Shown here in pieces: positions 1-58,439 of a DNA stretch of 58,439 nt; the stretch's first letter is position 1; the number at the start of each line of letters is the position of its first letter. Position numbers and translations under genes: made by a program. The notes below the pieces were generated by a model. That model was not told the origin of the DNA. It searched no databases and saw nothing but the letters and a program-made list of their open reading frames with translations. The stretch spans positions 1 to 58,439 of the forward strand of contig CBFFRP010000349.1 of assembly GCA_965644295.1 (NCBI GenBank), read 5' to 3'. The stretch comes from Paraphysomonas bandaiensis (Eukaryota; Protista; Chrysophyceae).

Positions 1-2947
1 ACTCCTGCAAATGTTTGTCCATTTTAGACACCATGATTTTCGCCCCACAACGGAATCTGCATGTTATGGTTAATAATTTACTATTTTGTTATAATTTGAA
101 ATCTGTTACTTGCCTGCATAATTCTGTGCGTAGATTACATACTTTCATATGTTGTCTGGCGTCGTCAACATTCATGCGTCGAAGACAGAAATGACACTGT
201 ATAGTATCCGCAGTTCGAGATGTCTGTGAAGGAGCAGACTTTGCTCTGGATGCAGCCTGTGCAGTCTCAAGAGCAGCTCGAGCCGCAAGCGAAGCATTCC
301 CTGTATCTGTAGCTGGAGGTTTATTCCGCCCCCGCCCTAGAAGGCTTCCGGTTAGCTTTGGTGGGGGTGCCATAGATACTTTTTCCGCAGGAGGTCCCGA
401 TACTGAAGACAAATTTTTATCACCTCCATCCGGTTTATGTTTAGGTTTGGGCACTATATTTCCTAGGCTATCAACTACATATTCTGACGATCCCTTCCCA
501 GTATCAGTGTTGGTAGATGCAGCTGTTGTTGTATCGGGTGCACATTCCTTGTCTGATTTACCTTCGTGTTGCATTTTTTCATGCTCACTTTGTTGTATTC
601 TACCTTCCATTACGCGCTGTATATGTTCACCTTCAATTATTCCCATGCTCTCGTCTAGGGAATCCTCAATTTTACTAGTCTCTCTCATGGATAAAGAGGA
701 GTCCTCTGAGAGGTCCGCGCTTAGCTCGTCATTTTCTTCCTCTACAAAACTACTATCGGAACTGATATCATATTGAGGAGTTGAATTCTTGGGAACAGAG
801 GAAGAGGAAACCGGTTTCTCTTCTGAATCCAACGACGACAGTCCATCAGAGTCATTGCATGGCCCGTCAATGCTACTCTTTGCTGTATCTTTCTGTTCAA
901 AGTTTCCTGCATGTTGCCTGACGCTAGCTTTCTTTTCTGCCGATGATCCTGAAGCTACTGCTGGGGTACTCTGTGCGTTGGCGACAGAATTTATCGATGT
1001 AGATTTCGCAGCTGCCTCCGGTATGGCGGAGTGTTTTGTTCGCGGAGCAACTCCAGTTAATCCCGCACGAGCTCCCCCCTCGCTCGTCTGAATAGTGGTT
1101 TGCGGGAAAACTTCCAGCGGTATGTTGCTCAGTTTTACCTATCCATGTACTTATTATCATATAAACACATTGTAATTTGGCATACCTTGAGATCGACAAT
1201 ATCGCTCTTCATCTGAGCAGCTACATGGCAATCGTAACAAATAGAAGACGAATAATAAATAACACCCACCCGCAGCAGACTGGGTCTCAGCAGCAGCTTT
1301 GCGAGCCTCAACCTCATCATATACAGAGGCAAACTCCGCCTGCAGTCCATCCATTCCTGCCTCAATACTCTTTATACTAAGTCCCAGTCTAACACACGAA
1401 ACTATAATCGTACAATACCGAATACGGAACACGACACATACTTGTTAATACTTTGCTCGGTTTCTTGTACTCTTCCCAGAAGCTCTTCCCTCACCTGATC
1501 AATTCGTCCTTCTACTTCCTCACGTGTCTCTGTCAAAACGGCTGCACTATCAGAAGTAGATTTTGTTTCTTGACGCTTTAGCCCTTTCGATGTCGAATCC
1601 ATCTGTGTCAGCTTTTTATACATAGCAGCCTCCACCGACTGACATATGCTTATCATCTACACTTAAACGCAAACGACAAAACGACAATCACCTTCATATC
1701 GGACTCTAGCCTATCAGTTCGTGACCGTAGGTCATTCACAGTCTCTTCGGTCCGTAGTACCTCTTCCAATAGAGACTTGTGATTTCGTTGTACCGAAGGA
1801 AGTCCTACAGATACCACCCTGGATAACGCGTCATCTGTTTTCTGTAGCATTTGTCGAAGCTCTGCGTGATCAATCTCTGCCACTTGCTGAGACTCTCGTA
1901 TTGACGCCAAATCACCATCTACCCGTCGGTGTATTCGGTCAACCTGCTTGGCGATATCTGCTGTGCTCTTCTCGGCTGCCTCACTGGAACGTACAACTTC
2001 ATCACTCAAGGCTTGCCCGTGCCGTACAACTTGTTCCGATATCTACATGCAGTATTACAAAGTAATAGCACAGGAAGATGCCAATTTACCTCTTCTACTG
2101 CAGCAGCAAGCTCTTTTCGAACACTCTGCACTGCACCATCCGCCCGTTCCCCTACGCGCCTAAATTCTGCCTCCACCTCCACAGCAATTACACCACGTAT
2201 GGCTTCTCTAAGCATTTGTGCGATCTGCCCCTTTTGTCTCTCTCTGAAATTTTATATTAGTGGTAGTCAAATGCATAAAATCACCACTTACCCCGAAAGA
2301 CTTGCTAAATGCTCCACGCCCAACACCGATGATCCACGTTTACCTTGAAGTTGGGAAAAAGCCACGAGGAGGGAGTCCATGAAGTTCATACACGTCGAAG
2401 TGTTCACACGGGCACTCTCGGTAGCTGTATTTACTGCTTGTAGCTGTGTAGTGCACGAATCCAGAAGCTGTGCAAAGGAATTTTTAGATACGAACTCCTG
2501 TGAACAGTTGCGCATCATGTCTTCAAGCCAGTGGATTCTCGAATTCATATTCTTCACATTAATAACCACATCTGAGCTTTCATGAGAAGCTTGTGCTATT
2601 GATTTTGTACAACTTTGAATATCCGTTTCAATTTGTTCTATTCGTGATTGTATGAACTCAATCTGTCCAGCAGCAGATAGCCGTCCATTCACTGTACTGT
2701 CTATTGCACGTATCTGATCGTTATGTTTGTTTAGTATCGATCGAATCTCTTTTAATTCACTCTTAATATCATCCATATGATCTATTGGAGTGATATATGA
2801 TGAATGCGTCTCTTCTTTTGTTTCATATGCATTATATGGGACCCTATCGGACTCATACGATACGAGCTGATGATGGTTCGAGCCTTTACTTTGCAGTATA
2901 GATGAGGTCTGCATCTTCATATCCCTTTCAATTCTTCCCCAATCCAT
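1..2947 (-). CDS. Multi-exon coiled-coil protein with low-complexity middle and C-terminal TRAF-type zinc finger(s); 3' end runs off the window
   Basis: ORFs 2288-2947, 2006-2215, 1653-2009, 1402-1656, 1135-1365 and 89-832 are separated by short GT-AG introns. Heptad-rich N-terminal half; CHFC-x11-H-x3-C then (FR)CGAKIMVSKMDKHLQE near the edge. Confidence 0.7.
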
Positions 2948-4123
2948 TCTCCCTTATTATGAGTTGAAAGGGTCTTTATGTACGAGAAGTTACTATATAT
3001 ATATATATATATATATGTACAATAAGCTCTGTGCAGTTGAGCTCCAGGTGCAGTGTATGTATGTATATGTATGTATCAGGAGAGCAGACCTCATCTAGTC
3101 GTTAACTGACAATGAATACGCTGTATATACGGGGTATAGAGCACTATGATCATAATTATCACAGTATTTCGTAGCATAGAAATATAAAATCACAGTATTT
3201 CAATATATTAGGATCGGAAATCTCTAATTTTCATTTCATTCGGGAGGTGATGTATAGAAACTCAGGTATTTGTCACAATGGATATCTGGATATCTGGGGG
3301 ATTGATAATTGCAAAGATATCCACATCCAACAGTCGTTAAAGTGTAATCCAAGTTCGTTGCTATATTTTATCGATGTTAGAGATGCCCAAAGGTTAACAG
3401 GGGTAAATACGTCTTATGGCTTCTAACAAACTCTAATTGCGTGGTCATGAGCTGTGTGTATATACATGTTTGTATGTAATAATAATAGGAGCTTCCCAAG
3501 TTGAAACGCATGGAGATATAAGAAAGTCTTTAATATAATTCATTTGAAAGCACTAGACGGAGCATGAATGGTTACCAAACCTTAACGAGTCCATACGTAC
3601 GTGATAAAGGATATATACATCTGTACAGCGTCATTGGATTACAAATTGTAATAAGAAGTTCTTGTTCTCAATTGATGCTAGACTGTTCCCTCCCAGGAAG
3701 ATCAGGAACACTTCGTCTGTGTTAAATAGTAGGAGCTGACGACATCTACTTTCGTGGTAGAAGGAATTGTCTAATAGTGTATAGAACTATTAGCATTTAC
3801 AGCATGCTGCGTCCTAGTTTCAAGTTTGAGGCATTAAATGCTGTGATATATAATATATACGCCATTATATAATTATTATGGCTAGTCAAAATTAATCCTA
3901 GTCAACTACTCAGTAATTCAAAGCAGTACTAATACTTTAAACTGTGCTTACTAGTCTAACAATATATGGAGGACCGGGAGAAGAAACGTACTTCAAATAT
4001 CATCCCACGTGAAAACCAAAACATGAAATAAGGTATCAGCTTCCAAGATATCAAAATGCTCTACAAATTGGTACTGCACTCATTGTGCTGCACTATTATT
4101 GGTCACGTGTATCGACAGTCTAT

Positions 4124-5331
4124 TTAATGGACTTCTTCCCCGTCTCCCGAGTGTCTAAGCGTATTCAGCAATGATCTCGCAGCCATGCGCGGAGATAATG
4201 CACCGCGTTGCACGTTGACCTTTGCCTCTTCGGCTTCTGTAGACAAGCGTGGATTACTCTGCACCTCATTTTCTACCAATCTCCTAAAATGAGCCCCCAC
4301 CCAGTGCATCGCCTGTCGCCCACGTTTGGCATCTAAGTGACCGCTCCGCGTCATCGTGTCATGGAACTCACTAGCAGTATTCATAAAGTCTTCCAGTCCC
4401 TGTCGTGTTTTCACAGAAACTAATTGCACTCGAGGCGCCCACAAGTGATCCTTGGGACGTAACATACTCATGGTGCCTGCATAATCCGCCTTCGTATGCT
4501 TTGCCACGTTCAAAAGCTCTCCATCCGCTTTGCTCACAACTAGCAGGTCAGCTGCCTCCATAACCCCTTTCTTCGACGCCTGAAGGTCGTCCCCACCTCC
4601 TGGACTCACCAGCAGCACAAACATGTCCACGGCCTGGTCCAGTTCAACTTCTGACTGGCCGAGACCAACGCTTTCCACTATGATGAGGTCGTACCCAGCA
4701 TGCTCACAGAGAGATATCACGTCCACTGTGTGTTCCGCAATGCCACCGAGGACACCTCGTGTGGGACAAGCACGCACATAGGCATCTGGAGACTTCGAGA
4801 GCATATCCATGCGTGTCTTATCGCCTAATACCGATCCTCCGCTTCGGTGGGAGGAGGGGTCCACCTAATCATGAATTAATAAGCCTTACACTATATATTA
4901 TAATATTGTAAACTTACAGGAATGACGGCCACTCGGTGCCCTTCTTTAACGTACATCAATCCGATTGATTCAATAAGAGTGGACTTTCCACCTCCAGGAG
5001 GGCCAGCTATTCCCAATCTAAGAGTTCTTCCATTTTGAAATCCCTTATGATTAGCTTTCTTTTCTGCAAGATAACTAAGAAATAAATCGGATTGAACTTG
5101 ATGATCCGGTCGACTTGATTCTATTACTACTTGAAACGTTACAGCTTATAAACATACGAAATTCAGGCACATACATGTAATGGCCCTGGACAGAGATGCT
5201 CTATCGCCCCGAAGGAGACCATCTGCCAGTGCAATATTATTATCTGACAATCGCTCGCCTGCTCTTGTAGTGGAAGTGATAAATCGGCTCAATTGCCTCC
5301 AAGTAGACCCTCGTATCAATCGTGGGATCAT
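4124..5331 (-). CDS. MMAA: Mitochondrial methylmalonyl-CoA mutase chaperone GTPase (MMAA/MeaB/ArgK family), 3 exons
   Basis: Arg-rich presequence; GDRASLSRAIT; Walker A GIAGPPGGGKST (~4978-5013); DPSS..SGGSVLGDKTRM; VESVGLGQSE; GDDLQASKKGVMEAAD. Confidence 0.93.
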
Positions 5332-5780
5332 AATGCATAGACCAACTAGAATATTTGAGCTCTATTTACTCCTTAATAGTGAATTCTAGCTCGATCAAGA
5401 TAACATGCAAAGGTATGGTCATATAGGGCAAATATATGTGGAGAATGGAGGACCATATACCGCATATACAGCATATGTATTTCGAAACTATTTCAACGGA
5501 TTACATGTAGCCCGTCAATTAAGTTCTATTCTTTTTTTTGTGTATGGAAGTTTGAAGTTGATGATTGAAGTGCAATATGTGTGAGTATCTACTGCAACTT
5601 CAGTGTATAGGGAGTTTGTATATGAACAGTACGTACAGGGAAGTGTGACATGTATGATTGTTCGGTGAGGTGTCAGTAGAAGATGCAGCATGATCATCTA
5701 TAGCACAGCGCATATACATATATGTACTATCGGCTCATAGCATAACTATACATACTATTACCAACCCAATCAAATCAAAC

Positions 5781-8700
5781 ATGAGTTTTATAACGAAACC
5801 AATTGAACATCTCGCTCAATGGGCATCTAGTTCATCTAAGAAGAGAGTGTATGAGTTCCATGAAGGCAGTGAAGAGGATAGAGATCTATTGGGAATAAAG
5901 GGATCAAACTTATGTGTGATGTCCAGGTCACTTGTTTCATACCATAGATATCATGCCACTCTTATTGTATGATGTGATAGGTTAGGGCTACCTGTACCTG
6001 ATGGATTTATTATCACGACAGAGACATGTTTGGATTACTTTACTCTCAATCACACTGAATCCGATATCGATTACTTCGTTGAGGATAAGCAGATGCCTGA
6101 TGGACTAGAACGAAGCTATTTATCTGCACTTCATGCCTTGGAGAAATCAACTAAACGACAGTTTGGTTCTGTTGGATCGAAAGGAAAACTTCCTCTGCTG
6201 TTGGCTGTTCGTGCTAGCGCAGCTGTTCCAATGCCAGGGTAATGGAATATGTATTAATCTAAGAGTATTCTTCATGATTGTACTAGGTTGATGGATACCG
6301 TACTAAACTTAGGTATGAATGACAGCGTCGCAGATCTTATTGCGGAGCAGACAGGGAGCAAGCGATTTGCCTTAGATCTTCATAGGAAGTTCTTGAATAT
6401 GTTCGGACATGTGGTACTCAAAGTAGATCAGCGAGAGTATGAACGACGCACCACTGTGGCAATGGAAGAGGAGAGTGTAGATGAAGTATCCAGACTTTCC
6501 TTAAATGGTTTGGAACGTCTGGTGAAAGAGTTCAAAACCCTCGGCCCTGTGCCCTCTGACCCCCATGTTCAACTAAAGATGACTATTGAGGCTATGTTTT
6601 GCGGCTGGCACTCAGAAAGGTAAGTCGTATATCATTGGTTATATTTTGAGGTAATGCAGTATATCAGGGCTAGAAAACACCGAATTCGCCTTCTTATACC
6701 CGACCAAATTGGTGTGGCTGTTATCGTACAGGTGGGTACTTCCGTCTTGTGGTGTGAGTTGATCGCTGGTTAGTCGACTGCTGATAGCTTTGCTTTGCAT
6801 ACAGGCGATGGTGTATGGTAATAGAAACCGTCGATCTTGTTCTGGGGTAGCTTGTAGCCGTCACCCCGAGACCGGAGAAAACCACCCATTCGGTATTCTG
6901 CTTCAGCGTGGTGGTCTGTGTTGACGTTATCTTGTAGGCGAATTTGTTATGTGCGTCGAGGGTGATGACTTGATTCACGGTGCCCACACCACCCATCCAC
7001 TACAAGAGCTACATATTCGAGATTCCCATGCACTTGAGAATCTCTCCTTGCATTTGAGGACCCTTGAAAACACTGGACGCGAAGCCCAGGAAGTTGAGTT
7101 CACAGTAGATGATGGGGATTTATTTCTACTTGAGGTGAAAGAACTATAATTATGATGTTTTCTTAGCCTTGATTATTTTGGGTGCAGAGCAAGCCACTGA
7201 ACCCTTCCCCCCAAGCCAGTGTGCGCATTGCCGTAGATATGGTTAGATCTAAACTTTTATCGGTGAGTATAGCCTTACAACATGCGCATCGATACCAGCC
7301 ACTGAGGTGTCTATAGGAGAGAGAGGCTATACTACGAGTTGATCCTCTCAATATGACATATTTTCTCTCCCCCACTATAGACCGCGTTCACGGTTGGTAT
7401 TCATGGTCTTTCACTGTTGCTTATGCATTCGATGTGTTGTTCTACTGAAGCGTACACATTGTTTTACTAATATTAGTATTGTCGTGGCATTAATCATCTC
7501 TGACGCACTGTTACCGCAGTGCACAAAGTAATAGGGACTGCGTTGAAGGGATCGGCTGGTGCTGTGTCGGGCCGCGCCGTATTCTCAGGTGATGAGGCGA
7601 GGGATTGCGCGGCTGCTGGAGTCCCGTGCATATTGGTATGTCGTACTATTTAGCCTTACGGATCTCTTCCTCTTAAATATATACCTTGCAGATATTAGAG
7701 GATCCATCAGAGCAGGAACTCGAGGAAGATATATCGTTTGCCAATGGACTCCTTTTCATCCATGGTGGCGTTACATCTCGGGCAGCAGAGGCGGCCAGAG
7801 AGCGATCAATTCCAGCAGTCACAGGTCAGAAAAGTGTGAGAACTAGGACTATGTTAACTCGATAGAATAGGGGCGCATACATGTGGCATGTCTGTCAATG
7901 CCTCCAGAACCCAGCTTATACTACCCGGGGGGCAGAGCATAACCAAAGATGAGGTTTACCTAAATAATGTATTGTCTGTTGTCGCTCTGTTCATCCTTAC
8001 TTCTCAGGAAATTACTATAGATGGATCACACGGAAATATTATTTATGGAGCCGTTCCAACCATTCCATCTGGTAGGAAACTTCCATAATTATTCTCTGCT
8101 AATAATAGTATACCATTCTCAGGTGTTGATAACAACTTCCTTACCTTTATGCGATGGGTGGAGAAGTACAAACGGTAGATTGATATATATCCAATTCGAT
8201 AGATCTACTCAATTTAAGCCGTTATCAGGATGCACGTGTACACCATGGCTAACAATCTGGACGAAGCCACAAAGGTTAGCCTACGCCAGTTCGGTATATG
8301 CTGCATCTTGTCTCAATTTAAGTAGGGTGTAGAGTTGGGAGCGGAGGGTATGGGTGTCTACAAGGTTGAAACTCTCCTGACCGGATCAAAACTCCGTACT
8401 CACTTATTGGGCAGTCTATTGTGCGAGAAGTAAGTGACTGTATACCGCACCATTATACCTCAAACGCTCTAAATTTTCAGAGATAGTCAAAGATGTCATC
8501 TTAACGATATAGAACTTCTTCTTCAGAGAGAATTGGAGACGGTAAGATTGACATCATGCGCCTAACACCGGTGCTAACGACTCTTGCTGCAGGTGTTCCA
8601 CCTGTTTGCGGGGAAAGTAGTTACAATTCGGCTTTTAGATCTGCAAACAAACGATTTCCTACCATCAACAGGTCAGTTGAAGTTGCACTCTATATCTGCC

Positions 8701-10104
8701 TTAAAAATTAACATGATTGTAGCCCAAGAAATTGCTGATCTGGCTGGGAAGTTGGGATTGGTTAGTGTCTATTATGCATGAGTATGGACTGATTTTTCTC
8801 TGTATGAAGCCTGTGGATAAATGTGAGAAAGAAATAATGGGTTTACGCTGTGCCAATCCACTACTTGGTGTGAGGGGATGTCGACTAGCGATACTTCGCC
8901 CGACACTTGTGGAAATGCAAACTCGCGCCATTATGAGTACGTTGGATGGTGTATTGCAGTACATGTCGTTACTCCATATATACAGAGGCAGCTATAGAAT
9001 CGGAGCAGAGGGACCGAGAGAATGTGCGTCTGAAGATCATGATACCGACGGTGTCAACAGATCACGAGGTCTATTCTGAGCCCGTGTGTTTCTGCTTAAC
9101 ATATACCAATTTTTCAGATTGAAGACTTGGCTCCCATCATAAGAAATGCAGCGGAAGAGGTCGTAGCACTGTCTGTATTAGAGTGTCTATTCTTAAAATT
9201 CTATGGTGTTTAGGTGTTTGCAGAAAAAAAGGCATCGGTTCTCTACATTCTTGGATCCGGTCTAGAGGTACCCATCGAGCTGTTTGTTCAATATTTCTTT
9301 GTTTTATTAGGTATTGCTTGTATGAGTAGGTGCCAAGAGCGTGCATGCGTGCTAACGCCATTGCCACTGAGGTAAGACGTCATGCCCGTTTCAGCATTTC
9401 ATCATTCTAACCCTACTGACCAGGGCGATGTTGCATTCCTATCTTTCGATCTCGATCATCTCACCCAGCTGGTCTACGGTTTATCCAGGTATATATGACC
9501 TGTGTCATATAACAGTTGAAGTTTGATGAGTGTTGGAACAGAGATGATTGTGCCAGAGTACTGGAAACATACACTCAAATTGGAATAATGAAGAAGGGTA
9601 CTTAAAACATTGCGTTCAACCTTTTTATTGACACTCTTTGTCAGATCCGTTTGTATCACTTGATGAGAGAGGCGTGGGATCATTGCTCAAACTCGCCAAG
9701 AAACTAATCAGGTATATTTGTCTTTCATGTAGAAGCCTTGCTAAATCTTGGAACGCTATAGACGGTCGAACCGGTTTATGCGCATAGGGGCGTCGGGTAT
9801 AGTTTTGGGTGACCCCAAATCTGTTGACTTCTTAGAGCAGCTTGGATTCGACTATGTGAGTTAGTGGAACATATTTACCCTTACTCTTTTAACGGTCCAT
9901 ATGTCAACTGCTTGTAGATATCATGTTACCCTTTTCTTGTTCCTAGTGCGAAAGTTGCTGCTGCGCAGGCCCACATTAGGGCATCAATGAGTAAGTATAT
10001 GTTGTGTTACAAGTAAACATAACCCTAACCCTTCCGTTTCGTATATATTAGGAGAAAGTGTATGGAACAAAGGAGTTTTTGACAGTCCTACTTTAGACCC
10101 ATAG
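5781..10104 (+). CDS. Pyruvate,phosphate dikinase (PPDK)-like protein, roughly 25 exons, with catalytic residues substituted
   Basis: Collinear PPDK motifs across exons: [121 protein letters not shown]...GFDY, AKVAAAQA. Confidence 0.85.
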
Positions 10105-10508
10105 GAAAATAAGATTAGCTGTTGTGTAGATTGAAATACTACGATGATGGAACCTTTGATCCGATCGCTTCTTTTGGAATGATTACATATGTATACTACA
10201 GCATGGGCATCACTTCGTGGCATAGACAAACCTAGATTCGAAATGGTTGATCCAAAGCTCGTAGCAAACCTGTTGTAATTGGTATGTCGATTTCTTCGAC
10301 TGCGTAACAATGTAACAATTATTTGGCACTTAATCAGGGAAGTATGTGTTATCAACCTTAATTTCAATTATTACCACTCAGGTCGATTATTACAGTTGTG
10401 AATAATTACAACATACGAAATACCTAACACTTCTTAATGATACCTACTCATCTGTCACATCAGGATTTGGGCCAGTAGTAGAGATTTTAATAAGGATGTA
10501 AAAGTGAA

Positions 10509-10656
10509 TGAAATACGATTTAATGCTAGTCGTGGTATTTAGTAGATGCACTTGGTATTATTAGGTATAAAGATTGAATGATAAGGCCTAATAGTACAAT
10601 AGCAAGACATGTTTGAGCAGAGCGTTAGCACCACACACATGTGCGTATCTTGTACA
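10509..10656. repeat. Putative copia LTR, uninterrupted copy
   Basis: GATTTAATGCTAGTC...GTGCGTATCTT also occurs at ~13292-13374 plus 14988-15065, where it is split by a MITE. This copy is bounded by TG...CA; no clear PPT or PBS beside it. Confidence 0.55.
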
Positions 10657-12088
10657 GTCGCGTATCATATATAGTTTGTTGGTAATTATTTAGTCTATGT
10701 GATATTTTATTCATGGATTCACGTATATTCCTTAACGCGTGTCTTAATACTCTCCGTCAATGAAATAATCATATGACGTATACATAGAACATAGATATAT
10801 GAAGTTTGGAGATAGTTCTACTGAGGGTTAAACCCTCTAGTACAATCACAGATTGTGGATTACACTGATCTCAACATACAACATACTCGTGGAAAACTCC
10901 ATAGATCTCTAAGTCATCCATCGTGGTCTCTTGTTTGAGTTCTCTGCCGGTGGGATATAGATAATAGATACTCTTGTTCTTTTATTGCTAGCAGGTATGT
11001 TGATGCCTCCTCCCCCCATTAGTGAATCCCGCAATCTGTGGAACGTGTTTGATATGAGAGGTTTAGTTAGAGTGTCGGCCAGCATCTCGTTTGTAGGCAT
11101 GTAATCAACAATAATAGAGTGCGAGGCGACTTGTTCTCTTATGAAGTGATATCTGATGGCAATAGCTTCTTGACATGCTGTTAAATAGTGTCATGTAGTC
11201 CGCTTCTGTAGAGAAGGATAGAGCAACAGTGGTCTGGAGTCGTGATTTGCCAGGAAATGAGACAATTTCCAATAAAGAAGCAAAACGCTGTGGTCGACCT
11301 GCGAGTTAAGTTGCAGCGTGTATTGGGTCATTTAATTCGATGACCCGCCCTTCATTTTCTCGTGGGGCCAATCCTCTGTAAGCAGCCACGTGGCCTCTGA
11401 TGACTGTGATTCTTGTCGTGATGTATTGAAGGCCATCATGTGGATCTGTGTGAGTCATTCCGACGAGGAATTGGAAACTCTCGGCTGTTCGATTCTCTGA
11501 ATTTTCTTCTCTCAATGATGATTCGATTTCAGCGTAATAGTTTTCCTTGACGTCGGCGATGCACTCATAGAAAAAGACGTGACTTGAGATTACGAAGTCC
11601 TTGAGTGAAGGTACATATATGACATACCCTGGTCCATCCTCCCGGTATCCCATGAAGTACCCAATATGGCTGTATGGAGAGCAATCGTTTCTTCTCTGAG
11701 ACTTGTCTATGAATGTATGGCATTTGCAGCCCCAAATCCTGGAGTAGGATAAATCGGGGGCCTCGTCATGGACGAACTGATACGGTGATGTGAATCCCTT
11801 CGCAGTGGCGCACGGCAGACGATTTTTCATATTCGTGACGTTGGTTGGTAGGCCTGAGTTGCAAATAGATGCAAGCGTTCTTTCCTTGGCCGTGAGCCAT
11901 GGTCACACTTGAATAGGATTGTCTTCAGGCGTATATGGGGCGTTGAAGGTCTAGATTGACCCTAATTTTCTCAGCAAGTTTAGTACACGATGTGACACTA
12001 GCTCACGGCCTCCGTCAGCATGATAGTTTGCCTTTCGAACGCACATAATCCACAATTTTCTGAAGACACTCAATGACAAAATCCTCGT

Positions 12089-12230
12089 CGTTTGTATATT
12101 TTTGTTCCAAGATGCCTCTAATATTGAGACAACAATTATATGTATTTCAGCCGTAGTTGTATTTCAGTAATATAGTGAATTTATGCTTCAATGTATTCCC
12201 GAAAAAATAAGATGCTGACTGCCGATACGC
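12089..12230 (-). mobile_element. Short dispersed repeat / MITE fragment inserted in the copia
   Basis: Reverse complement of ~45120-45260 (CGTATCGGCAGTCAGCATCTTATTTTTTCGGGAAT...TTGTTGTCTCAATATTAGAGGCATCT). Confidence 0.75.
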
Positions 12231-12454
12231 GGTTTTGTGTTTTTCGTAGAATGTCCAACTGTATCTTCGGTAGCTCCGAAGACTACTGCGGTGTCTACTG
12301 CGGTGTTTGCTTCCTGGCTGTGTCAACTGCTAGAAGTCCTCCAAGCTCCTGCGATCTTCTGGTTTTTGTTGGTATTATTTGCCTTGTCTCGCGCCTATGT
12401 TTCCTCCTGTGAGCTTTGTAGAGACTGCTTTGTTTTCTAGCTGCAGTTAACAGT

Positions 12455-12932
12455 ATTCAATCGTGGTATATACGTGCCTCGTTTTGTCCGAATACTATGT
12501 TGCAGTTGGCGTCTGTTGTCAACTGGCTGATAGAAATTAAAGTCTTTGACGCATCTGGGACTAACTTGCACTTTTTGATCAGTCCTAGCTTGCCGTAGCC
12601 CAACAATGCCTGCATCTTTGATCCTGATTTCGCAGTGTAGATGGTGGTTTGGTCATAAGTGAATTCGGAGAGTAGGCTCCTTGCTGCTGTAATTGATGTA
12701 GTGCAGCCCGTCTAGAATGCCTGTTCACTCATGATGACCAAACCACCATCTACATTGCAAAATCAGGATCCGAGATGCAGGCATTGGGCTATGGCAGGCT
12801 AGGGCTGATCAACAAGTGCAAGTTAGTCCCATATGCATCAAAAACACTAATTTCAATCAGCCATTTAACAGATGCCAACTGCAACATTGCATTCGAACAA
12901 AACAAAGTACGTATATACCGCGATGGAATTCT
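12455..12932. repeat. Imperfect inverted repeat of the copia protease region (arms ~12455-12665 and ~12722-12932)
   Basis: For example GTAGATGGTGGTTTGGTCAT vs ATGACCAAACCACCATCTAC, and TGGGACTAACTTGCACTT vs AAGTGCAAGTTAGTCCCA. Confidence 0.85.
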
Positions 12933-13374
12933 TGGTAGCGGATGGTAGTATCGATCTTCCGACCTTTGGGTTATGTGCCCAACACGCTTCCTCTGCGCCA
13001 ACCCGCTGCTACCTCGTTTAGGCCAATCACCGCGCTGGATAGAAGTGACCATAGGTAATTGTTGCCCTCCTCGAAATACTGCACATTTTCGTCGTAGGCG
13101 TTTTTCCTGTATAGGTAGTCTTCTGTTTTGTAAGGTATGTATACTATCTTGGGCTTACGAAAGAACCAGGCCCTACTTTTCTTCTGCCATTTTGAGAAGT
13201 TTTTAGCGTCGAAGGGTGGCATGGAATCCTTCCTCTTGTACGATGAATCGGAGTTATCGTAACTGTTAGTCTTAGAACTCATCCGCTGTCAAAATAAGAT
13301 TTAATGCTAGTCTTGGTATTGAGTAGATGCACTTGGTATTTAGTGGATATAAAGATTGAATGATAAGGCCTAAT

Positions 13375-14987
13375 AGGGATAGGGAACAATATATTGCAAT
13401 ACTATTGTTAGATAGCGTTCCATCAATAGTATTGATGGATTTTTTAAACCGGTCCTACAATACAATTACAATATATTGCAATATATTGTCAATGTATTGC
13501 AATATATTAGTATGACTAATCAGTAGGTAACAGGGGTAGGAAACAATATATTGAATTGCAATACATTGTACAATATATTGCAATATATTGTAAAATATAT
13601 TGATTGGTCGACCGGCCAAAAATCCCATCAATATTGTTTCTGTTAAAGTAGCTCACAATATATTGCAATATATTGCAATCAATATTATGATAGTCATATA
13701 AGAGAAGATTCTCAACTGTAGGGTGCAAAATGGATATAAATAACCGAGAAATTGATTACAGCATTACAGAGGATGATGAAGCTGATGTTGAATGTTGAAT
13801 AAAAATCTTCAGTCATCTCAAAAAATTTAGAAACGTACAGGTCCACGAGTCGTTAACGGTTACCAGGCCCTGGTATGTACTTCCAATACATGGGAACGTC
13901 TGTTCAGCGCAGCTAAAAATATTATTATATCAGTGTTGCGCAATAGTATCCATCCTACTTAATATGCTGTTGTTTCTGAAAGCTATTCGACAGTTGTGGC
14001 CGGATACTAGCATATTTCGATTAAAACTGTGGATGAATATGGTGATGTTGACTTCACCAATGATGGCTCAGAGGATGAGGAAGAGGCGGATTTTTATTAG
14101 CTATAAGCAGTAGTTGGTTTCGTTGTCATGTGATCTTAATGACTAACACTAAAAGTGGAGTCTACGGATATGTTTACTTACTGATTAGTCATACTAATAT
14201 ATTGCAATACATTGACAATAAATTGCAATATATTGTAATTGTATTGTTGGGCCTGTTTAAAATCTCCATCAATAGTATTGATGGAGCGCTCTCTAACAAT
14301 AGTATTGCAATATATTGTTTCCTAGCCCTGGTAGGTAAACACATCCGTAGATTTCATTTTTAGTATTAGTCATTAAGATCACATGACAACCAAACCAACT
14401 GCTGCTTATAGCTACTAAAAATCCACCTCGTCCTCATCCTCTGAGCCATCATCGGTGAGGTCAACATCACCATATTCATCCACAGAATTAATTGAAATAT
14501 GCTAGTATCCGGCCATAACTGTCGAATAGCTTTCAGAAACAACAGCATATTAAGTAGGATGAATACTTTTGCGCAACAATGATATAATATGTTATATGTT
14601 TAGATGTGCGGAACAGACGTTCCCATGTATTGGAAGTACATACCAGGTCCAGGCAACCGTTAATGACTCGTGGATCTGTACGTTTCTTAATTTTTTGAGC
14701 TGACTGAAGATTTTTAGTCGCATAGTCAACATCAGCTTCATTGTCCTTTGTAATGTTGTAATTAATTTCTCGGTTATTTATATCCATTTTGCACCCCACA
14801 GTTGAGAATCTTCTCTTATATGACTATCATAATATTGATTGCAATATATTGCAATAGTATTGTGAGCTCTTTTAACAGAAACACTATTGATGGAATATTT
14901 GACCAGTCCACCAATCAATATATTTTACAATATATTGCAATATATTGAACAATGTATTGCAATACAATATATTGTTCCCTATCCCTG
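13375..14987. mobile_element. Outer non-autonomous hAT MITE (~0.8 kb excluding the nested copy), inserted in the putative copia LTR
   Basis: TIR (C)AGGGATAGGGAACAATATATTG at both ends; GGCCTAAT duplicated at 13367-13374 and 14988-14995 and present once in the uninterrupted copy near 10585; subterminal CAATATATTG arrays. Confidence 0.88.
13531..14330. mobile_element. Inner 800 bp hAT MITE of the same family, nested in opposite orientation
   Basis: TIR CAGGG(G/C)TAGGAAACAATATATTG; perfect 8 bp TSD GTAGGTAA (13523-13530 and 14331-14338); remnant hAT dimerisation motif SNTWERLFSAAK at ~13880-13920. Confidence 0.92.
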
Positions 14988-15213
14988 GGCCTAATAGTAC
15001 AATAGCAAGACACGTTTGAGCAGAGCGTTAGCAGTGCGTTAGCACCACACACATGTGCGTATCTTTAAAGACACACACATACAATAGAATGGGTAGGTAG
15101 CATTCACTGCATGACTTTAAAATCCGTGTAAACTAGTATAGCCACAGTGTTAAATTAGATATTAGATAGGGTGTATATATATTAAAGGCGTAAATAATGT
15201 AGAAAATATTGCC

Positions 15214-17077
15214 TCAAGAGCTTCTACTCCTTGAGTGCGACACGATAAGCTTATGTTGGTCATTCGGATCATCAATATTCTCTACACTATAACCATTACA
15301 AGAAGCTATTGCATCCAATGCATTTGCAACCGTTGACATCTGGATATAAACTTGTTATGACGTTCATATGGTTAAATAAGCTGACTAACCTTGAGAAAGG
15401 CATATCCCCTGGATGGTATAATATTGATGATCTCCATATCGTACTCTCCGAATATATCCCAAAGTAGTTCCTCTAGATCTTCTGCGGTGTCTGACTTCGG
15501 TAAACCACCCACAAACAGCGACCTCGCTTGGTCTTCATCAATAGTGCTGCAACACAATAGTAACACCATCAGTAGCAAAAGCGAAAAAGGTAGCAGCATA
15601 CCTGTCCTTAGCTGCGGCAGTAAATCCGATGAAGTCAACGGTTGTCTTGGGGTCTCTTCGTCCCCACCAGACTTTGTGGAAAATTACGGACTCAGGTGTA
15701 CCTTTGTCATCAGCTAGACCTAATTGTAGCGCCAATCGTCTGTGTTCTGACATATCTCGGTCCCGTCTGTGGGCAAAGAAAGTCAAGAACATACCATTCA
15801 CAGATGTATAAAATCCATCGGCACGGATCTGCACCAAGAATACAAAGTTACGTTTGTTTTAGACCTAAAACGGAGTGGGTACCTGAATGACTAGGGTAAA
15901 TGTTCCAGTTGGAAGCACATTGAAAGCAGCAAAAGACCTCCTGTCGATGAGTCCCCATAATCCGCGGCTCATGTCGTTCTGCAAAATCTCTCGGCGGCGG
16001 GACTCATACCGCGGGTTGAAATGGAAGTACACCTCCGACCATTGGCCCGGCAGCAAGTGAGAGCACAGCTCGTTATCATTGTCCCCACTTCCAGTACGAT
16101 TCAACATTTCTTCTGGCCCTATATTAATAGACCAACGTCTAGATGAGGACGGAACAGTTATCTTGAACGCAAGTGTTTGATTTTTAAGTACACTGAAGTC
16201 ATCCAATAAAAATTCCTTCGCTGTCCCACCCGATGAGTGGACCTTCTGTGGATTCCAATCTTCCGTCAGCAAGAGACCCATGGACGGAAACATATCTCCG
16301 TCCAGCTCATCCGTTGCCACTTCCTTGTAACTCTCCTTCTGTGTTATATTATACCGTGCACGCGACGCTACCTTTGTCGGAACTATATTACTACTGGAAT
16401 CAGCATTATTAACAGTCGTATCTTCAGATCTGACAACACGGGAGTCAGCTTTCTTGTTATTTCCGTGTTCTTCCAAACGGCGGCGTTTGATTTTCGAAAT
16501 GTCGTCTTCTGGAGGGGAATCGACTTTACGCTGAATCGAAGTGGCACTAGAATTCTCTGGGGCTGTACTCGCAGGTTCCACTTTTCTCTGCATGGCAACA
16601 TTTATAAGAGCCAAGTGGATCACAAGGAGCAAACCTGAGCCACGTTTGGCGCATCGACAGGTTCCCGCAATCTACTGGACTCCTATATAATATCACACAA
16701 CATAAATACTATACATCCTCGATGCTATATACATATAATGCATACTCCAGCGTACACACATATACCTATACACATACATACACGCATATACACACAGTGC
16801 TATGAGTGGTACCTCTATTACATAATTAACAGACTGTGCGAGATGTTTCTGTTGTCTGATCTGCGCCTGTCTCGCCTCATGTTTCTCTCTGGATCTATTA
16901 TCAAAGAACTCCACCAGCTTAACCTCAGCCTACACACACACCACGTGACTACACACACATACAGACATATATACATATACATATAGAGTATGATAAATAC
17001 ATAAGATAAGTAAGAAGCAGTCGCACACACACCTCAGTCAGCTGCCTTCCATTGTGGTTTGATAGTGATAAACTCAT
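15214..17077 (-). CDS. Multi-exon protein with a galectin-like domain followed by a C-terminal RRM
   Basis: Manual splicing: ATG 17077 MSLSLSNHNGRQLTE / AEVKLVEFFDNRS... / ...FHFNPRY..ILQND..GLWGLIDR..GTFTLVIQ / IRADGFYTSVNG..FAHR / SLFVGGLP (RNP2)...RGYAFLK (RNP1)...; stop TGA at 15216-15214. Confidence 0.72.
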
Positions 17078-17143
17078 AGCTTAAGAGGCAAGATGGGGCA
17101 TCTGCTCTCAACATCTTTACTATAACACCATAACACCCATACA

Positions 17144-18270
17144 CATACATACATACATACATACATACATACATACATACATACATACATACATACATAC
17201 ATACATACATACATACATACATACATACATACATACATACATACATACATACATACATACATACATACATACATACATACATACATACATACATACATAC
17301 ATACATACATACATACATACATACATACATACATACATACATACATACATACATACATACATACATACATACATACATACATACATACATACATACATAC
17401 ATACATACATACATACATACATACATACATACATACATACATACATACATACATACATACATACATACATACATACATACATACATACATACAGATGTAC
17501 ATACATACATACATACATACATACATACATACATACATACATACATACATACATACATACATACATACATACATACATACATACATACATACATACATAC
17601 ATACGTACATACATACATACATACATACATACATACATACATACATACATACATACATACATACATACATACATACATACATACATACATACATACATAC
17701 ATACATACATACATACATACATACATACATACATACAGATGTACATACATACATACATACATACATACATACATACATACATACATACATACATACATAC
17801 ATACATACATACATACATACATACATACATACATACATACATACATACATACATACATACATACATACATACATACATACATACATACATACATACATAC
17901 ATACATACATACATACATACATACATACATACATACATACATACATACATACATACATACATACATACATACAGATGTACATACATACATACATACATAC
18001 ATACATACATACATACATACATACATACAGATGTACATACATACATACATACATACATACATACATACATACATACATACATACATACATACATACATAC
18101 ATACATACATACATACATACATACATACATACATACATACATACATACATACATACATACATACATACATACATACATACATACATACATACATACATAC
18201 ATACATACATACATACATACATACATACATACATACATACATACATACATACATACATACATACATACAT
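17144..18270. repeat. (TACA)n microsatellite, ~1.1 kb
   Basis: Direct reading; variant CAGATGTA interruptions near 17494, 17738, 17974 and 18030. Confidence 0.98.
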
Positions 18271-19313
18271 CTGAGCGATGTCTGACGTAGTGTACTCTGT
18301 ACATATGGTGTACAATGCAGATTGCTGCTTGTGCCTTTCAGATGCAGTAGAACACTTCAATAACGATGATCGTGATGCCTAGGAAGGCTAGGGCAACAAT
18401 GAGTAAAGTTGAATTGGAGCAAGGGAGGGCTCTAATCCCTGAAGTGCGAAGGCAGTTTAGTGCAGATTTATTTTCGGCAGAGTTTCCACTGGGCGTACGT
18501 GTGGATGAATAGGGTTTAGAATTATCATCAGCTCCTGAACCTCTTCCTCTGATGATGACTCTGAACCCTCTTCGTTCAGACCTATGTCCAGCTCTTGAGC
18601 ATTTAGGTGTAGTAACACTACAATACATACATACAAACATGCATACGTACATTATATATCCTTTGGTTTTTGTTTTAAATATATCCGTATGTCTATGGAA
18701 TTGGTCTACTCGTCTACTCTGATACCTGTCGTCTAATGGGAAGTTTTGAGAGGGCTGCTGAGTCATGAGCATGCGTATAGTGGTCTGCTTTGCAGGGTTT
18801 GTCACATGAATCCTTATATGGAATATTGTCGAAGTCAAGTTCTTTGATTTTCAGTCCCAGTATATAGTATATGTATTGGGTCGAAAAAGAGTGGTATTTA
18901 GTATAAGTATAGTGTAGTTAATATCCATGCTTGAGGCCGAATACACTTATTAAATCTAGCACCTCGTGCTCTGAACGCGAGATGTTAAGTGTTAGTAAGT
19001 AACTGCAGCAACCAGCCATAAATAACTATTATTGCGAAGTAAAATTTATAGGGGGTGTACTAAATAGTAGTCTCGCATAAAAGGTAAAATGCAGCACCAA
19101 CTGATAGAATGGGATACTAGATATCATTAGCACTCAATTATTATAGCCGCACTTACATTTCAACTTAGGCAGCAATAAACAACACATTTTGGCAAGTGTA
19201 GCACCACGTAAGCTCATAATTTCAGCCATACAATATGCTCTCACGGCATAGCAGCATTAAATAACTTGCCGACACACACACTACACACCGCGCAATATTC
19301 ATGAAGTGTTAGG

Positions 19314-20786
19314 TTATGTGCTCCATCCTAGATACCGGGTGTCTCCAAGTTGCCTAGGAGATACGACCTGCTTCACTGCAAAGAGAACCCCCAAGAAAAG
19401 ACTGATGCTTCCCACAACAATGTATGATATTCCTAGGAACGAATTCTTACCGCCGAACTCGCCGAGATTGCTTATGACGATAGCCTTTGAGCCATCAAAG
19501 CTATTTACTTCAAAATTCAGGGAGATATGGAATGTAAGTGTGTCGCCTTTGTTAAGATCTTTGTCAATTTTTCCGTAGAGTTTTCTGAAAGTTGGAAGTC
19601 CAGCGGTACGCATCCACACTATAAAGTGCTCATTTTCTACCCCCTCAATGGGACTGACAACCATAGGGTAGGACTCATGTAGGTATTGAACCTTGTCGTC
19701 ATCGGGGTACCAGTAAAACCATGTAGAACCATCCGAATCCACATACACCTTACAATCTGTAAAACCACACCATCAACCGCATACATTACTTTCAGAAGAG
19801 GCGTACCGGCATATTTCTCGCTGCCCATTACCTCCACGCATGATGCGGACGCATTCGAGTGCTGCACCTTCTTGAAGCCGTCCACATTATTGAACTTTAC
19901 CTTTCTGTCTGAAAGCCACGAGATTCCTTTTTCGTCCATGGAGTATCCGCTAGAGTTATCCAGAGATATCACATCTATATTTGTATAAATGATTCTACGA
20001 TAAACAGGTCGAAAACAATTTACCATTAAAAAGAGAGTTGGCAATGAGACCACAGGGATTTAAAAGAAGAGAGTGGTTCTTGTAAAGTGGGTCACAATCT
20101 GAGCTGACGTCGCTTTTATCCAGGTTCTGGATAGTCTTCGTGAGAACAATTATAATAGCAAAATAGTATACATACCTCCCCTTCGAGCTGAGCAGCACTT
20201 CGACTCTTCACATATCTACGATGATTTTGGTAAAAATTTTCCAACTCGTAATAAACATAAACGGGGCCTTCTACATCTTCACCGATGTTAAACGTGATCT
20301 ACCAAATACATCAGATCGTCACTACTAGTCAAGATAGCTATAACCTACCGAACATTCTGCCCCTTCATTCGTATTCTTAATTTTACATCCATCGACATCT
20401 GTGTCATCGCCGTCATACACTATAGTCTTCTCGTAAATCTGGTAACAAGGAAGACAAGTTAAATCATTATATGATATCATATGAAAAGGTATGGTATCGT
20501 TATATATATTGTATTGTGTCACCATATTAAATTATATTATATATTAACATGATCAGCAGCCCACCTCTTTGGATGAATCCAGAAGAGTCACACCAACAGG
20601 AACAAAAATCACACCAATTATAAGAAACATTATTATAACTTTAATTGGTGTAAGTATTGGTTGCCAGGCTGCCATTCTCTGTTGCTTGAAGGGCGTGTCT
20701 GTATGTATAGTAAGATAATAGAGAGATATTAGCACACGTATATGATCACCATCTGGACGCCGTGATTTCTCCGCCTTATCAGCCAT
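19314..20786 (-). CDS. CDC50: CDC50/LEM3 family P4-ATPase flippase beta-subunit, multi-exon
   Basis: SRRP.DTPFKQQRMAAWQPILTP, TM1, YELENFYQNHRRYVKSRS..QL.G, NPCGLIANSLFND, ENEHFIVWMRTAGLPTFRKLYGKI, GGKNSFLGISYIVVG. Confidence 0.95.
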
Positions 20787-20914
20787 GAGTTAAAACACTT
20801 GGAACAAACTCTGTACTGATCGTAATACTGTTTCCAAAGTGTAGTGGTGCGGATATGAGCTTAACTATGCATGTTTATCCTCCAATTGTATCCCATGACA
20901 CTCCTCCACATATG

Positions 20915-22283
20915 CATACATACATACATACATACATACATACATACATACATACATACATACATACATACATACATACATACATACATACATACATACA
21001 TACATACATACATACATACATACATACATACATACATACATACATACATACATACATACATACATACATACATACATACATACATACATACATACATACA
21101 TACATACATACATACATACATACATACATACATACATACATACATACATACATACATACATACATACATACATACATACACACATACATACATACATACA
21201 TACATACATACATACATACATACATACATACATACATACATACATACATACATACATACATACATACATACATACATACATACATACATACATACATACA
21301 TACATACATACATACATACATACATACATACATACATACATACATACATACATACATACATACATACATACATACATACATACATACATACATACATACA
21401 TACATACATACATACATACATACATACATACATACATACATACATACATACATACATACATACATACATACATACATACATACATACATACATACATACA
21501 TACATACATACATACATACATACATACATACATACATACATACATACATACATACATACATACATACATACATACACACATACATACATACATACATACA
21601 CACATACATACATACATACATACATACATACATACATACATACATACATACATACATACATACATACATACATACATACATACATACATACATACATACA
21701 TACATACATACATACATACATACATACATACATACATACATACATACATACATACATACATACATACATACATACATACATACATACATACATACATACA
21801 TACATACATACATACATACATACATACATACATACATACATACATACATACATACATACATACATACATACATACATACATACATACATACATACATACA
21901 TACATACATACATACATACATACATACATACATACATACATACATACATACATACATACATACATACATACATACATACATACATACATACATACATACA
22001 TACATACATACATACATGCATACATACATACATACATACATACATACATACATACATACATACATACATACATACATACATACATACATACATACATACA
22101 TACATACATACATACATACATACATACATGCATACATACATACATACATACATACATACATACATACATACATACATACATACATACATACATACATACA
22201 TACATACATACATACATACATACATACATACATACATACATACATACATACATACATACATACATACATACATACATACATAC
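20915..22283. repeat. (TACA)n microsatellite, ~1.37 kb
   Basis: Direct reading; only rare CACA or TGCA variant units. Confidence 0.98.
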
Positions 22284-22443
22284 TGCTGTATGTAACAATA
22301 CAGGCTGCTGTATTCTGTACTCCATGAACTCTTGACTGCAGTGCATATGTACATAGTCCGTGATATCTCTGTGCAGATACAACTATCACCATCACAACAT
22401 ATCTCACCCCAGTGACCAACATATTTCCACGGAAGTGTTAGTC

Positions 22444-23017
22444 ATGAACCCTCCAGATGATTTCGAGAAGTGAGTGTGTGTAGGCAATGTATACGTATAT
22501 ATACGTTTAGATCATAGTGTATATATATAACATCGCTATACAGAGAGGGCAAAGGAGATAAACAGGACTCAGATGACGAGAAAGAAAAGAAACGCAAGGC
22601 ACGGCCTGAAGATGTTATTCCTGATTTGCCGGAGAACAAAGCTGCACGAGAGTTCTTGAAGAAGGCCCCAACTAAAGGCCTTTGGTTGCCAATGGGAGTA
22701 GAGGTCAAGGTCATGCAATGCTTCCGATGTAAAGCCTATGGTCATCGGTCAGGGGACAAGGAGTGCCCACTTTACGAGCAAGGAAATGTTGTTCTTGATG
22801 CACAGCGGCAGGTTGAGTGGTTTTTATTATACTATGCAAGTTTTAATGCTTTCGGTTCATGCAGGCTCGTGAAGACCCCATGTCGTCATTTGTGGCTAAG
22901 AAATCCGAAACGAAACGAGAGCAGTTGGAAAGAGTTGGACATCTCAAACGGATTATGAGTGAAATAAAAACAATGGAAAAGCAACGTAAAAAGGCTAGAA
23001 AGGAGAAACGCCGTTGA
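22444..23017 (+). CDS. RP9: RP9/PAP-1-like CCHC zinc-knuckle splicing-associated protein, 3 exons
   Basis: PEDVIPDLPENKAAREFLKKAPTKGLWLPMGVEVKVMQCFRCKAYGHRSGDKECP closely matches the RP9 core; basic C-terminus. Confidence 0.9.
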
Positions 23018-23326
23018 TAGCTCCAACAGTAATGCAGTGATGTATATATCATTTTTGTGCACATCTATCTATTTTTTTAATTAAATTTCTTTCCACAATA
23101 GTATGCTTTTTATGAATAGCTGCTTCGTTATTCTATAATGCTGCGTCGTGGTATCTTCCAGAAGAGGTTTACACTTTTACACTATAATACGACCGGAATT
23201 CTTTTCAGTTTTTCAGGAAGAAATAATTATTATATTTTTAGTTTTTCATTTTACACAGCCAACAAAACATTTTACAGCTGATAATAAAATATAATAGAGG
23301 GGGCACATAATGCATATCATTTATAT

Positions 23327-24861
23327 CAGGGCCTGGTAACCATTAATGGTAATGGCATTATAATTGCCGGGACATTTTAAATTAATGCCACTAAAATTGC
23401 GGGGAACTGGACTACCATTACCTGTACTGCTATATATAGAACTGAGTGTTCTTAAGAGTATAGTATCTCCTCTGTACTCCGAAGAAACTCTAAACAATAT
23501 TAGACAACAATGTTCATGCAACTCTACAGGCACTCTGTGGCAACCTTGTTCACTATCTTCTTAATCATGCATTCTAGAGTTAGAGAATAGTGTCCTGAGC
23601 GATATCCATAGCAACGTAGGAAAATACCCAAAAACTCTAAAATAATCATTGAAAACATGCATATTTCACCTCTAGAAACATTCATAAAAACACTATTTTT
23701 CCCCTAAGTACACAACTACGATATACTCTGTGCTGTATTTATACATATATAGAGCACATTAAGCAACGATGATGGCCAAAACAATCGATGGCAATGTAAT
23801 TTACAGAGTCTTCTTCCGAGTGGTTTCAGAGAATCCTCTCAGTGCTCTGTATCTTATTGTTCGTTGTGCAATGATCTCCTTTAACAAGATATACTGCGAG
23901 GTTACACGAGTTGTGTGAATCATATAGCCAAGAAGGGCACCAAACATGCGGATTTTTCTTGACGAGAGGAACTCGAGAGAATTTTGGGAAGTGAGAGACT
24001 TCACGGGGGCGATTTATTGTCTTTTGTAAGAAAGAAAGTATCTCCTGCTGCAAGGAACTTATTTCGGTGGCTGGAATGGATAGTCATGAACGACGAACCA
24101 TTTTCTATTGTGGAGAATAAGTATGTTCGGAAGAAATGGAACCAATTTGTACCAAGCCCGCCAGTTATTTGATATGCTGCTACAAGAATTTCCAGAGCTG
24201 CATCCATACCTTTCCCCGAATGCAAGCATTGTTGTCAGTGCAAATTTTGAGAAGGCAGTGGCTAAAATTCAAGGGAACGATGAAAGAGAGTTGACAGGCA
24301 ATGAGAGAAGAGCAGTTAGACATGCATTCATCCATGGAGGTTGGTGTACCCGACAGGAATAACGAGGACGAGAGTGAAGGAACTGATTTTGCACAGCGTG
24401 CTCTGGACAGCGTCGAGGTCACCAAGAGAGCTCGACTTGGTACCTATGAGTCCAACTACCGCTGCTTGCTTCATATTGAAGCACAATCTACTTTTGTTGA
24501 GAGGCTCTTTAGTCGTGCAACGTTGATTATGACACCTGAGCGTAGAAACATGAATCCATATCGACTAGAATCGGTGCTATTCCTACGAGCCAATTACATG
24601 CTGTGAGATGTTTATACCCTCCATAAAGCCCTGCAAGAAGATCCTGATGTGTCAGTAGAGAGCGAGAAGTAGTTAAAATTTGTAGTCTGCTATTTAACTA
24701 AAAATTAGCAATTAAGGGAGCACAACAGTATCTATTATATGAGTGGTGCTATCTACTTTAGGTTAGTAGGTATTAGTGGTCATTAATGCGCCATTAATGG
24801 CCATTATAATTGCCGGGAGCTGGACTACCATTAATGGGCCATTAATGGTTACCAGGCCCTG
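23327..24861 (+). mobile_element. Internally deleted hAT DNA transposon (1535 bp)
   Basis: 23 bp perfect TIR CAGGGCCTGGTAACCATTAATGG; 8 bp TSD ATTTATAT; transposase fragments NLFRWLEWIVMNDEPFSIVEN, SPNASIVVSANFEKAVAKIQ, VERLFSRATLIMTPERRNMNPYRLESVLFLRAN. Confidence 0.95.
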
Positions 24862-25228
24862 ATTTATATATTGAAATAATAGCACAACGAAGTGTTATAT
24901 GTTATAATTGACAACACAGCATCTGACTGCGCAATGTATACTTTTAGTACTTCTAGTAGTAGCGTAGAACTTAAATACATGAGTTCCACTCGAAACGTAG
25001 AGAAGAATTATCCCTTCCGATAACTACCTTTTGTTGACATCAATTCTGCATTGTTAGAGATTCAATATGAATCTGTTGTATACAAACTAAGTAGTGCTGA
25101 ATAAATAATTCTCACTACGCATAGCAACACAATTTATATCCTTCCAATCCATACGTACAACATTTAACATAAAGCACAATTTATAACTTTGTCATCTATT
25201 CCTGTACAACTCCAACCGCACAACTCAT

Positions 25229-27757
25229 CTATGATATCATATTCAACCCAAAGACCCACTCTCTAAGATAATTTAAAATTTGAATAGTGCATATAGGAAT
25301 GTCCACATGTCTCAATACATCTGTACAAAAACTAGTACATAAAGCAGTCACCTTCTCTTTGTGGTATTCAGAAGTTGATTCATAAAGAAGGTCAGAAAAA
25401 TGGGCATGAACATATTCAGTCACGTAGGCCGTACCTTTAATATACCGCACCGCAACAGAAAAGACATCAGATACATTATTCAGTGGATCAATATTACGTT
25501 GGAGGAGAGGAGGCATGTGACACACCTCCAGCCACTGTACGGTTGGTGCAATGCGGAAATCTGTCAGAGCATCGCTCAATAATCCGAGGTGTCTGAAATC
25601 AGATATATACTTTTTCTCTAGGACTTCATTTCGCGCACGCACAAGACTCGCCTCATCGCCATAAAGGTGTGGAGTACCCGCCGACCGATCTATTTCATTT
25701 ATTTTGTCATGGATCTGTATCATCCTCGCGATACTCTCTGGCCAAGGCGACCATTTATACTTAGCTATAAACGGCCCATCTCTTATGATCATATGACGCA
25801 TCAAACTGGCCTGCTCTAAATCCCTAGCAATAGTATCCGTAAGGGCGTCACCTTCATACAGAAGGTAATGTCTGCCGGACCCATACGATACTTTATCAGG
25901 TAGATTTCTGTGGATAAATCTTGAGTACATCGACAATCCAAACCATTGACGCGGTTGAGATGGGTCAACGGTGTACTGCGAACGCCCACAAACCAATGAG
26001 TGATGAAACTGCAGCGGTGGGTGACCATCGTTGTCTATCATGGTATAGGAAGGAAAGCGCAGTACAGTATAGCCCTCTGCTTCCACTTTATCAGAAGCTA
26101 GGTACCCTCTTAAATCTGGAATCACAAGGAACTCTCCCAGTGTTAACACAATTTTCCAATCATCGGGATACATACGCTCAATGGCCATCAGCTCCTCATC
26201 AGCCTCTTTGCACACAAAAGTAGAGTGCTTAGATTGTACTACTCTCCAGCTGCTCGGTGCTTGCTCGCTGATAATACGTAGAGATGCGTCGGAGCTGTTG
26301 TAGTCTAGGAGTATAGCCATATCGAAATGTGGGGCATGATGCCTAATCCAATGAGGAAGCAGAAATTCTTCGTTATACATATGAGTAAGTAATATAACTC
26401 TTCGGTTTCTATTCAAACTCACAACAGGATGGTTTAGCGTGTTTCGGAGAGCAAAGGGTTGTGCTGGAATTATTCCACGAAGGTCTCTCTGAGCAATGTT
26501 AATGAGCAGCTGCCGTGAATCACAATCTCCACCCTGTCGAGAAATGCAGTCATCTGACCAAAGCACTGCCACCATGCTGCTAACTGTCTGACCAGAAATT
26601 GTGCTTGCTGTTGCTAATATTGCATCTCGCGTACTCTGCTCCTCGATTCGCCTACCGAGAATAACTACCACGAGACCTACAGACGAATTCGGCAACTCAG
26701 ACCAGTCGCTTAACGTAGCAGTGCCCAATATTTTAGCAGCTTGATCATTCCACGCATACGTATGTTGAAAAGAATTGTCTCCCTTTAAACCCTCACGCAG
26801 CGCCTGAAGTTTCCCTAAGGTAGTAGAATAGGTGTCCAGACAAGCCGTGGATACTGCGTACCGCTGATTTACCAAAGAAGTCAACAACCTCTCTGCCCAT
26901 TTCATCTCCTCCATGCTCCTGCGTTCGCCCATATGGTGCACTAAACATAGCCTTGGCGCAGCTCGCACAGCAGAGTCCACCAATTCTTCTATCGATAGAG
27001 ATGACGGAGACAGTACGAGGTCCGAGGGAGTAGGAAGGGGCTCTGATAAATGAGATGCGACATACACAACTGTAGAAGAAGTTGCATAGGCCAGTTCATT
27101 CCACAAGCGCCAACCTGAAACTGCCAATGAGTAAAGACTGTAACTCTTTCTGTATCCTTCTGTACTACTAGTAGATATCGAAGACGTCAAAATATCTAGT
27201 ACAGCTGGGCCCATTGAAGACGCATCCAATAGGTAGTGCATATGACTAGGCAGAGTAGGAATCTGTATTTCTCCAATACTTCTTGAGTTGCATATTGCGT
27301 CACCCAGATATTTAGGCACCATAAAGTTCTGACTATCCCCCAGATAGCCATACATATTTCCTATGTGTACTGTGATAATATTCGACGCAGTGGAGTTGAC
27401 CAACACAGCATACTCCAGTCTACTTAATACATGAATAATAGTTGGTCTTTTTCCAACTAAAGAGTAACCAGAAACACACTCAAAAATATTTGAAGGGACT
27501 AAATCATCACTAGCTATCAACAATACATCATACATAAAATAACTGTCAGATGCGCAGTGCTGTGTTGAGAAAATCGAATCATATGACGCGCGTTCATAAG
27601 TCATATTAACGTCCATGTGAAGAAAATAATGAGCGAGATGATCGCAATATGTACATGTTTCCCATCCAATGAGAAAAATACTTACTGCTTTTGTTCTATA
27701 AGCTGTAGCGGCTATTAGTAGCAACAATACAGCCCAACTCCAACACTGCTTTCTCAT
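25229..27757 (-). CDS. Intronless 842 aa signal-peptide protein with a C-terminal GT2-like (Glyco_tranf_2_4-type) glycosyltransferase domain
   Basis: Hydrophobic N-terminus; LLTHMYNEEFLLPHWIRHHAPHFDMAILLDYNSSDAS; DWKIVLTLGEFL; YGSGRH. Confidence 0.8.
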   Translation of the reverse strand: MRKQCWSWAVLLLLIAATAYRTKAVSIFLIGWETCTYCDHLAHYFLHMDVNMTYERASYDSIFSTQHCASDSYFMYDVLLIASDDLVPSNIFECVSGYSLVGKRPTIIHVLSRLEYAVLVNSTASNIITVHIGNMYGYLGDSQNFMVPKYLGDAICNSRSIGEIQIPTLPSHMHYLLDASSMGPAVLDILTSSISTSSTEGYRKSYSLYSLAVSGWRLWNELAYATSSTVVYVASHLSEPLPTPSDLVLSPSSLSIEELVDSAVRAAPRLCLVHHMGERRSMEEMKWAERLLTSLVNQRYAVSTACLDTYSTTLGKLQALREGLKGDNSFQHTYAWNDQAAKILGTATLSDWSELPNSSVGLVVVILGRRIEEQSTRDAILATASTISGQTVSSMVAVLWSDDCISRQGGDCDSRQLLINIAQRDLRGIIPAQPFALRNTLNHPVVSLNRNRRVILLTHMYNEEFLLPHWIRHHAPHFDMAILLDYNSSDASLRIISEQAPSSWRVVQSKHSTFVCKEADEELMAIERMYPDDWKIVLTLGEFLVIPDLRGYLASDKVEAEGYTVLRFPSYTMIDNDGHPPLQFHHSLVCGRSQYTVDPSQPRQWFGLSMYSRFIHRNLPDKVSYGSGRHYLLYEGDALTDTIARDLEQASLMRHMIIRDGPFIAKYKWSPWPESIARMIQIHDKINEIDRSAGTPHLYGDEASLVRARNEVLEKKYISDFRHLGLLSDALTDFRIAPTVQWLEVCHMPPLLQRNIDPLNNVSDVFSVAVRYIKGTAYVTEYVHAHFSDLLYESTSEYHKEKVTALCTSFCTDVLRHVDIPICTIQILNYLREWVFGLNMIS

Positions 27758-28341
27758 GGGCTATATCTCTTACTATCTTATGTGTTGTTTAGAAGAAAAG
27801 ATAATGGGACATGAAACCATATATACAAATGACTTATGGTTCATATGATAGGATATATCTTGATTTATGTATTGGTAAAGAGATCGATGTGTGTTAATGG
27901 GACCAGATGCGATGGGAACTCACTGCAGAGAAGAGAAAATTTGAATCCAAAATCATGAAAAAACATGAAAAAGTACCTTTTTTATAATTCCATAATTTTT
28001 TCACTTCAAAAATCGAAATAGCCAAATCTACATTCTGCTGTACATACAATATACAGACGTACAATACCGGAATACAGCAGTCCATATGGGCAGATGTAGG
28101 AGCGGTATACCGTGGTATACCAGTATACAGCTCTTACTATCGCCACAACAGAACTGCAACTACACCCCCATGCGGTATAATCCATAGCATGTATCACGTA
28201 TCCATTGCATGGGTTGGTTTGTCGTGCATGGTTTCCTATCATAGTAAACTATATCCAGTACATACAGGAGTATAGGATAACAACAATCGTCCCTAGTATA
28301 TTGCAGTATATAGAGAAGGAAAGCCATCACTATTCTCATTG

Positions 28342-28862
28342 ATGGAAGATATTAAGAAGAAGTTTAAGGAATATAAGGATGATGTACAACAAGTGTTGTC
28401 TGATTACGAGCATAATGGCACTCCTTTGAGAGGATTATTCAGCAAAGGGCGCACTTCTATTGAAGGCTTATATAATGACACTTCGCATCATGTTTCATCC
28501 TTTAAAAGCTCCTTCACAAGTCAGATAGTGCCTGTGGAGTCAAAAATACAAGATTTTTACCATAAGAACTCAAGTATTGCTGATTACTGCCGTGTTCATC
28601 CCGCTGTCGTTGTAGGATGCGCATCTTCAGTTGTGGCTCTTCCATCACTTTATTGTACGTTTAAATTGTATATTAAAAAGCCGCCACTCATGATATTTTA
28701 GTTTTTGGAATTCGTGGAATGGCTTTGGGCGCGTTGGGAGCTGCGTCGGTGTCCTCGTTAGCTGTTGGTGCACTGCAATACGAGTACTCTCATGAGGTAA
28801 GAATTCTACAAATATGCTGTGCTACATCTTATTTGATATGTATCTAGAAGAAGCAGGAGTGA
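28342..28862 (+). CDS. Small hypothetical protein with a C-terminal hydrophobic segment, 3 exons
   Basis: ORF MEDIKKKFKEY...; introns ~28655-28701 and ~28797-28847; VVVGCASSVVALPSLYFFGIRGMALGALGAASVSSLAVGAL. Confidence 0.6.
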
Positions 28863-29522
28863 AACGCAATGTGCGGTTGAAGTAGTTTATTGATTTGGCG
28901 ACCACCTACTGCGCCAACCTATGCGCAACGTGTCATGATCAATTAGTACAAAATGTGCATATTTTATGGTATACTTTGTCAGTCCAACAGTTTAACAAAG
29001 CCAGAAACCATATGTACTAATTAATTCAGTTGTCACCTGTCATTTTAGAATTTAGAATTACACTTTGCTGTTCCCGTTACCCATGAGGTTGACGTGATAG
29101 AACATCTGTATTAACTAGCTCTAAGGTTAATTATACAGTGATTCGAGTATTTCGCTTATTGTCATTTCAGATGCTCTTTTCATGAAATCATACTTAGTCA
29201 CGAGAAACTCTACTCGCTCAGCAACGAGGGAATTGTAAATTAATAGTGTGTACCGGACACGCAATACATTCTACTGTATACTGTAAAGGGGTATATATAT
29301 TCTTGAACAGGTGAGTTTTAATTTATTACGTATTGTGATATTGTGAATTGTGAAGCCGTTGGAAGTTAGGTCACAGGAAAAAACGGAGAGAAGAATCGGA
29401 ATAAATACACAAAGTCGTCAGTACATATAACATAGCTGGCTATACTAAACTATTTAAAATATTGCCCACCTACATTTGAATGTTTCAAGCACTCTGATTA
29501 TCAACAGTTCACTGTTTATTAG

Positions 29523-30419
29523 TTATGTACTAGTTTTCGATTCATCAACTTCCTTTGATGGACTTGCATCAGTGCTGTCAGGAACTAGCTTCTCCACCGT
29601 CAGGTTGTGATTCGTATACACGCACATATCACCAGCTATTTTCATAGCCTTCCGGGCAACTTCCTCTGCCTCCATGCTCTCGATGTCCATGAGTGCCATT
29701 GCCGCAGCTGTACGTCACATCAACCATGTTTGATTCACGTAACGCATATCACTCACCTTGTGCATAGCTTCCACCGGACCCAACACCTTATCATTTAAAT
29801 TAGGGCACTTGCAGTAATGGAAATGAATGACTTACCCATGACACCGTAGTAGGGCTCAAGAACGTCACCATTGCCAGTAAGCTCAAATGTGTTGCTCTTG
29901 TCTGCCACAAGTAGCACCGCCTATTGTAATAAATATATCATTAGACGATTTACAAAATAGTACCATGATTAATTTTACCTCGAGCTTACGCAAATATTTA
30001 TCTGTTCTCCATGCTTTGGCCAGCTCTACGCAAGCCCTTGTTAATTGGTCTGGATGCTTACCAAGCTTCTCTTCAAGTCTTTCCAACAAGGTTAATGCAT
30101 CCGCGGTTGATCCAGCAAACCCCACAAGTATGTTGTCCCCGAGCCTCCTCACCTTTTGAACATTCGGTTTAATTACAATAGATCCTTGAGTGACCTGTCC
30201 GTCACCAGCCATCACCACATTTCCGTTTTTTCTAACGCAAAGAATAGTTGTTCTGCAATAAATATCGAATAAATATATAGTCGAGATGAGTGTGATTCCT
30301 ACTAACCCATGGCGTCCTGTCGACAGAGAGCGTGCAGCCTGTAATGTTGGTGCAAATGTCTTTGCAGACATTGCAGACATCCATTGACCTCTCAACATAC
30401 CTCTTGCTATACTTGCCAT
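29523..30419 (-). CDS. hslV: Mitochondrial HslV (ClpQ) threonine protease subunit, multi-exon
   Basis: Presequence, then [82 protein letters not shown]. Confidence 0.95.
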
Positions 30420-30827
30420 ATTTCAATATAGAGTTTAGGTTTGTTCCGGAGTGCAGAGGTGTACTATTGGAACAGTGGTGTGTGTTAATTACAGCACCTC
30501 TTCAGAGTACTCCACACTGTACGAGTGTATACCATAAACATCCACAGAATACACCACTACATACTGCTGTACAGGACAGTATAAATATACGCGGAATATA
30601 TACTACGGAACTACTACTGGAGTATAATGTACCGCTATACAGTATGGCGGCTCTATACAGCAGTACGGAGTATACACCTGCAGCAGTACTTGTTGTGCTT
30701 ATGTTTGGTGTGTGTGTGGAGGCAATGAGATGGTTATATATACAGTGGTTACCAGTGTTTCTATTAACACTTTAATAAATCTAAAATAGACTTCACGACC
30801 TATCAATTCTAACAGAGTAGTTGAATT

Positions 30828-31196
30828 ATGCAGTTCTTATCGAGTTGCAGAAAACCTATTGTGGTATTTCGCTTTCAACAGCGCTTTGGAACTAGCCTTC
30901 GTGTGCTGCTATTAGAAAATTTGGTAAATCGGGGAGAAAAGGGTGAAATTGTAAAAGTAAGAGTGTTATAGTCTTTATTGGATATCAAATTCATTCTGAT
31001 TAGGTCAAGAGAGGACATTTCCGCAATCTATTGTACCCTAGAAAAATCGCAGGTTTGTAATTTATGTGAGATTCGTAACAGACAGTCACTGTGTTATACT
31101 GTAGTCTATGCCACGGCGGAGAACATAGCCAAATATAAATATTTGATTGATGAGCGTCAGAGAAATATTGAAAACAATAAAAAGACAATAGTATAG
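30828..31196 (+). CDS. rpl9: Mitochondrial ribosomal protein bL9 (N-terminal domain only); missed by the ORF track; 3' end uncertain, possibly ~31280
   Basis: Spliced: MQFLSSCRKP...RVLLLENLVNRGEKGEIVK/VKRGHFRNLLYPRKIA/VYATAENI, matching the bL9 N-terminal motif (G..G.+V.VK.G+.RN.L.P...A..AT..N). Confidence 0.85.
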
Positions 31197-32178
31197 GATA
31201 TCGGAGTGAACGCATTTTTGTGTCATCTGCAGTTGAGGGCTGAATCGATCACAGCATTTTCAGTTACTGTGCTTATATAACTAATCTAATGTCAGTATTT
31301 TCTCGTAATTCTTAATTTTTCTGGCCTGTTTGCTAGGTCGTTATTGTTATTATTACTTCTCAGCTGTACATGCGCACGGTTGGCAGCATCACCTACACAA
31401 ATGGACTTCAGTCATAAATTGCAATTTAAAGTACTCGTACTTAAGAAATTGACTGCTATATGACCTCGTAGTAAAGCAAAAAAGTTCTTGTCGTTCTTCT
31501 TTCTCGATTTCATGTACAAGCTAGACTGCAAAGTACAACATGTACATAGTATTAAATACGTGATCTTGATATCTTGATACTTACCCAGCTTGTTAGAATA
31601 GATGAGAGTTATCATAAAATGCTTGAAAGTGAAGCATGTGTCGTAATAAATGTATGCAGAATTAGTCCAGTGTTCAAGCGACTACTAAATGCTAAATGCT
31701 ACCATTTATTCGTAAATCTACTGTTTGTTAACTTCGTTGTATATTGTATATGATATATGTGCATGGAAATCGGCGTTGTAGAGTCGTAGTAACAGTGTAA
31801 TATCATACCTTTGAAACTTCTATTAACTAGCAAACCAGTAATACCAAAACATGGGGCTCCTATACAGTACAAGCGACAAGCGTGAATAGAAACAAAATAG
31901 TGTCTGCTCACTGCTCAATAATGGCATCATTTATCCTTCAGGAATGGATATTTCATACACGACTATAGATAAAAGCCTTTAGGCAGTACACTTACTTCCT
32001 TTTACTAAAAGAACCATCTCGTTACATTGAGTAGTCAAAGTGCATATGCACGGCAACAATTTTTAGTTAACATCAGTATAACTTATCCGATTTCCATGCA
32101 CATATATCATATTCAACTTCTACTAAAATCAACAAGCTTGACTGGTAGAAAACACTCATTCTGATGGCAATGAGAGAT

Positions 32179-33807
32179 TTAAAGAGAGAAGTCCACGCCC
32201 TGAGCCAATGGAACTGATGTTCCGTAGTTGATAGCACATGTTCCACGACGCATGTATTGCTTCCATGAGTCACTGCCGGATTCCCTTCCGGCACCGGTAT
32301 CCTTTTCACCACCAAAAGCTCCGCCAATCTCCGCTCCACTGCACGATGTGTTAACGTTGATGATGCCACACTCGCTTCCAGTGGGTCCCAGCCACCGGAA
32401 AACATTCCTCATGTTAGAGGTGAAAAGCGCAGATGAGAGACCGAAAGGGGTGTTGTTGTTAATCTCTACGGCCTCCTCGTAGCTGCCTACTTTGAGAACG
32501 TGGGTGATGGGGACAAATAGCTCCTCCTTCACGATGGGCATATCGTTATTGCTCTCCACAAGAGTTGGCCAAACATAGTAACCATTCTCGAGGCCCTTGT
32601 CCTTAAGCTCGCTCTTATCAATACGCCCGCCACCGTACAGGACCTTACCGCCCTGTTTCTTAATCTCAGCGATGCCATCCTCATACTCTTTGATAGCCCC
32701 TGTGTTGTGTACTGGACCGAGGAGAGTACCGTCGACAAGAGGATTTCCGGGCTTGATCTTAGAGTAGGCGTCCACCAAAGCGGGCACAAACTTGTCGTAA
32801 ATCTTCTCATGTACAAGTAGGCGGCGAAGAGTTGTGCATCTCTGTCCGGCAGTACCTGCAGCAGCGAAGAGAACACTGCGAAGCGCAACCTCCAAGTCCG
32901 CATCATCCATGACAATCACAGCGTTGTTACCACCAAGCTCCAGGATGGTTCTTCCGAATCTCCCGGCGACAGAAGAGGCAACACCCTTGCCCACAGAGGT
33001 GCTACCAGTAAAGGAGATCAAGTTCAAGCGCTTGTCGTCAATCAGGCGCTGTCCAACAGTAGCGCCACTTCCCTGACACATAGTAGCAATACCTCCAGGA
33101 AGATTGTTATCCAAGAACACCTCAGAAATAAGTTTGCTCTGGGCGATAGTCACCAAAGAAGAGCTAGAGGCACCCTTCCAAATCTGGGTATTTCCACACA
33201 CCAATGACACGGAGGTGTTCCACCCATGCACAGCGCAAGGGAAGTTGTATGCCGAAATGATACCGACCTGACCAAGGGGATTCCATGTCTCGATAAGGGC
33301 GTGGTCTTCTCTTTCGGAGGGAAGCATCTGCCCTGGGAGCTGACGACTCATACCAACAGCTAGGTCGCACATGTCAATGAACTCTTGCACCTCTCCAAGA
33401 CCCTCAGTCTTGATCTTTCCCATTTCCAAAGAAATAAGAGATCCCAAAGACTCCTGGTGATCGCGAAGCTTAAGTCCAATCTGTCTGACAATTTCGCCTC
33501 GGCGGGGAGCAGGGGTCAGCTTCCACATCTCCATAGCTTCAGTCATGTTCTTGAGGCAAGACTCATAGTCATCCGCATTACCAAATCGCACCTTGGCAAT
33601 TGGTTCTCCCGTAGCAGGGTTAATGGAAGTGTGGGTCTGTCCATTCCCTACCCATTCTTTTCCATTCCAGCATCCCAGATTCTCTTCTTTAAGTCCTAAC
33701 TTTTCTAGAAAAGGATACTTGTGGAAGGTTAAATCCGAAGAAAAGGAAGCCCGAAGAACAGAGGCAGCTTTGCCCTGGCGTGCAACATTAGAGAATCTTG
33801 ACAACAT
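32179..33807 (-). CDS. ALDH7: Aldehyde dehydrogenase family 7 (antiquitin / alpha-aminoadipic semialdehyde dehydrogenase), intronless, with a mitochondrial-type presequence
   Basis: PAPRRGEIVRQIG, EGLGEVQEFIDMCD, NPLGQVGIISAYNFP, LELGGNNA, GTAGQRCT, GAEIGGAFGGEK.TG.GRESGSDSWKQY. Confidence 0.96.
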   Translation of the reverse strand: MLSRFSNVARQGKAASVLRASFSSDLTFHKYPFLEKLGLKEENLGCWNGKEWVGNGQTHTSINPATGEPIAKVRFGNADDYESCLKNMTEAMEMWKLTPAPRRGEIVRQIGLKLRDHQESLGSLISLEMGKIKTEGLGEVQEFIDMCDLAVGMSRQLPGQMLPSEREDHALIETWNPLGQVGIISAYNFPCAVHGWNTSVSLVCGNTQIWKGASSSSLVTIAQSKLISEVFLDNNLPGGIATMCQGSGATVGQRLIDDKRLNLISFTGSTSVGKGVASSVAGRFGRTILELGGNNAVIVMDDADLEVALRSVLFAAAGTAGQRCTTLRRLLVHEKIYDKFVPALVDAYSKIKPGNPLVDGTLLGPVHNTGAIKEYEDGIAEIKKQGGKVLYGGGRIDKSELKDKGLENGYYVWPTLVESNNDMPIVKEELFVPITHVLKVGSYEEAVEINNNTPFGLSSALFTSNMRNVFRWLGPTGSECGIINVNTSCSGAEIGGAFGGEKDTGAGRESGSDSWKQYMRRGTCAINYGTSVPLAQGVDFSL

Positions 33808-34286
33808 GTTGTGGCGTAGATATGTGGCGTATAAGGGGTAAATGCACACTATTGTGAAGCTAAATATGACAGAAGCAACATCCTTTTGCTCGCAGCCTCA
33901 CGTATGATATAGTTCATATATACATACATACACACATGCTGCATCACGAGCTGCTGATGATGATGTACGAATAGTTAATAGATTCGGCGAATGCTGTATA
34001 AAAATAAGCATATACTGTACGTATATGCTGTATACAATATGTGTGAGTCCATATCTGCTGCTGGTAATGTCGTATTCCTATTGTAGTATGAGTATGCAGT
34101 GTATAAGAAGCAGCTGTTGGTGAAAGAAGACTGAAGACTGAAGACACACACTTTCACTTCAGACTTCACACCAACTCCATCTAAATTTATGCATATAGCA
34201 TCTCGCACATATAAATATTGCCTCTAGTATACCTCCTATACACCCTGCTTGTAATGTGGTATAGGCTACAATAAACTCTCATTGAT

Positions 34287-37200
34287 ATGGCAGCATTATT
34301 GTTTTATATTTTCTTATTCCTAAGCCAATATGCAACTGTAGAAAGTTCCTGTGAAACATTTAATACAAAATGTAGTGCTACAATAGGAACAACACTGTCT
34401 TCTGGATCCTCTGGAGAAGAAGATTTCCTTCTAGATAAACATGGAACGTTATACTTTGCATTTAATGTAAGTTACGTAGATCGTCTATGATGATATTTAA
34501 TTATTGTGTATATAGCAACCTGAAAATTCTCCAAGTGTAAAGATATTAACGTCTATAAACTATGGAAACATTGAAATATTCGCTGCGATTGGCAAACGTG
34601 TGTCTCCTACTAGCTATGATTTGAAGGCGGATAGACTGCAGGATGTGTGTGTTGTGGTGAGTGATTATTCTCGTGCACTGATATTCAATCACTATTTGTC
34701 ATAGAATGCGAATGGGGATAGTTCAAGTCGCGTGGTGAATATTCTTATACGAGCCACTACTAGTGCGATGTTTCGTGTGATCGCCACGACTTCGTCAACA
34801 CATACTTCGTTGAAACCAGGTGCACCTCAGGTGGATACTATACGGGCCTCGGGACAAAATATGTACAAGTTTACTGCATTGTCTACAGCAAGTATGTACG
34901 TCGTAGTTACCCCTTACGTGTCGGGAGATCCAGATCTGCTAGTTACTGGCCCACGTATTAACGGAAACGCAAGGACTTGGGAGAGTTCCGAGGAGGGTGC
35001 AGACTCCGTGATGATCATTCCTACTGATGCTGAAGTGGGTGGTACTTTCACTGTAACGGTGACAGCTACCAACTCCTCCCTTTACATGATACTCGCCTCA
35101 GAGTCTACCACAACTCACCCTTCCTCGTTGCTCGGTGGATTTCCTCTCGAGGACTACGCTGAGGCGGGTACCAACTTGTACTATACCCTGCAGGTCCCAG
35201 CAGGTATGTATGCTTCACGTGATGTTCCATTAGCTGACTTCTTTTTGTGCATTAACTATAGGTCATGCGGATGTATTAGCCATGGTTACACCTGTATACG
35301 GAGATGCAGATATATTTGTCAATACTGCTGCCAAGGGCTTTTATACACAGAGCGAAGATGGGTCCTCCCAGCCTGCCACTTGGGACTCTCAGCACTCCTT
35401 TGGTACGGACTCTGTCATTATAGACCACACGCACAGTGCGTATCAGGCCGATGGAGGGGAGTATTACATCACTGTGTACGCTAGGAAAGCATGCAGATTT
35501 GTGGTCAGGGGGTTCTCCGCTGCAACTGTTGTCACATTATCTGAAGGTAGAGTGACTGAGTGGATAATTTAATGCATTTAATTGACATCTGCAGGCTCTC
35601 CGATTATTGACACTGTGTCTGCTGGAAGCTACCACTATTATCGTTTTTTGGACAACACCCCATCTCAAGACGTTGTATTCGACGTGAGTCCACTGTCAGG
35701 TGATCCAGATCTGCTTGTTGGTTGCCAAGTGGATCCTACAGGTGATGACTCGGGTTATCCCTCGAAAGCTTATCAGCATCACAACTACTCCTCTGTGAGA
35801 AGTGGGGAGGATGGACTCTTGGTGCGGCAGTCAGACACTCATGCGTGTCGTAATGGCGTATACTACCTAGCGGTGTATGCATTTACAGCCTCGAGGTTCT
35901 CGCTGACTTCAACGCATCAGGGTGGGCTTGTGACTCTTCAGGACGGTGTACCTGTACAAGCACAGGCTTATGCTGGCATTCCCCGATACTTCCGTTTCAC
36001 GATGGGGCCCGAGCCGATGCAACTGACTATTTCTCTCACTCCGAGCACGGGAGATACAGACCTGTTCGTGAAGCTTGGTGGGAGTGTTTCGCAATATACA
36101 TGGGATTACTATTCGGTCAACGGTGGCACCGCTGTAGATCAGGTTATTATTCCCGAAACGGAAGTGTGCACAAATTGTGAGGTCAGCATTCTGGTTACAA
36201 GCATGACGATGACACCATACTCTATTGTGGCGTCGCTGGAAGACACAACAATCCAGCTGGCTGATGCAGTGCCACTCAAGGAGTCCGTAGCATGGAACGC
36301 AATTCAATATTATACTCTACATTCTGCTAGTAACGGTACTGCGAGAGTGGTGCTGACAGTGCTCTCTGGAGCACCGGAGCTGTACATATCTACTAGCGAG
36401 GAAAAGCCGACCCGTACCTCTCCTGATACTGTTGTTAATACCATGGCAGCGATTGGCAATTTGCCTGTATCGCACATACCGGTGAAACCTGGAGAGGTGT
36501 TGTACATTGGAGTTGGGGGAGCAGGCTCCAATGCCTCATATACTGTAAGAGCCAACCTCCGCGAAGCAGGTGAGGTGTTTGGTATGTTGTGACTGCGTCT
36601 GAGGTTAGATAATAATATGTAGGAGTTGAGCCTCTACTTCGACTTCCTGAGGCGATGTCCCAGGCTGACAACTTGGATCGGGACGGTCCCCAGTGGAACT
36701 TCTATCAGATCAATATGCCTGCGGTTATAACTTATACCTTATTGTGTTGCGTGCTGATAGTGTTTGTTGATATAGGGTCATGAGTCTATAACTCTGAGAG
36801 CGACACCTCTTGTGGGAAATGTCGACGTCTACATATTACGTTGTCCGTATCAAACCTCGGAATGTGCTGGCACCCATGGTGATGGGGCCACGTCATACCT
36901 ACCCACCATGTCATCGTATGACGTGACCACCGCTGGACAGGAGAAAGACTTTGTTACCGTTTCTCGTAACGACGACACTGGAGTGTCCTACATAGTAGGT
37001 GTCACGTCTGACAGTCTCTACGCAGAGTACCATATCTCGATGTCTTTAGAAAGCTCTATTCTAGTACTTTCTCCGGGTACTCCAGTGACTGATCATGCGG
37101 AGAAAGGGGAATATGACTACTTTTCGGTATATGCTGAGGATACTCCCCAACAGCTGAGTCTGACTCTCACACCTCTTTCGGGGGATGCTGATATGTACAT

Positions 37201-40200
37201 CGCGACTGATACAAGGCGGCCAAATCGGACCCATTCCACCTGGACGAGCATGCGGTTCGGGGAGGACGTAGTGACGATTGATACGGAGCTGGATGAGAAG
37301 GCTTGCACTGGATGTACATACTATGTAGCTGTGTACGGATACGAGGCGAGTACCTACAGTCTTATGGCAAGTACACAGTCAACCGTGGGGCGCCTATTGG
37401 ATGGAGTTCCTATCAGCGCTCACGTTGACATGTTTGGCTATGTTCGATATACCTTCCGCAATACCTATGGCATTGCTCGGAACTTCCGGGTTGTTCTAAC
37501 CGTTCTGAGTGGATCTCCTTCACTATACATCACTCTTGATGGAAGAGTTCCCAGCTTCACGGAATATGACTATCATTCTAACGCTTGGATGACAAGCTCT
37601 GTTACAATACAACTCGCACATACAGATGAGAGATATGCACCATGTGTGGACGCGGACTGTGACATTCGCATTGCTGTTTACGGTCTTGTGTCGAGTTCCT
37701 ATACGCTCTCCATCACATCCTCAAAGTCCAGTACACTGCTTCAAATGGGTGTACCGGTGCAAGCCGAGGTGGCTGAGCTACAGGTAGATTACTTTAAGGT
37801 TCTGATGTCCGACACCACCGCAACTCTCAAGGTGTCACTAAATGAATACTCTGGGGTTGCTGTTATGTACTTGTCCTGCCACCATGAGTTCCCTAACTCC
37901 ACAGCATTCGACTGGTACTTATACCCAGCAAATAGGAATAGTGGAAATTACATCGAAGTTTCCAGATTGGAATCTATTGATAAGAGTTGCCCTTCCACTG
38001 GAGAGTTTTATGCATCAGTGAAAGGCTTGACCTCTTCTACCTACAGTATAATGGCCTCCATCACGGGAAATGTTACGGCTCAGCGACTGATACCCGGAAC
38101 TGTGGTTAATGATGCCGTAGGATTTCACGAATTCGATTACTTCTTTTACCGCCCGCAAAATGCAAATGACAAATCCAACAACCTGGAGATTACGTTGACC
38201 GCCCTTCAGGGAGATGTGGATGTGTACGTAAGTCCTAGTTGGGAGAGGCGGCCGTTTTACTCTCCGAGCACCGACGAAGTAATGTCCTTCGCACTTCGTA
38301 GTGCGGAGATTGGTAATGATAATCTCTTAATTCGCCGAAGTGATATGCGCGATATGTGTGGGAACCACGACCCTGACTGCTACATTATCATTGGAGTATA
38401 TGGATCATATGACGGAGGCGGAGTAGGGTCTACTTATCGCTTAGAGCTGACTCTGCAGGACACCACACGAACTCTGAGTAGTGGTGTGGCAGTGCGCAGT
38501 CATCTTGACCAACACGAAATTGACTACTACAAGTACACAGTGACAGCTCCAGATAAAGACGTGGTAATTGTGGTTACGCCGTTTTCTGGTGACCCTGATA
38601 TGTTTGTGTCACTGGCTCCTAATCGTCACCCATCTTATGCGAACTACACCTGGATGACGGTGAGTGAAAGTGTGTCTTTTTTGTTAAATCTTATTTTATA
38701 TTGGTGCGTGTAGGCCTTCTGGGGAGCAGATACATTGACGATTCAGCATTCCGACCTGTCCGAGTACTGTGTTCCTGTACCGAGTGAAGGCAAAAACTGC
38801 GAGTTATTTATCGCTATCTATGGGTGGCAAAACTGTTCCTACTCCATTGTTGCACAGATGGATGAGGGGGCTTTACACCCCGTTGCTCTAGTGGATGGAC
38901 AGCCTCAGAGTGGCCATGTAGCACTTGGTTCTTATGCGTACTACACCTTCTTCATAAATGATCACGATCACTCACTACTCCCAGCTGGCTTAACTATTAC
39001 TCTTACCTCTACAGATGGTGGAGACCAGGATATCTATCTACTGTTTTCGGACGAGGAGGAGCCAGGGAAGAATCACTTTGATTATGCTTCCACAAACTTT
39101 GCTGGGGTTAGTGATGAAGTGCGGGTGTCAGCGGGAGATGCCCACTATTGTATCAATTGTATGGTACATATCGCTGTTTTTGGGTTTAAGCCGGGGCACT
39201 ATTCTATCGTGGCTACCTCACGCAATGTGCAAGAATTGCAATCTGGGGTGGCAGTTGGGGGACACCTCGAGCAAGGCCAGTACCGCTACTACTCCGTACG
39301 AAACACGAACCCTACTGCCCAAATCTCTGTTTCACTGACTCCAGTTAATGGCGATCCCGATATATACATGAATATTTACTCGGCGAGCAGTGATGGGACT
39401 CCCTATGCATTTCCTACTACTTCCCGCTATACATGGCGTTCTATACACGCTGGAAATGACGAGGTGTCTTTCAACTACGCCGACGAGAACTTTTGCGTAG
39501 ATTGCACTTACGTAGTGGGCATATACTCGTATCGCAACTCCTCGTATACCCTTCTTCTTACGAACACAGATGATGCTGTTGTCAGTTTAGTCAGCAACCG
39601 ACCCCAGCTAGTGCATGTTCGCGATGTGTCAAAGTTGCGGTACTTCCGAGTGGAGTCTGGGTCATCTTCTGAGGACGTGACTGTGTCTGTAACAAACTTA
39701 GGGTCTGCACACTTAGTTATGTACATGCAAAAGTACCCCCTCGCATCCTACAATGGCTCTCTCCCGTCTCCCACCGATCCATCTAGCTACTCTTACACAA
39801 CTCTACACTCTGGCATGGACCACATATATGCGCCTGGCCCCAACAATGCGCCACAAATATACGTAGTCGGTGTGCATGCTGATGTGGCGACTAGCTTCAG
39901 CATAGTCGTATCCTCATCAGCCCGACCAGTTCTTTTGCAGTCTGGAGTGCCACAGAGCCACTATGTCAAGCAAGGAGCGATGGAACAGTTTACTTATTAT
40001 ATGGATCCAGATGTAGATATTCAGGTGTGTCGATAGATATACGACTTTCTCAGCTAACAAGTGCTGCAGGTGTCAATATCAGCGGTATCCGGTGATCCGG
40101 ACATATTTTTGTCAACCGCTCTGCCTCCACCAGTTTGTTATTCAAGCGCCGCATACTGGTGAGTTGATATAGTGTTCTTTAGCCGTGTCATGGCCTAAGC

Positions 40201-42348
40201 TGTGTTATCAGGCACGTGTCGTGTTACAATTATACATGGAGTAGTACTAGTTACACGACCGACCAAGTGGTGATATCGAAAGACTACCCTTGCTCGGCCA
40301 TTATGCCTGGCACACACGTGGTGGATAGTTGCAACCCTGCAACTGTTCTTAGTAGTGGTATTCTTCATGTAGGAGTATATGGGTACTCCACTTCGCGGTT
40401 CTTAATTATGGCTACCCGTCGCGGAGGGCATATCACCCTCTTACCTGGAAAACCTCAACTAGCCTATACCGGCCCGGGCTTTGTATGTTCGAGCAGGAAT
40501 AAAGAAAGTGGTGTATGTCAGGGGTCCTCCACTCATCAGACCCGAGTTGAGGTTGCTTATTTCTCTTTCCGCATTGATGCTAGTAGCAAAAACCCCAATG
40601 AGAATAGCGTCATGTTCACTGTGTTACCCAAATGTAATACAACCCGCTCCTCGGACGAACAGTGTATGCCGGGTTGCGACTGTGCTCCCGTAGGAATTTA
40701 TGTCATCAGCTGCTCAGCGAGCAACTGCAAAGCCAGTGACAAATATCCCTCCTATCTAGACGGGACCCATATGGCTGGTGCGACGATCACATCCGCTTCT
40801 CCGAGTATGGTACTCTCTCCTAATGTGGTCGGCACATCCACGAGTGCTTATTGTAATCCCTACGAGAAAGGTGAAGCATGTATGTACTACATTGCGGTGA
40901 TAAGTCGGCAGACTGTTGAAAGTGTTGCCTTCACTGTTGCAGCAGAGACACCTTCTGATGTCTCATTTATTTCTTGTGATTCCACCCCATCTCCTGATGG
41001 TATACGTCTTACTCGCTCAACTACTCTACCCCACGCTGATGCGAAGTTCTATGAGCTGTGCTCCAAGGCATCCGGCAGCGATAGGAACAGGGAGAGTTTG
41101 TTTGTGACGGCTGAGCAGTGCTCCGGTACTCTTGATTTATACGCATGTTCTGACAATTCGGAGAGCTGCGATTCAATTCTGCCCACGGAGAAGTCTTGGC
41201 AATTTCACGCCACTAGCGAACAGACATGTGAGAGAAAGTCCCTGGTATCTTCGCCAGTGTGCTCGGCAACTTCCTCGAGCGTACCCACCCTTGAGTTGCC
41301 CGAGAGAAACGGAAACTATCACATCAAGGTAGGTCGCTATTTACCATAGGATATTATTTCATTTAGCTCGTAGGTTAACGGCACTGGTGAGTTTTACTTC
41401 ACGGTCCAAAACTCAAAACATGGTGAGCAGCTTTCTCCATCGCTCCGCTTTGACGGAATCGACCAAATAGTTGGGGGAAAGATGACAATAGAGCGCACAT
41501 CAGGGTCCACCATGCGTTTGTACTGGCATCATATTCGTGTATTGATGCCTGGCGAGCCTGCTCTTATTAACAGTCCAAATATACGATATAAGCTGTATGT
41601 TTTTGAGCGCTCATCTGTGACTCGGGCATCTTCGCCGTATGCACTTATCCTGAGCACTCCTTGTGGCCTTGACCATGCTGCCGGGTACCTTTCCTCTTCT
41701 GGGGGGGTAAAAGTAGTTTCTTTGCCGTCAATCCAGGCAGACGACCCTGGAATGTCACACGAGATTACCGGACTTAAGAAGAATACAGAATATCTCATTT
41801 CCCTTGTGGCGGTGTGTGACAGCAATTGTCTCCGACAGGTGAGCAAGATCGCCTCCACTACCCTACTGTCCTGCAACGGTGCCGTCGAATGTAAGCCGCA
41901 GACTCACGTTTATCCGGTCGCTTCAGCTAGCACCAGCTCGCACAGTGATAGTACTGGTACTAATGACAGCAGTTCGTTGGATGGAGTCATTCTGACTACA
42001 CTGGTGATTGTTATTGCTGTGTCCATGACTCTTCTAGGAGTAGTGTACTACTACATGAAAAATAAGAAGGAAATGGATGCCCTTTCCGATTTTGAGATGA
42101 CGGACTTCAGTAGCGGATCTTCGGACCCAAGTACTACTGTTGGGGATATCCGATCTGTGTTTGGAAGCAATGGAAGCCAGCCCGCCACAAGCAAGGGACC
42201 GAGCTCTCCCAATGGAGGGGCATCAGGCCCGCGTGCTATGATGTCCCGTATGGGGCTGGAGGGTGGGGGTAAGTCACTCTTCAGTAGCTATGCCCCCTTG
42301 ATCAAGGATGAGGAGCAGGAGGACGAAGAAGTCACTATCAATCTTTAG
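34287..42348 (+). CDS. Very large type I membrane protein (~2,400 aa, multi-exon) with about 16 PPC-like beta-sandwich repeats, Cys-rich and FN3-like membrane-proximal region, TM helix and cytoplasmic tail
   Basis: Signal peptide MAALLFYIFLFLSQYA; recurrent (S/Y/Q/N)GD(P/A/V)D(L/I/M)(Y/F)(V/I) and YY(I/V).VYG motifs with L..G.P linkers; TM VILTTLVIVIAVSMTLLGVVYYYM followed by KNKK. Confidence 0.85.
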
Positions 42349-42879
42349 TTTGGGTTGTCGTACTAATATTAGAATAGCTCTCAGGGATTTAGTGGGGTGG
42401 TATTATATATAGCTGTTGAGGCGAATGACGTTAGTTGGATTATCTGGGTAGTCATTAAGTAGCTGATGATACCGTTGTTGGAAGTCCTACTTTTCGATTG
42501 TCATGTCCAGGTCTATGTTAAATATTTGATGACTGCGTATTTAAGACTTGATATCACTCAAGTTACGATGTAATATGGCACCATCTTGATATCGAAATTA
42601 ATAATTCTTGAAAAACCCTTTGCCATTGGTGTGGTACTGACCGCATTCATATTAAATGAAGCAATCTTAACAGAGCTCACACGAAACACTGATTTTAAAT
42701 ATTACCATTAATACCAATGGATATGTGGATCCAAATATACATATAGAAACAAGTTAATAATTTATGATCATCGATGCGGATCGAAACAACATTGGCAGTG
42801 CTATACGAATATCGTATATCGTGTTGGAATTTTGATGCAATCTTTTTGGCGCTTTCGGTTGTCTTTAAGTAAACGAATG

Positions 42880-43110
42880 GCGTCGTCTTCCTCCTCACTT
42901 TTCCTTCAAGTTCACCTTCGTGTGCAGGTACATTAATCAACAAGAAGCGTTGCACCTGTGCTTTCTCAGCGCTGAATTTTGACTACTGCTCTCTCGAAAT
43001 CTGCATTTTGAACGATTTCGTGTCAGCACCCAGGTGAAATAATTTCATTCAAGGGTACTGACGAATTAAATCATCAAATTGTTTATTCGATGCCATCCTG
43101 TTGAAGAAAT
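42880..43110 (-). pseudogene. Decayed hAT transposase fragment
   Basis: Minus strand reads FDDLIRQYP*...EIVQNADFERAVVKIQR*, homologous to FDMLLQEFP...IVVSANFEKAVAKIQ in the 23.3 kb hAT. Confidence 0.6.
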
Positions 43111-44186
43111 ATGAATGATAAGTATGGCTATCCAATGCTTCTAGTCCATTATTATTGTACACACACACTACGGATCCTCTGTATTAAGGTATTCTTGCAC
43201 ACACACATGCTTCTCTTCCTCTGATAATGGTACATAACGGATACACTTATAACGTCATTTACACTACTATAATTGAATATTTCGAAGTAGTTGAATATGC
43301 TGTCACATTATATGCTATGTATCTAGACGATCGTTATATGGAAGTGTTCAGTTTGTTCTTTCCCAACGATCTTTGACATGATCTCTTGAATGCCGAGATG
43401 TTAAAATGTATACTAACCCTAATTACGATTAATAAAATGATAAAACGTTACTGTGCACATGCATCCATGCTACTGTGCTAACATCATATAATGGTATATC
43501 AACATTCTGCTCGCTTTGAGTGAAAGTGGTTGCACCTTGGTGCTTGCGATGACGCACAAGCAGCTTTCGTAGAGTTAAATTGTAGGATATTAGAGTTAAC
43601 CAATGCTTAGTTATATTGTTTGCTACATTCATCAGAAAAGGAATACTACTGGAAAACGAATTTCATCGCTAATTCATAATGTAGGGAGATGGGGAGACTG
43701 TCAAGAAGTTTCCGAAGGTGCACCTGCTACAGCACAAAGAAAGATACAAGTTCAGTGCCTGCAAGATGAACGAGACATTCAAAACCTGTTTTGAAGGAGG
43801 TCATCAGAACAAGATCAGTGATCATCTAAAACTCTGTATGGGTTGTTCGAGAAGAAACTGGAGAATATATGTCTTCAATTTTGAATTGCTGCCCTGGACC
43901 AGGCAGTCACTGATGTTTCAAATATCAGTCGACTTACGGAAGAATTCTTTACTGAAGAATGCGAAGCGTTGAATTGCGGTCTGCATCAGTTTTCTGATGA
44001 TGCATATGCCATCTTATCAAGTGTTTTCCAGAAAGTGATTCGACGACACGAAGTCAAGGAAATGGATACTCGACTAGAGTACTGAGGTTAATTATACTGA
44101 TAAGTGTCGAAATATAATTGAGCATCAACTCGTACAAAAATTTCTGTTTTTATACTCACAAAAGAAAATAGTTGGGACACACTTTT

Positions 44187-44537
44187 TTGGGCTTGATTGT
44201 CTGGGCTCATTGCCCGCTTCCGATTGTTGTCTGATGTCGTTGATTCTTTGCTGTGGGTTGTTAGTTATTGTTTAGGCTTTTCTGTTCAGTGGTTATAACA
44301 GTTTATTACACAGTGTTTAGTAGCTGTGTATATTCCGTTCTTCGTACTACTACGTTGTAGAGTCAAGTGACCATCGTGTAGAGTAGAAACCTCCCCGACA
44401 ACACACAACTGTTAACACACAGGTGTTTAAGTAATTAACTGTTACCACTGAACAGAAAAGCCAAAACAACAACTAACAACCCACAGCAAAGAACCAACGA
44501 CACCAGGCAACAACGAGCCCAGATAATCAAACCCAAA
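44187..44537. repeat. Imperfect inverted repeat (arms ~44187-44330 and ~44400-44537)
   Basis: TTCTTTGCTGTGGGTTGTTAGTT...GGCTTTTCTGTTCAGTGGT vs ACCACTGAACAGAAAAGCC...AACTAACAACCCACAGCAAAGAA. Confidence 0.88.
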
Positions 44538-44559
44538 GTTGCATGAAGCAATAATGCAA

Positions 44560-45502
44560 TATATACGTGTGCCACGCATCGGTATGAGAAGTCCTTTGAT
44601 GGGTTTGAATAACTCTATGTGCTTTCTCATCGTTTCGGACTCCGATATACGAATATTTTCCCACTGTTACTCACCATCGAATTTATCAGGTCAATGCACA
44701 AATTGATAAGGGGCCTCTTAGGCCTGAAATGTAAGAATGGTATGGGTGATATTTTGATACAAGTATGAATCTGTGACATTCGCTGCGAGTATTGTGTACA
44801 GGCAGCTGATATATATATGCATGCATGCATGTATTGACGCATTTAACGGTTGGAATGAGTTTGCATTGCCATGAAATGAGATCGAATATTGTCATTTTTG
44901 CTGTTTTTTTGTGGGTCTTAAATCGGTGTTTTTCTGCAAGACTCAAAAATGGGGATTTTGTTTATATGGGACTCACTCGAAAATTGGTGAATTTTGTTTT
45001 TTTGGGTTCTTAATCGGCGGATATGAATTGTATGCGTTATCGTAGTACATGTATGAGCATTATTGTAGGTTCTGGTTGCTGGTTTGTGTCTCGTGTATGA
45101 GGAGGAGTCTTCAGACTATGCGTATCGGCAGTCAGCATCTTATTTTTTCGGGAATATATTGAAGCATAAATCGTCTATATTACTGCAATACAACTACGGC
45201 TAGAATGCAGATAATTGTTGTCTCAATATTAGAGGCATCTCTGAACAAAAATATACAACGGATGCCGATATGGTAGAGGGGGGTGTCTGTCTTGCCTTCT
45301 TCTTACTCTTTATCTCGAACTAATCGATATATCGGTAAGTTAATTGATCCGATCCGCCTATTGGGGGTTTAAGAATGCAAAATACTTGGAAGCTTGTATT
45401 TCGTGATAAGTTTAGATAGTCATTCTGTTTTCTTGTTTCCATAAACAAGCATACACACGCTCTCTTTTCAGTGATCTTAGGCGTTAAAAACCAAGTTGTT
45501 CA
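44560..45502 (+). mobile_element. Diverged LTR copy of the neighbouring gypsy family in opposite orientation
   Basis: Collinear reverse-complement similarity to ~46073-46945 (CTCTATGTGCTT, GAATATTGTCATTTTT, GTAGTACATGTATGAGCAT, GTGTATGAGGAGGAGTCTT, TTTTCAGTGATCTTAGGC); ends at CA 45501-45502. Confidence 0.82.
45116..45276. mobile_element. ~160 bp MITE-like insert in the diverged LTR
   Basis: Absent from the young LTRs; imperfect TIR TATCGGCA...TGCCGATA; second copy at 12089-12230. Confidence 0.7.
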
Positions 45503-46072
45503 TAGAACAGAATGACTATCTAAACTTATCACAGCAAAAATACAAGCTCCCAAGTATTTTGCAACCTAAAGCTCCCAATAGGTAGATCAATTCACTTAGC
45601 TATATGATTGGTTAAAGAATTATGCAGCTAGGAGGAGTACCTACAACAGTACCTGATGATGTTGTTTTATATTATACTAATATAGTAAAGATCGGATAGT
45701 TTCTACTGGAGCTACAAAGACGACAGCAACACTCCGGGGAGGAGGTTAGCCAAAATACCTCCAACGTAACAATGTAGAAGTATTATTGCCCCATATTGAC
45801 AGCGTAACTAATTACTGCGTGCGGCCCCTAGTGGGTGCGGCTGAGTGCTGCTGCGATTGCTCACCTCTATCTATGTACACATTGCTTAGTTCAGCACTAC
45901 CCCACCCGGGGTCTCACTGCATATTCAGCGCTGAATACCATGTGATAATGATGTAGCTAGTTGGGATCAGTAGGTAGCTAGCAAATAACGTATGGGACTT
46001 AAATCAAGTATTAGTTAGGTACCCACCCGACCCCCATCCGAATCTACCTAAGTACGCGCTCAGAATGGGGTA

Positions 46073-47284
46073 TGCAAAACTTAGGTTTTGAAGCCTAAGA
46101 TCACTGAAAAGAAATGTGATGTGGTTGTTTGTCGAAACAACAAAACAGAAAACTATAATAATAACTCTTTAAGAAACCAACAGCCAGAAATACAAGCTCC
46201 CAAGTATCCTGCAATCTAAAGCTCCCAATAGACAGATCAGTCAACCAACTATGTTAATTTCATAGAGAATTATTATTAAAACTAAAGTTACAAGCAAAAC
46301 AAAAGACAGACCCCTAGTCTAAAGACTCCTCCTCATACACAGGACATTGAATGCAACCACAACCGTACAATATGCTCATACATGTACTACACTACATACG
46401 ATTCATTTCCTGCATCGATTACAGTCAAAAACGCCCTGAAATACGCCTAAATAGGTCTTTTCCAAAAACCACCGATTTCTGAGTCCCAAAAACCCAAAAA
46501 TCCCCAATTTTTTAGAATTGCAGAAAATCGCCGATTTTCGAGCCACAAACACCCAAAAATGACAATATTCGAATCCACAAAAATTGCAAGCACATTTCAT
46601 GACAACGTGAAATACACAATCGCCAACTCATGCATAATACCGACAAAATGCAATCGGGTTCAAAAGCTTACAATCGAACGGTTAAATATCATTTCCTTGC
46701 AAGAGTGTGTACTTTAGACTGGACCATACAAAGACACTCATATTCAGATCACTAACATGCCCATGACACCTCTGCATCTGCGTCCAATGGCACCTTACGA
46801 ATTCCTCCCCATTCCGGAGAAAATCAACGGTGTATGGCAGTGGAGGAACATTCGTATATCAGAATCCAGAACAATGATCAAGCACATAGAGCTGTTCAAA
46901 ACCATCAGAAAGCTTCTCATAATGATGAATGGACTACGAATATCGCACATGCGGTACCAATCAATGCTTTCTAACCCAAAACGCTATGACACCGACTACC
47001 GTATGGATATAGGCGTAAACAAACAGGTAGCAATCGCGTAGACCAATGAAAACGTGTGTTCGAGGGTATAATCCTAGTAGTGAGGGTAAATCCTATTAGC
47101 CTCTGCTGTCTTGCTCTCCTAATAATAATCTGTCTTTTGTTGTCAATCTCATACAAAACCAGCTACATATACCCTACATATTATGTTATCATATCGTTAT
47201 TGCAATAATATAGTTATCAATATTATTATGATGATGTTGTCATAAAACGTGTAAAAGGGTGTTATAAAAGCCCACGGCTTTACA
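46073..47284 (-). repeat. LTR 1 (1212 bp)
   Basis: TGCAAAACTTAGG...GGCTTTACA. Confidence 0.93.
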
Positions 47285-47303
47285 TTACCCTTTCTCCCCC
47301 CCC
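47285..47303 (-). other. Polypurine tract (second copy at 52617-52635)
   Basis: Minus strand GGGGGGGGAGAAAGGGTAA immediately before the LTR TG. Confidence 0.85.
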
Positions 47304-47314
47304 GGATGCCGTAG

Positions 47315-49296
47315 CTACTCCTGAATAATTTTGGGATAAGCCGCAGCGAGCGACGCATCAACCAAAATCATGCGAGCAGGGTCAAAATCCTTCAGGGACC
47401 CCCAACAGTAGACCAAATAGTTGTCGAAGGCATAGTTGGAACCGTTGAGATTAAAACGGGCGCTAATCTTGCGTTTGGAATTCTTGTGATACCAATGGGT
47501 GTACGTGAATTCCATGACATACGCGGCCGTGGCATAATCCGGTAAACCAAGACTCTCGTACCACAGGTCACCGTAGAACCTGAGATCAACATATAGACAG
47601 TATCTCCAACCGACACTGTTGTGATATTCTCTTTCCTCATTGAAGAGATAAAACGCTTCGCAGTAAACGAGTCGTATGCGAGGTGCCGCAAGTAAGGCCT
47701 AGACTCACAGAAATCATAATATGCCTCACACTGAATATCCGGTGTCCATGGAATGTCCAGGATATCGCCGTCCGCATACTTCACCTTGAAGACCATCGTA
47801 GATTTGGTTCGTGAATCTCCCGTATATGAAAGAATCGCCTCCACCTTAAATTGTTCATGGTCTCGCATCGCCGCCTCAATAGCCGATTCCTTATCTCCGA
47901 AAAATGGCTCAAGATCAGAGACAGAGTATTCCCGAATCCCCCCGGTAAGAAGATTTCGAATTTGAACATCATTCTTGTATTGCCGTACAACTTCGAAAGG
48001 ACCTTTCATCCTCGAGGATAATTTCGGATGTGGTTTAGCACCAGCGTCGAACATAACAAAATCGCCTGGACAATACTGGTTTTGTTTGGCAGGATCCAAA
48101 CCCGCTTCCGCTCGTTTCTCAACTAGAGACTTCTGGTAATCTGCTGATATCTGGCGAACTAGAGCTAAGTAATCGTTCAGCCTTTTCAACAGCTGATGAG
48201 ACGGATCATTGTCTCTCCCCTGGGCAGCCAAAAGATTCTTATAGATAGAATCCTGGGACCCAAACGTCAGTTCGAATGCAGAATACCCCGTCTCACTACT
48301 CTCGTGGGTATTCAGAATGAACATGATAGTGGCAAGTAACAGTTCGTCCTCCAAAACAGCATCAGCCTCAATTCGCTTGTCAAAACAAATAGCACGGATG
48401 TGACGAACCACTTCCTTAATAATACGCTCACATCCATTGACATGCCTGTTGGCGATACTAAAAACATGACGGAGTCCTGACAACTTGACCAGCTCCGCGA
48501 AAAGCTCTGATTTGAGATCCGGACCCATATCTGATATAATCATATCCGTGAGGCCGTATGTACACCAGCACTTCCATACTGCTGTAGCCAAATTGATAGC
48601 TGTCATTCCTTTCACCGCATATAAGTACACCAATTTCGTAAACAAATTAACCATAACCACAATGTGTGTGTACCCTGATTTCGAAACTGGTACCAAGTTG
48701 TTATGGTCCGTCTCGATAGTAAATCTCTTTCCCCTGAGATAGAACGAGAACTTCTTGACTGAATAAAATATTCCAAAACCCTCCTTCTCAATAGTATACC
48801 ATCTTTGAGCCTGTACTGAGGGTTTCTTTGAACACAATGCTATAGTTTGCTGCTGAGCTGTAACTGTTTCTGTTGCCGGCACCGTCTGAAAAAGAATACC
48901 AGCCACTCCATAATCACTGGCGTTAGTACGTAGAGTCCATTCCAGGTTGTAATCTGGGTAGAACAAAGAACAGGACCGCTGCAAACCCCGTTTGTACTCC
49001 TCGGACTCCAGTCTGTAGTCAAACTCCCACGTAGACTCGTCCCAGTTAAAAGTACTCTTCGTCATATCCGTTAGATGTTTAACCAAATCGGAACAACTAG
49101 TAGGCACGAAAGGAGCAAAGAACACTCCCATACCCAACAAGGTACGGACTTTCTTGCACTTGTTCCCATTCTCTGGAAACGGAATATTCAAAATAGCCTC
49201 CTTTCTGTCTTCAGATAACTCAAAACTATTATGTCGCACTATGTAGCCGAAAAACTTGACTTCTTGGAATCCCAACCAGGTCTTCGCGAATTTCAC
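47315..49296 (-). pseudogene. Gypsy pol 3' part, copy 1: RT thumb, RNase H, truncated integrase, chromodomain; frameshifted
   Basis: VKFFGY, LRTNASDYG, TIEKEG, TDHNNL joined directly to PVSKSGYTHIVVMVNLFTK, IISDMGP, GYSAFELTFG, KLSSRMKGPFEV, FKVEAILSYTGD..FKVKY..IPW. Confidence 0.9.
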
Positions 49297-51341
49297 ACAA
49301 CCTCATGCTCAGCACACCGATCCAAGAATATCTCGAGTTTCTTGTAAGCGTCTTCGTAGTCGTGGGCTAGCAGAAGTACGTTATCGAAAATGCATAACGC
49401 CCACTCGAGGTCACCGAACAACTTAACAACGGCTTCCTGCAAAACACTGATCCCCGGAGACACTCCTTCAGGTAGAAACAATGGCTGATACTGCCCCCAC
49501 GGTGTCTGTACGGACAGTTTCTCCGAAGTATTTTCATGCAGTTTCACCTGGTGGAACGCATTGGTCAGATCTATGTCCATAAAGATCTTGTACCCTACGA
49601 TCCTGTCTAACTCATGCCTCACATTTGGAACTGTGTAATGAGGACTTGGAATATACTTGTTTATCTGCACGTAGTCCCCGCAGATACGTATGAACGGTTT
49701 GGTCGCCTTCGGGGCTATAACAAGACAAGAGGCCCATGGAGACCTACTGGGAACATAAATATACCCACAGAGTCTCTTGAACTCCTTCTCCGCATCTTCA
49801 TACAGTCTCGGATTAACCGGCCTTGCTTTCGGCTTGATCCTAGGAGGTAAATTTTCGTCGAACTTGATATCGAGCGGGTCAACTCCCTTAATGCCGTCCC
49901 ACCTCTCTGGAACAAAAACTTTCACTCCCTTAGTCTTCAATAACTCCAGCACCGGCTGTGACTCTCTAAACTCCGCTGAGACATGCTCTTCAAACATACT
50001 CTCGAACTCCACAATAGCTTCCTCTCTAGACTTTCCCAGAAAACTTGAAGCGAACCCAAATTGCGCAGGATCTGGTACCTCCAACTCCTCAGGCGCAACT
50101 TCCTGATTATCCTTGCTCCATGGATGCAATAACTCTTGGACCATATTGAGAGCGTGCTCTTCGCAATATTCTTCCTCTGACTCACCGACTTCCTCGATAA
50201 CAGGTATAGAATCAATCTTCCTGGCATCCAAATCACCATAGAAATCATCCTCGACTCGATCCGCAAACTGAACGTTGTTTAGGAACTTCGGTTTCTCCTT
50301 CACTACGTAACCGCTGTCCCGGTTCTTCGAATTCCTCTGCACTTGCTTTCTACTAAAATCGGACCCTTCGTAAGGCACCAATCTAATATTCTTGGACGCC
50401 TCATAATGCTCACTCGCCTTAGAAACGTACTTGTTTAAAAACTCCTCAACGTTATCATAGTTCGTATCAGTCACCCTCGGAATCTCTGCCAAAATGCGCT
50501 TGTTGTAAGACTCATCGACCAATTCTAAGAAAACTTGTGCAGAGCCAAATTCCTTTCCTCCGACAGGCGGACACTTATGACTATTAGCCTCCATCATGAT
50601 ACTGAACGTACGCATAAAGACGTTCTTTCGTTTCAAAATCTCTTGAAAAAATAGCTCATGAGTATTCGGCCGCCCTGACTTCCAATCCAGGGGTTTAAGA
50701 AATCTCAGCGCGTGACGCAAAATCTCAATGAACTCAACCTTAGATAACACCTTAGTTTCCTTCGCCATCATCTCGCAGAAACTTTGTGCACTCAACTTGA
50801 CAAACATCGAATCCGTCATGTTATTATTGAGCATAAGCAGGTTTCGAACACGCCTGCTAACTATCTGGGCTGGCTCAAGCTTAATCCCGTTGATCTGTTC
50901 GTATTCAAACCACTGAATGATAAACTTGGTAAAATCGCTGAGCTCTATCGAATCCAGATAAATATGCCTATGAGGCGGCTTCTCAACATTAATAACGACC
51001 TGCTTCTTAACCTCTATGTCATCCGAGCCTTGCGCTTCCCTCATGAACACAGAAGTTCGCCTTTCCTTCTTTTTCTCTCTCGGTTGTTCATCAGACTCAT
51101 CATCCTGCTTTCCTCGTCTGACACCGATACTATCATTGACCTCCTGCTGAACCGCTGCCAGCTCATCCAAAAACTGCCCTTCACCTATGGCAACCCTTGT
51201 CTCAAGATGGTCCACTCTACCAGCCGTAGTCGCACACAATTTCGCAACTTCGCTTAATTCACTCGTGATCACTCTTAACATTGCCTTGATTTCGTCCATT
51301 TCAGAAGAAACAATGGGACTATCCGAATCAGACATAATCAA
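49293..51341 (-). CDS. Gag-RT fusion ORF without protease, copy 1 (682 aa)
   Basis: Coiled-coil gag, then PSRSPWASCLVIAPK, IRICGDY, DLTNAFHQ, TPWGQY..LPEG, IFDNV; no D(T/S)G protease motif. Confidence 0.85.
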   Translation of the reverse strand: MIMSDSDSPIVSSEMDEIKAMLRVITSELSEVAKLCATTAGRVDHLETRVAIGEGQFLDELAAVQQEVNDSIGVRRGKQDDESDEQPREKKKERRTSVFMREAQGSDDIEVKKQVVINVEKPPHRHIYLDSIELSDFTKFIIQWFEYEQINGIKLEPAQIVSRRVRNLLMLNNNMTDSMFVKLSAQSFCEMMAKETKVLSKVEFIEILRHALRFLKPLDWKSGRPNTHELFFQEILKRKNVFMRTFSIMMEANSHKCPPVGGKEFGSAQVFLELVDESYNKRILAEIPRVTDTNYDNVEEFLNKYVSKASEHYEASKNIRLVPYEGSDFSRKQVQRNSKNRDSGYVVKEKPKFLNNVQFADRVEDDFYGDLDARKIDSIPVIEEVGESEEEYCEEHALNMVQELLHPWSKDNQEVAPEELEVPDPAQFGFASSFLGKSREEAIVEFESMFEEHVSAEFRESQPVLELLKTKGVKVFVPERWDGIKGVDPLDIKFDENLPPRIKPKARPVNPRLYEDAEKEFKRLCGYIYVPSRSPWASCLVIAPKATKPFIRICGDYVQINKYIPSPHYTVPNVRHELDRIVGYKIFMDIDLTNAFHQVKLHENTSEKLSVQTPWGQYQPLFLPEGVSPGISVLQEAVVKLFGDLEWALCIFDNVLLLAHDYEDAYKKLEIFLDRCAEHEVV

Positions 51342-51404
51342 TAAAAATCTATTCCCTTAAAACTATTCTTCACTTATGTGATTTTACTATGAGTAAATTT
51401 ACTA

Positions 51405-52616
51405 TGCAAAACTTAGGTTTTGAAGCCTAAGATCACTGAAAAGAAATGTGATGTGGTTGTTTGTCGAAACAACAAAACAGAAAACTATAATAATAACTCT
51501 TTAAGAAACCAACAGCCAGAAATACAAGCTCCCAAGTATCCTGCAATCTAAAGCTCCCAATAGACAGATCAGTCAACCAACTATGTTAATTTCATAGAGA
51601 ATTATTATTAAAACTAAAGTTACAAGCAAAACAAAAGACAGACCCCTAGTCTAAAGACTCCTCCTCATACACAGGACATTGAATGCAACCACAACCGTAC
51701 AATATGCTCATACATGTACTACACTACATACGATTCATTTCCTGCATCGATTACAGTCAAAAACGCCCTGAAATACGCCTAAATAGGTCTTTTCCAAAAA
51801 CCACCGATTTCTGAGTCCCAAAAACCCAAAAATCCCCAATTTTTTAGAATTGCAGAAAATCGCCGATTTTCGAGCCACAAACACCCAAAAATGACAATAT
51901 TCGAATCCACAAAAATTGCAAGCACATTTCATGACAACGTGAAATACACAATCGCCAACTCATGCATAATACCGACAAAATGCAATCGGGTTCAAAAGCT
52001 TACAATCGAACGGTTAAATATCATTTCCTTGCAAGAGTGTGTACTTTAGACTGGACCATACAAATACACTCATATTCAGATCACTAACATGCCCATGACA
52101 CCTCTGCATCTGCGTCCAATGGCACCTTACGAATTCCTCCCCATTCCGGAGAAAATCAACGGTGTATGGCAGTGGAGGAACATTCGTATATCAGAATCCA
52201 GAACAATGATCAAGCACATAGAGCTGTTCAAAACCATCAGAAAGCTTCTCATAATGATGAATGGACTACGAATATCGCACATGCGGTACCAATCAATGCT
52301 TTCTAACCCAAAACGCTATGACACCGACTACCGTATGGATATAGGCGTAAACAAACAGGTAGCAATCGCGTAGACCAATGAAAACGTGTGTTCGAGGGTA
52401 TAATCCTAGTAGTGAGGGTAAATCCTATTAGCCTCTGCTGTCTTGCTCTCCTAATAATAATCTGTCTTTTGTTGTCAATCTCATACAAAACCAGCTACAT
52501 ATACCCTACATATTATGTTATCATATCGTTATTGCAATAATATAGTTATCAATATTATTATGATGATGTTGTCATAAAACGTGTAAAAGGGTGTTATAAA
52601 AGCCCACGGCTTTACA
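51405..52616 (-). repeat. LTR 2, shared central LTR (1212 bp)
   Basis: Near-identical to LTR 1; one substitution noticed (AAGACAC vs AATACAC). Confidence 0.93.
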
Positions 52617-52646
52617 TTACCCTTTCTCCCCCCCCGGATGCCGTAG

Positions 52647-55600
52647 CTACTCCTGAATAATTTTGGGATAAGCCGCAGCGAGCGACGCATCAACCAAAAT
52701 CATGCGAGCAGGGTCAAAATCCTTCAGGGACCCCCAACAGTAGACCAAATAGTTGTCGAAGGCATAGTTGGAACCGTTGAGATTAAAACGGGCGCTAATC
52801 TTGCGTTTGGAATTCTTGTGATACCAATGGGTGTACGTGAATTCCATGACATACGTGGCCGTGGCATAATCCGGTAAACCAAGACTCTCGTACCACAGGT
52901 CACCGTAGAACCTGAGATCAACATATAGACAGTATCTCCAACCGACACTGTTGTGATATTCTCTTTCCTCATTGAAGAGATAAAACGCTTCGCAGTAAAC
53001 GAGTCGTATGCGAGGTGCCGCAAGTAAGGCCTAGACTCACAGAAATCATAATATGCCTCACACTGAATATCCGGTGTCCATGGAATGTCCAGGATATCGC
53101 CGTCCGCATACTTCACCTTGAAGACCATCGTAGATTTGGTTCGTGAATCTCCCGTATATGAAAGAATCGCCTCCACCTTAAATTGTTCATGGTCTCGCAT
53201 CGCCGCCTCAATAGCCGATTCCTTATCTCCGAAAAATGGCTCAAGATCAGAGACAGAGTATTCCCGAATCCCCCGGTAAGAAGATTTCGAATTTGAACAT
53301 CATTCTTGTATTGCCGTACAACTTCGAAAGGACCTTTCATCCTCGAGGATAATTTCGGATGTGGTTTAGCACCAGCGTCGAACATAACAAAATCGCCTGG
53401 ACAATACTGGTTTTGTTTGGCAGGATCCAAACCCGCTTCCGCTCGTTTCTCAACTAGAGACTTCTGGTAATCTGCTGATATCTGGCGAACTAGAGCTAAG
53501 TAATCGTTCAGCCTTTTCAACAGCTGATGAGACGGATCATTGTCTCTCCCCTGGGCAGCCAAAAGATTCTTATAGATAGAATCCTGGGACCCAAACGTCA
53601 GTTCGAATGCAGAATACCCCGTCTCACTACTCTCGTGGGTATTCAGAATGAACATGATAGTGGCAAGTAACAGTTCGTCCTCCAAAACAGCATCAGCCTC
53701 AATTCGCTTGTCAAAACAAATAGCACGGATGTGACGAACCACTTCCTTAATAATACGCTCACATCCATTGACATGCCTGTTGGCGATACTAAAAACATGA
53801 CGGAGTCCTGACAACTTGACCAGCTCCGCGAAAAGCTCTGATTTGAGATCCGGACCCATATCTGATATAATCATATCCGTGAGGCCGTATGTACACCAGC
53901 ACTTCCATACTGCTGTAGCCAAATTGATAGCTGTCATTCCTTTCACCGCATATAAGTACACCAATTTCGTAAACAAATTAACCATAACCACAATGTGTGT
54001 GTACCCTGATTTCGAAACTGGTACCAAGTTGTTATGGTCCGTCTCGATAGTAAATCTCTTTCCCCTGAGATAGAACGAGAACTTCTTGACTGAATATAAT
54101 ATTCCAAAACCCTCCTTCTCAATAGTATACCATCTTTGAGCCTGTACTGAGGGTTTCTTTGAACACAATGCTATAGTTTGCTGCTGAGCTGTAACTGTTT
54201 CTGTTGCCGGCACCGTCTGAAAAAGAATACCAGCCACTCCATAATCACTGGCGTTAGTACGTAGAGTCCATTCCAGGTTGTAATCTGGGTAGAACAAAGA
54301 ACAGGACCGCTGCAAACCCCGTTTGTACTCCTCGGACTCCAGTCTGTAGTCAAACTCCCACGTAGACTCGTCCCAGTTAAAAGTACTCTTCGTCATATCC
54401 GTTAGATGTTTAACCAAATCGGAACAACTAGTAGGCACGAAAGGAGCAAAGAACACTCCCATACCCAACAAGGTACGGACTTTCTTGCACTTGTTCCCAT
54501 TCTCTGGAAACGGAATATTCAAAATAGCCTCCTTTCTGTCTTCAGATAACTCAAAACTATTATGTCGCACTATGTAGCCGAAAAACTTGACTTCTTGGAA
54601 TCCCAACCAGGTCTTCGCGAATTTCACACAACCTCATGCTCAGCACACCGATCCAAGAATATCTCGAGTTTCTTGTAAGCGTCTTCGTAGTCGTGGGCTA
54701 GCAGAAGTACGTTATCGAAAATGCATAACGCCCACTCGAGGTCACCGAACAACTTAACAACGGCTTCCTGCAAAACACTGATCCCCGGAGACACTCCTTC
54801 AGGTAGAAACAATGGCTGATACTGCCCCCACGGTGTCTGTACGGACAGTTTCTCCGAAGTATTTTCATGCAGTTTCACCTGGTGGAACGCATTGGTCAGA
54901 TCTATGTCCATAAAGATCTTGTACCCTACGATCCTGTCTAACTCATGCCTCACATTTGGAACTGTGTAATGAGGACTTGGAATATACTTGTTTATCTGCA
55001 CGTAGTCCCCGCAGATACGTATGAACGGTTTGGTCGCCTTCGGGGCTATAACAAGACAAGAGGCCCATGGAGACCTACTGGGAACATAAATATACCCACA
55101 GAGTCTCTTGAACTCCTTCTCCGCATCTTCATACAGTCTCGGATTAACCGGCCTTGCTTTCGGCTTGATCCTAGGAGGTAAATTTTCGTCGAACTTGATA
55201 TCGAGCGGGTCAACTCCCTTAATGCCGTCCCACCTCTCTGGAACAAAAACTTTCACTCCCTTAGTCTTCAATAACTCCAGCACCGGCTGTGACTCTCTAA
55301 ACTCCGCTGAGACATGCTCTTCAAACATACTCTCGAACTCCACAATAGCTTCCTCTCTAGACTTTCCCAGAAAACTTGAAGCGAACCCAAATTGCGCAGG
55401 ATCTGGTACCTCCAACTCCTCAGGCGCAACTTCCTGATTATCCTTGCTCCATGGATGCAATATAACTCTTGGACCATATTGAGAGCGTGCTCTTCGCAAT
55501 ATTCTTCCTCTGACTCACCGACTTCCTCGATAACAGGTATAGAATCAATCTTCCTGGCATCCAAATCACCATAGAAATCATCCTCGACTCGATCCGCAAA

Positions 55601-56674
55601 CTGAACGTTGTTTAGGAACTTCGGTTTCTCCTTCACTACGTAACCGCTGTCCCGGTTCTTCGAATTCCTCTGCACTTGCTTTCTACTAAAATCGGACCCT
55701 TCGTAAGGCACCAATCTAATATTCTTGGACGCCTCATAATGCTCACTCGCCTTAGAAACGTACTTGTTCAAAAACTCCTCAACGTTATCATAGTTCGTAT
55801 CAGTCACCCTCGGAATCTCTGCCAAAATGCGCTTGTTGTAAGACTCATCGACCAATTCTAAGAAAACTTGTGCAGAGCCAAATTCCTTTCCTCCGACAGG
55901 CGGACACTTATGACTATTAGCCTCCATCATGATACTGAACGTACGCATAAAGACGTTCTTTCGTTTCAAAATCTCTTGAAAAAATAGCTCATGAGTATTC
56001 GGCCGCCCTGACTTCCAATCCAGGGGTTTAAGAAATCTCAGCGCGTGACGCAAAATCTCAATGAACTCAACCTTAGATAACACCTTAGTTTCCTTCGCCA
56101 TCATCTCGCAGAAACTTTGTGCACTCAACTTGACAAACATCGAATCCGTCATGTTATTATTGAGCATAAGCAGGTTTCGAACACGCCTGCTAACTATCTG
56201 GGCTGGCTCAAGCTTAATCCCGTTGATCTGTTCGTATTCAAACCACTGAATGATAAACTTGGTAAAATCGCTGAGCTCTATCGAATCCAGATAAATATGC
56301 CTATGAGGCGGCTTCTCAACATTAATAACGACCTGCTTCTTAACCTCTATGTCATCCGAGCCTTGCGCTTCCCTCATGAACACAGAAGTTCGCCTTTCCT
56401 TCTTTTTCTCTCTCGGTTGTTCATCAGACTCATCATCCTGCTTTCCTCGTCTGACACCGATACTATCATTGACCTCCTGCTGAACCGCTGCCAGCTCATC
56501 CAAAAACTGCCCTTCACCTATGGCAACCCTTGTCTCAAGATGGTCCACTCTACCAGCCGTAGTCGCACACAATTTCGCAACTTCGCTTAATTCACTCGTG
56601 ATCACTCTTAACATTGCCTTGATTTCGTCCATTTCAGAAGAAACAATGGGACTATCCGAATCAGACATAATCAA
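52647..56674 (-). pseudogene. Gypsy gag-pol, copy 2, with two additional frameshifts
   Basis: Same as copy 1 except +2 bp near 55460, -1 bp near 53272 and a few substitutions. Confidence 0.9.
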
Positions 56675-56737
56675 TAAAAATCTATTCCCTTAAAACTATT
56701 CTTCACTTATGTGATTTTACTATGAGTAAATTTACTA

Positions 56738-57949
56738 TGCAAAACTTAGGTTTTGAAGCCTAAGATCACTGAAAAGAAATGTGATGTGGTTGTTTGTCGA
56801 AACAACAAAACAGAAAACTATAATAATAACTCTTTAAGAAACCAACAGCCAGAAATACAAGCTCCCAAGTATCCTGCAATCTAAAGCTCCCAATAGACAG
56901 ATCAGTCAACCAACTATGTTAATTTCATAGAGAATTATTATTAAAACTAAAGTTACAAGCAAAACAAAAGACAGACCCCTAGTCTAAAGACTCCTCCTCA
57001 TACACAGGACATTGAATGCAACCACAACCGTACAATATGCTCATACATGTACTACACTACATACGATTCATTTCCTGCATCGATTACAGTCAAAAACGCC
57101 CTGAAATACGCCTAAATAGGTCTTTTCCAAAAACCACCGATTTCTGAGTCCCAAAAACCCAAAAATCCCCAATTTTTTAGAATTGCAGAAAATCGCCGAT
57201 TTTCGAGCCACAAACACCCAAAAATGACAATATTCGAATCCACAAAAATTGCAAGCACATTTCATGACAACGTGAAATACACAATCGCCAACTCATGCAT
57301 AATACCGACAAAATGCAATCGGGTTCAAAAGCTTACAATCGAACGGTTAAATATCATTTCCTTGCAAGAGTGTGTACTTTAGACTGGACCATACAAATAC
57401 ACTCATATTCAGATCACTAACATGCCCATGACACCTCTGCATCTGCGTCCAATGGCACCTTACGAATTCCTCCCCATTCCGGAGAAAATCAACGGTGTAT
57501 GGCAGTGGAGGAACATTCGTATATCAGAATCCAGAACAATGATCAAGCACATAGAGCTGTTCAAAACCATCAGAAAGCTTCTCATAATGATGAATGGACT
57601 ACGAATATCGCACATGCGGTACCAATCAATGCTTTCTAACCCAAAACGCTATGACACCGACTACCGTATGGATATAGGCGTAAACAAACAGGTAGCAATC
57701 GCGTAGACCAATGAAAACGTGTGTTCGAGGGTATAATCCTAGTAGTGAGGGTAAATCCTATTAGCCTCTGCTGTCTTGCTCTCCTAATAATAATCTGTCT
57801 TTTGTTGTCAATCTCATACAAAACCAGCTACATATACCCTACATATTATGTTATCATATCGTTATTGCAATAATATAGTTATCAATATTATTATGATGAT
57901 GTTGTCATAAAACGTGTAAAAGGGTGTTATAAAAGCCCACGGCTTTACA
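56738..57949 (-). repeat. LTR 3 (1212 bp)
   Basis: Appears identical to LTR 2; similarity stops exactly at ...GGCTTTACA. Confidence 0.93.
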
Positions 57950-58113
57950 GGGTTCCTAAATACAACTGTAGTACAGTATTCCCATATGTGATCAACTCGG
58001 CCACTGGGACTAAGGAGAGTGTCCCACATAACTCATTTGACCACCATCCTTTTCTTACCCTAAGTCGCCGTGGACCAGGCCGCATGGTTGACTAGTCCAT
58101 TTCTCGATATTTA

Positions 58114-58439
58114 TTTTTTTAATCGGGCGCCGGAATTGAATATATATATAAAATCATTTTGACGCCCGAACCCTCCTAAATTGATTGCCGTAGAAGTTTT
58201 TTTTCAAAAAACACACATAAAATTTTAATTCATTTAAATTCTGTGTGTGTTTTTTTCAGCCAATCAGAATCGAGGATTTGAACTCCAATTTTTTTAATCG
58301 GGCGCCGGAATTGAATATATATATAAAATCATTTTGACGCCCGAACCCTCCTAAATTGATTGCCGTAGAAGTTTTTTTCAAAAAACACACATAAAATTTT
58401 AATTCATTTAAATTCTGTGTGTGTTTTTTTCAGCCAATC
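58114..58439. repeat. 175 bp tandem repeat, at least ~1.9 units, truncated by the window edge
   Basis: AATCGGGCGCCGGAATTGAA at 58121 and 58296. Confidence 0.92.

Follow-up and report, generated by a model that had tools for sequence, protein, structure and literature searches.

A conserved, expressed PPDK homologue of Paraphysomonas bandaiensis that lacks the phosphocarrier histidine and is probably a pseudoenzyme

PPDK (EC 2.7.9.1) is the textbook swivelling-domain enzyme, interconverting ATP, Pi and pyruvate with AMP, PPi and PEP. Its phosphoryl group is carried by His455 on the swivel domain, and Cys831 acts as the proton donor (residue numbering throughout is that of Clostridium symbiosum PPDK, checked against 1kbl/1dik). 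Full-text searches of the literature turned up no account of a PPDK pseudoenzyme. Here we describe a PPDK-like gene in a stretch of Paraphysomonas bandaiensis DNA of 58,439 nucleotides (contig CBFFRP010000349.1; hereafter, the window). Its product, the window protein, shares its three-domain order and length with the PPDKs of C. symbiosum (1kbl/1dik, 2fm4) and of the chrysophyte Epipyxis sp. (P0007), is 41% identical to the latter, has the canonical start motif KKRVYxFxEG at its N-terminus and has Lys22, Arg92, Glu323, Thr453, Arg617 and Glu745 in common with canonical PPDKs. Unlike these enzymes, it has Arg for the His, is without the Cys831-Gly-Glu-His motif, has Asn768 and Asp769 replaced, and carries the changes Arg561>Lys, Gln335>Glu and Arg337>Lys.

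Other homologues have also lost the His, namely that of Ochromonas sp. CCMP1393 (P0154/P0022, MMETSP0005), P0030 (His>Gly) and P0131 (His>Phe). Pfam finds the full PPDK architecture in P0022 (same 90% cluster as P0154), P0030 and P0131. Like the window protein, P0154 has Gln335>Glu; it differs in keeping Arg561, Arg617, Asn768, Asp769 and the CGEH motif together, and in having Asp for Thr453. The tree places P0154 without resolution, and the loss of the His there and in the clade of the window protein may be shared or independent.

The gene model (Table 1) was obtained from spliced RNA contigs, with 28 joints that are all GT..AG, combined with ORF- and length-constrained enumeration. These contigs come from four public runs, three labelled as organisms and one a poly-A marine metatranscriptome, and contigs from all four match the model. 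The canonical splice sites and the lack of disabling stops that a preliminary description had read from the letters alone are thus confirmed by RNA, with 28/28 joints GT-AG and a frame of 922 codons running across 29 exons without an internal stop; intron lengths are 45-127 nt (n=28). Contigs and genome have zero base differences at the critical codons, and the sole difference listed is a synonymous A>C at 5880 (AGA>CGA). To the extent that contigs can reveal them, sequencing error and RNA editing at the key codons are thereby ruled out, in line with the earlier argument that a single sequencing error was unlikely. The gene is real, expressed and correctly spliced. Its product has no N-terminal extension and looks cytosolic. 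The 922 codons include no in-frame TAA or TAG, which speaks against a ciliate-type genetic code, and introner-type intron gain was rejected, the 28 introns being no more alike than shuffled controls. The spliced CDS, joined from window coordinates, was used for the alignments, pN/pS and the tree.

Table 1 Features of the PPDK-like gene in the window
Feature	Position	Strand	Basis or detail
Transcribed span (5' UTR, CDS, 3' UTR)	about 5685-10328	+	RNA contig ends
CDS of the PPDK-like protein	5781-10104	+	29 exons, 28 GT-AG introns, 922 aa
Stop codon	10102-10104	+	TAG
Introns 1-7	5927-5980, 6239-6286, 6620-6667, 6732-6804, 6893-6937, 7135-7187, 7263-7316	+	
Introns 8-14	7393-7519, 7636-7691, 7825-7870, 7954-8007, 8072-8122, 8175-8228, 8275-8325	+	
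Introns 15-21	8430-8480, 8542-8592, 8672-8722, 8761-8809, 8937-8985, 9069-9117, 9160-9213	+	
Introns 22-28	9268-9329, 9372-9423, 9489-9541, 9598-9644, 9712-9761, 9856-9917, 9991-10051	+	
Exons 1-8: nucleotide-binding ATP-grasp domain (PPDK_N), about aa 1-412	5781-7392	+	Pfam PF01326 on exons
Exons 9-13: central swivelling PEP-utilizers mobile domain	7520-8174	+	Pfam PF00391 (exon-10 ORF); PDB 2fm4
Exons 14-29: C-terminal PEP/pyruvate-binding TIM-barrel, PEP-utilizers_C	8229-10104	+	Pfam PF02896; tblastn with P0007
Lys40 (Lys22 of C. symbiosum; GIKGSN), kept	5898-5900	+	
Arg126 (Arg92; AVRAS), kept	6210-6212	+	
LE/SK for LQTR: Gln335>Glu, Thr336>Ser, Arg337>Lys	7132-7134 and 7188-7193	+	Split by intron 6 (7135-7187)
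Thr453 (ACA), kept	7773-7775	+	
Arg (CGG) at the phospho-carrier His455 position, GGVTSR	7779-7781	+	Aligned to 2fm4 and canonical PPDKs
YKVE for CRTE: Arg561>Lys	8359-8370	+	
FDLDH for FG(T/S)ND: Asn768>Asp, Asp769>His	9445-9459	+	
GASGIVLGD for GxCGEHxGD; Glu-His after Cys is Ile-Val	9787-9813	+	
Ser (TCG) at the Cys831 position	9793-9795	+	MAFFT/tblastn against canonical PPDKs

Domain calls were made exon by exon, and the three ordered domains that mark a PPDK were recovered by exon-wise Pfam as PPDK_N, PEP-utilizers and PEP-utilizers_C, in that order, as the preliminary description had proposed. Exon 6 matches the N-terminal domain of PDB 1kbl/1dik, and the alignment with canonical P0007 covers aa 2-901 (tblastn, MAFFT). 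The previously reported positions of the CGG and TCG codons and of FDLDH, YKVE and LE/SK all check out, and the alignments agree with the reported retention of Thr453, Lys22 and Arg92. Two of the five residues of the PEP/pyruvate and Mg2+ site are kept, Arg617 (IRLLD) and Glu745 (LEVPRAC). The ATP-grasp site retains Glu323, in EVEF upstream of LE/SK, as well as Lys22 and Arg92, and its changes (Asp321>Glu, Gln335>Glu and Arg337>Lys) are all conservative. Exon 27 alone has no PPDK match in PDB, so the C-terminal motif assignments rest on MAFFT and tblastn against canonical PPDKs. Going by the established literature, we take the replaced positions to be essential for activity in C. symbiosum PPDK. 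We infer that the window protein cannot run the PPDK reaction by the known mechanism.

An orthologue on a metagenome contig (L025) has the same length, 922 aa, and the same N-terminus, with 53% amino acid identity; seven of the ten introns of L025 are common to the two genes in position and phase. Metagenome contigs scanned with exon 3 gave only PPDKs of at most 45% identity, mostly bacterial-looking, and no closer orthologue; the comparisons made here use none of these loci. Between the window gene and L025, pN is 0.315 against a pS of 0.81, which agrees in direction with the dN/dS below 1 proposed as a check, but dS is saturated and a numerical omega is not definable. Identity is 59% in the N-terminal domain and 45% and 51% in the other two. 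L025 has Pro at the His455 position and keeps the CGEH motif, Thr453 and the GG(V/I)TS loop; in L026, a more remote orthologue, Leu takes the place of the His, the Cys motif reads GAS, and the Thr and the whole His loop are gone (degenerate). The idea that orthologues share H>R and C>S therefore fails, and the trait conserved in these alignments is that the His is missing, whichever residue replaces it. In the tree, the window protein groups with L025 and the C162 product (SH-aLRT 99), and this group lies within a chrysophyte PPDK clade (SH-aLRT 100).

At least 11 PPDK-like loci are found in the genome, four of full length and seven consisting of the ATP-grasp domain only (stand-alone PPDK_N; C204, C19, C238, C352, C132, C77 and C151). 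A whole-genome Pfam search missed the window gene itself because of its short exons, and the protein query P0007 worked better. All four full-length loci are without the His (GGVTSR, GGVTSA, GGVTSV and GGITSA), and the three other than the window gene keep Thr453 and the GG(V/I)TS loop. A product is known for the stand-alone PPDK_N group (P0158, 375 aa, MMETSP1103), and MMETSP also contains the spliced product of one paralogue (P0151). Lys22 and Arg92 are kept in 11/11 loci, and Glu323 in 8/8 loci where the position aligned, alongside Gln335>Glu/Asp, the window gene's own Gln335>Glu being read from spliced alignments; the Arg337 position varies across paralogues (K, I, V, S, R). The stand-alone proteins share the N-domain of the window protein at 35-48% identity, with Lys22 and Arg92 in 7/7 and Glu323 with Gln335>Glu/Asp in the 5 aligned, but, unlike it, are wholly without central and C-terminal domains. 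Fragments from other organisms have paralogue-specific best matches, which indicates that the duplications are old. An exon-by-exon search, which could miss a gene in an assembly of unknown completeness, detected no canonical PPDK either at the 11 loci or in the rest of the genome; a domain-wise search of the genome gave no further central or C-terminal PPDK domain, and an exon-wise search, which could likewise miss it, gave no match to PDRP (PF03618).

Expression and splicing, a same-length orthologue with saturated pS and restrained pN, shared introns and old His-less paralogues together show, as judged from these comparisons, that the window gene is not a decaying duplicate and has been under long-term purifying selection. 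Three hallmarks of a pseudoenzyme are thus found together: essential residues are gone, the mRNA is intact and spliced, and purifying selection extends to orthologues lacking the His. The locus is probably a conserved pseudo-PPDK that keeps the fold, can no longer perform the PPDK reaction and likely owes its role to a nucleotide-binding N-domain. Under this explanation, the gene, whose product is missing the phosphoryl-carrying His, the proton-donating Cys and some of the Mg/PEP site, would derive from an old expansion branching inside the chrysophyte PPDK clade, and the selected activity would be the binding of a nucleotide (ATP/AMP/PPi) by the N-domain acting as sensor, regulator or scaffold. 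With Lys22 and Arg92 kept family-wide, Glu323 kept where aligned and the N-domain the most constrained, nucleotide binding without phosphotransfer to pyruvate is the most likely role, and the drift of the phospho-carrier loop and the C-terminal site between orthologues makes a role in phosphotransfer less likely. Since the ATP site departs from the canonical one at Asp321 (Glu), Gln335 (Glu) and Arg337 (Lys), nucleotide binding is itself putative. The selective loss of chemistry in a retained fold, as first proposed from the letters, is supported and is strengthened by expression, by L025 and by old paralogues with the same loss; a nucleotide sensor appears to be the best of the roles then suggested.

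Three other explanations have to be weighed against a conserved pseudo-PPDK. A neofunctionalised enzyme, in which the ATP-grasp domain would still catalyse phosphate or pyrophosphate transfer, or ligation, with the in-cis His replaced as acceptor (for instance by a small molecule or a partner protein) and the remaining protein serving as a substrate-binding scaffold, is unlikely, even if the invariance of Lys22/Arg92 in the 11 paralogues and of Glu323 wherever aligned would suit it, as would a family-wide Gln335>Glu that could still ligate Mg and seven stand-alone ATP-grasp paralogues suggesting that the domain works alone. To our knowledge, however, the characterised members of the PPDK ATP-grasp subfamily (PPDK, PEP synthase, glucan-water dikinase and rifampin phosphotransferase) all rely on a swivelling His; Arg337, important for catalysis, is variable among the paralogues, and no candidate acceptor was identified. 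A regulator of a genuine PPDK, acting either within a heterodimer as a dominant-negative subunit or, by way of the kept Thr453, as a decoy substrate of the PDRP kinase/phosphatase, is very improbable. PPDKs are generally oligomeric, Thr453 and the GG(V/I)TS loop persist in the window gene, L025 and three full-length paralogues, and in Ochromonas sp. CCMP1393, a related organism, the Thr of a His-less homologue is Asp, all of which would be compatible with regulation. The canonical PPDK and the PDRP that such regulation calls for, and whose presence had been put forward as a check, were not found by the exon-wise search, which disfavours both the dominant-negative and the decoy roles of the preliminary description, and L026 is without the Thr and the whole loop.

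It is hardly credible that the gene is an ordinary decaying duplicate (a young pseudogene) or that sequencing or gene modelling produced an artefact. That many catalytic residues are gone at once, and that more of the C-terminal site is missing from the window gene than from L025, might be read as decay, but this is opposed by 922 codons without a stop across 28 correctly spliced introns, by transcripts in four runs, including the poly-A metatranscriptome, with identical key codons, and by an orthologue of identical length with shared introns and a pN far below the saturated pS.

As a conserved pseudo-PPDK, the window gene would provide a clean case of a PPDK pseudoenzyme, expressed, spliced, conserved past synonymous saturation and belonging to a family whose full-length members are all His-less. 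It would also point to an order of decay after the loss of catalysis, in which loss of the His precedes a lineage-by-lineage loss of the PEP site and the Cys motif, and the Lys, Arg and Glu that bind nucleotide do not change; this raises the question of what a PPDK ATP-grasp domain does when it has no His to phosphorylate. More tentatively, and with rather lower confidence, chrysophytes may hold an old, expanded PPDK-derived family, comprising full-length His-less and stand-alone ATP-grasp proteins, with a new nucleotide-dependent function and, in a heterotrophic Paraphysomonas-like species, this family would persist after the loss of canonical PPDK. Its members could serve as ATP/AMP/PPi sensors or as ATP-grasp enzymes working on an in-trans acceptor, and the window gene would then belong to a protein family that has so far gone undescribed and has a biology of its own. 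In protist genomes and metatranscriptomes, genes annotated as "PPDK" may include inactive homologues, and C4-like or PPi-dependent metabolism inferred from such annotations could mislead.

The gene at 5781–10104 encodes a homologue of pyruvate phosphate dikinase (PPDK) in which the defining catalytic features nevertheless fail, and the protein should not be classed as a PPDK enzyme. RNA contigs from four public runs, one of them a poly-A marine metatranscriptome and the other three labelled as different organisms, cover the gene in pieces reaching from 5685 to 10328. Over 5500–10400 there are 28 joints, all 28 GT..AG (15 listed directly, 3 inferred from contig-piece boundaries and 10 placed by GT-AG intron enumeration, constrained by an open frame and by exonic lengths set by the RNA contig coordinates). 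The resulting coding sequence of 2,769 nt yields 922 aa with no internal stop, in agreement with the canonical splice sites and absence of disabling stops in the preliminary description. The RNA contigs of all four runs are identical to the window at the substituted and kept key codons, in line with the preliminary view that a sequencing error is unlikely; the sole listed difference in the gene, A>C at 5880, is synonymous. Exon-wise Pfam searches recovered PPDK_N (ATP-grasp), PEP-utilizers mobile and PEP-utilizers_C domains in canonical order. The introns are 45–127 nt long, of ordinary type (GTAAGT / YAG consensus), and not mutual copies, so that an introner-type origin is rejected.

Exon 3, searched against 1.8 billion representative proteins, retrieved 2,318 relatives, the closest full-length one being P0007 from the chrysophyte Epipyxis sp., which has complete canonical motifs and 41% identity to the window model. 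Residues were numbered on the Clostridium symbiosum enzyme: exon 6 aligns with residues 270/271–333/334 of 1kbl/1dik, anchoring Asp321, Glu323 and Gln335, and in the alignment of the His-loop exon with the central domain (2fm4) Arg stands opposite His. The alignments with canonical PPDKs, together with the RNA contigs, bear out in all detail the substitutions first read from the DNA (GGVTSR, GASGIVLGDP, FDLDH, Arg561 and Arg337), and in the same alignments the Thr and the N-terminal Lys and Arg described as retained are indeed present. The functional importance of His455, Cys831, Arg561, Arg617, Asn768, Asp769, Lys22, Arg92, Glu323, Gln335 and Arg337 is established for the C. symbiosum enzyme.

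Features of the PPDK-like gene and of the rest of the window
Feature	Position	Strand	Remarks
PPDK-like coding sequence	5781–10104	+	29 exons, 28 introns; RNA contigs and intron enumeration
His455 to Arg	7779–7781	+	GGVTSR, CGG; canonical PPDKs and 2fm4
Cys831-Gly-Glu-His to Ser-Gly-Ile-Val	9793–9795	+	TCG; canonical PPDKs
Asn768/Asp769 to Asp/His		+	FDLDH; canonical PPDKs
Arg561 to Lys		+	YKVE; canonical PPDKs
Arg337 to Lys			Canonical PPDKs
Asp321 to Glu; Gln335 to Glu			Alignments, numbering fixed by 1kbl/1dik
Lys22, Arg92, Glu323, Thr453, Arg617, Asp620, Glu745			Kept; canonical PPDKs
MeaB/ArgK-like P-loop GTPase gene	4124–5016	-	GPPGGGKST; directly upstream of PPDK-like gene
Copia-like fragment	10909–11830	-	
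Two arrays of short AT/GT-rich repeat	17034–18360, 20855–22422		1.3–1.5 kb each
Aldehyde dehydrogenase ORF	32179–33849	-	556 aa, intronless
Very long repeat-module gene	34732–42348	+	~100-aa modules, each with GDPD(L/M/I)(Y/F/L)V
Ty3/gypsy-like retrotransposon, two nearly identical tandem copies	47392–51341, 53113–56674	-	By eye

The loss extends to a family. A genome search with P0007, with loci fetched and compared with canonical and His-less queries, identified at least 11 PPDK-like loci. Four are full-length, and all four lack both His and Cys (His loop and Cys motif: GGVTSR and GASG in the window gene, GGVTSA and GVFG in C149, GGVTSV and GVFG in C231, GGITSA and GVSG in C162), with Ala or Val at the His position outside the window gene. 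The other seven (C204, C19, C238, C352, C132, C77 and C151) are ATP-grasp only. Lys22 and Arg92 are kept in all 11; where alignable, Glu323 is always kept, Gln335 is Glu or Asp, and Arg337 varies. Public collections hold transcript-derived products of C162 (P0151, 817 aa) and C132 (P0158, 375 aa, from MMETSP1103, TAXON_ID 36769, genus Paraphysomonas; 97% identity to the locus over 117 aa). Fragments from other organisms best match single paralogues (for instance P0011 to C151, 67%; P0013 to C132, 60%), so the duplications must be older than the separation of the species concerned. The ATP-grasp-only (PPDK_N) genes encode ~330–390 aa (loci L003, L004, L008/L018, L020, L021, L023 and L024).

Maximum-likelihood phylogeny groups the window protein with its orthologue L025 and the product of C162 (SH-aLRT 99). 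This group is nested within a clade of chrysophyte PPDKs (100) that also contains sequences from Epipyxis, Mallomonas and Ochromonas. The nearest PPDKs being from chrysophytes, and P0158 from Paraphysomonas, the genome probably belongs to a Paraphysomonas-like colourless marine chrysophyte. The Ochromonas sp. CCMP1393 homologue P0154/P0022 similarly lacks His (His>Tyr) but, unlike the window protein, keeps the full PEP/pyruvate (C-terminal) site and has Asp for the regulatory Thr. Other full-length homologues have Gly (P0030/P0157, Logan) or Phe (P0131, NCBI/ENA/Logan) for His, and P0070 and P0142 have His without Cys. No PPDK pseudoenzyme is described in the full-text literature searched, an absence that is not proof.

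Could the gene simply be a decaying duplicate or an artefact? L025, a 28-kb metagenome contig reached through the exon-sized match P0001, carries a gene sharing the window gene's N-terminus, whose product is also exactly 922 aa, with 53% identity overall (N-domain 59%, central 45%, C-domain 51%). Seven of its 10 modelled introns match window introns in codon and phase. Synonymous sites are saturated against this only usable orthologue (pS 0.81), versus a pN of 0.315. Decay, an alternative left open by the preliminary description, fails on these grounds; both it and an artefact are practically excluded. Whether H>R and C>S are shared has a divided answer: L025 (GGVTSP) and the more distant L026 (His loop unrecognisable, Cys motif IGAS) both lack His, which was therefore lost before the three lineages split; L025, however, has Pro and retains GVCGEHSGDP, with Arg561 and Asn768/Asp769 gone. 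The His position holds Arg, Pro or Leu across the three orthologues. The other catalytic residues have been eroding separately in the different lineages; length, fold motifs and introns are maintained. The 28 introns of the window gene compare with 10 in L025 (9496–13100), leaving 21 lineage-specific gains or losses.

Without His, the known PPDK mechanism cannot carry a phosphoryl group from one active site to the other, and no alternative carrier is conserved at this position in orthologues or full-length paralogues. We consider the window protein likely to be a selected, PPDK-inactive protein, its fold, above all the N-terminal nucleotide-binding domain, being kept by selection. The strongest selection on this domain and the seven stand-alone genes argue for a role without phosphotransfer, in which the domain would bind nucleotide and the protein act as sensor, regulator or scaffold; that nucleotide binding is itself the selected property is a tentative suggestion. 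The main rival, that the ATP-grasp domain has been put to new enzymatic use, is rather unlikely. Still less probable is a regulator of a true PPDK (the dominant-negative partner proposed earlier) or a decoy for the PPDK regulatory protein (PDRP), since neither partner was found: exon-wise searches of this assembly, whose completeness is not established, gave zero PDRP (PF03618) matches and no canonical PPDK, queries from the central and C-terminal regions of P0007 matching only the four full-length loci.

Elsewhere in the window, neighbouring genes have long uninterrupted ORFs, such as the aldehyde dehydrogenase gene and 25229–27757. The AT/GT-rich arrays translate as MYVC/HTYI repeats in every frame on both strands. 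The Ty3/gypsy-like copies have, by eye, gag-like, RT and integrase regions and a chromodomain-like tail, the second copy appearing frameshifted. The product of the repeat-module gene, which ends in a transmembrane segment followed by a Ser/Gly-rich tail, is probably a large surface protein.
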